A stretch of 64,000 nucleotides of DNA from Macrostomum lignano (GCA_002269645.1 NIVC01001753.1:62001-126000); one strand, 5' to 3'; positions 1 to 64,000 are shown, counted from the first letter of the stretch. The notes: generated from the letters alone by a model not told the origin. Numbers and translations are program-made.

Positions 1-2
1 CG

Positions 3-131
3 GTTAATGAAACCCAGAAATCAATACCAGATATTCAACCCCTTGCACCGAGTGCAGATAGTGTCGATCCAGCCATCTACGCAAAGATGAGAGCTGAATA
101 TAAGAAAGGAGGCGGTTTTAAATTTGACTAA
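3..131 (+). CDS. 3' end of a Polinton ORF running in from the left (…AKMRAEYKKGGGFKFD*)
   Basis: Open frame from the window start to TAA at 129-131, ending in a KKGGGF motif. Product unknown. Confidence 0.5.
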   Translation, partial: VNETQKSIPDIQPLAPSADSVDPAIYAKMRAEYKKGGGFKFD

Positions 132-165
132 TTTGGTGCACCCTGACGGTAAAAGAGATGTGAGG

Positions 166-280
166 GTGTAGGACTAGTCGGATGTAGGACTAGTCAAAAA
201 AAGACACACACAACCCGAAAAAAGACACACACATCCCGCAAAGAGACACACACATACACATCCCGAAAAAAGACACACGC
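166..280 (+). repeat. Intergenic short repeats upstream of the ATPase
   Basis: TGTAGGACTAGTC x2, then about 4 copies of AAAAAAGACACACACA(A/T)CCCG. Confidence 0.8.
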
Positions 281-327
281 GTCTTAAATAAACAAGTTTA
301 AAAAGAAAAAGTTTTTTTACATAAAAA

Positions 328-1128
328 ATGGACTTCACAAACGACTTTCATCCCCACTGGACACGCAATCAGATAAAATTTGCTCACAACGAGATAATTC
401 CAGGGCACTTCCGATGCATTGTTGTTGGCTCATCTGGGTCAGGGAAAACCTTCAGAGTTTTTAACATGCTCCTCAGACCTGGATTCCTCGATTATGATAC
501 ACTACATATCTATTCACCCACTCTGTATCAAGATGAGTATAAAATGCTAGTAGCGGGCCTACAGAACAAACTCAACAAGGAAGATATTATTCAATGTTTT
601 AGACATCAAAAAGACCTCAACAGCAACCCGGAAGTTGTAGCCACTGAATACGCAAAGCACATCCCAGACAATGAAAAATGGCAAAACATTAAAGTTTTCA
701 CTTATGGAGATCCACAGATAGATCCTAAAACTAAACTCTTACCTCAACCTGATGAACTAGAAAAGGGGAGAAAGCACCTGATTGTCTTTGATGACTGCAT
801 GACCGGTCCCCAGAAACAGATAGAAAATTATTTCACCCGGGGTAGACACAATAACTGCAATGTTATTTACATTGCCCAAAACTGGTTTGAACTGCCAAAT
901 AAAACAATTAGAGGTAACTGTAATTTGATTCTCCTTTTCCCAACCATACCACAGGATCGACTGAAATGATTTTATAATGAGGTCATTGCCCCAGCTCACA
1001 TTACATATCCAGCTAAGAACTCTAACAGAACAATATCACAGGAGGAATTTGTTAACATATGCTATGAAAAGTGGAATCAACCCTATCAGTTTGTCATGAT
1101 TAATAAGGAGAAAAGAATTTTACTTTAA
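328..1128 (+). pseudogene. Polinton packaging ATPase (A32/FtsK-like) with an in-frame TGA at 967-969
   Basis: Walker A GSSGSGKT, Walker B LIVFDD and the motif FTRGRHNNCNVIYIAQ. The frame continues past the TGA (FYNEVIAP…EEFVNICYEKWNQPYQFVMIN) to a TAA near 1128. Confidence 0.9.
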
Positions 1129-1145
1129 TTTTTTTATTTAAAAAA

Positions 1146-1880
1146 ATGTCAGTAAATTTTGCAGGTGAGTCAACTACAGGCAACAGCACTCTCACAACTT
1201 CCTTCCTTGACAAGCGCTACATTAACACTGATGAGGAGATCCCAGAGATCAAACTGAATAAAAACAGAGTGAAACAATTAGAACGTTCCATGCACCAGTT
1301 GCAAATGAACATGGAAGATCTCAGGCTTAAAGTAGCTAGACAGAAGTTTGACAGTGATAAGCTTTATGTGCCGTTGTTAAACGCAACTAATGAACTAAGG
1401 TCAGAAATAACTTCGGCGGTCTCGCAAATCAACGGCTTGAGATCTACAGTTAATCTTCTGGGAAATTCCACTGATAGACGGATGCGTATTCTTGAAGGAG
1501 GAGTTTTCACAAACACAGCTAAAGTGAATAATTTAGAAGAGTTCATAAACCAGTCAACAGCATTGCATGATAGAATTAGAGAAAACGTCGCAACCAACAC
1601 AGTTAAAGTGAGGAATTTACAAGAGTTCATGAACCAGTCAACATCGTTGCATGATAGAATTAAAGAAAGACTTGATGCATTAGAGAGAAACGATGTATCA
1701 CACAGTAGCTATCTAAACGGAATGTATAGCTCTTGGGGTAAAATAATAAGGAGGCTTAATCGCCTGGAGAGAACACTCAATCTTCGTGATATTGCTATTG
1801 ATGAAGCAGAATCTGCTGCTCGTCCGGTCATTACTGCAGATGAAATTATCAAAAAGAAAACAGACCTTCAAACCGGATAG
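1146..1880 (+). CDS. Polinton coiled-coil protein, function unknown
   Basis: 244-aa intact ORF with heptad-like L/I periodicity, an internal duplicated motif (NTxKVxNLxEFxNQSTxLHDRI) and an A-run before the ATG. Confidence 0.7.
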   Translation: MSVNFAGESTTGNSTLTTSFLDKRYINTDEEIPEIKLNKNRVKQLERSMHQLQMNMEDLRLKVARQKFDSDKLYVPLLNATNELRSEITSAVSQINGLRSTVNLLGNSTDRRMRILEGGVFTNTAKVNNLEEFINQSTALHDRIRENVATNTVKVRNLQEFMNQSTSLHDRIKERLDALERNDVSHSSYLNGMYSSWGKIIRRLNRLERTLNLRDIAIDEAESAARPVITADEIIKKKTDLQTG

Positions 1881-1985
1881 TTTTATATTTTTTTTATTTT
1901 TTCTAGAGAAAAAAATGGCCCAAAAAATTCTCTATACGATCAGTCTCAATACGCTGAACCTAAAATACCGACAGCACCAAACTCG

Positions 1986-2642
1986 ATGGCACCGAATTCG
2001 AACACACAAAGCCTGAATGCACCGAATCTGAATGCACCTCAATATGAGCAACAAAAACTCTACCCCGTCATTTCTTGTAATTCTCAGCAGTTTCGATTGG
2101 TGGAGATTCAAAAAATGCGCGATGATCTTGAAAAAAATATTTTCCACAACACAAAGAAAATTAAGCGCTATAATAGCCACTGTAAATTTTTCGACTACAC
2201 CAATATGATTCTAGGATCTGTGTCTGTTCTAACTGGGTCTGCTGCAGCTGTCTCAGTGTCACCAGCCATCACAGTCCCAATCGCAATTCCACTTGGTTCA
2301 GTAGGTGCTGCATGTGGACTTATTTCAACAATTACTGGAGCATTAGCGCGAAACAGGCGAAAAAAACTAAAGCAGCTACAGGAGAAGCAAGTAAAAGAGA
2401 AAGGGGTACACACTTCAATCATAGGGTACATTTCAAGGGCAATCGAGGATAAGTTCATTTCAGAGGATAAGTTCAAAACCATTCAGGATCTTTATGAACA
2501 AACAATTCGAATGAACTTGAACATGGTCGGTACTGATGACATGAGTCAGCTGAAAAATGAACTCGAGAAAGTTTTTCAACATTATGCGGAAAGAAATTCG
2601 GCAATAAATTCGGCAAGAAGGACGACGAGAAATGCACAATGA
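1986..2642 (+). CDS. Polinton membrane-associated protein with a hydrophobic hairpin
   Basis: 218-aa ORF. Hydrophobic segments ILGSVSVLTGSAAAVSV and IPLGSVGAACGLISTITG are flanked by basic/coiled regions. Confidence 0.7.
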   Translation: MAPNSNTQSLNAPNLNAPQYEQQKLYPVISCNSQQFRLVEIQKMRDDLEKNIFHNTKKIKRYNSHCKFFDYTNMILGSVSVLTGSAAAVSVSPAITVPIAIPLGSVGAACGLISTITGALARNRRKKLKQLQEKQVKEKGVHTSIIGYISRAIEDKFISEDKFKTIQDLYEQTIRMNLNMVGTDDMSQLKNELEKVFQHYAERNSAINSARRTTRNAQ

Positions 2643-2646
2643 ACCC

Positions 2647-3048
2647 TTATGAAACACAGCCAAGAATAATTTCCTTGTAGGTCTTTCGTGTTTTAGTCAT
2701 TGCATACAAAACAGTCATGCACAGCTCACCGCAAATATCACTGCTAAGACCTTGGAGAATAAAGTCTGAGCGATAAATTTTTTTATTCTTTTTTCCCTTC
2801 ATATAATTTCTTAGCTCTTCTGGTACTGCCGTCCCATAGCTATCGAAGTAATAACACTTGTGCTTGCGATCGGGATCAATCACCCAGCAAACCCAATGAG
2901 ATCCTGGCTTATCGGTGGTGTCAAAGTTCATGATGCCGCATTCCTTTCTTAGAGGAAAATCAGGCAGAGTGTCCCTCATAAATATTCCTCTAAAGTTTGG
3001 GATTTCCAGTTCGTTAGCCAAATCTTCAAGAAAGTTATTTGTCGTCAT
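2647..3048 (-). CDS. Adenain-like cysteine protease (C5, Polinton PRO)
   Basis: Motifs GSHWVC (His), YFDSYG (Asp) and Q…DICGELC (Gln, Cys). ORF intact. Confidence 0.92.
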   Translation of the reverse strand: MTTNNFLEDLANELEIPNFRGIFMRDTLPDFPLRKECGIMNFDTTDKPGSHWVCWVIDPDRKHKCYYFDSYGTAVPEELRNYMKGKKNKKIYRSDFILQGLSSDICGELCMTVLYAMTKTRKTYKEIILGCVS

Positions 3049-3112
3049 TTTTATGTCATTTTTTATGAGGTTTATTAAACTTTCTCTTAAACCTAAACCT
3101 AATCTCCACCTC

Positions 3113-6100
3113 CTAAACCCAACCTCCTAAGCCTAATCTCCAATGCCCGAACGGTAGACTGTTGATATTGTCATCAAAAATGAATCTCTTGTTATCTGCA
3201 CCTGACAGTCCAATCTTCTTTTGCTGAATTGTGTGAATAATATGGTTTTTAGGTTGTAGCTTTGAGAACTCATGAGATGTCTTTTTGTTGCAATTCAAGG
3301 CGTCTCTGTATTCAGCTTCATTAATTTCCTTCCTAACCACACGTTTCGGAATTCCCTTTGATTTTTTTATTGGGTCTGACGACTCACATTTTACAAAATA
3401 GGACTTTGCTCTCAACCCAATGAATTCAGTGATTATGTCACCAGCAATCTCGTCCTTCATTTTCCCAATCACTTTCTTGTTAGTAGCGTCAAACACTTGA
3501 TCGCCATTCTGTGTCCTGCAAGATTCATCATACTCAGACAAGTCAAACAAATCTTTTTGCTGCAGCATGTCCTGATAAATGTCTTCTGTTTGAATGTCCA
3601 TAATAAAACTGTCTGTGTCAGTGTACAAGAGTTTCATTTTATCCTTGTACTGCTGCTTCATGCCATACAAGAACTGGTACATCAGACGTTTTGATTCGTC
3701 GAGAACAGTGACACCTGTATAGATCGGCTTGCGCAGCGTCACCTTGGTTTTGTAAAATATGATCACACCCAAGTAGCTATTAAAGATATGGAGTTCTTTG
3801 AATGTTGGCTTTGACATATTTGCCTGAATAACAGCAGGCTCTGATGAGGTAACAAGTTTCAGGTTTGTTCTTTTCCTCTCATTCTCAAGAGTCTTGCCAT
3901 AGACAGAGTTGTTGGCCAACTTAAAGAGGTTCTTGTCAAAGTCGTTGGTTGCTTTGGTCCTAAACTGGGTGTTCTTATCAATGTAGGGTTTCATCCACGC
4001 TTCTCTGTAAATGTAAAGCCCTGTGAACTTTGGTGACCCTGCAACCAAGTGAGATAAAATACTGAAGCAGTTTGTAATGGATTTTGTAACGTGTCTTGTT
4101 GTTTAGATTCTGTTTAGTTTCTCTGTATGTTCTTTTTCTGTTCCTGACAGGTGCCAAGTTCCATAGGGAGTTTCGATTATTTTCGGGCACTTGATGTTCT
4201 CTGGGAAGGGTGGAAAGTCAGAGAAATAGTCGTGAAGCTCTGGTGGAATGTAAACATCAACTTCATAAATGGCAGCCAATGAAAAGTCCCACTTTAGTTC
4301 TGATGAGGGTAGCCATCGAAAATCTCTAACTGGAAGATCTTGACTCATCGCCCACCCGTAGAGATTATTAGCGTCCAAGTAAGTAATGTAGTTTGAGGGC
4401 TGCTCCTTATTGTAAGATTCAATGTAGGGATTGTTTGCTTTTGCATACCTGTTAACGCAAATTGAGATTCCCCCTCGCTTTGACGATTCGACAAAATTGT
4501 ACATGTCAATGTCTGTAAGAAGTTCAATGTACCAATCTGGATCTTGATCCCATTTCATTTTAAGCAAAGATTCCCAGCTAGTGGCAGGCAGAGACACATA
4601 ATGTGCTGGATCGAGGCCATATGCTGTGTACCAGGTGTATCTGAAGGTTTCAAACACATCAGCCAGCAGAAACACATCTGTGAAGAGGTAAAGCAGGTGA
4701 TACTGGAAGAAGTTTTGACAATTAAAGTAATTATAGACATGCTTCGCGTGCTCATAGTCTTTGTCAGAGATTCCAGAGTCTGTTAGCTTTGAAAAGAACT
4801 TCTCCTGTGGTGGTAAACCTTCTTCAAATACGTGATACCCAGTAATATTTTCATAGGGGTAGAAGCCTTTCTTTCTTAAAAGTTTAAATGATTCATCAGT
4901 GTTGTTAATTTTAATTGCATACATCTTTATATATGTACATTGTTCATCTTTTAGATTCTTGCTTAGTTCGTCTAGACTGGCAGCTAGAAATTGATATGAA
5001 TCCTTCAGTCTTATTTTACCTGTACCCGAATTATCCTGTTTAATATCAACACACTTAAACTTCTCCTTGTTCTTTGCGATGCAATCAAGGTGTATGTCTG
5101 GAATCATGCCGATTTTTTCAACTATTAAATGCATGTCATAGTTCTTTGCGTTGTGACAAAATATCGTTAGATCATGAATGTTCGATTTTAGCTTTAGATT
5201 ACAAGTGTTATGCGCTGCGCCTCTAAATTTCCCAGTATAATGACAGTGGTCCCTAACGGTGGGGTTTTTAATATCAGTGCAAGTTAACTGTTTCCTGCAG
5301 ATGTGGCAATGAGTTGCTGATAGGAAATTGCTTTCATCCTCCTCAGTCATCATTATTGGAACAGGTTGAAGGGTGCTAATTACTCTTTGCAACTCTAACA
5401 TTCTGGCAATAAACTGCTCCACACACTGCTCTCCAAAGAAATAATTATACTCAACAAGTCCTTTTGTATTAATAAAGGCATATGCTACTGAATTGGGGAC
5501 ATGTTTTTGAGTTTGAGTTTGTTTTTGAGTTTCTGGCATGATTGAGCATTCGAAATCAGCATATACAACAAATGGGAGCTTCTCCATCTTGTGATAGTTC
5601 TTAAACCGGAGATACTTCTCTTCAGCTGAAGGAAGAGAGCAGTTTGTTGGGTGATCCTCGCATGATAATTCATGCTCTGTTAGTTTTTCAAAGCGTTCAG
5701 GTCCACTGTAATGCTTAAGGCACAAGCGGCAGATGGCAACAGCCTCGTGATGATTATTCAACTGCTTGTGAATGAGTCTTGAAAGATCTTTAATCCAAAC
5801 ATAGTGAGCCTCCTCTAGTAAATTACCAATCACTAGAAGATCCACTTCAGTCCGCCTTTTCCCCTCGGATCTAAAACGTCTTTGCTACATCTGACCGGTT
5901 GAACTTTCTCAGTTTTTTCACTCCACTCAAAGACTGTGATTCTAATTTTGTTATTAAACACTTCTTCTAGCTTTGGGATCTGAGAGATCGCCAAGCCTCC
6001 TTTGTCAAACCTGATTCCCTTCTTTTCGCATTCATGAGATAGTAGTTGAAATAATTTTGATAATTTGAGGTTCTTTCGGGGTGGTGAGGGACACTATCAT

Positions 6101-6410
6101 GAAGAAGTGCAGAAAGAACTGCCCATAGAGCACAGCAATTGTCTTTATTTTTAACATTTATGCAAGCTTTTTTGCCGGCTAGCTTATGCGGGAGCTCTAT
6201 ATAAGAGGAGGCTTTAAGTGGGTCATATTTCATGACCATGACAGTCGCTCTTTGAATCCCTCCCACGACCCATCCGGAACCTCTGGATGTAAACGCTTCA
6301 ATTTTCTTAGTGACATCTTGAAGGAAAGGATCCAGTGTGTCTGTAGGGGTGAATGGCTTTGCCTTTGTTGTCATGTAATACTCGAGATGCTCAGTGGGTT
6401 TTGCAGGCAT
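3113..6410 (-). pseudogene. polB: Protein-primed family B DNA polymerase, frameshifted
   Basis: Motifs VVYADFE (exo), FCHNAKNYD, YLDANNLYGWAM, KLANNSVYGK and YTDTDS. Frame changes near 6025, 5860, 4110 and 4015. The frame stays open upstream to about 6575. Confidence 0.95.
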
Positions 6411-6581
6411 ATAAAACGCAATCTTGAATGATATCTGTAGTTTAAAGGTCTTGCGTGTTTTGAGTGTGTGATCAACAACTGATTGGATGCTGTCTTTATA
6501 GTCGTAGATGTTTGCGGTAGTGCCGTTGGTGTCGTTAACTTGGTTGGTGCCGTTTATTGGGATTGTGTACTCTATTTAATG

Positions 6582-6962
6582 TTATGTAAACTTCCTCTGT
6601 GCAAAATTAATCTCTTCAATGGCAAGCTCCGACTCTTTTAAATGGATTAATTGCTCTAATTTCTCTTGTTCCTGCTTATTTTGTGGGTACTTTGCTTTTT
6701 CACCAGTGAGAGTTTCGTATTTGTTAACTAAGTTGCGACTCCTCTCTTGGTGTTCCTTTGCAGGATTTTTTATAGGCGCATACTGGTTGGATTCTAATTG
6801 ATTGATGATTTCCAACTGTTTTTCATAGCTTCCCAGGTGACCAGGGTCGGTGTTAAACCTTTGTTTACATGATTCTCTTAGTAAATTACTTTTGTCTTGA
6901 AATGAGACGCCTTTTGAAAAATATTTGTTGACTAAATCTTTTGCTGGATTGGCTTTTGGCAT
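6582..6962 (-). CDS. Small ORF, possibly the disrupted N-terminus of pPolB
   Basis: 126 aa with an A-run ATG context. Same frame as the pPolB 5' ORF, separated by two close stops (TAA CAT TAA). Confidence 0.5.
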   Translation of the reverse strand: MPKANPAKDLVNKYFSKGVSFQDKSNLLRESCKQRFNTDPGHLGSYEKQLEIINQLESNQYAPIKNPAKEHQERSRNLVNKYETLTGEKAKYPQNKQEQEKLEQLIHLKESELAIEEINFAQRKFT

Positions 6963-7083
6963 TTTTTCTCTAAAATATAAAAAAATTTGAGGGTGAGCAC
7001 CCTGATAGAAAAGTTGAACTGTTTCTACATCCTATAAGTAGCGTAGGTTTATGAAGCTGGATAAAGTGGGGTTTTAAACCTCA

Positions 7084-7542
7084 TCACATGCGCATTATTG
7101 TAAACCCAGCATTGTGCAGTGTCATGATTGCTTTGACAATGTCAGACTTGCTTATAGAATTTTCATGCTCACAATCATCACGATCGGGGCAGCCCTCAGG
7201 GCAGCCCTCTCCTGCCTTAATTGTTATACCTTTGTCTCTTGCAATCTTTTGCAATTCTAGCTGGTGGGCTCTATCATTACCAGCTTTAACAGCAGTTGCT
7301 ACACCTCCAGCTACACCACCTGCGGCACTTACAGCGCCTGCAATGATTGGGATAAGAGCTGCTAATGGTAGGATTCCTCCTGACTTTTCATCTGTGATGC
7401 TGTGTCTTTGTTCATTACATTGAACTATTTGCTGTGTGGGATCGATTTTTACTTTGGCACCTTTAATTGATATAATACCTGGTTTCTTTGATTCAATGAT
7501 TTTATTGAGTTTATTGATGGTTCTGGTTTCAATCTTTGTCAT
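7084..7542 (-). CDS. Adenovirus pX/mu-like hydrophobic-motif protein
   Basis: SGGILPLAALIPIIAGAVSAAGGVAGGVATAV resembles the remembered adenoviral pX motif GGILPLLIPLIAAAIGAVPGIASVA. Confidence 0.65.
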   Translation of the reverse strand: MTKIETRTINKLNKIIESKKPGIISIKGAKVKIDPTQQIVQCNEQRHSITDEKSGGILPLAALIPIIAGAVSAAGGVAGGVATAVKAGNDRAHQLELQKIARDKGITIKAGEGCPEGCPDRDDCEHENSISKSDIVKAIMTLHNAGFTIMRM

Positions 7543-7558
7543 TTTTTATTTTAATATT

Positions 7559-8554
7559 TTAATTAATTTCTGTGTCAGCTGGTATCACTAGGAGTTCAGC
7601 TCTAGTGAATGACCGCGTGGGGGATTTAGGGTTAAAAGCCTGAGATAAAAAGTAATAGTCACCGGAGTCGGAGGTAAAATGTCTGTCTATTTTATGCACA
7701 TCGAGGCTGAAGTATGGATCTGTAGCTCTTCTTTTGGTGTCTTTCTCTAGCTCTCCAGGTAGATATAAAAAGCGTAGAAACTCAGAGTTTGTCAGTATGT
7801 ATGGTGATTCAACTCCTGGAAGCTTAGGGTAGTTCGAGGTGTCTGTTTTATGAGATGCCTTAAGTTCGACAGTGTCTTGTTTAATTGCATGGGACGGTTT
7901 TAATCCAGTCATGTGTGTGACTTCATTGTTCAGTTGCTCTATGACAGTGGGGAGGCGGTCTGTCCACTTGGTATAGTATTGGCCACTTTTTAGTTTCAGC
8001 TCTTCAGCTGTCTGCTTAGTGAATAGCCTCTTGGCTAGAGTTAGATTGAATCTTTCCACAAAAGCCTGGTCTCTGTGGAGCTCAGTTCTTCCTTAGCGAA
8101 TCTCTGTATTTTTCTTTTCCATAAGGGATTTGACTGCCCCATAGAATTCTTTACCCGGGTCGGTCATAAAGATTTCAGGGTAACTAAGGGGTGAGTTTTT
8201 ATAAATATCTTGGAGGGCGGCTGCAACTGCTTCTGACTTCTTCGTCTTGAGTGGGCGAGCTTCCTTATATCTGGAAGCAATGTCAATAATTGTAAGAGCA
8301 TACTTGTAGCCTGAGTCGTTGGGGAGAAACAAAAGATCTGCTTGGTGCGCTTCATTAGGTTTATAGATGCTAAAGTGAGGTCTTGTAAATTTTACTGGTG
8401 GGAAATAGACTTGAAAGACAGCCTGCTTAGAGAGCCACTTTTCTACTCTAGCTTTTGGTTCCTTACTTAGTTCTGCGAGTTTGGTGACTGCATTTTTTCC
8501 TACAAAGAATCCTTTGTCGCTGTAGTAGAGTTTTTTAAGTTTCTGATCTGTCAT
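7559..8554 (-). pseudogene. Polinton retroviral-like (rve) integrase with a nonsense codon at 8093-8095
   Basis: Motifs HQADLLFL, IIDIASRY, MTDPGKEF and VERFNLTL (D,D,E). The TAA aligns with TAT in copy 2. Confidence 0.92.
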
Positions 8555-8584
8555 TTTTTTTAAAAGAAAATTTAAAATAAAATA

Positions 8585-9085
8585 ATGCAACGCTCTGGTG
8601 GTAAGTTAGATTCACATGGACTGATAGAAAAGCTTCCTCATCCAAACAAAGGCTCGACAGTTCCCGGGTACAAATATTGTGGGCCTTTGAATCCACTTGA
8701 AATTCAGTTGGATAAAGACAATAATCCGAATCCTGGGCACGAGCCTGTGAACGAGCTAGACTCTGTCTGCATGTGGCACGACGTTAAATATAGAGATTTT
8801 CCTGAGGAGAAGAATCGCTGGGACAAAGAAATGCTTAGGAGACTCGACAATATAGGGGCTTCAAGCGGGTGGAGGGAATCGATCGCTCGGAAGCTAGTTA
8901 AAGCTGTTATTTTTGGTAAGACAAAACTGGGGTTGGGGGTCGGCGGCGAGGGTGGGTGCACAGGGAGAGAGGGCTGGTGCACGAGGAGAGAGGGCGGAGG
9001 CTCAGGAGCAGGGTTTATTTTGTGCGCTCCTAACAATGAATTGGGAAGACTGCTGAAAGAGCTGGGGGTAGAGAGAGCAGAATGA
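8585..9085 (+). CDS. Parvovirus VP1-type phospholipase A2 domain protein
   Basis: PGYKYCGPLN (Ca-loop-like), P.NELD.VC.WHDVKY (catalytic HD) and RWDKEM. Confidence 0.85.
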   Translation: MQRSGGKLDSHGLIEKLPHPNKGSTVPGYKYCGPLNPLEIQLDKDNNPNPGHEPVNELDSVCMWHDVKYRDFPEEKNRWDKEMLRRLDNIGASSGWRESIARKLVKAVIFGKTKLGLGVGGEGGCTGREGWCTRREGGGSGAGFILCAPNNELGRLLKELGVERAE

Positions 9086-9214
9086 TTCAAGTGCCTTAAG
9101 TGGTTGGAAAGAAAACCTTGCGCGAAAGCTTGTAAAGGGGATTATATGGGAGTGGGAGAGACGGGATAGGGTGGTCTAATTCCAGCGTATTTATAGCAAC
9201 GAAAAGGGTTTTCC

Positions 9215-9283
9215 TTCTAGAATTCTGCTTCTAGAATATTCTAGAATAAAAAGAGAATCCCACGCCTTCCAAAGCTATAAAAG
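9215..9283 (+). promoter_or_regulatory. Candidate heat-shock element plus TATA box
   Basis: TTCtaGAA at 9215-9222, a perfect TTCtaGAAtaTTCtaGAA at 9229-9246, and TATAAAAG at 9276-9283. Confidence 0.55.
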
Positions 9284-9365
9284 CGAATCATAATCCTCGT
9301 CTGGGGGTTATGCGCTAAATTCACTATCAAGTCTATCGACAACGATTGCCACAATTTTCACAACA

Positions 9366-9545
9366 ATGAGCAACATTGAGAAAACAATCGAGAAATTGAA
9401 GGAGCTGCATGCGAAAAGTGATATTTCGCTTGCGGAGGCGTTAGCGTCTTGGTCGCCGGAGGAGCTGAAGAAGTTTAAGGAGAAACTTGACAAGCTAGAA
9501 GAAGATGGAAAAAACAAGAGTAAAAAACATAAAGGAGACCAATGA
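9366..9545 (+). CDS. 59-aa charged helical ORF (MSNIEKTIEKLKELHAK…), absent from the ORF track
   Basis: ATG at 9366 to TGA at 9543-9545, downstream of the TATA box. Its stop overlaps the next start (ATGA). Confidence 0.55.
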   Translation: MSNIEKTIEKLKELHAKSDISLAEALASWSPEELKKFKEKLDKLEEDGKNKSKKHKGDQ

Positions 9546-9790
9546 ATCGCAATGCCGACAACGAGCAGGAGACATTCCTACGAAATCTCAAACGGAGGCT
9601 CACTGATCTGGCCGCAAAAGGTCTTCGCATTGACGGTGGCCTGCTTAAGACGCTGCTGTCCAGCCTAGGACAAGATCTACGGAATAAATCTAGCGAAGAG
9701 GTCCGCAGTGACCAATTGGGCCGTGGACGTTCGAGACGACCCAGGTGACGAAGTAGATGACCCAGGTGACGAAGTAGATGTCATGGAGTG
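9542..9790 (+). CDS. Small ORF coupled to the previous one, possibly frameshifted into an acidic tail
   Basis: 68-aa ORF. An alternative frame reads VRDDPGDEVDDPGDEVDVME* across a 21-bp tandem duplication. Confidence 0.45.
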
Positions 9791-9951
9791 AGAAGAAGTG
9801 ACTACTACATGGCTGTTGTGTTTCAAATGGTGATTTATATAAATTGATTAGTCGTTAAATAAAATCCCGCTTATAATTATTAAAATAAATAATAACTGAA
9901 TCAACATAATTCGTTTTTTTGTTAATTGGAATCTGACTCGACACGTTTTTT

Positions 9952-10393
9952 ACCTACTACTAGTAGAAGTAATAGTTCAGAGTGAATATCTTTAGCGACA
10001 GAAAATTTCAATTTACGAAGCTTCGTAAACTCTTTAATGAAAAAGCAGAAAATACTAAAATATGTTTTTAACCTACTGCTAGTAGAAGTAGTAGTTTAGA
10101 GTGAATATCTTTAGCGACAGAAAATTTCAATTTACGAAGCTTTGTAAACTCTTTAATAAAAAAGCAGAAAATACTAAAATATGTTTTTAACCTACTGCTA
10201 GTAGAAGTAGTAGTTTAGAGTGAATATCTTTAGCGACAGAAAATTTCAATTTACGAAGCTTCGTAAACTCTTTAATGAAAAAGCAGAAAATACTAAAATA
10301 TGTTTTTAACCTACTGCTAGTAGAAGTACGAGCGTAGTAGTTTAGAGTGAATATCTTTAGCGACAGAAAATTTCAATTTACGAAGCTTCGTAA
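9952..10393. repeat. 119-bp tandem repeat (about 3.7 copies) carrying an 18-bp palindrome
   Basis: Units start at 9952, 10071, 10190 and 10309. Each contains TTTACGAAGCTTCGTAAA or a near-perfect variant. Confidence 0.92.
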
Positions 10394-10419
10394 GCATATA
10401 AAAGACAATCAAGATTCAA

Positions 10420-10894
10420 AGAAAATTTAGATTTTTTTCAGAGGGTAAGGACCCTGCGCTGATGATTTAAAATCTTTGGGATCTTGTAGTACGTTGCGGA
10501 TTGAATGTGGGGAGAATAATTCAGATTATTTTCTGATTGTTTCGAAGATGCTATGGGTGGATGTTGGTGGATTATCTCAGTATCAGTGAGCATAACAAGT
10601 GTCCACAGTGAGCATAACAGGTATCAGTGGACACCTTCTCTGATTCTGTCAGGGATAATATGGATGGATTTAATGGGATTATGTTCGAAGTTTTCGGAGC
10701 AAGTGCGACCCCCCTTTTTTTCTGATTCTGTCGGGGATAATATGGATGGATTTAATGGGATTATGGAGGAGGTTTTGTGAGCGAGTGCGACCCCCCTTTT
10801 TTTCTGATTCTGTCGGGGATAATATGGATGGATTTACTGGGATTATGGAGGACGTGAAAAATTTTGTCCCAAAAGCCCCCTCATGCCTTCTACT
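10420..10894. repeat. Polinton terminal (TIR) region with about 82-bp internal repeats
   Basis: Homologous in inverted orientation to 20630-21135. Contains repeats of TTCTGATTCTGTC(A/G)GGGATAATATGGATGGATTT. Confidence 0.85.
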
Positions 10895-11283
10895 TACACC
10901 TATTCTTTTCCGATATATATGGAATATACTTCTTGTCCAAGTCCTACGTTTTGAAAACAAAATCACTCGGTGGCGAAAGTAACGCTAAATCAAGTGTTTT
11001 TTAGCGACGAGCATGTTGAGCTGCCGGAACATTCCAGTACAAAAGAGAGAGAAAATCTGCAGAAGACGTGGAAGCGGGTCTACCGCATCGTCAAATGTCT
11101 CGGCAAAAATAGCTCGTACTTATCAGCTGGCTTTGAGAGCTTCGGCTCTCGGGGCCCTAAAAAATAGTGCCCCGAAAAGCGTGCTTTATCTTCTACATAG
11201 CACCAGAGCCAAAAAGTGTTGAATAATGACAGCGACAAAAGTGTTAAATATTGACCGCAAAAAGTGTGGAATAATGGATAAAT

Positions 11284-12486
11284 AATCAGCGGTCCCAGTG
11301 CGTGACAACGATTGCCTGGCGAGTGCCGGTGTTACGGTTTAGAACATCCGGGGCTCCGGCCAGTTTTGGGTCGCCGATCCGGAGACTGCAAACGGGCTGG
11401 GATCTCCGACCGGAGACCTTAAAGGGTGTAAGATCTCCTTCGGAGACTACAAACGGTTATGGGTCTCCGCGATAGGAGATCCATAACCGTTGTGGGATCT
11501 CCAGGGCATGGTCAGGTCTCTCTATCCGGAGATCCTAAACCAGATTCTGTTGTCCCCTCGGAGATTCTGCACCATTTGCCGATCTCCGTCACGAGTGCAA
11601 AAACTAAGGTTTGATTTAGGATCTCCGGTTATCGATCTCCCCCATAATTAATATGTCGAAAATTACCATTTTTAGCTTTTTTGTGCATGGAAACCTTCTC
11701 TTAGCCACTTAACAACGTCAGTAGTTTTTCCATTTTAAGGGATTTTCCAAATGAGGAAGTAGTTTTCTCTGTAGCTCACAAATTTCGCAGCCGCCATGCA
11801 GGGCCATGTCAGGGCAAAATAGCAAGCTTTGGTAAATAAGAGTAAATGTGTTGTCAGTACATTTTCCGCAGTACAATTGTAACAAAAAACTGGATACTCT
11901 TTTCCCTGATAAGCCCGATACTATTAAAAAGTAAGAAAATCCCAAACAAACAATGGGTCATTATACGTCGTATGCCTTCACTGCTTATATACGAGCTAAA
12001 ATTTGCATTTTTCACTTGTCGCGCTCAATGGCTCATTCGGACTTCCGCTGTCAAATTACGCAATCAAATCATTCGACTTAGGAGTACAGTCCAACCTACA
12101 GAAAACAAATCTAACTAAGCCTAAATTTAGCCCCACTTGATTGATGGCTGTGTGAACGGGCCGTATGAACTATATAGATAAACTTATCGAAAAAAGAGTT
12201 GCGCAAGCTAGGCTGCTCACATGCTGGGCTTTTTGAAATCAGAGAAATTTAATATAGCTCTTATTTTCTAAGTTAACAATACTCCGGAGAGTCTAGCATG
12301 GCGGCGATCTCTAACCTTATCTTATGTCATGGTTTCTGATATCCGTGAGGGCGATTGTAAAATCGCGTAATTTTTCATGTTCGATCTCCGGGCCGGAGAT
12401 CCTTTACTCCGGAGAACAGAAACCCTAACAGTGCCGGTAGGCGCGAGCCATAGACAAATCGTTGTCACGTGCTGCGACCGCTGATT
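11284..12486. mobile_element. Non-autonomous TIR element with subterminal GGAGAT/ATCTCC arrays
   Basis: 30-bp IR (27/30 matches) AATCAGCGGTC… / …GACCGCTGATT. Dense GATCTCC/GGAGA motifs at 11370-11645 and 12280-12415. No convincing TSD. Confidence 0.7.
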
Positions 12487-12871
12487 CTTTGCATTGTTTT
12501 TCTGTTTGACGATCCTACAGACAATGCATTGTTTGTAGTAATGGATTGTTCTGCATTAAGAATGTGAATAATGATCGTCAAATTGCTAAACAATGCATTT
12601 TTTTGTATAGCTTGTTGCGTTCTAGTTTGGACTGCGGGCTTTTAATTTGAACACAGAGTTACGCAAAGCCCGGAGAATGCTGGCTAGTCTATGGCACAAA
12701 CCAGAAGCAACTGACGGGCTTTTAAATTCGACAGCGGGCACAAATCTGGAGTCTTTTCCTTCCCCTTTCTCTTGCATGTTTTTTTGCAAAACAACTGATT
12801 GTTCTGACTATGGATTTGAGGGCAGAAATGAGCGAATCCGAGGGCTGCTTCGCTATGTTGTTTCACGATTG

Positions 12872-14744
12872 GCCATAGACTAAAACAGCGGGCACGGAAT
12901 GTCGTTGTGTGCCCGCTGCCCTGAGGATTCGTCTATGTCCAAAGCCCCTAAAGCCTGTTCATACAGCTGCAGTGAAGAGAGACGTTGGAGGCATCGGACT
13001 AGAGCTTAGATTAGCTGCACTGATAGCATATTCTGACGGCAACATGATCAATTTCAGTAAGATAGCAACAGGCGATATTAGTGGCCTGGCTAATTCTGAG
13101 CTGCAGTTTATATCTCGACTGTCCATGCATGTAGAATCAACGGTAGATCAATTCACTGGGCTGCCGGTCCTGGACCACGAGGAGGTCGAAGAATTCCTGA
13201 ATTCCGCTATTGATCCGGAGTGTTCGCTACGAGACTTGGATGCGAAAGAACTTCAAAACATTAAGGACACCGAGGCATCCTCAAGTCGCCTTCGACATTG
13301 GCTACTACTCGGAACCACATTGAACGACTTAAGAAGTTCCTCCGCGAGAAGAAACTGCCTGAGGACATTGAGCGCATGCCACTGCGTTATGTCGACAGCT
13401 ATTTGCGCCTCTGGTAGTAAGTTTGAAAGGAAATCCTGCCGTGGGGACAAAGACATATGCACCGGATACGATCCGGGGCTTCAGAGCCAGCGTGCACAGG
13501 TACATGATTGAGACACGTGCGACTGAAGTCATTGGGAATGAGCAATTTCGCCTGAGCAATGAAACCTACTCGTGCGTCCTGCGTTTGAGTTGCCAGTCGA
13601 GGGAGCGAACCGTTGGAGACCAACGAGGATTCAAGGCCATCACGGATTCCGACTTGTCCCTGCTGAGTGCGTACTTCAACCGAAGGGACCCGGAGCGACT
13701 GCAAGACGAAGTGTTTTTTAACATTGTCTACCACTTTGGCTTCCGAGGTCGAGAATGGATAAGGGACCTGAAGGTATCCTCACTGCGGTTCTGCGAGCAC
13801 GAAGGTGTAGAGTGCATCGACATGGTTCAAACGGGTCCTGAGAAGACTGACTGCGGCAAGTATTCAGCAATGTTCAACCGGAACGCAAACGAGGATGTTC
13901 AGTACTGGTGGCTCAAAGTGTCCAGTTGAGGCAGTGCAACTGTATCTCGCCAAATTCCCACCTGGTGTGGAGGCACTTTTTCCAAAGCCCATAATGGTTC
14001 GAGCTGATTCTGATGTCTGGTACTCGGCCAAGCAGGTCTTGGGGAAGAACACGCTAAATGACATGATGAAGAACATCTCGCGGCGTGCAGGTCTTCAGTT
14101 GGAGTACACGAACCACTGCGTTCGTGTCAGTGTTGTAACCTACTTGGCAGAAGCTGGGCACAGTGTGAGAGAAATCAAGACTGTTACAGGTAACTTGTCT
14201 CCTGTTATGTTAATCATCTAAGTGCTTGTGTACCACCTGCGCCCATTAAATAACAGTTCAGTACCTTGCCCCCTCCCACTTTACCAGGCCATCGCACTGA
14301 TGCTGCAGTTGACCGCTATGTGAAAAGGATTTCTGAGAAGAGGAAACAGCAAATTTCAAATTCGCTTACGAGTGCTCTGCATGGAACTGTGTCGGAGACT
14401 GAGGCCACCTCCTCAAAGCGTATGGTCGTCATTGAGACTTCAGAGGCTAGCAACATCAATCAAAGACCGAACGCTATCCCAGCCGTGAGGCAATCATGCG
14501 ACCCAAACGACCTCAAGCCTACCGCTGTACTGGAAAAGGATGGCGTCCGACTTAGTTTCTTCATTTAGTGGACTATAGACTAACGTGGAGTATTAAAGGA
14601 ACTCATCTGGTCACATGCAGCCATTGCATACGCTATGTATACGTGACATGTCGGTTGTACTTTTAATGCCATGTTGTCCCATGATTTTGCGGGCCGCACG
14701 GCCCACGGAATCGTCAATGTGTGCCCGCGATTTTAGTCTATGGC
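12872..14744 (+). mobile_element. Crypton-like YR element 1 with 24-bp terminal inverted repeats
   Basis: GCCATAGACTAAAACAGCGGGCAC (12872-12895) versus the reverse complement of 14721-14744, GCCATAGACTAAAATCGCGGGCAC, enclosing the YR gene. Confidence 0.8.
13044..14568 (+). pseudogene. Crypton-type (DUF3504-like) tyrosine recombinase, frameshifted, one intron (14190-14287)
   Basis: Catalytic R (FRGRE), HxxR (NHCVR), TG|H (His restored only after splicing) and Y (VDRY). Frame breaks near 13290, 13415 and 13870. Confidence 0.9.
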
Positions 14745-14882
14745 ATTTATTATTAAGCGTAGAAAAAGATAAATTTATCGAAGTAACAGTACATGCTAGC
14801 CAGCATAACAAAAGTACATTTATAAACAATACGTCAATAGCAGAATAGTTCATCAATGCTTCATCAAAAGCCATGCAGCGTT

Positions 14883-15949
14883 AAAGATAGAAGCTGAGTC
14901 TTACACCGTCTTTCTCAAGCACTGTTTGTCTCCTTTACAAATCGATGGATACTAGCCCGAAAGCCACGAATCGTATCCGGTGCATAGGTCTTCGTTCCAA
15001 GCGCAGGATTAGCTCGCAGACTTACGTACCAGAGGCGCAGATAGCCGTCTAAGTAGCTTTCAATGTCATCAAGCAGGTTTTTCTCTCGAAGAAATTTCTT
15101 GAACCGATTAATTTGATTCTTAGTGGTTGCTAAGGTGGATGCCGAATTTGACGACTGTTCAAGTCGTTTGATGTCCTCTAGTTCTTGTACATCTAAGTCG
15201 CGATACGAATCTTCCTGAGTCCGTAGTTCCGCCAAAAACGTTTCCACGTCATTGAGGTCCATGCAGGATTGGCAATCCCGACCACTGATCGACAGACGTC
15301 TTCGCGCTCATGGACGCAGTTTGGACATGAATTCCAATTCAGCACTATCCAAGCCACTAATATCGCCAGTGGCGATTCTATGCAAATTGATCATGCCTCG
15401 TGCTCAATAATTAGTGTTCGTGCTTGTTGACTTCCATATAACGGGTGTCCCAAAAAAGGTAACACTTTGTGCGCTCACTATGAGTGAGCAGTTAGGCCTA
15501 TGGCACAGTAATTTAACAGGTCCACAGTAAACATTTGTAAGTTTTTCCCACAAACATTTGGTTGCGAAAAATTGCTCCAGAGACGAGTTATTGAGCACAG
15601 AAGTGTACGCTAGCTTTTCTGCCAAGCTTTGCCATACACAGCTGCCATAGACAATCTTTTGCTTTAAAAAATCTTAAGGAGCATAGACATAGTATGGCAG
15701 TGTATGGCAAAGCTTGGCAGAAAAGCTAGCGTACACTTCTGTGCTCAATAACTCGCCTCTGGAGCAATTTTTCGCAACCAAATGTTTGTGGGAAAAACTT
15801 ACAAATGTTTACTGTGGACCTGTTAAATTACTGTGCCATAGGCCTAACTGCTCACTCACAGTGAGCGCACAGTGTTACCTTTTTTTGGGACACCCGTTTA
15901 TTGTATTCCCAACGAATGCAAAGTAAATTCTTATTTTATATCTATGGCT
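14883..15949 (-). mobile_element. YR element 2, internal-deletion derivative
   Basis: Starts at ATG 15394 (MINLHRIATGDISGL, cf. MINFSKIATGDISGL). Near 14920 it jumps to the C-terminus VLEKDGVRLSFYL* (cf. VLEKDGVRLSFFI*). Candidate end GCCATAGAT on the minus strand at 15949. Confidence 0.8.
15441..15898. mobile_element. Tc1/mariner-type foldback MITE
   Basis: Near-perfect ~205-bp inverted arms starting ACGGGTGTCCCAAAA, a ~42-bp spacer, and TA on both flanks. Confidence 0.85.
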
Positions 15950-16041
15950 CAGCCATGGTTAAATATACAGACAAGTGAGTCGCAGCCCCAGAGGCTGTTT
16001 TTTTTCTTAGCACAGGAGCGAGTGCACCAACAATACAACAT

Positions 16042-16054
16042 TGGTGGCAGCGGT
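16042..16054 (+). promoter_or_regulatory. Primer-binding site, probably tRNA-Leu
   Basis: TGGTGGCAGCGGT lies one base after an LTR-like end …CAACA (16040). It is complementary to the …ACCGCUGCCACCA 3' end of eukaryotic tRNA-Leu. Confidence 0.75.
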
Positions 16055-16113
16055 AAAAGCGCACTTGGCACGAAAGTGCATCTCCGTTGCAGGAAAGAGG
16101 CGGGACACCAAAG

Positions 16114-19100
16114 ATGAGCCTACTACCTCAGCCATCTCCGTTCGACCCGGAAAAGGATCCATCGAACGTGGCGAAAAGATGGGAGGACTACCTACAGGAA
16201 ATCACGCTGTGGTTGGACGCCTGCGGAATAACAGACGACAAAAGAAAGCGATCTGCATTTCTGCTCTGTGCCGGTGTGAAAGTTCGAAAAATACTAGAAA
16301 ACCTGGACAACACAGGATCTGACTTCAAAACGGCTCAGACCCGACTGGACGAATACTTCAAGGACGGAACAAACGTGGTATACGAAACCTTCAACCTGCT
16401 GCAAATCAGGCAAAAGGAAGGCGAGGCCATTGACTCTTTCCATGGCCGACTGCAGGAAGCAGCGAAATACTGCGACCTCGAGGTATCAACCACTGATGCA
16501 ACAACCAAACTGTCCTATGAAGACCGAATAATTCGCGATCTGGTAGTCCTAAACTGCAACTCAAACAGCCTCAGACGGAAGCTCGTCCAAGAAGGGTCAA
16601 CTCTGACTCTGAAGAGAGCCATCGAAAAAGGAAGATGCTTCGAATCGACGAACAGCCAGAGCGGCGTCATTGAGAAGCACGTCTCCGACCCGAGCACCGT
16701 CAATGCAGTTGGACAGTCAAAAGGACCAAGGAGATTCCCTAAATCGAAGAAAACTGGAATTGACAGCAAGCAGTTTCTTAGAAGAAAGTCCAGTGCTCGC
16801 GATGTCTGTAGCCGCTGTGGAAGAAGCTCACATACAGCAGAAAACTGCTATGCGCGCAACGATACTTGCAAGAAGTGCAATAAGGTGGGACATCATGCCA
16901 AGATGTGCAGAACCAAACTACCAACCAAAAGTAAACTTCAAGTTTACGAAACGAAAGAATCAGGCGTGACTGAATCGTCAGACTCAGAGGAGATTCATCC
17001 GATAGCAAGCGTCAGCGCGAAGAACGGTGCAACAAAGCAAGCTGTCATCAACGGCAGAAAATGCGATGTACTAATTGACTCGGGCTCCAATCTAAATCTA
17101 ATATCCTACAACACAGTTGCTAAAATGGTGAGCCCGGATCAGATTAACTCGAGATCACATATCAAGATTTGGTCGTACGGGGTCAGGACCCCCATCGAAA
17201 CCCAAGGCACAGTACATCTGGAAGTTACTCTCAACGAAAGTACACAGCAAATGAAGTTTCACATAACTCCAGTAAAGGATGCACGCACTATCATCGGATT
17301 TGAGGACGCCTTCAAGCACGGTTTCCTGACATGGGGCTCGGATAAAAGCTGCCTTCACATCGAGAACATTCAGCAGCCAACGCAAGTGATTCTGGAAGAG
17401 TTCAAGGATGTCTTCCGTGGAATAGGAAAACTCAAAGACAGCAAAGTTAAGATTCGCCTGAAGGAGAACGCCAATCCTATTGTTCATCCACCATCGCGTA
17501 TACCAGCACACCTTCACCAGAAACTGCGCGAAGAACTAGAAGGGCAGTTAAGAGAGGACATAATCGAGCCAGTCAAGGGAACTACTGAATGGGTGTCAAG
17601 AATAGTGGCTGTTCCGAAGGCCAACGGTAAATTAAGAGCCACGGTTGATCTCAGAGACCTAAACAAAGCTACTAGGAAGGAGCACTATCCACTGCCCAGC
17701 ATCGACGAACAACTGATTAACGTTGGCGATGCTAAGTACTTCTCCTACTTGGATGGCAATAAAATGTTTCATCAGCTAGAACTGCACGAAGAATCCAGGA
17801 TGCTCACGACATTTTCAACAGGCCTGAAAGACTGGCCACTTATGAGATATAAGAGACTACCAATGGGCTGGGTGAACTCATCGTTTGCACTCCAATCGGA
17901 AATGCATCAAGTTCTTGCTGGCATTTCAGGAGTTCTGAATATCCAGGATGACATCGGGATCTACGGTTGTACTTTGGAAGAGCACAATGACCGCTTGAGA
18001 AAAGTCCTGCAACGACTGAAAGAGAATAACATAACCATCGGGAAGGAAAAGTGCAAGTTTTCAGTGGATAAAATAACCTTCATGGGAATGCTGCTGACTC
18101 GCAAGGGATTGCAAATTGGTGACGAAAAGGTGCAAGCCATTCGGAACTTCAAAGAACCTACAAATCCCAGTGAGGTAAGGTCGTTCATAGGCCTAGTGCA
18201 ATTCGTCTCACGCTTCATCCCTAACTTGGCGACCATCGCAGAACCGATTCAGAAGTTAACCCGAAAGCAAGTCAACTGGAACTGGAGCACAACACAGAAA
18301 GAAGCCTTTGCAGAAATCATCAAACGAACTTCTACCTCAAAAACACTGGCCTACTTCGACACTTCAAAAATAATCGAACTTCGAGTCGACGCTTCACCGG
18401 TGGGTCTCGGAGCTGTTCTAACCCAAACAGACAGTCGAGGCACCATCAGTCCGGTATGCTACGCAAGCAGGACGCTAAGTGACGTCGAAAGAAGGTACAG
18501 CCAGACAGAGCGCGAGGCATTAGCAATAAAATGGGCGTGTGAAAAGTTCCAGATCTATCTACTGGGCGCTCCAAAATTCACGGTTATTACTGATCACAAG
18601 CCACTGCTTGGTTGTTTTCGCCCAGGTTCCAAACCGCCTCCGAGAATCGAGAGATGGGCGATGCGCCTCCAGCACTTCAATTTCAAATTAAAGTACGAAC
18701 CAGGAGAGGCAAACGAGGCAGACTACTTATCCAGACAACCGATAAACGTGGAGAACCCCAAATATCAAGTGCCAAGGCAGACGAACATCTCATCCAGCAA
18801 ATTTCTACAGAAGCTCAATATTGGGGAATCTCTAAAAGTGACATTGAGAAGGATTCGAAAGATGACCCGTGGATTCAATCAGCTTTGAGATCGCTACAAA
18901 CGGGGCACTGGAGTAAATCCAACACGTATTACAACGTCAGAAGCCAACTTTCCAGCACAAATGGAGTCCTGTTGTACCAAAACCGCTATGTAGTTCCGAG
19001 AAAGTCTGTTATGGCAGTGTTAGAGACAATGCACGAAGGGCATCTGGGAATCACCAAAATCACGGAGCGGCTGAAAAGATGCGTTTGGTGGCCTCTGATG

Positions 19101-19244
19101 GCAGAAGATGTACAGAACTTCGTATCATCATGTGAAAGTTGCTCAAGAGCACTTCCGGAAATGAGAAAACCACCAATCATTCCGACGGAGCTACCAGAAG
19201 GAGCCTGGAAGCTAATAGGTACCGATCTAAAAGGACCTCTTTAT
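16114..19244 (+). mobile_element. Ty3/Gypsy gag-pol, 3'-truncated inside the integrase
   Basis: Two CCHC knuckles, protease LIDSGS, RT IQDD, RNase H VDASPVGLGAVL/EREALA. Frameshift near 18760, then the integrase HHCC; breaks after IGTDLKGPL. Confidence 0.95.
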
Positions 19245-20629
19245 GCCATAGACAAAATCTGCGGGCAAAACACTGACGATTCCTTAGGCCGTCTTGCCCG
19301 CGAAATCGTGAGACAACTTAGAATTGAAGCTATACTTAAGCGAGGACGTTTCATTTTACAAAGCAGAGCAGAGCGGAGAGAGCCAAACTAAAAATGGAGG
19401 CACCACAGGTTGTGCACTTAATAAATTATCAGCATCTTCCGGTTGACAGTCTCAATGGTTTCACACGCGAGGAATTGGATTTCGTTGCCGAGTTGTCCGG
19501 GATCGACTGCCGTAGGGACGAATTAGTGAGCGATTTTATCTCCTTCATTGAACGCTCTCTGGGCGAAGATGTGTCAGCTATTCCTATTCCCGACCTACCA
19601 GCCGATTTCGATCAATAACTCAAAGAGCTAGACGACGCAGAAATTGCTGGTCTTCCTGCGAGTAGTCGTAAGCAGATGTTTGAGCATGGAGAAAGGCTGG
19701 TTGAATTCTTGAACAGCCGTGGTTTAAACGCCAATCTTGGTAACTTTAATGACGCCACTCTGAATCAATACCTGCGCATCTAAAGACAAAGGAAGGCCGC
19801 GGTTATTCACCTTCTTCGCTAGTTTGCATTCGTGCTGGAATACAACGATACTTGAATATTGTAGTGAAACGCAGGACCAACTTAGTTGCTAGCGGAACTC
19901 CTTTCGACGGTTCCAATCGCATGTTACAGTACAAAGTCCGGGAATACATTCAGTCTGGACAATCTACACAGAGCTTCGATCCATTTGAAGAAGGCGATGT
20001 GTTGACGCTTCGGGCTTTTTTCGATCGCAGTGACGCTGAGCGGCTACAATACGAAGTTATGTTTGAGTTGCTATACCAATTGGGCGAGCTTGGTCAGGAA
20101 CATTTAAAGTACTTTCTGACGAAGAAGCCTCTGATTCGCCGCGTCGATGCGGATGGCAGATCCTACGCTTGTCTGCCTCTGCTACCGTCCAAGAACCGCC
20201 GAGCTGAACTGGACTCTGCTGCAGTAGCAGACGATAAACACGCAAGGATGTATGACACCAAACTTCTGGATTTGTACGAGGCATCAATTCCTACGAATTG
20301 TGAATCGTTTTTACCGCGGCCGATAAAGTCTACGTCGGAGAAAAAGTTTAATTTCTCAACGAATGCGCATCGCGGATACAGATTTCTGCAAGAATTTATG
20401 TCCAATCTGTCTGAGAAAGCCAAGCTAAGCAAACGATACACGAATCACTGCTTCAGGTAATCTTGAACTACGATAAAATAGTACTACAGAATAATAGAAG
20501 CAGGAGTAAGCAAAAATAACGGTACTAAATATATTTGCATTCAAAAACGATTTTTTTCCAGAGTGACGCGAATTTGTGACCTGGATTCTTGTGGTCAAAG
20601 CGTTCACGACATTATGCTAGTAACTGGGC
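19245..20629 (+). mobile_element. YR element 3 (divergent family), gene from 19394, intron 20457-20561, cut by the Polinton
   Basis: End motif GCCATAGACAAAATCTGCGGGC. Motifs KTKEGRGYSPSSL and DAERLQYEVMF. After splicing it reads NHCFR-VTRICDLDSCGQSVHDIMLVTG|. Confidence 0.85.
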
Positions 20630-21138
20630 AGTAGAATGCATGAGGGGGCTTCTGGGACAATTTTTTTAACGTCCTCCATAATCCCATTAAATCCATCTAT
20701 ATTATCCCCGACAGAATCAGAAAAAAAGGGGTCGCACTTGCTCCAAAAACTTCGAACATAATCCCATTAAATCCATCCATATTATCCCTGACAGAATCAG
20801 AGCATAACAGGTGTCCTACTTGCTCCGAAAACTTCGAACATAATCCCATTAAATCCATCCATATTATCCCTGAATCAGAAAAAAGAGGGTCGCACTTGCT
20901 CCGAAAACGTCATCCATAATCCTCCTAACCTATCCTCCTTCCTCCCTGACAGAATCAGAGCATAACAGGTGTCCTACATAATCCACTGACATCCACCCAT
21001 AGCATCTTCGAAACATTCAGAAAATAATCTGCATTCTTCTCCCCACATTCAATTCGCAACGCGAAACCAGATCCCTAAGACTTTAAATCATCAGCGCAGG
21101 GTCCTTACCATTTGAAAAAATCTAAATTTTCTCTAAAA

Positions 21139-21312
21139 ATGCTTCCAATCGTCTCTCCAGGTTCTTATTACAAAGCGCATGAGCCTAATTACAAGAGTAA
21201 GTACCAATGCAAACTAGAATGCAGCGAGTACATGAGAAAATATTGGCCCAGCGTTTATATCAATGTCCCTAATAATAATCAAGCTCTGTACAGAGAAGTC
21301 TCACCCCGGTGA
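21139..21312 (+). CDS. Small subterminal ORF, unknown
   Basis: 57 aa with an AAAAATG start context like other Polinton genes. Confidence 0.35.
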   Translation: MLPIVSPGSYYKAHEPNYKSKYQCKLECSEYMRKYWPSVYINVPNNNQALYREVSPR

Positions 21313-21534
21313 GACTTCAGTTCTCACCCCCTCAGTGTAGCTCAGTGTACGATAGAACTTAGGCGTGTGAAAGTACTAACATTTAAAAATGGCCTCACTG
21401 GTAGCTATTCTAAGCGTTCTCATTGGTTGATAAGATTATACAAAAGAGAGAGTGGAAATGACTTGTTACTAAAAATAACTCAAGACTGCTAATGCGATCG
21501 TATTTCAAATTGGCTAAGTCATAACCCGTAACCG

Positions 21535-22173
21535 TCACTGTCTCCACGTCGCCGCATCCGCCTGGTAGCGCACCTCGTCCCGAATGAGCTTCATATTTTC
21601 CAGAACGAAGCTAACTGGTACGGCGCAGCGTTGTAGGGCCGGAAATTCTGTCAATAAGTCGTACACTCTCAACTTCTTGTCCAAAGTCTGCCTCGATACT
21701 TGTAGATTAAGCCGTCGAATTATATTCCGAACCGACTTTAGTGTACATTTGAGTCGGTGAATGATGGAGCTGATGTAAAATGACACAAATAATGTGCGCT
21801 TATCGTAAAAAGTCTCATGTTGAAATAATTCCGCCAGCATGTTCTGTACAGTGGGTAGAACAGTGGGTAGATGACGAAAGTTCAACGCGCGCATACTTTC
21901 CTCGATCACTGATAGCTCCCTTGTTGGCGCTTGAACTTCGACTCCATACGAAGCACGAAGGCGCTGGAAAACAGCAGCTACTCGCGCTTCGTAGGCGGAA
22001 ATATCGCGTTGGGTTTGTCCTTCCATGCGAGCCAAATCGTGTTGTATTTTCTCCTCTTTGAAATTTTCAAACAATTGTTGGAGTCCATCTCTCTGCTCTA
22101 AAGGTATTAAATTAATCAAATCGTTCACAAATGCGTTAAGTCGAGCGGTTCTAACTGTAATTCTTTCAGCCAT
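21535..22173 (-). CDS. Orphan helical protein in the copy 2 variable slot
   Basis: Intact ~212-aa ORF (MAERITVRTARL…). No counterpart in copy 1. Confidence 0.7.
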   Translation of the reverse strand: MAERITVRTARLNAFVNDLINLIPLEQRDGLQQLFENFKEEKIQHDLARMEGQTQRDISAYEARVAAVFQRLRASYGVEVQAPTRELSVIEESMRALNFRHLPTVLPTVQNMLAELFQHETFYDKRTLFVSFYISSIIHRLKCTLKSVRNIIRRLNLQVSRQTLDKKLRVYDLLTEFPALQRCAVPVSFVLENMKLIRDEVRYQADAATWRQ

Positions 22174-22345
22174 TGCGTTTTCTAATAGCAATTGAGTGAA
22201 GAGGGCTGGCTGGCTTCCGCCTTTACTTAAAAACCGTCATGTAGGGTTTGAGGTGGTAGTGGTTGCTGGGCCTTGGTTATGCGCAGTTCAGTTCAGACGT
22301 GGCTAAAAATATGCTAAATCATGCTAGCTAAAATCGTATATAGTA

Positions 22346-22783
22346 TCATTCTGCTCTCTCAACCCCCAGCTCTTTCAGCAGTCTTCCTAGTTCTTTACTT
22401 GGCGCGTGCAATACAAAACCTGCCCCTTCTCCCAAACAGCCTCCAAGCCCCAACCCCAACTTTGTCTTACCAAAAATAACAGCTTTAACTAGCTTCCGAG
22501 CGATCGATTCCTTCCAAACCCTTGAAGTCACCATATTGTCTAATCTCCTAAGCATTTCTTTATCCCAGCGATTCTTCTCCTCAGGATAATCCCTATACTT
22601 AACGTCGTGCCACATGCAGACAGAGTCTAGCTCGTTCACAGGCTCATGCCAAGGATTTGGATTATTGTTTTTATCTAACTGAATTTCAAGCGGATTCAAA
22701 GGCCCGCAATATTTGTAGCCGGAAATTGTCCAGCCTTTGTTTGGATGAGGAAGCTTTTCAATTAATCCGTGAGCATCAGGCGT
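22346..22783 (-). pseudogene. PLA2 paralog, start codon apparently ACG
   Basis: Motifs GYKYCGPLN and WHDVKY. AAAAACG at 22783-22781 sits where an ATG is expected. Confidence 0.85.
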
Positions 22784-22810
22784 TTTTATTTAAAAAAATA
22801 ATTTCTAAAA

Positions 22811-23817
22811 ATGGCAGAAGAAAAACTTAAATCTATCTACTACAGCAACGAAGGATTCTTCGTAGGAAAAATGCAGTCACCAAACTCGCAGAACTAAGTA
22901 ATGAATCAAAAGAAACAGTTGAAAGATGGCTCTCTAAGCAGGCTGTCTTTCAAGTCTATTTTCCACCAGTAAAATTTGAAAGGCCCCATTTCAGTATTTA
23001 TAAACCTAATGAGGCGCACCAAGCAGATCTTCTGTTTCTCCCCAATGACTCAGGCTACAAGTATGCTCTCACAGTTATAGACATTGCCTCCAAATATAAG
23101 GAAGCTCGCCCACTCAAGACGAAGAAGTCAGAGTTTGTTGCCAGCGCACTGCAAGAGATCTATAAAAACTCTCCTCTAACCTATCCAGAAATGCTCATGG
23201 CCGATCAGGGTAAGGAATTCTATGGGGCAGTAAGAAGTCTCCTACAAAAGCATAATACGGAAATATGCTATGGCAGAACAGACCTGCACAGAGACCAAGC
23301 GTACGTTGAGAGATTCAATCTAACTCTAGCCAAGAGACTATTCGCTAAGCAGACAGCGCAAGAACTCAAACTGAGTGCGGGGCAGTACTACACAAAATGG
23401 ACAGACCGCCTCCCCACTGTTATAGAGCAACTGAACAATGAAGTCACACGCATGACTGGATTGAAACCGTCCCATGCAATTAAACAAGACACTGTCGAAC
23501 TTAAGGCATCTCATAGAACAGACAACACAAAACACACCTCGAACTACCCTAAGCTTCCAGGAGTTGAATCACCATACATACTGACAAACTCTGAGTTTCT
23601 ACGCTTTTTATATCTACCTGGAGAGCTAGAGAAAGACACCAAAAGAAGAGCTACAGATCCATACTTCAGCCTTGATGTGCATAAAATAGACAGAAATTTT
23701 ACCTCCGACTCTGGAGAGTATTACTTTTTATCTCAGGCCTTTAACCCTAAATCCCCCACGCGGTCATTTACTAGAGCTTAACTCCTAGTGATACCAGCTG
23801 ACACAGAAATTAATTAA
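22811..23817 (+). pseudogene. Polinton integrase paralog
   Basis: Closely similar to 7559-8554. One A lost near 22870 and a premature TAA at 23779-23781. Confidence 0.92.
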
Positions 23818-23899
23818 AATTTTATAATAAAAAATGACAATCAGGATGCTACGAGATGCTAGTTAACGTAGGTTAACGATGCCATATTAACATCTTATC

Positions 23900-24480
23900 A
23901 GCACCATAAAAAGTTTTATATCTATCCATTCCCCCATCCAGGTTGTACAAGAACTAGCCAACATAGCAGCGGAGGCATCTAGAGAAGAATTTCAACATAG
24001 AATTTTGGTGCTTTCGGAGCACTGGCGAAGAGGCGATGATGTTGTAGTTCAAAAAGTAGACGATGCTAGGGACACCTAATCGATGAGCGTCAGCGTGGCG
24101 CCGAAAGTCAACCCGACGCGGGAGGATTCGGCAGTGGCAGCAGTCAACTTCTCGATACCCTGGGCGATGAGCGTCAGCGTGGCGCCGAAAGTCAACCCGA
24201 CGCGGGGGGATTCGGCAGTGGCAGCAGTCAACTTCTCGATACCCTGGGCGATGAGCGTCAGCATGGCGCCGAAAGTCAACCCGACGCGGGGGGATTCGGC
24301 CGTGGCAGCGATTTGAAATCCCTTTGTTTGCCAGCCCCAGTGAAGCGCCGAGGTAGACCAAAGGGTGCTGATCGTACGGTTATTGGACTGCCACGCTATA
24401 AAAAACGGCGAACGGAGACCGGAGTATCTGCCAGTGCTACTCACGAAACCACAGTCTCCACTGGTATGGCGTTATTTTCA
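23900..24480 (+). pseudogene. C-terminal fragment resembling SWIM/MULE-type transposases
   Basis: ELANIAAEASREEFQHRI…HWRRGDDV followed by LPAPVKRRGRPKGADRTVIGLP. Motif recognised from memory only. Confidence 0.5.
24081..24310 (+). repeat. 84-bp tandem repeat (about 2.7 copies), in frame with the MULE-like fragment
   Basis: Units start at 24081, 24165 and 24249. Encodes DERQRGAESQPDAGGFGSGSSQLLDTLG. Confidence 0.9.
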
Positions 24481-25550
24481 TTGTATGTAACATTTCAAAA
24501 CAATAAATCAAAGACTACTAACAGCTTCAGTGTAAAAATGACCTATTTTAAAATCCAACAGCTACATGTAATCCCAACGCCGGCGTTTCGGTTGTCTCGA
24601 TCAATCCCGGTGTTTCAGGCGTCTCGATCAATCCCGGTGCTTCAGGCGTCTCGATCGATTCGGCCCACCCTACTGTCGGTGTTCGTAGGCAACACGTTAT
24701 TATTGTTGGACCTGGTGACAACAGACGCTACATCGTTGTTGCCTCTAGAGATTCTTGATTAAGATAAATAATAAAACTTTCATCGCCTCATCGTTTTGCC
24801 CCCCCCCTTCGGGGAGCAGAAATATCGGTTTGACTAAGTGATGCAATCATTAAAATCGGCAGTGGAATGCAGATTGACAAAACTGGCTCTGATTTAACAC
24901 ATTAAATAGTCTATCTGAAACCGTTTTCGAATATTTAATCCCCAGCAACGATTTTAAGCTTAGCAAAAATACGTGTACCGCTGCTGGCAAATTTGGCATC
25001 TTTTGGCGAAGGAATGTTGAAAATCGGTTGAGCGTTTTTTCTCAAAGCAATTGTTTACAAACAAACAAGCAAGATTTTTAATTTTTAGTATAGTGTAGGA
25101 AAATGTAGAATTTAAGTAGCCCTCTGGAAGGCAAAAAGAGCCAATATAGACACATATTAATAACTAAAAATATTATTATTAATAATTAATAAAAAAAACT
25201 AAAAAGGCGTATATTCCGATATTTACTGACACCTTTGGGTAAATTTCAGTCTTAATAGACTTGCAGAACCAGTAATATGTAACAAAATGTTGCTAGATTT
25301 TTTACTGGTATTTAAACATTGACAGCGACCACATAATTGTGTCAAATATGATTGCATAATATAAAATGGATAAATTATATAATGGTACTCATAATTACAG
25401 ACATATTTAAGCACTGTAATGCAGCTGTAAAAGTATAGTACGAGTAGTTTGTTGCGCTGGTATCGCTATGCAGTAGTGTAAAAACAGTGAAGAAAAAAAG
25501 GAAAAAAAATCTGATCAAATGTTCTTTAAAATGGTCGAAGGCAAAACTCT

Positions 25551-26240
25551 TCAAGTGCGGTTTCGTTTAGGCTCTGAACTTCCGTCTTTATGAGGCACAT
25601 TCTTCATCTTCTTCGACACTCGAAGTTTTGGTGAACGTTGACTATGTCTCTCAGCTTCCTGCTCTCTCTGCCTCTCAGGTTCCTGCTCTTTCCGCTCTGA
25701 CTGCCCTCCACTCTTGAACACACTATCTGAATCCAGTTGCACTTTCAACTGCTGCACAGCAGCTAAAGATATTTTCACCTCGTAAGGAACAACAGTTGTA
25801 GCTGACTCCAGAGATTCCAGTGCCGAAACTACATGTTTCTTTGCTAGCATGGTCGTCGCTTGTTCGCAAATTTTTTTTTCTTGAAGCTTCCAGCCATTGC
25901 TCTTCAACCATCTCTTTCCTGCCGCAGCAGCCTTAACCTGCATAGAGGCATCCTGATGGCAATTGGACTTCGAAGAATTCTGAAGTCCGATGACAAAAAA
26001 TAGCAACGCCATCAGAGTAGACTGATGCAACTCCACCTTCAGAAAGATAGCTTATGCCTGTTCCAGGGGCTCTTCGGATTGGAAAACTTGAAAGGCGAGC
26101 ATATTAGGATGTCAGCACTCAGCAGCATCGCGAACATCAGTTGCAGATAAACTAATACCAACAACAAGTTCATCTTCAGGAAAAGACAGGGGCAGCTTAT
26201 CATGCCCTTCAAATATAGAAAATGGATCCTTCACAGAGGC
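25551..26240 (-). pseudogene. Orphan exon paralogous to gene 2 of the Foldback element
   Basis: After a ttttcag acceptor it reads ASVKDPFSIFEGHDKLPLSFPEDELVVGISLSATDVRDAA, versus AFVNDAFAVFEAQGPLPGNLPDSDIVVGVRLEATDVKDAA at 35233. Confidence 0.75.
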
Positions 26241-26387
26241 CTGAAAAAGAGATTATGAAATTCAGGCGTCTTTATTACACATACTAAGAGGCCCATCAAA
26301 CATATTAAACGGGATATAACTTGACAATATCTAAAGTAGACTAGATGGAGTCCCTAATAGGCTCATCAAACATGATAAACATGATAT

Positions 26388-26578
26388 AACTATCAGTAAA
26401 ACTGCTTTATTTTAAGCTTTTTTTGCTTTATTTTATTAAATATGAATCATGAAATTTGTTATTCTACATATATTCTCTTCACGTGAAGAAGAATGTTAAA
26501 TTTGCCAGGAAACTTCCTAATTCATATTTAATAAAATAAAGCAAAAAAAGCTTAAAATAAAGCATTTTACTGATAGTT
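26388..26578. repeat. About 60-bp AT-rich inverted repeat (hairpin or MITE-like)
   Basis: AACTATCAGTAAAA…TAAATATGAA is mirrored at 26521-26578. Confidence 0.75.
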
Positions 26579-27976
26579 TGTTAGGAATAAACAAATTTAA
26601 TGCTTGTTCCTACGATTCGTACGACAGAAACTAAAGTGTCTGCAGAAGTGTCTGAATAAGTGTCGGCGAATGTTTAATACGTCAACTTCCTTAAAGTTAG
26701 AAATTTAATGCACGGCACCGTGAAAATAACGCGAAACATATTTGTACGGTGCCGTGTAAATAACACGAACTTATTTATACGGTCCCGTGCAAATAACAAG
26801 TGCCATTAAAAAAACTGACGCAAATTATGGGTGCGTTCGAGACTAACTACTGAATTCACGCCTCAGATTTCATGCCCAAAAATGATGAAACTGAAACTGT
26901 GAAAATAAATAAATAAACGATTGCGCAAGTTATATAACCTTTGCGCACACAATCACAGGCCTAGACGTGCTAAAATAAGGGAGAAAAAAAGTTTTTGTGT
27001 TCTTATAATGGAGTGAAAAGGGAGTGATCAAATTTTAATCGCAGCAGAGATTGCGCATGTATTGAGCTTCTGTAATTTCTATTCACTAATCATTGCGCAA
27101 CCATGCGTACTAATCCGATTTGATTTATATGTTCCACAAAGTTTGTAAATATCAATGGAATATTTATAACTTTAACAAAAATAGCACCTATTTAAATTCC
27201 GTGCGCAAGACCACTGCAAGGCTCGCCGAGCAGTTGAGGTTGATCACTAACTACTGTATATATGGTATGGTATTGGATTCTTCGAACCTGTGTTGCATCA
27301 TGTGATTAAACACATATTGTCTATTGCATACTTGAGCAATTAAGTGAGCGTAAATATCACTAAAAGTGAAATAATAAATAGTTAGTATGTAGATAGTGAT
27401 TGCTAATTAGTTAGTAATTAAATAGTAAGTAAATAATGATTGTACTCTTAGCAATATGATTTACTTTACTTGTGGTTATTCACTTATTCTTAGTACATTA
27501 TTGCTGAAATGGATCTGCAATGTCACTTTTAGCACAAGAATGTATGTATGTTAGCACATGTTGTAAAAGCTTTTCATTATCTATAGACCTACTTATATTA
27601 ATATTAAGACTCTTCCAATCTTGCCTAGTCTAGCATAACTTGTAAACTCTCCAAGCACTCATTCGTTGATTTAAATACTACTAAAGCAAAGCATTGCCTA
27701 TTAAATTACAGTAAATATTGACATTAAAATAAATCAAGAGTATAATTATAAATTTCAATGTTAGACATATATTCTAATGCAGTTTAATATATAGATTAGG
27801 GGCCTAGCTATTCTTTGGCTCCTATCTATATTCATTTGAGTTTAACATGTTATATGGGGACATCTGCTTTGATAAACAGTGCTCTTGCTTATATAAAGTA
27901 ATACAGAAGAGCAATAGTAGCTAACTTATGCTTATGTTAGCCAATGCCCCCAAATATCCAAATTTTAAACTTCTTT

Positions 27977-28552
27977 AATATATATAGATTCAATTATGTT
28001 TTCAGTGTTTTCATTGCTAGCCTCTGTCAGGGACCTAAAAGCACAATTGGCATGTACTATTTACCACTAAATATTGATTGATTGATTTTATTTTAAACAG
28101 TCAGTGGACTTAGCATTTAGTTCAGAAAAAGTCAATTTAGCTACTGGCACAATATACAGATTCAATTGTGTTTTCTGTGTTTTCATTGCTAGCCTTTATC
28201 AGGGACCTAGAAGCACAATTGGCATATACTATTTACCACTAAATATTGATTGATTTTATTTTAAACAGTCAGTGGGCTTAGCATTTAGTTCAGAAAAAGT
28301 CAATTTAGCTACTGGCACAATATACATGTTCAATTGTGTTTTCTGTGTTTTCATTGCTAGCCTTTATGAGGGACCTAAAAGCACAATTGGCATATACTAT
28401 TTACCACTAAATATTGATTGATTTTATTTTAAACAGTCAGTGGGCTTAGCATTTAGTTCAGAAAAAGTCAATTTAGCTACTGGCACAATATACAGATTCA
28501 ATTGTGTTTTCTGCATTTGTTTTTATTGCTAGCCTCTGTTAGGGACCTAAAA
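27977..28552. repeat. About 168-bp tandem repeats at the inner end of the left TIR; fewer copies in the right TIR (35277-35700)
   Basis: Unit starts near 27977, 28151, 28319 and 28487. Confidence 0.88.
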
Positions 28553-28889
28553 CATTAACATTAAGTTATTCAACTAAATTTTAAGTTTAATGCATTTTTC
28601 ATTCATTGTCCCTTATGACGTCATAGAAGAGATCCCATTAAATTTATGCTTAGTAAACAATTTGCTAAATTTTAGCTCATCCTGCTGTTATGAAAGCCAT
28701 AAAATTCTTTTTCTTCATAGTCTATGCTTCTGATCTCATTGTTTTAAGTTCCATATAGAATTCGCTGAAGGTTAGTTGATGCTGTGAAAATCTAGGATGA
28801 AATGCAGGACTTCATCCTAACAGCTGCTGTTATTTTGTTGATAAGCATTTTTGTCTGAATAACATGGAGCCTGTACATTGCACTTTCAG

Positions 28890-30972
28890 GAACGCAGCTG
28901 TGTGCGTCGTGATGAAGATTTTCTGCGAGCGCTGAAAAATCTTAAAGATGCTGTTACAATTGAGGCTCTCATGCACGAGTCTGGTGTTGCTCGCTCAAAG
29001 GTTTTCGACAGGCTCTTACATGAAATGAACTCTTTACGTGAGTCCGCGTACACGGAAAGCGATATAAAAATCATCAGGTGCGATTTGCAGCAGAATAGAC
29101 GTCGTGTTCTTGATGCAGCCAAAGAAGTCCTGCTTGAATGTGAAATCATGGAAGAGCCTGAAGCTGTCAATGATGCTTTGCTTGGAGACTCTGAGGAACC
29201 GACATGGCCACATATCCAACTAGAAGGCCTTAATAGCCTCTGGCAGCAAATACATAGCAACCAAGATGCAGTCATTCGCCAACAAGCTACAAAGAAATTT
29301 AACAACGCAGTGATTTCAGAATTGCAGAATCGAATTTTGCACAACTGCAGCCTGGTTATTGTACGCAGTAAATTTACGAATAACAATATTGCGCAGTACA
29401 CGCTGAGCTGCAGAGGAATCCTGCCTACAAATAAATCTAGATGTCCTGGCATTTGGACAGTTGTCACTCGAGGTGAGGTCTCTGTGTTCTTCAAAAAGTT
29501 GGGCCCAGCGCCCACCCACTCATCGCAGGAAAGGTGCGTGACTCTGACTCGAAAACCAAGACGGGATCCATTGCTGCAGCTCAAGCATCTATTGCCGCGT
29601 CTGTCGATGATTTCCGGCAGATGCCGTCCCAAAGAACGCTACTGAACATCAGAAACTACGAAAAGTCTAAAGAGAAGCAATGCCAGGACAGTGATGTACA
29701 TAACATGCTGCTCAAAGTTCAAAATGATGAACGTCTTCGCTCTTACGTCAAGATTGAATTTGATGGCCCCACTCCGTCAGTGTTCAACTTATGTCACGTG
29801 AAGTTGGTGGCGGAACTTTTGCAGACGATGGAACGTTCAAAGATCCCCATCAATCTAGTCATAGACTCAACTGGAGCTTCGATCTGCCATTGGCCTGGTG
29901 GGATGCCAGACAAGGTGTTGTACCACTACGCTCTTGTACTTCCAGGTGATCCAGGCAAAGGATTGAGTCAAGTATCCGTCCTTGATGCGGTATCGTGTCA
30001 CCACACAACAGCTCAACTGCTTTGCATGTTAGCTAAATGGCGTCAAGATTTAGAGCAAGTTCCTGGTTGTGGAAAGCTAAGAATAGCGAAAATCGTTACC
30101 GATTTCAACTGGCCTACGCTGCATTCCCTCATCAGAGTGTTCTGCGGTCTTGATATTAAGGAGTTCATTCGATGGTGCTACCTGATCAGCCTAGAATCAG
30201 CCAACGGCCAAGCAGGAGTGCCAAAATTTTTAAGAGCAACATTGGAGCAAGTTAAACAGCGCACTGCAATTGTCCTTGGCCGGAGCCATGTCATTAACGA
30301 ATTTCGCAATTGGCAGGAAGTAAAATGCGCAGAACCTGCAATTCGTAAAGTGTACATGCGTGGCTTTGCCAACATTGTGGCAAGTCAAGATGCGGCTGAA
30401 GGTCGGCGCCATCTGCAAAGTTTTTGTTTGTTTTGCTTCAGATCGATGCTCGAGAGGCGCAACCCGTAATTGAAGCCCTCTTGTCTGGTGAAGATAAAAC
30501 AACTGACGTTGAAGACGAATGTGAATTTTCTCAAATTGGAGCAGAGCCTTCGGCAAAAATTCGTGACTCGTCGCAGTTCTTCGCGCACGCGACTCTTTTA
30601 CTGCAGCAAATCAAGGCTGACTGTCAACGTGGCCATGATCGCGCCATGGCTATACAGAGTGCGTATGTGAACGAGAGATAGGCAAAACGTGTTGTTGACA
30701 TGTATGCCTATTTTCCACTCTTTAGTGGAATGATGGTTGACGCGCAGCGCTACTTCACTGGCACTACATTCACGCGTGACTTCCGTAACAGCGAAGGAAG
30801 TGTCGAGGTGTACCACCGGACAGTGAGGCGCGACGTGCTTGGCGGCCGCTCCAAGTCTATGCTCGAATTTTTACCACTGTTGGAAGAGTTCACCAGAGGA
30901 CGTCTTGTTTATCGGCTTAAGAGTATTGGAATCGAAATTGATATTGACTTGGACGCTATGGATGAAGGCACT
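28890..30972 (+). pseudogene. NOF-like/MULE DDE transposase, frameshifted
   Basis: Motifs LVIDSTG (D), KVLYHYALV, SCHHT, IVTDFNW (D), LGRSH (the CxxH position, with GGC where TGC is expected) and SEGSVEVY (E). Confidence 0.75.
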
Positions 30973-32044
30973 GTAAGCCTTTTTTATTCTACAGTCTTAC
31001 CTTACTTACTTGGTGCGTTACCTTCGCATTGCTCAGTTTACGCCACTTCATTTCTGCAGGGTTTCGGTTCAGTTCGAAGTGCCAGTCCAATTGCTGAGCC
31101 GGCATCGAGAGTGGCAAATGTTCACACGCCCGTGCGCAACAGCCTGAACGATACAGCAGCAGTATCGTCGCGGAGCGTCATCGTTAACAAGCGAATTGGT
31201 CATCCACCACCCATCGGCGCTACTGTTGGAAAATATTTTATTAGAATGTCAGCCGACAGTAAGACCAAAAATGCTGCTGCCTCTACTGATACTTACATGT
31301 ACTTTATGTGATGGACTGCAGAACCCTTGCGAAACTATCTACTGGTTAAACGCAGGAATTCAACGCCTGGCTGCTTCACCTAAGTCAGCGCTCACCATTC
31401 AGCCTAATTCACAGCATGCCGTGGGATCGTCAATGGCGGCACCCTCGAGGTCTGCAGCAGCCACGGTCTTCACCACTTCATTTGCGACAGCGCCAGTCGG
31501 CCAATCTGCCCAGTCATTGGACCCGCAGCAGCAGCTGCTGATTGGAGCAGCAGCGCCCGTCGTGCGAGCAGCAGCGCCCATCGTGCGAGCAGCAGCGCCC
31601 ATCGTGCGAGCAGCAGCAGCAGCGCCCATCGTGCGAGCAGCAGCAGCAGCGCCCAACGTGCGAGCAGTGGTAAAACCAGGTAACCTCTCAGACCAGAGTT
31701 TCTATAAGATAGACTCCAAGCAGCGAGAGTTAGATAATCAGAAGCTTGATTATTTGTAATTGTCACGTGATTACGAACGGAACGTGAGCTCTCCTCTTAT
31801 AGACTGAGCCAAGTATATGAATACTCGACATTACTCGTAGTTCCTCCTGTAGGTACTCTCATTAACCCAGGAGAAAAAAGAACCCCTAGATGGGCCATAT
31901 GTCCATCGTAAATACTATAATCAGAGAAGCGATGCAGGAGCGTACCATTCGTATATTCCTTCTAAAGTACCTCTTATCACACCAATTAATCCATTTAATC
32001 TAGATACCACGAGTCTAGTCGTTCAGACTTTTTTCATATTGTAG

Positions 32045-33122
32045 TGGCGACCGCGGTTTCTGCTCCGTCCTCGTTGGCGCCGTTGCCGATTGGTATAGGA
32101 CTACCAAATACCACGGGCAAATACTGCGCATTCAATGCTGCTTGCCAATGTCTCGCAAAAACTCTTGGACAACCACTAACGGTGATGCCGAATTCGCCAG
32201 CAATTATTTCTCTTGTTAATGCAATTCTAACTGGCAACAACCAAGCGGCGCACACTTTTCACACACCGGCCTATCTGTGGTGCACATTCAAAGCTGGAAT
32301 GGATCCGAAAGCAGAAAATTGTGTCCTCGAGTTTCTAACCGCAATGCTGACACTCCCAGAAATTCAAGACCATTTTTCATGCTACGTAAGTTCTCGACTT
32401 TTCCCTGCGTACAATATCCCGATAGAAATATGTATGCTTCTTTCCGAAAGGCTGAGGTGCAGTTTAGGACAGAACAAGAATAGTTTGTCTGAGCTCTTTA
32501 GACAATTGACCCTAGTTTCTGAAGAGTGTCTGCCCCCTGGTTCCATGGTTCCTGGCTAGCCATGATATACACTGACGTGCAGTAAAGACAAATCTATACC
32601 ACTTTCCAGTCGAGTACGACACTCCTGTGCTCTTCGTGTCACTCTCTTACCCGTTTGGAGCACAATGATTTGACTACAATTCTCCGTGTGCCAGTCATCG
32701 AAGGCGATGATCGCGACTTTCCGCATCTTGTGCGCGATTCGATGTTTTCGTCCTCAGACCGAACCGATATTCTGTGTCGAAATGGCACAACTGGCCGGTG
32801 CAGCCACCATCAGGCGCTGTCCTTATTGTCAACGTTTTGGTGCATCGGCATTGGCCGTGTCTCTATCGGCCGAAAAGGAATTAAAAAATCAACTTCTCCA
32901 ATCCCAGTCGAACTAACTCTTGTTCTTAGTGGAAAATCCTACAAGCTCCGAGCAGCGATTGTTCACTTTGGCCGTTCAGTTGATAGTGGCCACTACGTTG
33001 CCTATACGTTTACTGAAGACTACGGCTGCCTTTGTCTCAACGATTTAGAAGTGCGTGCTGTCTCATTACCTGCTGTTTTCGAAAACATCAGGCGTAATTG
33101 CTGCGCTCTTTTTTATAGCTAA
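32045..33122 (+). pseudogene. Ubiquitin-specific protease (USP/C19) domain inside the Foldback element
   Basis: Cys box GLPNTTGKYCAFNAACQCL. His box YKLRAAIVHFGRSVDSGHYVAY…LNDLEV…CCALFY. Frame breaks lie between the boxes. Confidence 0.88.
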
Positions 33123-34312
33123 AGGCTCATTCACACCGCAAATTAATTGACTTACATACAGAGAAAAAATACGCACAAATCGCGTGATCACTGATGTCAT
33201 TGTGATTGGACCCTTACTTTGACCCTGGTCACTTTTTCTATACTCGTCGTCTCAATCTTCCGCAAGTTTTGCAGCTGGCTACTTTTTTGGGCCAATAATT
33301 TGAGTACATCCCCAGTTCAGCTGAAATTTCAGCAAGACTATTTTTTATGAGCAATGCCTTTTATAATGACTGGTAAACCTCTTACTGTGCCATCATGTTC
33401 TACTCTTAACGAAATATTAATATACATGACATTTTTCTGTTCTGACAAGTTTGTCACTTTTGACGGAAATAGAACGGTTAATTTATTGTTGTGAGCTTCC
33501 TGCTTTTTCATACAAATGAAGTCGGGCCAGCATTGTTATTGCCGCTCTAGGTGCCTGTCGATACAGATACAATAAAAATGCCTCATAGGGAACTGTTGTG
33601 GCTAATACACTCAATGCCGAAAAACAAAGGACTCGACACTATTAGACAATTATTAGACCAATAGGCAAATTTTGAAAAGTTAAGAAACTTTTTTCCTCAA
33701 TTAGTATAAGTCATGCGACGATTTCGCCGAAGATAGACTTGTCGAATTTTTTGTGCACGATTTGGTGAGACTGCTAAGAAAGCTGTTTAAAGTCAGTGCA
33801 ACAGTGAGACGTTGAGTAATATACAAAAAACTATAGACAAGTTGAGACAGTAAGGACGAATAATGGCATCAACATTATTGGAAATAAATATACACTTTAA
33901 AGTAAGCCTTTCATCGAAACATTTTTGGAACATAAGTGAACAAAGCAATATCCAAAAAGCAGTAGAGAAGCCCCCTAAAGGCTCATTTTCACAGACAAAT
34001 TCTGTCCACTTCTTGTTTAATTTTAAAGTACGACGGAATGACCTGTCAGAAAATTCAACAAGCTCGTACTCATACAATTGTTATTTGGCGTTGCGAGTAG
34101 GCCCAGAGTAAATTCAGCAGCGTGTTGTACAAACGGTCCTGAACAATGCATCGTCTCCCCAGTCCGATAAAGCAGAAATGGATGATAAAAGCATTGGTAA
34201 GTTTCATAGACATTAGCTGAAGAAGATAGTTTATAAGTGGTACAAAAATACTACGCTTTTAATACGAAGTACAGAGTAAAACGTCACAGAAGAAGCGTCA
34301 CTTGTCCTTTCT

Positions 34313-35233
34313 TCACTTCCTTTCGGTTCTGCGGGTTTTGCAACGTATTTCATTAAATTCATTTGCATTTCTTCCTAGTCGTCTTTTGCGATTGGCTTTC
34401 TCCTCCCTTCGAGCAGACTCCTCCGCTTCCCTTCGAGCAGACTCCGCCTCCCTTCGAGCAGACTCCTCCGCCTCCCTTCGAGCAGACTCCGCCTCCCATC
34501 GAGCAGACTCCTCCGCCTCCCTTCGAGCAGACTCCGCCTCCCATCGAGCAGACTCCTCCGCCTCCCTTCGAGCAGACTCCGCCTCCCTTCGAGCAGACTC
34601 CGCCTCCCTTCGAGCAGACTCCGCCTCCCATCGAGCAGACTCCTCCGCCGCTTCTCGACTTCTCCCCTCTTCTATCAGATCATCCAGAGAAATTTCTTTA
34701 TCCATGACCTTTCTAGAATTTTCCACTTGATTCGCATGCTCAAACTCGCTCTTAAGATGGCGTAGACAAGGAAGAAACATTTGAATTGGAAGACACCACT
34801 TAGCTGAAGCTAAACCTGCTGCACTCTCTATGTGCTCTACCGCGGTACAAATATGCTTCATTGCAATTACGTCGCTTTTGTAGTTTGTAAGATAAGAACG
34901 CTGCCAATTGTGCTCCTCGAGCCAAGCACGGCCATCTTCAACGGCTCTCGAGCGTTTCGCAGAGTCCAGCCGCATCTCAGGGCTTTTTCTTTTGCGAAAA
35001 ATGGCAACACCATCAGAGAAAGCCAACGAAATACCATTCTCACTAATATACTTCACATTTGAACCTCTCACAGTACGAATCGCCGAATTTAAAAATCTCA
35101 AACCAAGAAGTCGTGCAGCATCCTTCACATCAGTAGCTTCAAGTCTGACACCGACAACAATATCCGAATCAGGTAAGTTGCCAGGTAGAGGACCTTGCGC
35201 TTCAAAAACAGCAAAGGCGTCGTTAACAAAAGC
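34313..35233 (-). CDS. Foldback gene 2 exon, orphan with charged ESARREAE repeats
   Basis: Phase-0 ttttcag acceptor, exon from 35233, about 306 open codons. 21/24-bp repeats at 34400-34650. Confidence 0.7.
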   Translation of the reverse strand, partial: AFVNDAFAVFEAQGPLPGNLPDSDIVVGVRLEATDVKDAARLLGLRFLNSAIRTVRGSNVKYISENGISLAFSDGVAIFRKRKSPEMRLDSAKRSRAVEDGRAWLEEHNWQRSYLTNYKSDVIAMKHICTAVEHIESAAGLASAKWCLPIQMFLPCLRHLKSEFEHANQVENSRKVMDKEISLDDLIEEGRSREAAEESARWEAESARREAESARREAESARREAEESARWEAESARREAEESARWEAESARREAEESARREAESARREAEESARREEKANRKRRLGRNANEFNEIRCKTRRTERK

Positions 35234-37990
35234 CTGAAAAGGGAAAAGAAATGAAAATAAGACACTATTTAATAGGAGTATATGCCAATTGTGCTTTTAG
35301 GTCCCTCATAAAGGCTAGCAATGAAAACACAGAAAACACAATTGAACATGTATATTGTGCCAGTAGCTAAATTGACTTTTTCTGAACTAAATGCTAAGCC
35401 CACTGACTGTTTAAAATAAAATCAATCAATATTTAGTGGTAAATAGTATATGCCAATTGTGCTTCTAGGTCCCTGATAAAGGCTAGCAATGAAAACACAG
35501 AAAACACAATTGAATCTGTATATTGTGCCAGTAGCTAAATTGACTTTTTCTGAACTAAATGCTAAGTCCACTAACTGTTTAAAATAAAATCAATCAATCA
35601 ATATTTAGTGGTAAATAGTACATGCCAATTGTGCTTTTAGGTCCCTGACAGAGGCTAGCAATGAAAACACTGAAAACATAATTGAATCTATATATATTAA
35701 AGAAGTTTAAAATTTGGATATTTGGGGGCATTGGCTAACATAAGCATAAGTTAGCTACTATTGCTCTTCTGTATTACTTTATATAAGCAAGAGCACTGTT
35801 TATCAAAGCAGATGTCCCCATATAACATGTTAAACTCAAATGAATATAGATAGGAGCCAAAGAATAGCTAGGCCCCTAATCTATATATTAAACTGCATTA
35901 GAATATATGTCTAACATTGAAATTTATAATTATACTCTTGATTTATTTTAATGTCAATATTTACTGTAATTTAATAGGCAATGCTTTGCTTTAGTAGTAT
36001 TTAAATCAACGAATGAGTGCTTGGAGAGTTTACAAGTTATGCTAGACTAGGCAAGATTGGAAGAGTCTTAATATTAATATAAGTAGGTCTATAGATAATG
36101 AAAAGCTTTTACAACATGTGCTAACATACATACATTCTTGTGCTAAAAGTGACATTGCAGATCCATTTCAGCAATAATGTACTAAGAATAAGTGAATAAC
36201 CACAAGTAAAGTAAATCATATTGCTAAGAGTACAATCATTATTTACTTACTATTTAATTACTAACTAATTAGCAATCACTATCTACATACTAACTATTTA
36301 TTATTTCACTTTTAGTGATATTTACGCTCACTTAATTGCTCAAGTATGCAATAGACAATATGTGTTTAATCACATGATGCAACACAGGTTCGAAGAATCC
36401 AATACCATACCATATATACAGTAGTTAGTGATCAACCTCAACTGCTCGGCGAGCCTTGCAGTGGTCTTGCGCACGGAATTTAAATAGGTGCTATTTTTGT
36501 TAAAGTTATAAATATTCCATTGATATTTACAAACTTTGTGGAACATATAAATCAAATCGGATTAGTACGCATGGTTGCGCAATGATTAGTGAATAGAAAT
36601 TACAGAAGCTCAATACATGCGCAATCTCTGCTGCGATTAAAATTTGATCACTCCCTTTTCACTCCATTATAAGAACACAAAAACTTTTTTTCTCCCTTAT
36701 TTTAGCACGTCTAGGCCTGTGATTGTGTGCGCAAAGGTTATATAACTTGCGCAATCGTTTATTTATTTATTTTCACTGTTTCAGTTTCATCATTTTTGGG
36801 CGTGAAATCTGAGGCGTGAATTCAGTAGTTAGTGCGTTTGAGTGGCTTAAATGACTTAAAATGAGTTTAAGCGCCATTTTAACGTCCTCAGTAAAACAAA
36901 ACAAATGACAAGATTTTATTTTTAAAAACCGATAAGTATTTATAAACGATGTTTTAAGGGTTATAAAAACCTAGTTTAAGATTTTAAATGGGTAGATAGT
37001 CAGTCTAAACTTGTTTTCTACTATTCGATACTGTAAATTATAATAAATCGCTAAGTGAGAAATATTTATTAATGATGCTCTAGTTATTTCTTTAAAAATT
37101 TTATGATTCTTTTAGGGTAAATAATCATTTTAACGATACTGGATATCAGTTTAAATTACTTAATTAATATGGATAATCAAGTCCACGTGGACATTGACAC
37201 GCAGCAATTTAAGTTTTCGTTGTGTGCAATTTTCTCACTCCAAATATGTCCAATAAATTAAAAGATTTTTATTGTTAAGTTTATATCTTCTTCTTCGAAT
37301 TAGGTTGCTAGATATCAGTTTAAATATCGCCTTGTGAGGGTTGGACTATTTGTTTCACTTTTTAATTTCTTTGCTTTTCTGGTTCGAATATCCTTGATTA
37401 AAATTTGTGCTTAGTGTTAAATGACTTTTAATTAGTGTTGATATTATAAAACAATTAGTATTAATTTATGTAGCCTATCGTACTATTTTGAAATAAATTT
37501 TCAATAGTCCTTGTTTTAATTGCATTCAATAATTGCTACTCTGTACCTATTTTTCATTATTATTTTTAGTCTTGGATGTTGCTTGATTGGACAGTGAAGC
37601 TAGCTAAATTATTTATAAACTTTGCATTAATTGCTTTTTATAAACAATTTCAATTACTACTGGTATCTAATGACAGTAGCCAAATGCACTACTTATTAAT
37701 AATATCCGACTTCCAAGTTTTTGATTGTTATATTAAGATTTTTTTGGTAATAATCCACTCATTTCATTCAAGCAGTATATTACACACTGTCTTACACATT
37801 TACTATTTCTTAAGAATTTCATTGTTTTTGTTTAGTTGAAATTTTCTGTAGTATTAATTGTGTTAATTCACTGATTTTAATTAATCCCAAAAAGCTGTCT
37901 AATTGAAAGTTTTTTGTGTAATATTTACTCCTGCAATTTGTCGGTCTGGTTTTTTTCTACCTGTGCATTGATCATCACGATTTTTACGTA

Positions 37991-40934
37991 ATGGATTTTC
38001 TTTATAGTGACGTTTTAGTTTTGGTGCAACAACAATGTGACGCGGTAGGTGATGCGCAGGTACTCGCGGCAAAGCCTGTAAAAGAACCAAGGAAAAAGGT
38101 CAATAGATACATTGAGGATACAGTTTATCATTTTAACGACCATCAATTTCGAGATTATTTTAGACAGCCTCGTGCTGCTGTTCAGTCGTTAGTATTAAAG
38201 TTGGCCGCATTTCTCCATCTATTCTAACCGATTGGTACTAGCTCTATTACAATTATTTCAGTCTTTCTGCGTTACTCTTCAACCCAGGAATCGTACGAAT
38301 CTATAGGAACAATTTTAATTTATCTAAGAGTACAGTTAGTCTTATAATTCGTCGCGTATTGAATGCTTTGCATGACCAGTGGGTTTTGTAGAGTCGGTGT
38401 ATATTTCGTCGCAAGAAGAGTGTCTACAGCACGCCACGCGTTTCAGTCTGCAATCAAGAAATTTTTTTAGTGCTAGTGATGGGTTTCGACCTTCGGGCTC
38501 CTTGTTAGGGAAGCCTTCAGGCCTCAGGCTCAGAAATAAATCAATTAGAGTCCTGGCCCCCCACTCCTGTCAGATGGTCAGCCCCATGGTAGCTTGATCG
38601 TGTGGCGAGCAGTCTAGGTCCTATAGCTAAGAGAGGGACAGCGAGAGACGAGCAGGGAGAATTTTGAAAGTAGAAATTAGCTAATCCGCAGATCAACTAA
38701 CTTGCTGCCACCAGCCCGTGCGCCCTGGCTCACCACACCGGGACTCTCGAAATCGGGCTTCCGACTAGAAGGGGCTTTGCACTTACCTGCCAACTAGTGT
38801 CTTTTTGCTGTCAATCTCGAAGTCATAGCCGATGATAAGGGACACTGCTGGGACTAGATCGCATTGGCCATGCAGGTACAGAGGGGACTTGTGCAGGGGA
38901 TTCTTGCGGTGGCGAGTCTATGGGGTAGCTGCATGTACTATTACATTGCTAAATACGAAGATATGTACTTTTGGCCTTCAACGCGCCAACTAGCCTCTCA
39001 TAGCGCTGATGATAGACTAACTCGAACTTCAGAGACCGCATGATTCGTTTACCCGAGCCGCTTGGCTACCCTAGAGTGCACAAAGTACATCTCTGGCGCC
39101 GATTCTGCACTTCTGGCAGTTTTGCTCACTGATTTGATAGATTGGTCGACTGAGAACTGCCTTGCCATTGGTCCACTGTGACCGGCGCCTACTAGCTTAG
39201 CTACTCATCTGAGCCATCGGCGAACAAAGAAATAAAACCGATAAAAATAACTGTTAGATTTAACCTTCTCCTTAGTTCACTTCACACTTCAGATAGCAGT
39301 ATTATTGAATGATTTCTGCCTCAGCAACAGCACTACTGAACAAAATGAGCAAAAGTGTGCGCCTAATTCAGCTACTGCAACAGGGGACAGATAAGGGATC
39401 ACCCAATCAAGCAAGTCTAGGTAGCCTCTCACCCAACCAATCAGAAACTCAACAGCCGGAGACCAGGTAATCCACAGTGACCGAATCGGCTCGATGCTCT
39501 GCAGCTGTAGACTCGGGATGATGCTGTCACAATATTCGCTGTTAGCTAGCAGGTGATGCTCTTAACTTGATGTTCGCTGCTGATGACCGGGGGACTCGTC
39601 CTTGATGATGATGGGGGGAAGTCGCAATCCGGGGATCAAGAAACGACGGTCAGTTCCGGGCCGGTGGAGTAGGAACCAGGCCAGAGTCGGAACAGCTACC
39701 GGTCCGAGCGGGCCAAAAACACCGGTTTAAATAGCCGCCAACTGGACCGCAGTTTGTTATAATGGAACACGTCGATTCTGATTGGCTGAGCCGTTTTGTT
39801 AAAATGAGCGCCGAATTTTCTGATTGGCTAAGCTTGTTGCTACCCAGAATCACGTGACCGAGAGATCCTATTAGTTCCCACAGGGTCGTAAAAAGATGAC
39901 AGGTGCGGCCATAAATCACTCAAAATCGCAACAAAATGATTTGACTTTTCGCGTAGGATTGACGGAAATTAATGAAAAAGTATACATTAGAAAGCTCTTA
40001 TTAAATAGAAAGTGAAGATAATGAAGAGAAATCGCTAATCGCTAATCCCAAAGTACTTTTAGGGGTAAAACGCATAGCTGTCAAAGCTGTCACACGCTTG
40101 AGTGAACACGAACAATAGGCTCTGACTTCATAAATCTTGATGGTCTGTCAAAATGATGAGAAAAAAGCTACCGCCCGCATCCTCTCAGACCATCTGGCGC
40201 CCGCCTCAACACTGAGTGAGGCGCAGGTGGCTGTCAGACCAGCTGCGAAAGCGATGATTTATGACCCAAAAAGCTGCGCCTATGTTATTATGACTACTAG
40301 TATGACCAGACATTATATCTAGTATAAATTTTATGAAAATTCGCAGAAAAAGGATAAAAATGCCCACTGCCCACTGTTGGTAGGCAAGTAAGTTCAGAGC
40401 CCATGTGCTAGCGCGGGATTTGGGAAAAAGTGCGTCCTCATCACTAGTATAATTGGGGCAATAGACGTTAAAGAAGTCCGGATTTTCTGTCCATCTGACA
40501 ATGGAGAAGCGTATTACAACAGGAAACAATTTCACTCAATTAAGCTGCAAATTGTAAGTACAAGCACGACCAAAATAATCGAATACTTCATTGGGTGGCC
40601 AGGCAGCTCCAACGATTCTCGAGCCTTCCAGCATTCTCCATTACGCGTACAGTTGGAGGTTCTGCATGAGTGGGGCTTTCGATTAATCGGAGATTCAGCA
40701 TACCCATGTTCAGAATACCTATTGACACCGTATAAGGGCCGAAACCTTTCTCCGGGCAAAAAACAATTCAACAAAAAGCTAAGCAAACTACGTCAGTGTG
40801 TCGAGCGAACTTTCGGAATTCTGTCCAGGCGTTGGCAGCGAATTAATCACATCAATTTCGATAGTTTGAACTCTGCATGCAAGATGATTGAAGCAGTATG
40901 CTGTCTGCATAATTTTTCGCTGAAGTTTGACTAA
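37991..40934 (+). pseudogene. Harbinger (HARBI1-like) transposase split by a ~2-kb unclassified insertion
   Basis: N-part 37991-38460 (FRDYFRQPR, NLSKSTVS). C-part 40443-40934: IIGAID, WPGSSND, LIGDSAYP, VERTFGIL, CCLHNF. Confidence 0.9.
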
Positions 40935-41858
40935 CTGCAGTTCCGTCTGCTGGAAGACAATGAGCTCATGTTCGTTTTCATTCTTGTTAACAGTTAATTT
41001 AATTATCGTAATTGAAACTGCTACGTAAGATGACGAAGTAACTTAAATTAAGTAACTTATTGTTCTTAATGTACTTAGTGTTATTGCCAGCGACGCACAA
41101 GGGAGGGGGTCGGTCCCCCTCATCTAACTTTGGCAGAGACCTGAAAATCAATCATTGGGATCCAGCACATTTTCGTCAAACACAGAGTCCCCCCTTTTGG
41201 GGTCTTTACCCTCCAGAGTCTGGCCAGTCGAAAGATTCCGGGTTGCGCCACTGTCTATTGTGATTTTGTTTTCTTTTTCTCAAATCTGCTTTTCTTCGCA
41301 CACGCTCATACAGTTTTGATGTACATGTACATGTACGAGACATGTAAAATGATGAAATTTTAGCAAACCAGTCGATTTATTATATGAACGAGTTTCATTT
41401 CAAAAAACGCAAGCAAAATGTAATTCAACGTTGAGTTATGAGCTACAAAGTATATAGGTTATCGTGGTGCAAATGACGTTGCCAATTGAGAAAGGGTCAG
41501 AATAAAGTTGACTTTTATCAGTTAACAGATTGAAGGCTGAACAAAAACGAAAGTGTTGTGTCTCTCCGTTATTTTGATGCAACAGTAGTCAGGCTATCAC
41601 AACCATAATATTGTCCTGCATTTGTCCCCAAGTTGGACCCTATAGATAGGATATCAATGTCCCTTTTCCCAATGACTTATCCCTGCACTTCGTCGCTCAA
41701 ATCAGGCCGGAAGCGCTAGCCCTGTCTCATTAATGAATTATCGTTTCTCCGGTCTATACCTTTACGCAGGTGCCATGCAGCCGTGATTGAGCATTTACCT
41801 AAATTAAAAACTATAGATCAGTTGGCCGGGTTACATCTATGTAGATTAAGTACATGTT

Positions 41859-43090
41859 TTACATGTACTCGTTATTGCTGCACACCTCGACTGCAAAAGT
41901 CGAGCATTTTTTCATTATTTCCATTTCCTTCTCTCTGACCTCAAGTGCGTGCTTCTCATTCTGCAGTCGCAATTTTTCAACATCCAGTCGTTCACGTTGA
42001 ATTGCCAACTGTCCTTCTTCTATGCTGGCAACTCTGTCCATGAGGCCTAGCAGCAGCTTTTTGTTCGACGCCTCGACATCGGTTGCCCTTGTCGTTACGC
42101 GCAGGATGGCTGTAGTGGTTGAGTCCTAGAAATCCCTAACTGTTTGGATTAGCTCAGCAGCACCACTCCGTCTTTTACGGGATTGGGTATAACTTTCAGT
42201 CGGTCTGCTGAATTCTTCTGGCGCCAGATCTATAAAGCAATGCACGGATATAGTATAACTGTTTGGCGACAGGCCAAGCTTTAAATAAATTTTATTATAA
42301 AATAATAAAATTACTATTATGTACTTGTACCTAATGCATAAGAAATTGGCTGTTGTGTTCGCACTTGATCGTCTATTTCGCCATTCCTCTCCTCCTCAGA
42401 CAACAACGCCTTCCACTGACGTTTGCAAACACTGAGGCGTGGATCTCCTTTAAAGTATATGCAGATGAACCTAGTTATTCGAATTCAAGAGAAGTTTTTA
42501 GGGACCGCTGGCATTGAAAACCTTACCAACGTTCCTCGCAGAGGGTGCTGTCGGTAGGTGCTGACGGCCGTATTGCGCTTGGGTAGTTTTTAAGTCATTC
42601 ATGGCAGAGGCAGATGCAGTCACAGAAGGTGCACATGTCGACGACAGGAGCACACGGGGCTGAATCAGAGGGCTGTCGCCCATGTAGTCATCCATCATTG
42701 ATGCGAATGGATAAACATGCTCCTTCGTCGAGCTGCCAGTTGGAGGATGCTTGAATAGCCTGCACGTTTTTTAAATAAACATTAAATATTGCATTTGAAA
42801 CAAATTTCATGATTATATGAATTCATATCGTATCAGTGAGTGCGCACACCAGTATCGCCTTCTCTCGTTGTACCACTGAGACTTTAATTGGGACACGGTC
42901 CAATGGAAACCTTTCGTCCGCATCTCTTTAGCTATCCTATCATATTTTTCAGCAGGTCGAACACCATTTAGCTGGTTTATATTTTGCTCGATGGCCAACT
43001 GCAAAAAGATTTTCCTCTCATTGAAATGCCATACTCTGGCCTGTGACGTGGAGTCAATGCGCTCCTGATCTTGCGCTGGGGACGAAATGG
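41859..43090 (-). pseudogene. Harbinger second gene, Myb/SANT-like with a C-terminal coiled coil (spliced)
   Basis: WHFNERKIFLQLAIE…YDRIAKEMRTKGFHWTVSQLKSQWYNERRRY, then YPFASMMDDYMGDSP and a coil exon. Convergent with the transposase. Confidence 0.75.
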
Positions 43091-45404
43091 TTAACTTAAT
43101 TATTAGATTGAATGGTATGTAATATAAAAATCAAATATATTTGTCAACAAACTACTAATATAAACTTATCTCAAACTTGAAGATATTCGAAAAAATGCAA
43201 CATACAACGATTGTTCTACGTGTACAAACACAAAACCCCAAAAATTTAACTGTTAATTGATGCACTGAACTAATATTAAAAATAATCATATTACTTGCAG
43301 CTGGCGACCGTGCATTCACGAACGGCAACTCATTTGTTGTGAATGGGACACTCCTATCATCAATATCGTCAATGACATCGATGATGCGACTTGTAGTCTC
43401 GACGTCTTTGAGTGTCAGATTCAGCAATCCATTCTCGAAGGTTGCAGTTGCTATGTTTTATTAAATCGTTAGAGTGCAAGAGTAGAATATTGTCTGAGAT
43501 TATTTAAATGACAATGCTACGGATTGTCAACCAAACTTAAGTAAGTACAAATAAGCATTGGGATTTGCAATAAAAATTGGACTTACCTCCCGACAAAAAG
43601 TGCACTGCACTGTCATGGCTAGTCGAGTCAACCAAAATCTTGAGTAGACGTCCAGCTTGCTAGATAAAAATCTCGAAGTTGGACATTACTCTGCAATGAA
43701 ATTCTTAAGAAATAGTAAAATGTGAAATGTAAAATATGTAAGACAGTGTATGACAGTGTGTAATATAATGATTAAATGAAATGAGTGGATTATTACCAAA
43801 AAAACTTGGAAGTCAGATATTATTAATAAATAGTGCATTTGGTTACTGTCATTAGATACCAATTGTTTATAAATAGATAAATAAATTTGAAATTGTTTAT
43901 AAATAGCAATTAATGCAACAGTTTATAAATATTATAGCTAGCTTCACTGTCCAATCAAGCAACATCCAAGACTAAAAATAATAATGAAAAATAGGTACAG
44001 AGTAGCAATTAATGAATACAATTAGAACAAAGACTATTGAAAATTTATTTCAAGATAGTACGGTAGGTTACATAAATTAATACTAATTTTTTTATAATAT
44101 CAACACTAATTAAAAGTCATTCAACACTAAGCACAAATTTTAATCAAGGATATTCGAACCAGAAAAGCAAAGAAATTAAAAAGTGAAAAAAATAGTCCAA
44201 CCCTCGCAAGGCGATATTTAAACTGATATCTAGCAACCTAATTCGAAGAAGAAGATATAAACTTAACAATAAAAATCTGTTATTTTATTCGACATATTTG
44301 GAGTGAGAAAATTGCACACAACGAAAACTTAAATTGCTGCGTGTCAATGTCCACGTGGACTTGATTATACATATTAATTAAGTAATTTAAACTGATATCT
44401 AGTATCGTTAAAATGATTATTTACCCTAAAAGAATCATAAAATTTTTAAAGAAATAACTAGAGCATCATTAATAAATATTTCTCACTTAGCGATTTATTA
44501 TAATTTACAGTATCGAATAGTAGAAAACAAGTTTAGACTGACTATCTACCCATTTAAAATCTTAAACTAGGTTTTTATAACCCTAAAAACATCGTTTATA
44601 AATACTTATCGGTTTTTAAAAATAAAAACTTGTCATTTGTTTTGTTTTACTGAGGACGTTAAAATGGCGCTTAAACTCATTTTAAGTCATTTTAAGTTAT
44701 TTTAAGCCACTCGAACGAACCCTATACTTAAAATGAAGTAAATGAATACTTAAACTATGAAGTATAGAAAAACTATATTTTGTGTGATTTTATTACTGTT
44801 CTATAAAAATTTCTTTTTTTGACGAAACTAGTATTAATTTTTGTTTATCTTAACACAATTATCCGAATATTCAAATTGCATTCTGAATCTCTTGTGCAGT
44901 ATAAACATATTACCTTTGGCTTTATAGCCTAAAAGGTCCAGGTTTCATGCCTTCTAGTCTTATTCTGCAACTGGAAAATTCTCTAACCATAATTTTCAAT
45001 CAAAATTGTTTATGCCTAGCTATGCGTATGCCTTTATAATATTAAATAATGATTTTGTAATTTAATTCAGATTTACTTTGATACTAATATAGCATAGGTA
45101 GGGCCTAAATGAACTTGAAAAATCATTTAGCCATTATTATGGTTTCAGTGAGAAAACTTAATATATAAAAGCCTATAGGGCTAATATTTTCATTAAGCTA
45201 TTATTTATAGCCATGGCTAATTCAAGGAAATGGGCTTTGCTTGCTTGCCTTGCAAAGCCTTTGCTTTGACCTTTCTAATTCTAGGCTAATATATAATGAT
45301 TGTTGTGATACCAATACAAGTGCAGCTAATTCTTGAGCAGCATTATGATATCATTCTGGAATATTCAAGAAGTGATTTATCACTTCTTATCACTTCAATA
45401 AGTG

Positions 45405-45630
45405 TTTTCATTATTTATTTAGCTTGTAATTGTTTCTTAATTGCTGACTTTGCGGGTTTTTATTGTTTATTTAGCTTGTAATTGTTTCTTAATTGTTGAA
45501 TTTGCTTGTTTTTATTGTTTATTTAGCTTGTAATTGTTTCTTAATTGTTAACTTTGTGTGTTTTTATTGTTTATTTAGCTTGTAATTGTTTCTTAATTGT
45601 TGACTTTGCGTGTTTTTATTGTTTATTTAG
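45405..45630. repeat. About 52-bp AT-rich minisatellite
   Basis: About 4.5 copies of TTTTATTGTTTATTTAGCTTGTAATTGTTTCTTAATTG…. Confidence 0.85.
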
Positions 45631-46208
45631 CGGCTTGTTTATTTTTTACTTATTATTAAGTTAGCTTTCAGTTTATTCTTTCTTTGTCTATTTGTTCATT
45701 GTTTATTTAATTGCCACACTAAATAAATTTGATCTTGCAGCGGCCACCTTTGTAAATAATGCGACAGTCTGTCGTACCTAAATAAATATTTCGCACTATA
45801 TTCACGAGCATTTTTTGTTTACTTGGAAAAATAAACTCTTATTCGAGAGAGTAAAAACTAAATTGCATGTACGTGCAATTATTGTAAGAAAATATCTGAT
45901 ATTGGAAGTAATTGTAATTTAATTGCAGTAAAATTGCAATTTTCGTGAAGTCTCGCATGATGATTGTAATTTTATTGCAATTTAATTGCACTTTTTGCAC
46001 AATTGAATTGCACTCAAATTGCACTTCTTGCACAAGTTTTCGCAATTATGGCACGTAATTTTTTGTAATTTTCGCAATTCGTTGGGTCATGTGTATTCTA
46101 TGTACTGCAGTTCTAGTTTTGGTTCGTCCATTTTTAGAAGCATTTATGAGCGTATTTCTACATTATACAGTATATAGTTATTGAACTTTGTATAGACTTT
46201 TGCTCAGT

Positions 46209-46413
46209 CAATGGCAGCGCAGCACCTCGCAGTTGGGGGAGGGGGTGGCGGTGGTTTGGTGGTCACCCGCCCCCCTACCCCCTACTAAAAATCAGCAAAT
46301 TGTATGACTAGTCAGAAAAAAATTTCTCGTGGCCTTGCGCATACTTTCAGAATTTTTTGTTTAAGGGGTGCCAGTGGTCACCCGGGCGCTACAGCCCCAC
46401 TGCGCCGCCACTG
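46209..46413. mobile_element. hAT-type MITE
   Basis: TIR CAATGGCAGCGCAG / CTGCGCCGCCACTG. Perfect 8-bp TSD TGCTCAGT at 46201-46208 and 46414-46421. Confidence 0.9.
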
Positions 46414-48019
46414 TGCTCAGTTTAAATACTCGATATATATCTGTTAGTATAATGTGTTGTATGCATGTTTTCTGTTTTGTGAAAAATCTTTACGCATTTA
46501 TCCAGTTTTTGTTTTTTTGTTCTTTTCTCCAGCTCAGTATCATTTTACACAGTGAGTTTACACCTCACTTTCTTATTTAGCAGTTAAAGATTTTCTCAAG
46601 ACTTGCTATTTATTAGTAAAGCCCTGGAGTTAAAAAATGTTTTTTGCTGTTTCCTGAGTTAATGTTTGAAAATATTTTTATAATTAGCCACGCAAATATT
46701 ACTCCTAAAATCTATGCACAGTTCTGATTGCTTTAATTCTTTGATCAACCTCGGATTGCTGTTTGGGTTGACCTGGTGAAGTCATCTCAGCTGCACGGTT
46801 GCATGACAGTTACAATTGAGCTGCAAGTAAGAATTTTGCATTGGTTAGCATCTCTTGATTAGCATCTCTTCTGCATTATTGTGCATCTCTTCTTTAAAGA
46901 AAGAGATAGATTTTTATAATTATTATAAATCATATATTGCAATAAATATTGTTTTCTTTAACGACATGTAAATATACAATGCCAATTGCTATTTTTGTAT
47001 GCTTAAATTTACTTTGTGACAAATTCAATTAAGCCTTCCTATCTATTAGTACTTTTCGAGCAACCAACCATGGCTGAATCACATTCAGCCATGGATAGAT
47101 CACGTTAAATATTTTATAATTAATATCTTGCAGCTGTCCCACAACATTTCTGGACCAAATGATTAAGACACATTTCTATGTTTTCTCGTGAGGAATAAAA
47201 ATCGAGCAGGAAAGCAGAAGTTGTATTGTAGGTAATGAATATAAAGCATCTAACATGAATAAGTCAGGAACAAAATTAATTTTTTATGTGAGTCCTAATT
47301 ATAAATTAGATCTTACTTGAAGTGTTGAAATTCTAAATAAAAATGCAGAAATGAACATTAAGTAGAATTTCCATTAAGTACTACAATAAGTCAATATTTT
47401 TTCAAGTAGGCCCCTAGTTTTTCAGAAGTAATATTGCAATAAGTGCTGAGCGAAGGGTGTTTAAAGATAGTTCCATTCCTTATTTAATAAATCTTTGTTT
47501 CTTATTTAATTTCAAACTGAGTATTGTTCATTCTTCAAATAGTCAAATATAGTAACTAAACATTCTAAACAAATATTTTTTAGACTTTAGGCTTCTTAAT
47601 TCTATTGATCAGGAAGTCCTTTCAAGGAAGTCCTTTCGAGTACAATGCTAAATTTTTTACGCCGGCAGAATTCTTGCCACGATAAATTTGAATGCATACG
47701 ACTTGGAGCAAAAAAAACAAAATGTTGCACAAAAACACTTTCTACTTTAATTTACTGTTGCTATTGAAGCAAAAGTAAAAATAATTTGCATATTTAAAAT
47801 AAAAAAGAATGAGAAGATTATTTTTTCACAATTTTTTTTCGTTGTCCTTTCCGTTACACAGAGTAACAAATTGCTTAATTTCTTCTCATATTTCTGTTTT
47901 TTCGTGGTTTTAATAGCAGTTTCCTAAAGACCTTGTTGAAAAAAACCACTTTTATGTGATTATTGACTATTTAAAAAACTTTTTTTCAATAACAAAAATT
48001 CTTGACCTAGCTTTGAGAA

Positions 48020-48535
48020 CGACCCATCCATTGTAAGTTAATGTCAGTGTTTGACCAGGACCAAGACTAGTTTCATTCTGATTTTCCTGACTGGAAACTC
48101 TTACCTGAGTCGCTTTGATTGTGCTATTATCACTCAAAATAGGCTTGTTAATTTTGTAGAAAACTGGTGTCAGTGGGTCGTTCATTTTTTTAACTAAAAG
48201 AAAATATAAAATAAGAAATGAAGCGAAATAATGCACAGCAGAGATCTGAATTGGAGAAGCTAGCACAAGCAGAAAAGAGAGTTACCGGGCTAATCAATAA
48301 GGAGCAACAATCTTACAATGAGTTTGTTCTAGCAGCCACAGAGTTTCATAAAGCCGGGTATGGTGAAGCTAAGAAAAGTATTGATCAGGTCAAAGAAACT
48401 ATTGATTGCGACATACAGGAAATCCAGGTGCAAAAGGCTTTGGGCAAAATTCCAGAGGCACCGCAGATACAGCCGCAACCACAAAAGTCCTATATACTAA
48501 AAATGAAAATCTTCACAACTAAAAGGGACATGTAA
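48020..48535. mobile_element. Polinton-like fragment: possible capsid-protein N-terminus (minus, ATG 48185) head-to-head with a coiled-coil ORF (plus, 48218)
   Basis: MNDPLTPVFYKINKPILSDNSTIK… has a capsid-like P..D.S pattern. The AT spacer is nearly the same as the INT/PLA2 spacer. Confidence 0.5.
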
Positions 48536-48801
48536 CATTTTTGGACCAGCAGAACATGATGGGAAATATGTATTTGGAATAAGTATGTGGAGAAAAAACA
48601 GTTATAATGAACCAGTGGAATATTATATCGACATAAATAAGAATTTTTATTTGATCCAGCGTGCAAGAGTGCTTTGGAAGTCGCCATATGCGTGCAGAAA
48701 TGCAAGTGTCTAATAGCACCTTGAATTTACATGTGCACTCCATGCAGGAATGTCAATCGTGCAAGAATGTAATGCGCAATGTTTCTATATTTAGCATAAC
48801 A

Positions 48802-48983
48802 GCCATAGACTGCAAGCACAATCTCCTTTCCATCGTGCAAGAATGTTCAGACTAGCTCGCGCATATTTTTTCTATGGTTCAAGTCTAACTCCACACCCCC
48901 AGCTCCATCCTTGTCTACTTTAGCCACACATGTTGGATCAAATAAGAATGGGAATCAGGCACTTTGACTTGTGCGTCTATGGC
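48802..48983. mobile_element. 182-bp mini-element with GCCATAGAC…GTCTATGGC ends
   Basis: Same 9-bp inverted termini as the YR elements, with partial IR extension (TGCAAG / GCACAAG). Confidence 0.5.
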
Positions 48984-49869
48984 AAAAACCCTCGGTTGGG
49001 AAACCTTTGTGTTTGGGAGAAGGGTTTGGTTTTCTATTACACGCGCCCAGTAAAGAAATAGACAGAATGCTGAAAGAAATGAGAGTAGAATATTCTGTCA
49101 GTTTACATTGATAAAAAACTGAGAAACAGAAGCCACAGATTATAGTTTTTTATGTGTAACAACTTTACGCTTCTGCTGCTCGACCGAAACCGTAATGGCT
49201 TCTAGTTCACCTATGGATGTCGATTGGCGTATAAACCTGTCTGGCGAAACAGCGCAACGGAGACTATGCGAGGTCTTATCAAGGCTTATTAAGTCGCTGC
49301 AAATGGAAGTCCTCACTCTAACGCGGCGGCAGGAGGCCAGTGATCGCGTGGCCAGAGCGGCGAGGTAAGCGCAAAGAAGACTTCAAACAGAAGCTCATCG
49401 TCTCACGAATTCCCCAAGCGGATGTTGGGAAACCTGCCGATGATGAAGGAGGTGATGTGGTAGAGCGTCTGCAGTGCGCTCTGCTTCGTCTGAGAAGGTC
49501 GCAGAAGAGTGGTTTGTATCATGCGAACCAATGTGAAAAAATCTTGTTGACATTTTAAAGCCAGTAACAAAAACTACGGTAGGAAGGCACGAAAACAGCA
49601 TTTTGACTCGATCTTCTTGATCGAGTAAACCTCAAGGTTTTGTCAGCAAACTGGAAATGTTTCAAAAGGGTTCAGCTGGAAAGTGAATACCCTGGTCTTA
49701 AGCAAGTCTCCCTGCCGCTTCGTGATTTGAACGCTAATATGTCGATGTTAATGTCAATGTCAATATTTTACATGTATGTTAGTTCATTGAAACTATTTCT
49801 GACAGAATTGCGCTTATATAAAGTTAAAATTTCAAATGTTTACACAAAAGAGCTTACACGAAATACATC

Positions 49870-50495
49870 GGTGTATTTCTGGATGAGGTTGGATTGAAGT
49901 TGCACGAGGTTGGATTGAAATTGCACGAAGTTGGTTTAATGTTGCACGAGGTTAGATTAAAGTTGGAGGAGGTTGGATTGAATTTGGATGAGGTTGGATT
50001 GACGTTGGATGAGGTTGGATTGAAGTTGGATGAGGTTGGATTGAATTTGGATGAGGTTGGATTGACGTTGGATAAGGTTGGATTGAAGTTGGATGAGGTT
50101 GGATGATAAGGTTGGAATAAAGTTGGATTGAAGTTAGATTAAAGTTTGATGAGGTTGGATTGAAGTTGAATAAAAGATTGATTATGTTGATTGAGGTGAG
50201 GTTAAATTGAAGTTGGATTGAATTTGGATGGAAGATGGATCAGGTTAGTTGATGTTAGATTGAAGTTGGATGGAAGATAGATTAGGCTTTATGACGTTGG
50301 ATTGAAGTTGCACGAGGTTAGATTAAAGTTGGATAGAAGTTGGATAGAGGGTGGATTCTGTTGGACGAGGTTTGGATGAGGTTGGATTGAATTTAGATTG
50401 AAGTTTTATGAGGTTGGACGAGGTTGGATCAAAGTTGCATTAGGTTGAATAGAAGTTGGATGAAGTTAGATAAGGTTGGATTGAAGTTGGATATG
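49870..50495. repeat. 21-bp minisatellite GATGAGGTTGGATTGAAGTTG; resumes at 52714-52955
   Basis: Degenerate tandem array on both sides of the LTR-like insert. Confidence 0.9.
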
Positions 50496-50496
50496 A

Positions 50497-51463
50497 TGTA
50501 ACCGCCCTTGTCGCCCGTCCGCTTTGCGGGGAGGCGAACGTGTGACCAGAGGGGGCAATGACTGTAGGCTGCCTAAGACCGGGCAATGACCTGACGGACC
50601 TCCAGTACCAGACTGTCCCGCCCAAATGATTTATAGCTTTGGTAGCGCTTTCGTGACCAGAGGGCCAAGGACCCACATGGAACCCACCTGTAGCCAAGGT
50701 GCAATAGTTGTTCACTCGGTCATAGCATGACCGAGTGGCTGCCACCACTCTATGTGACCTGGCGCACCTGGATCTCACTACCAGACCTCTCCAGGCTAGA
50801 GCCCCGCCTGGATTGGTTACCAGGGGACTTAGGCTAACAGGGGAGACGCATGCAGCCGAGTACAGGGACTCTGCTTGGGGCATGATCGGGAACTCTGGGC
50901 TCAATCTGGAGGATTTCTCAGCAGGGGATCCTTTGTGGCTGTGAGCGAGGCAAACTTACGACTTCAATTACTAAGAGTAGTGTGAGGCGAACATGTACTA
51001 GCTATAGTTTAAATTGCTCAGGGCGAAGGGACGCGTAAGCATGGGGTTGCAACCTTCCTGCTGCCATTCTGCGCCAAGACCCGCTACTTCCCTCTACTGC
51101 ACGCACACACGAACCCGCAGCACGCACACACACGCGGGCTTTGCACGGGGAGAGGCCATAAGCTTACCCAAACTTCCTTATGCTTTGCCACTCAAGGATA
51201 AAGGCTTAGCAAGCCATGAATGAAATGATAGTGAAAGGGTGAATAATGAGGAGTTTAGTAATTGTTAATAAGTAGGCCCTTAGGCAAAATAATAAGGCAA
51301 TTAGGCGGATTCACTATTGAATAAAGTACAGCAAAAGATACGGTATCACAATTGGCTCAGCTCTCTCATCAAGCAATGGGAAATAAGCAAACCCCGGATA
51401 AGCAAAGGCAATTAGAGCACAAATTAGTACAGGAACTTACCGGGAGCTGCAGAGAGAGAGAGA

Positions 51464-51513
<50 letters not shown>

Positions 51514-52713
51514 CAGAGTGACCGTGGGCGGCTGCTGGCTGCAGACAGGCAAGCGGCGATGCGCTGATGTAGTTCAGGCGGTTCTAAAGATGCTGGGCGG
51601 TAACAGACCGCGGGCCGGCAGATGAGCTCACTTGGGGAGCTGAGGTAACCTGGAGGTAACAGACCCCGGACCTATAGACGAATGGGTCAGATCAACGTCT
51701 GACAGCAAGTCCAAAGAAGGACAAGAGGAGAGTCGAAGTGACACCTGTGACACCAGGTTGTCACGCCGAAAACCGCTTCCTTAAATAGCCTTCCCAGCCG
51801 CCGCTCCAAGGTCGTTTCCATGATTCCCTCTCTCTGATTGGCTGCCGGCGAAATGACGTCAGAATGAGTCATGATGAGAAGCATGAGAACGGCATAGCAA
51901 CATGAGAAATGGGGAAATTGCGCAATCCGGAGGTGGGGTGGGGATATTGGCGCAGCGGGAGGTCGAGAAAGTGTTGCGCAAGCAAATATTGAGAACAATA
52001 GGGCGGGGGTCGAGAACAAAGGATATGGAAATCGGGGATAATTGGGGAGAACCGACAACAAAAGAAAAGTAAACATAGGAGAAAAGGTGCTAATTGGGTG
52101 CGAAAAGGAGAACAATAGAAAGAGAAAATCTGGGAAAATGTGATAATTGGGTGCGAAATTGAGAACAAAAGAATAAAAAACGAGAACAATAGAAGCGGAG
52201 GTGGGGTGGCTGTCGCATGAGAAATCTTGGAAGGAGAACAATGGCATGAGAAAAGGTTGCGCAAGAGAGGGTGATGAGTCATTGATGAGCCATCGGAGGG
52301 AAGGAGGGGTCAGAGGTCTTGCGTCACCGTTTGGGAATTAAATAGGGGATGGGGTGACGGTGAGCGCACAAAGTACTGTAAGTAAGCCCGGGATGAGATG
52401 GACGGCACAGGAAAAACAGACCAAAGTAAGACAAAAAGATGGGAAGCGGGAGAAGTACATGATAGTTAGGGTAGAGCGCATGGGAAACGGGGAGGCGGGT
52501 GAGGCGCAGAAAGAAAAGGAGCTCAGGAAAGGCACGTGTGGCGGAGTGGGAGACGGAGACGAGACAGTAGGGGGATGCAGCAGAGCGGGAGTCAGCTGGC
52601 CTGGTCAAGGACCTGGCCCAGTCTCGACGGCTCTGCCTAGTAGGTGCACGGAGGTCGGAGGTGCTTTTGAAAAAGTTTCCCTCGCCAGACCCCGCGACCA
52701 GAGCGTGGTTACA
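50497..52713. mobile_element. Solo-LTR-like insertion, 2.2 kb
   Basis: Termini TGTAACC…GGTTACA, no credible coding content, internal (GA)n tract. TSD not clear. Confidence 0.6.
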
Positions 52714-53273
52714 TCAGATAGAAGGTGGATTAAGTTGGATTGAAGTTGGATAGAAGATAGATTAGGTTGAATGAGGTTGGATTGAAGTTGGATGAGGTTG
52801 GATTGAATTTGGATTAAAATTTGATAAGGTTGGAATAAAGTTTCATGAGGTTGGATAAAAGTTGGATGAGGCTGCATCGAAGTTGGATAGAAGTTGGATG
52901 AGGTTGGATAGAAGTTGGATGAGGTTGGATAGAAGTTGGTTAGAAGTTAAATGATGTTGGATTTGAAATTTAGCCATTTCCACCGTATGCGTTTACTACG
53001 AAACTCCATCCATGCACTTTCATCTGCTGATTCGCTAAACGCAAGACTACCAATTGCAGCCTAACTTCGTGCTGTATTTTAAGGCACGAAAGTACGAAGC
53101 AGTCTTTAGGAGGCTAACCTCCTAATTCTTTTCCTCTACTTCCGACTCGCTAGCATAGTAACCAAAGATATCGATAGAAATCAAATCAACTAAATCCACA
53201 GTCCGCACCCGATCGACTAACAACTACAGGCATTAGCCTCGTACACCAGATCATCCGAGAGTACCGATAAGTA

Positions 53274-53978
53274 ATAGAGAAATGAAGGAAGAAATCAAAT
53301 CTACATCTATACAAAACAGTGAAAAGCTCAGTCGGCTCATGCTCACAACAAGCATTGCAACTAAGCAAGTGATCATGCACAGCGGAGATATTCATTCTAT
53401 GCTCCCTAGCCCTAGTATACAGGTGCCTTTTGGTGTTTCCTATGTAGGAAATTCTCTGATCACCAGAGCAACAAAATTGATAGATATCACCAGCAGACAG
53501 AGCTCTAGGGGCCTTCGACTTCAACCTGCTAACAAACTGGCCGATTTTGGCAGATTGATGGCAAACTCAGAGTGCCGGGAGCCTTGCACATTAAGCATCA
53601 TAGACCTAGTTTGAATACTCAGCTTGCAGGTGGAGGAGCCAGTTTACAGCTCAAAGTTTTCTAGGCTTGGTGTGGGTTTGCGGCTCTCTCCCCGCCAATA
53701 TTGTTTGCTCTGTGTTTGTTCTGTGTGATGGCCTAATAATTTGTTTTATTTTTCGTCTCTTAATGTACAATTACCGACCGGACTGAACCCATTCGTCTAT
53801 TGCCCTGTACAGTTTTTTATTTTCCTTATTTATTTAAATATACGGAATTGTGAATCATGAGTGCAAGCCCTGAAGATGACCGCTTGTGTCGAAACGCGTT
53901 GGCAATAATAATAATTTACTTATATGTTGGTGTTGGCCTTCATTTCTCTATTATTTATTAAACGAGCATCTCTACCAG
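53274..53978. mobile_element. Penelope-like element relic with 5' inversion
   Basis: GIY-YIG (IYQFCC…YIGNTKRHL..RAREH) on the minus strand; C-terminus (ALHIKHHRPSLNTQL) on the plus strand. 13-bp TSD GTACCGATAAGTA at 53261-53273 and 53979-53991. Confidence 0.85.
53867..53903 (+). ncRNA. Minimal type I hammerhead-like ribozyme
   Basis: GCC-CTGAAGA-T-GAC…GTC-GAAACGCGTT-GGC. Palindromic stem III, GUU cleavage triplet, one extra base before stem II. Confidence 0.55.
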
Positions 53979-56900
53979 GTACCGATAAGTATTGCTATAC
54001 TTCTTATTCTGACTGCTTCATACTTAGTATTTAGAAAGTTTACATCTTTGCATTTTGCGTGAACATCACCGTTGACTCAGATTGAAATAAAACATCCGAA
54101 CAGAAGGTATAACACCGCAGGAAAACACTGAGTCGGACTTGCCACTTAGCTCGTATTGCCTAAGCTTAGAGTATTCGGACGCAGATCCGACAGAGAGCCG
54201 AAACCCACATTTAAAAGTATTTCATTGATTTTCTGACCGTTTTTTCCTGCCGTGTTTTTCTCCTAACATGGCACCCCTTTGCATGTTGGGATAAACAGCA
54301 ATTGAGCTTAGCTATGGGCGTGTAGGATATCCCGGAGGGCAGCACAAAAAATTAAAAACTTCAAAAACACAAAAAATGTGCGCACAACTCTATTCAAAAA
54401 ATGAAACAATTTTTTTCTGCTTTCTTCATATTGTTCCTTTATGTCAATGACACCTTTGTATTACGATGCCTGCGTAGACTCATGAGCCATCCTAACAGTT
54501 CCCTTAGAACTTTTCCCCGGGACGGAGGGATTGCACTGAATTGCAGGTTTGACATTTGCGAATGGGCGAAAGGCACTCGTATGACATTTGCAGTGGACTT
54601 GCTGCTGGATAGTGCATCAGCCGCCTCGCCCTCTTGAGGGCTACGGCTGACATTTAGAGGCTCTGGAATGCCTGGATAGTACAGCCCCTCCTGGTTTCAC
54701 GCCGCTCTTGCCCAGGCCGGCTCGGGACATTCCTTTCCAGCCTTTCTATCTTTCCAGCATCGCTCGATATTCGTGTATTGATCTTCCCCCTGGGCCCCAC
54801 CCCCGCGCTTTGTTCCCTGCGCCCCCATTCAGCCTATCTGCCTATCCAACTTTCTGGATCCCTCATCCTATCTCTTCCCAATTAGGCACCCAATCGACCA
54901 CTCTCGTTCCTTCTATCCTGCAGACACCGACAAGCACCTCACCTTCTAACTGCAAAATAAAATACCTTTAGCACGATTACCAAATTCGTTAATACCACCC
55001 CACCTAGCATTGTACGCAGGCACGTTCTTTTAACGGTACTGTCTATTGTTCAACGACTGGCACAGTCCACTCCAGCCAACCTGGATTCGCTCTAGTGAGT
55101 CAGACCCCGCGCTTTGTATTATTCTGCTTTCAGGGATAGTCCAGCCTCCCACATAATAAGCCTGGATCCGCTCCAGCACACAGAGGCTCCGCGCCTGCAG
55201 TCCATTCGATTAATGAAACGCCGCCGCCAGTGACGTCAGTAAAACCCAGCTAACATGGTACCACCCGGCAGGCATCCTTTTCATCAATAAACTTGGTAAG
55301 TAGGATGGATTTCGCCTACCACGGTCGGCACTCTCCTCCCTCCTCCCCAATCTCTGTCTATGCTGGCGGTCTCTCCGTGACAGTCAACTGCCGGTTCTGC
55401 CCCGTGTTTAGCGTCTGTTGAATCATCACAAGTTCCACTTCTTAGCCTCTTCAATTAGGATGGCTGCCGTTTCCTCCAACCCTCACATCGCCCCATTATA
55501 AAGACCGATTCTCAGCCTGCCTCCACGTCACCCTCCTCTTAATGCTTCTCGCCTCGCTATATCAGCCGTCTGCTAGCTCCACACCCTAATTCCAACATTT
55601 CGTCATTAACTACTAATATGTATTCCCCGACGAACTACACCGTTTTCTACTCCAACCTTCTTCGGGACCGAGTGAAATATTTTAAAATAAATGTTATATT
55701 GTTCTTCTGGTCTCTCACTTCTATGGCTCTAGATCTACTTCAAATATCAATGTGAGAGCCAAATAACTGAGGCGGCGGATTCAACTGACTTTTCCTGATG
55801 ATGCAAGACACTTGATGGTAACTTACAGACCGTTGTATTTGATGGTCACAATCTCGAGATGTTATCTTACAAAATATAATGTCTAAGATGGAATTCCAAA
55901 TAAGAAGCTCGTTTTGTTCGAGTTCCAAGGGGTTTCCAAGTTTTCGGGTGAACCGAAGGTTCAGTCTATTGTGGAACGTGGGTTGGTTGTTGTTTTGGTT
56001 TTGGTGAGTCAATTTATCAGTTTTAGTATTTGGGTTGAGACCCTAACTGTGTCAATCAAAAGTAGTCAAAGGAGGTAAGCTAGAATGGCGAAGAGGGAAA
56101 GAGAGGGCGGAAGAGAGGCGAGCTTCTTGCTTGGTTAACATGGGCTTTTATAGTACTTTTCAGTCTTGATCGCATTGGATAGTACATAACTGCTTTTCAT
56201 TGGTTGAGGTTGGGGTTGTGTCCTCAGCTTTTGCTAGTTGGAGCGCATTCATTGGTTGAAATACATTCAATCTGGATAGGATCTTTCTAGAGCCAAAATG
56301 TGGCACTTCACGAGAACCCCTATGTCTAGCTAGCTCCAACTTACCTGACCGCCTCCATCACCTTTCGCTTGTTCCCAATTTTAACCCCACCTGCACCTTC
56401 CGTCTGATCCCGGAGATTGATCCTCACGACTTCAGCCTGTCCAGCCCCATCTTTGATTGCCCATTCCCATTCTATCGTCTCCGATATAACTACCAAGCTA
56501 TTAACCAAATTGTCCACTTGGCTTGCGGTGATACCGTTTTCGATTACGACGACGACGAAGAACTGGCGCGACTCGACGAGGGAGACCTAAGTTATTTAGA
56601 CGCACTGCTATCATAGTACGCCCTGCTCCCAATGAACACCACCCGGAGATCCGAGCGCGCCATCCTCAACACAGTGTCCTACATCTTGACACATTCAAAC
56701 AACAAACCAGCGGCTCTCTATCTGGTGGCACGTCTGCTGCCGCGATTGCCCAACCTACGCACCACCGCCTGGAGATTTGTCTTGGCATACCAGGAGCTCG
56801 CCCCCCTCCTCCTCCACCTGGAGCTGGTGGCCGCGGGCACGCATCCGAAACAACTCGCCGAAAACAGTGATGCCCTTCGCTCCTGCGTCGCAACAGAAAT

Positions 56901-58989
56901 CGACTCTCACCAAGCCGCCTTTCTCCCCACCCAGCCTAGCACACCTGGCCCAAATGACTTTTTACCACACCTGGAGAACCACTTGGGGTTTTCCCTTCCA
57001 CGAGTACCTCCGAAGCCAGGTGGAAAAGCTCCCAACCGTCTACCGCCGTCAGCTTGTCGGCTCCTACAAGTCCCGCATCGACGCCCTCACGCACTTTAAA
57101 TTTATTTTAATCGACGACGCTAATCTTTAGTCCTTAATCTTCTAATCTTAACAATTTTCAAAATACATACGTAAAACAAATTAAACTCGCTTTCATAGTA
57201 GTGGTCTCATAAAAATTGAAAAACAAAAAATAGACTGCATTTCTTTGTTCTGTCCTTTCCTTTACTCATCAACGACGCTTGACACAAAGGGCTACTAGTA
57301 GCATAGAGAGTAAAAACGTGGGCCCACGTGAAGCCACACTAGCTGTGGCGACCACTAATTCAGTAGTGGTTTCCTACCACTAGTTCAGAAGTGGTACTCG
57401 TTCGTTAACCCGGCCACACAAGCTGTGCCCGAAGAGCTGGTCGGAGATCGCAAATCGGCGATTCCAGTTTTTAAAGCTTGCACCAGCTGCGACGGTCGCC
57501 CTGCCGCGACATTCATAGACCTGGCTGGCAACCCATAGTGATGCATCACAACTCAGAGTTCGTGCACGAACTCTCGTAGCAAGCCCACAAACGCACCTGT
57601 GGCACCCGTTGTATCGTTTTCTAGCAAGCCCACACCGTAGCCTGTGGCCCCGTCGTATAACCTATTAAAACTCTTCTTCGTTTAGAAAGACATCTTCGTT
57701 TACAAGAGTTCACAGGCTCTACAGCCTACAATTTCTAATCAGTAATACACGCACATAGTCTGTTCGATTTTTCTCGTCTGATACTACTTAAGCAGTAGTC
57801 ACTTGTGTACATACATACATGTCGAAAATTCTCATTGCAATTCATACCGATATTAGAAAATGATGACCAAAGAGATCATTGTAACACTGACCCAGATGCT
57901 ACAATGCTCAGTGTATTTTTAATCTTGCTTAATTCAATTATTTCTCATTCTCGCTACAATCTTATTGCAAACCAGATCCTCTCCTTTTGATAGCAGGATC
58001 CTGTATGCTCTTACGCTCTGGCCGACGGGCAACATCGCAACCCCCTTCAACTAAATCGCGCAAATCACAACGAGGTCCAGCGCCAACTGCTGACACAGAT
58101 CAAGCACTTGACAACACAACTTGCAGTACCCGACGGTTTTCCGCCTATACTCCTGACGTAACTATCTCACCGACTGCTTGGCCCTCTGGTTATTCAACAT
58201 CAGCCTACCTGCTTTTTGGCCAGCGGTGCCTGGCCTGCGAGTCTGCCGCCGCATCCTGCCACCGTAAGCCGGCCGAGCGCAAGCGCGTGTCGCTGAAGCC
58301 GCCGACACTGCCGGCTGCTAAAGACGAAGGCTAGACTCGGCGGCTGCCGAGCAGCAGTCTTTGGTAAGTTTTATGTTTAGAAAATTAGGCTTACATGCAT
58401 GCACATTTTGTTACTGTCATGCCAAGAATTTCGACTCACAATAACAATCAGTAATTATTTAAACAATATCATTTGAACCCTATTTCATTTTAAATTTCAA
58501 CAGACTAGTCGCCAGGTTCATGGCGAAATACAGCCTCCTGCGGCAGGCCGTGCGTCAGGCTGGACTTAAGGTTATTGTGTGTAGCTGTTAAATATATTGA
58601 CTGGAAATTGCTGTTAGTCATTACTTACTGCAGAAATCAATGAGCTAAAATATGAAATTTAAAACTGGCTAACTCTGGCACAAAATGCCCCCCCCCACTT
58701 TGATTCACAGATCGCAAATGCCAGGTCGCAGACGAACTTTCAAGTCAGACCGGCCCCGCCAATGGCGCTGCAACCGCCGTCACAACGGCATCCGACGGCA
58801 ATGCAAGTCTTCTGAAGATGCAAAAAAATTCTTACTAAATTAGTTACTATCAAAAAAGTTATTCGATTTCTTACTGAAATATTTACTATCAATCGATTTA
58901 CACGAGGCTTACATAGTAACAAAAAATTGCTACTGAATTTCTTACTGAATTATTTAGTATCAATCGATTTACTTGAGTGTTTCTGACAG

Positions 58990-59545
58990 ATGCTTAATTT
59001 TTGCAAGATTATAGTCCGGGTGCTCGCCGAAAGGCCCCAGAAGGTCGTAGCCCAGCGCCGAGAAGTGAAGCTCACCGCAGAGCACATTCAAATATTGTGC
59101 TTTCGGCGCTGGTTCGACGACGCACTGATCAATTTTTTCTAGTTTCTGTTGCGCCTTTAAACGCGCATTCGTTTTTAACGCAATTTTCAGAAGCACTGCT
59201 TAATGGATGCAGTGTTACTGCGTTAACTTTTCGCGTTGCAAACTAGCCTTTGAGATATTCGTTATGTTAAGATATGAACTTTTTTTTAAAAAGCAACTGA
59301 CGTTAAAAAGGTCCTGAAATTCTATACTTAGGTCAACATTTCGACTACGACATTTTTCTAATGCCGACAAACACGGGACAGCATTGGATGCCAGGAAGGT
59401 ACTTGTCGCCGACAGCGCGCATTTCTTAGGCCGGCCGTCCACGGGCCACAAGTTTGTCCAATTTTTGCGGGCCGAAGCGCAAAGGCAGCGGCGCGCAGAC
59501 CTGGACTTTGATGTTCTGCAGGTGAGCGTGCCTCAGCAGAATAAC
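58990..59545 (+). pseudogene. Ulp1/SENP (C48) protease fragment, probably transposon-borne
   Basis: LTAEHIQIL…WFDDALINFF, DYDIFLMPTNTGQHW (His), VADS (Asp) and VPQQNN (Gln). The Cys motif is missing where a GA-rich tract begins. Confidence 0.75.
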
Positions 59546-59548
59546 GTT

Positions 59549-59960
59549 CAGGAGGAGGAGACGAGAGAAGAGGGGGAGAGAGGAGACCAGAGAAGAGGGG
59601 GAGAGAGGAGAGAGGAGTGGAGGGAGAAAACGAAAAAGTAGAGGAGAGAGGAGAGAAGAGAGAAAAGAAGAGGGAAGAGATGAGATAAGAGATATGAAAG
59701 AGAAGAAAGATGAGGGAAGGTACAAAAGAAGATGTGAGAGAGGAGAGAGGAGAGGAGAGAGAGAAAACGAAAGAGGAGAGAGGAGAGAGGAGAGCAGAGA
59801 GAAAACGAAAAGTAGAAAGGAGAGAGGAAAGGAGAGAGAAAAGAATAGGGGAGAGATGAGATAAGAGAGATGAAAGAGAAGAGAGATGAGGGAAGATACG
59901 AGAGAAGAGAGAGGAGAGACGAGAGACGAGGGATGAGAGAGAAGAAAGGAAACAGAAGAG
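59549..59960. repeat. GA-rich low-complexity tract
   Basis: Degenerate GAGAG/AGAGG repeats. Confidence 0.9.
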
Positions 59961-62225
59961 ACGATAGAAATTTAAAGGATCCAAGGGACATAGGGAGAGT
60001 CAGGGAGAGGCCAGAGTTTGCCAATACATGTTTTAGAGTCAGACAGACATTGCCTGGCATACTGTGGAGTACCCCAGGAAACAATATCAACGTTTGCCTC
60101 CAACCCTAATTTTACACGAATGTGCTCCATTTTATGTCTACCTCTATCCTACTAACATTAATTTGTTTGTGTATGGCCTTAGATTTCAGAATACATGCGA
60201 AAGTAGTTCCGCGGATTGGAATTCCCCGTGTTTCAAAATCCGCGGGTTTCAACAGCTTGTAGATTACTATATACGTATTTCTCTGCCTAAAATCGCAAAA
60301 AACGCAAAAAAACGTTTTTGTACTCACATATGTACATTAATTTCTATCTATCTCAAATTGTATATGTACATTGACTACTTCTATGTCTACCTCAATTCTA
60401 TATGTACATTGTCTACTTGTACAGTGCATACTTCTATATGTACACTTGCGCATTAATCTACTTCTATGACAATTTCTATACGTACAGTGTATACATTAAT
60501 CCCCAATCTACACGACGGCCTCCGCTCTGCGTATTTGAATCGTCAACCCCACAAGATTATATGTACAATTCCAACTCGAAACCCTAATTTATACGTGTAC
60601 AGTTGTATATGCGCAGAGGTGGGTCGGTGCGCGCGCGCGATGTACAATCCCATCTACTACCAAATGAGTCAACTAATTGTGTAGCTCACATCGTATATGT
60701 ATAAACCATTTACAAGAAAGATATATTTAAAATAAATCAGTAGCTATTACACGAAGTAATTTATATACAACATCACCAGCGCATAGAATATACAGAAAAT
60801 TTTACATTGCTTTTCAATAATTTTCTCTTCATAAATAACTTTAAACAAGTCTGAGACGCAAAATATGTACAATAGATTTTTACATTGGCAATTTCGCCGC
60901 ATACAATACAAAAATGCTTTATGTACATTTGACATGCAAAATATGTACAACAAATAGATTTATTTTACTCTGATAAATTTAACAATACAAAAATGTACAT
61001 TTAATAGTCGGTCCACAAGGGCTACATTATTAATAACCATAAGGCCTGCTGTAGACCCCGTACACGCGTTTCGTCAGGACGCGCTGAAACGTCTTTTCCA
61101 TACTAACAGTTTGTACGGTGCAAGACGCCTTGTCACGCCTAAATTGAAACTGTGGCAGCTGCAAAGAGCCATTGACCCCGCTTTGAATTTTAGGCTGTCA
61201 AAAATGTTTGATTGATGACCCTCTGATAACACAGATCCTGCAGCAGCAAACATTGTAAAATTTAAGAAAACCCCCTATCAGCAAGTGTCTCCATTGTGCC
61301 TCCTTGACACCTAGCAACAATACCATGCAGCCGCTTTTGGATTTTAAAGCTGTCATAAATGTCCGATTAATAACCCTCACTGTAGCACCCAGGTTTTATT
61401 GCTGCCAAACTCCTACTATCAATTACTGTGGTGATTACATCATGTTGAGCCTAAAAATCGGGGTTGATTTCATCACTGCCTCCTGCCTGCCCGCTGAGTC
61501 ACGTTTACGCCCACCGCAGGATTGCTGTTTTTGCTTCTCTCTTGTTCAAGGATTAGTCGTATAGCCCCCTTGGAATTTTATGACTATTCTCTACAGGCAT
61601 TATCCAACTATACAATCTTCTCTATACGCTCGTACTGCTGCGGATATTCCCCAAAACTCAGTTATTTCAATAGGCCTGAATTGAGAAATCCAAATAATCC
61701 AGTATATTCAAATAAATCCAGCTGCTACTGCTGATGTTGGAGGAGGCAGATGGCGTGCGCGCGGCTGTCGTCTTTTGCGGCTGCTGCTGCTGCTGCTTCT
61801 GCTGCGATTGCGGCTGTGACTGCTGGTGCTGATACTCCTGCAATCTCCTTTATATAACCCAGGAAGAGGATGCCGCAAACAGAGAGCGCGCGGTGTGCAT
61901 TATTTCTCTTTCCCCTGTACTGCATTTGCAAATTAGTGTACAATTGTACACTCAGACCCCAACTTGGTATAGAAAAGTTGGGGTCTGAAAATACCCCATC
62001 ATTTTCGTTCTCGCACAGATTGTAATTGGATCTGAGTGCATCTAGCCAACCGGTAGTGTTGTAGGAACAAAAAATGCAGACCGCAGCCTCACCTCCTCAG
62101 AGTACAGTCGCTTTCGCGGGTATATAGAGGACCACGCTGGAGCTGAGAAATTTATCAGAACTCTCGCTCCGACACTCAGCATCAGCAGCATCAGTCGCTC
62201 TCTTTCTCCGTGAAACTCTGTTAAA

Positions 62226-62405
62226 ATGTCTATTCCACTTGTTGAAAATTACGTGCTGCGCAAGCCTACATTCGATACTGATCGAGAACTGATTGAGATT
62301 CGGCGACAAGAAAGGCAAGTATAAGAAAGGTTTCCCCGGCGTGTTTCTAACTCGCATGGAGTGGCAGCAGCTCAAGCAGGCGCGCGGGATTATTGAGTCT
62401 CTGCG
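62226..62405 (+). pseudogene. PC4/Sub1-like ssDNA-binding domain fragment
   Basis: MSIPLVENYV…LIEIR-(frameshift)-KKGFPGVFLTRMEWQQLK resembles PC4 KGISLTxEQWxxLK. Start context AAAATG. Confidence 0.55.
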
Positions 62406-62419
62406 CATCCTCGACTGCT

Positions 62420-63286
<867 letters not shown>

Positions 63287-63359
63287 GCCGCTATCCGCCG
63301 CGATCGCCGACGCCGCGACGCAGAGCCTACCAACCAGCCGTCACCCACCGACACCACCC

Positions 63360-63677
63360 GCAATCGACGCGAGCAGGTGTTGGTTAATCAACTCAGAGCG
63401 GGCGTCTCTACCATCTGCGCCGCCACCCGCCAACGTCTCGGTCTCCAAGAGGACGACAAGTGTAGTGACTGCGGCGCGGTGGACACGGCCGACCACCTCC
63501 TCCGCCGCTGCCCAAGAGGTGACGCCGCCAGAGCCCGCTACTTCGGCGTCGAGGACCCCCTATCGGCGCCGACTGGCCGGATCATTGCGTTCGTACGTGC
63601 TGTGGGGCGCCTGAGCCCCCGCCAATATTGACGCCGAAGCGTCAACGGCGTGCCGGGAAACAGAAGAAGAAGAAGAA
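63360..63677 (+). mobile_element. Second, diverged I-group LINE 3' end
   Basis: LVNQLRAG…CSDCGAVDTADHLLRRC. Ends GAAACAGAAGAAG before (GCA)n. Confidence 0.8.
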
Positions 63678-64000
63678 GCAGCAGCAACAGCAGCAGCAAC
63701 CGCAGCAGCACCAATGATGACGACTTCGTAGGCTGGTGCGGCGGCAGTTATTGCGGTAATAAGTTTTGCCAGCCCAGCAACGGCTGTGGGCTACTGGGGT
63801 CAAGCACTAAAGACTGGGAAGCTGCCACCGCAGCAGCCGCTGCCGTTACCGCCTCCGCAGCCGCCGCCGCCGCACCTATTGTCGAGTCGGACAACAGCAG
63901 CGGCCTGAAGCAGCAGAAGAAAAGCAACGGATTGGGAATCAATCTAGCCCCGCCGCAGCTGAGCACGCCGACGACGACGAAGCAGCCTGCCAAAAATTTT

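Follow-up and report, generated by a model that had tools for sequence, protein, structure and literature searches.

A tyrosine recombinase (YR) gene of Macrostomum lignano that is enclosed by inverted repeats, and that shares its end motif with diverged neighbouring copies, raises the question of whether these elements form a distinct Crypton lineage bounded by terminal inverted repeats (TIRs). No class of eukaryotic DNA transposons is less well understood than the Cryptons, which are also the source of the vertebrate DUF3504 genes, and we know of no published terminal structure for the animal groups, CryptonA and CryptonI, a gap that renders their annotation unreliable. In the whole stretch of 64,000 nt that was analysed (the window), the region holds three dead CryptonA-type copies, named A, B and C, each with a tyrosine recombinase as its only gene. 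The interval 12872-20629, listed under one heading in an earlier reading made from the sequence alone (the sequence-only reading), is not a single object: besides the copies A, B and C it contains a Ty3/gypsy gag-pol (16087-19241) and a foldback MITE.

Copy A (12872-14744, + strand) is a near full-length CryptonA-like element of 1873 bp with a single YR gene. Its coding region (13044-14568, +) was pieced together from three reading frames and tblastn matches, which placed 1-nt frameshifts at about 13279, at 13415 and at about 13885; since these three repairs are needed besides the removal of one GT-AG intron (14190-14287), copy A is a pseudogene. The mended translation matched the Pfam families Phage_integrase (7e-10) and DUF3504 (1e-8) and had 37 homologues, the closest at 69%. 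In an alignment of 14 sequences, R234, K267, H358xxR361 and H384 of the mended protein occupied invariant or near-invariant columns, and the terminal Tyr was assigned by eye from the conserved RY following VTGH(R/K), its codon missing 1 nt relative to copy B. The sequence-only reading had described R, HxxR, H and Y as present after splicing; the residues do stand in conserved columns, but splicing alone does not restore them. The intron donor position appears to be common to a B-like relative, L007, whose ORF also ends right after VTG. According to Pfam, neither a reverse transcriptase (RT) nor a DDE gene lies inside the element, and its flanks (TTG|...|ATT) show no target-site duplication. 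A TIR cut-and-paste (DDE) transposon was ruled out on the missing DDE gene and the unduplicated flanks, and a DIRS-like retrotransposon was ruled out because none of the three copies contains an RT, the one at 16087-18888 being part of the gypsy element that C interrupts.

Comparison by blastp with published YR domains gave E values of 1e-20 to 1e-26 for six of the eight CryptonA references, 1e-12 for CryA1_LG and 2e-7 for CryA2_SK, against E values of at least 3e-5 for CryptonI and no significant match for DIRS1 and Cre. Identity to these CryptonA domains was 31-37% for six of the eight and 24-34% for the other two. Together with the Pfam matches, this bore out a Crypton-type YR gene and sharpened it to CryptonA-type. 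Judged by sequence similarity, both A and C belong with CryptonA, a family that is itself already known; the clade comprised 5326 cluster representatives at E ≤ 1e-3. CryptonA elements, together with their domesticated DUF3504 descendants KCTD1, ZMYM2-4 and QRICH1, were surveyed in 2011, when animal Cryptons were described as having no TIRs (Kojima & Jurka 2011, Mob DNA 2:12), and a CryptonA study of 2026 found no usable repeats. The statement that Cryptons lack TIRs thus holds for the animal Cryptons of that survey, but not for the Phytophthora CryptonF-2_PI, which has TIRs of 602 bp in the table of the same survey, so TIRs are not unheard of among Cryptons. Their absence is a description in the literature and not a requirement of the mechanism.

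Copy B (14745-15948, − strand), recognized by tblastn, is an A-like copy with an internal deletion that fuses the N-terminal 115 aa to the last 13 aa, and it is 85% identical in nucleotides to L007 (Logan run SRR24204725). A foldback MITE (15440-15898) lies within its 5′ UTR. The 5′ edge of copy B reads GCCATAGAT-ATAAAATA, in which the motif is followed by TAAAAYA as in the copy A repeat; GCCATAGAT occupies 15940-15948(−), at the far edge of this minus-strand copy, so that the third copy with a motif end, as first read, was indeed found. Read on the + strand, copy B lies between direct copies, GTCTATGGC (14736-14744) and ATCTATGGC (15940-15948), and it has no right-end motif of its own.

Copy C (19242-20629, +) represents a divergent CryptonA-like family with a left module at 19245-19329, an ATG at 19394 and an intron at 20457-20561. 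Its protein shares about 30% amino acid identity with that of A and up to 54% and 41% with its own relatives, and a relative, L064, has its intron at the same position, following NHC(F/I)R. Decay is evident in the loss of the box-I Arg (GELGQE in place of GFRGRE); in addition, a stop codon closes the frame at 19616, the frame shifts near 19790 and the copy ends in a cut at 20629. Copy C interrupts the Ty3/gypsy gag-pol (16087-19241, +), which was recognized by Pfam RVT_1, RT_RNaseH and Integrase_H2C2 and has its best matches, at 45-57% identity, mostly in marine invertebrates. Nearly all of about 30 homologues continue D..GP(L/F)P with (S/T)GE, whereas in the window the motif breaks off after GPL at 19241, and the edge of copy C is within 3 nt of this break in the GPLP|SGE integrase motif. 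This insertion indicates mobility of copy C. An integrase core was found nowhere else in the window. On the other side, copy C is truncated by element X (20630-23843, +), which carries rve and PLA2-like ORFs and is not of the YR family; the cut is visible from alignment with its inverted twin at 7536-10894 (85-96% identity). The sequence following element X does not continue copy C, and no YR C-terminus that could belong to its right end was found elsewhere in the window.

What the three copies have in common at their edges is a short motif. The 9-mer GCCATAGAY occurs 10 times in the window against 0.77-1.1 expected, and was observed at every junction of the three copies: 12872, 12931 (with 1 mismatch), 14744, 15948 and 19245. 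In each of the three copies it precedes the ORF on the sense strand and is followed by TAAAAYA. The longer pattern GCCATAGAC-N7-GCGGGC was found at 12872(+), 14744(−) and 19245(+), that is 3 times against 0.06 expected in the whole window (0/100 shuffles). Further GCGGGC half-sites near the ends had also been pointed out in the sequence-only reading, and 8 of the 22 GCGGGC/GCCCGC copies in the window do fall within 492 nt of end sequence, where 0.17 are expected (Poisson p about 1e-11). The full palindromic core CCATAGNCTATGG was not enriched in the window (22 against 17.9 expected). Two short units are also bounded by inverted copies of GCCATAGAC. m1 (12447-12695, 249 bp) may be a non-autonomous derivative or an end remnant; its right end reads GCGGGC...GCCCGG-N13-GTCTATGGC, with weak similarity past the core. 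m2 (48802-48983, 182 bp) contains no GCGGGC, sits in locally repetitive sequence and is of uncertain status.

Copy A is the only one of the three with both ends present. An inverted repeat of 24 nt (12872-12895 and 14721-14744) encloses the YR gene as had been described, with 22/24 matches (0/500 shuffles), although TIRs are described as absent from published animal Cryptons. At the left, the repeat forms the first 24 nt of a 68-nt palindrome (12872-12939, +), laid out as GCCATAGAC-N7-GCGGGCAC-[13 nt]-GTGCCCGC-N14-GTCTATGTC, with a DNA fold of −18.8 kcal/mol (z = −5.7, 0/200 shuffles). At the right, it forms the last 24 nt of a module (14662-14744, +) composed of an IN block, GCGGGC, the spacer GGAATCGTC, GTGCCCGC, N7 and GTCTATGGC, which also contains a 25-nt direct repeat of 12892-12916 (22/25). 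Copy A can be delimited in two ways, either by the TIR (12872-14744) or by direct copies of the core (12931-12939 and 14736-14744). Its short terminal direct repeats may be TGGC at both ends or these direct core copies. Outside the element, an IN-like block (12852-12870, −) abuts the left motif and matches the reverse complement of the C left end at 16/18 positions (0/500 shuffles); this remnant of another end module means that A adjoins or sits inside older end sequence. A further candidate module at 12797-12845 was of borderline similarity (11/500 shuffles) and was set aside.

The second family that the sequence-only reading placed at 19245, with the identical bipartite motif and 7-nt spacer, was confirmed, and the likeness extends further: the left 85 nt of copy C mirror the right end of A at 80% identity (E 3e-14), while hardly any nucleotide similarity is seen between the coding regions. 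This sharing could mean that 19245-19329 is a solo A-type right end, in reversed orientation, beside which a C-type element later integrated or recombined. Such a chimera would be in keeping with nesting and arrays as the rule (m1/A/B here; the L003 and L063 tandems among relatives), with a module 80% identical between proteins of about 30% identity, and with the lack of a GCGGGC module in the C-like relatives L064 and L065. We consider it quite improbable, however, as the similarity to A goes precisely as far as the IN block, at the inner module edge, and does not run into the A 3′ UTR, the 149 nt from motif to ATG in C resemble the 172 nt of A and the 95 nt of B, and L065 retains the 8-nt core.

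For other families, ends were mapped by comparing contigs of the same family with differing flanks. These relatives are 1.8-2.2 kb long with one called gene, and the occurrence of the L003, L008 and L059 families with different flanks in different contigs indicates their mobility. They have a 5′ palindrome of 90-145 nt (z −13 to −15), the start of which lies 4-6 nt in from the left boundary, AAT/TAAT microhomology of 3-4 bp at both ends, CGGGC half-sites, and a right end that is inverted relative to the segment directly after the palindrome. True TIRs were absent from the L003, L008 and L059 families. Over 10 loci, 28 of 29 SCGGGC sites lay outside ORFs. Tandem arrangements were found in L003, a dimer, and in L063, which carries two different YR genes.

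Among the relatives, L065, from the same run as L007, has an intact C-like ORF of 495 aa. Direct copies of GTCTATGGTA flank it, one 94 nt ahead of the ATG and the other 120 nt beyond the stop. About 0.055 occurrences of the motif are expected per contig. By chance, a 1.8-kb contig should contain about 1.5 exact direct repeats of 10 nt, and L065 contains three, so this pair is significant only in that its repeat is the motif specified beforehand. Past the core of 8-10 nt, the L065 ends show no significant similarity to the window modules, and none of 10 other relatives has the core (0/10). Its polarity relative to the gene also differs, with sense GCCATAGAC upstream in A, B and C and GTCTATGG upstream in L065. 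In metagenome contigs the strict motif pattern had no match. The 30 metagenome matches of a relaxed pattern and 15 matches from a viral-contig scan were attributed to chance, since all were in GC-rich prokaryote-like contigs without a YR homologue. L046 and L054, with motif pairs 1411 nt apart, were rejected because all they carry is a long membrane-protein-like ORF, read in opposite directions, and they have no terminal inverted repeats.

L065 bears on whether the 9-mer belongs to the YR elements at all, or is an unrelated short repeat, a MITE family or a chance or compositional feature that merely lies near YR genes. Several copies are away from any YR gene (3896, 15644, 38916 and 48802/48983), and the foldback MITE at 15440-15898 has five near-copies. 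Yet the 9-mer is enriched ten-fold, it accompanies N7-GCGGGCAC at each end of A, it falls exactly where the gypsy ORF is broken, and it recurs on both sides of the C-like gene in another organism, which makes a coincidental association highly improbable.

The same comparisons apply to a distinct Crypton lineage whose mobile unit would be bounded by true TIRs, GCCATAGAC-N7-GCGGGC at both ends, with breakage and joining at the outer repeat edge and unrelated targets. Such a lineage would explain the 22/24 repeat of copy A, a left end of C that mirrors the right end of A as if both families had TIRs of about 85 bp, the MITE-like form of m1 and m2, and the motif plus TAAAAYA at the 5′ edge of copy B, and the gypsy integrase gene into which C is inserted shows no trace of an earlier motif. 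It is nonetheless unlikely in our view. TIRs are absent from the three related families whose ends were mapped, the motif of L065 is in direct orientation, and the 3′ end of copy B has no inverted copy. The left end of A equally corresponds to the 5′ palindrome of the relatives and also holds a direct copy of the right end, and an IN block lies outside its TIR. Because B and C lack their right ends, the TIR was observed a single time, and boundaries within the window are read from a single copy per family. The distinct TIR-bearing lineage proposed from the sequence alone was thus not established.

We instead favour, as probable on balance, a reading in which CCATAGAC/GTCTATGG serves as the crossover core within a palindromic attachment site, and arrays form as elements insert into one another's cores. 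The GCGGGC(A) and CCGGGC(A) repeats beside the core are most likely recombinase-binding half-sites, palindromic as in classical YR sites. The gene family, the decay, the junction motifs, the palindromes and the half-site enrichment were observed directly; the crossover position, the circle and self-targeting are inferred. Weighing against this reading are the inconsistent polarity of the motif, the two possible delimitations of copy A, the missing right-end motif of copy B, the lack of further copies in the metagenome and viral scans, and half-sites that are more distant from the presumed crossover than in classical core sites. The idea that the motif is a recombinase core site remains plausible and has gained support, as it lies at every A/B/C junction, no more than 3 nt from the gypsy break, and on either side of a C-like gene from a second organism.

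Cryptons are modelled as forming circles and integrating at 4-6-bp microhomology, and under this Goodwin/Kojima model the recombinase would pair both ends and excise a circle, in which the ends would join as one long palindromic site, and the circle would re-integrate through reciprocal exchange with a short matching sequence. New copies would land in old ones because resident copies bear the identical sequence at their ends, and this self-targeting would account for the m1-A-B cluster and for the tandem dimers in relatives. With symmetric arms beside the core, an integrated copy A would display a genuine 24-bp TIR as a by-product of site symmetry and not as a TIR of the transposase type. The tandem dimer of L003 and the arrays may be indirect signs of circle formation.

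More broadly, we tentatively raise the possibility that CryptonA-type ends, which earlier descriptions treated as undefinable, share a recognisable attachment-site architecture, with a long 5′ palindrome closed across the circle junction, CGGGC half-sites and a crossover core. In the window lineage the core would be the 8-10-nt GTCTATGG, common to recombinases of about 30% identity and serving as a target in resident copies, hence the arrays and the TIR-bounded look, and the presence of TATGG, the CryptonS terminal repeat, within this core would reflect an ancient exchange sequence conserved across Crypton groups. This would give a first look at previously undefined ends of animal Cryptons. 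A defined architecture would allow copies, miniature derivatives and empty sites to be found systematically, would make the circle model testable by a simple recombination assay, and might offer a compact eukaryotic pair of site-specific recombinase and site. If it is peculiar to this locus and its three dead copies, the value lies in a better annotation of the locus.

Among known systems, the window elements are most directly comparable to CryptonA (CryptonA-1_SP, CryptonA-2_SP, CryptonA-1_SK and CryptonA-1_OL), with which they share a length of about 1.9 kb, a single YR gene without an additional C-terminal domain, the motifs RGRE, K, YTNHCxR and VTGH(R/K)..Y, the Pfam family DUF3504 and an animal host context, to which the gypsy element closest to marine-invertebrate copies belongs. 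They differ at their ends, where a conserved core of 8-9 nt is combined with CGGGC half-sites and a 5′ palindrome, and where copy A also has a 24-bp TIR. CryptonS and CryptonF elements are alike in their presumed circle-and-integrate mechanism and short terminal direct repeats, and the main CryptonS repeat, TATGG, is contained in the window motif gTCTATGGc, a likeness of 5 nt that may be coincidence. They belong to other YR clades, however, carry the extra domains GCR1_C and C48 peptidase, and have repeats of 4-6 bp with no palindromic module described. DIRS-like elements also encode a YR, tend to insert into one another, and have inverted terminal repeats with an internal complementary region that rebuilds the junction in a circular intermediate, but they are 4-6 kb long with RT/RNase H (and methyltransferase), whereas the window elements have the YR gene only and the RT next to them is that of a separate Ty3/gypsy element. 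Finally, loxP, FRT, dif and lambda att resemble the proposed site in that inverted binding elements flank a short asymmetric exchange region, direct sites yield an excised circle and integration produces hybrid sites. These classical sites have far shorter palindromes than the 68-145 nt observed here. As the GC-rich half-sites are 16-26 nt away from the presumed point of exchange, they may act as accessory (arm-type) sites and not as core sites.

Between 12.4 and 20.6 kb, this eukaryotic, TE-rich DNA carries three copies of small elements whose sole gene encodes a tyrosine recombinase (YR). Copy A (12872-14744, plus strand) is close to full length; in copy B (14745-15948, minus strand), the first 115 codons (N-terminal) are fused to the last 13; and copy C (19245-20629, plus strand) belongs to a divergent family with about 30% amino-acid identity to A. 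The sequence-only reading had found the YR residues of A present after splicing, and they are there, but only once three 1-nt frameshifts are mended besides the one GT-AG intron (14190-14287). Copy C lacks the box-I arginines and contains one stop and one frameshift; all three copies are therefore dead.

The mended A protein matched Pfam Phage_integrase and DUF3504, the latter being the Crypton-derived domain. Among published YR domains (Kojima and Jurka, PMC3212892, Additional file 4), 6 of 8 CryptonA-group references were 31-37% identical to A (E 1e-20 to 1e-26), CryptonI domains gave E of at least 3e-5 at best, and DIRS1 and Cre showed no significant match in this comparison. The motifs YTNHCxR and VTGH(R/K)..Y likewise belong to CryptonA and KCTD1. 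This is a large clade: A itself has 37 word-indexed homologues, and a relative has 5326 cluster representatives at E <= 1e-3. The gene family is an already known one, CryptonA.

The end motif recognized in the sequence-only reading is real and non-random; GCCATAGAC-N7-GCGGGC occurs three times in the window compared with 0.06 expected. The two copies in A form its inverted repeat (22/24), the 24-nt TIR, and C begins with the same bipartite motif, as had been claimed. The 9-mer alone has 10 occurrences in the window against 0.77 expected, and GCGGGC/GCCCGC is about 47-fold enriched in 492 nt of end sequence. The distal edge of B consists of GCCATAGAT followed by ATAAAATA, the latter matching TAAAACA or TAAAATC found after the motif in A.

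The right end of A mirrors the left end of C over 85 nt (80%, E 3e-14), and nucleotide similarity between the two copies is almost nil outside this module, which runs from the CCATAGAC core through N7, GCGGGC, the spacer ACAYTGACGATTCC and an inverted GCCCGC to AAATCRTGRGACAAC. It may be C's own end, or C may have captured an A-type end. The left end of A is built differently: the spacer after the 24-nt TIR is oriented as at the right end, which produces a 25-nt direct repeat between the ends (22/25). With this same-orientation spacer and a second copy of the core, GTCTATGTC (12931-12939), positions 12872-12939 therefore form a 68-nt palindrome (fold z = -5.7). An 18-nt block resembling the inner end of the module adjoins the TIR on its outer side (16/18), so A is located in or beside older end sequence. 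Same-orientation cores on the plus strand at 12931, 14736 and 15940 mark off an older end remnant from A, A from B and B from the flank, and thus a core stands at every junction of the cluster. Upstream of A, two copies of CGGGCTTTTAA lie 80 nt apart (12632-12745); they resemble CGGGCTTTAATG, a motif repeated in the ends of a marine family of relatives (L003), and this likeness hints at an extended putative binding half-site common to different families.

The best single piece of evidence that the core is a terminus comes from the Ty3/gypsy gag-pol (16087-19241; Pfam RVT_1, RT_RNaseH and Integrase_H2C2) whose integrase part holds the insertion of C. Of about 30 gypsy integrase homologues, nearly all have D..GP(L/F)P followed by (S/T)GE..DYYSR; the frame in the window keeps this consensus as far as GPL (19241), after which three bases (TAT) precede the core, and the remainder of the integrase was not found anywhere in the window.

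At its other edge (20629/20630), C is cut by the right copy of an unrelated 3.2-kb element, X, which is present as two inverted copies (7536-10894, minus strand; 20630-23843, plus strand) of 3.2-3.4 kb with 85-96% identity and sharp inner ends, AGTAGAAKGCATGAGGGGGC. X contains tandem repeats of 82 bp. Its ORFs include an rve integrase (22879-23778, Pfam 1e-9), a PLA2-like one of the parvovirus type (22349-22699, minus strand; PF08398, 4.6e-7) and one of 218 aa that weakly matches Tc3-HTH. The 5' UTR of B contains a 459-bp foldback MITE (15440-15898) with 175-nt arms (98% complementary), termini AACGGGTGTCCCAAAAAAGG and five 9-mers at most one mismatch from GCCATAGAC. A 1557-nt inverted repeat (26842-28398/35277-36833; 100% complementary, arms 6.9 kb apart), between whose arms the ORFs at 28878-31311 had no Pfam match, adjoins one of 773 nt (36849-37621/43920-44692; 97%, arms 6.3 kb apart); the pair represents either elements with long TIRs or a misassembly. 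Clusters of the short repeat GGAGATC/GATCTCC at 11340-11640 and 12290-12420 flank a stretch of about 1 kb and look like subterminal repeats of another DNA transposon. Repeat tracts at 49843-50513, 52689-52976, 34357-34668 and 63150-63300 comprise minisatellite arrays with a 21-nt unit (GGATTGAAGTTGGATGAGGTT type), a 21/24-nt array (CCTCCCTTCGAGCAGACTCCG) and tracts of CAG repeats; the CAG tracts lie in a stretch of 60% GC at the window end, possibly a host exon.

Among the relatives, ends were mapped to within a few bases in three families present in several contigs with differing flanks: L003-L006 (184-2213, terminal microhomology TAAT), L008-L011 (about 94-2285, AAT) and L059-L062 (117-1912, AAT). 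None of the three has TIRs, and the distinct TIR-bearing lineage proposed earlier is a claim not yet earned. In every one of them, a palindrome of 90-145 nt begins 4-6 nt in from the left boundary (z -13 to -15), and a comparable one occurs in L002, L012, L058, L063 and L066. In L008 and L059 the final 12-26 nt repeat, in inverted orientation, the segment that directly follows the palindrome (the match is only borderline in L003). Once the element was circular, the palindrome would therefore be completed across the junction, leaving a bulge of 4-6 nt at the crossover. Two marine metagenome contigs hold tandems: L003 (1-4243) is a perfect head-to-tail dimer of a CryptonA-like element with a period of 2030 bp, and L063 (1-4017) has two YR genes that differ from each other (437 and 435 aa), with a separate palindrome ahead of each. 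At ten loci, 28 of 29 SCGGGC/GCCCGS half-sites were outside ORFs, and the L003 palindrome apex, GAGGGCAC-GTTA-GTGCCCGA, resembles GCGGGCAC-...-GTGCCCGC of A.

The 8-nt core was absent from all fetched relatives except L065, which comes from the same Logan run (SRR24204725) as L007, a contig with 85% nucleotide identity to B; the species sampled is probably related to the source organism of the window. L065 has an intact C-like YR ORF (495 aa) between two direct copies of GTCTATGGTA (36-45 and 1678-1687), one 94 nt upstream of the ATG and the other 120 nt downstream of the stop. A 10-nt repeat in 1.8 kb is not rare by chance, but two matches to a pre-specified 8-mer are (about 0.055 expected per contig). 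Exchange may be read in two ways: it may take place at the outer core (TIR reading) or between direct core copies (core-repeat reading). Relative to the gene, the core has another polarity in L065 than in A, B and C.

The data agree with the Crypton model, in which the element is excised as a circle and re-integrates by reciprocal exchange at a short sequence common to circle and target. In this lineage, that sequence would be the CCATAGAC/GTCTATGG core within a palindromic array of putative CGGGC half-sites. The circle or tandem junction would then be GTCTATGGC joined to GCCATAGAC, or a single core, and the TIR of A would derive from the symmetric arms flanking the core. Integration into the cores of resident copies could have produced the cluster of A, B and m1 (a 249-bp unit bounded by inverted motif copies, 12447-12695), as well as the tandems of the relatives.

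Judged against published papers, the architecture of the ends counts as a new variant, and the family might already be annotated in Repbase/Dfam. Kojima and Jurka gave termini as 'n.d.' for all CryptonA and CryptonI families, and described 50 copies of one CryptonI family without terminal repeats (PMC3212892); in work of 2026 on CryptonA elements of fungi, the ends could still not be defined. In other groups, one CryptonF family has 602-bp TIRs, and CryptonS families end in TATGG, a direct repeat of 5 bp that also forms part of the core described here.
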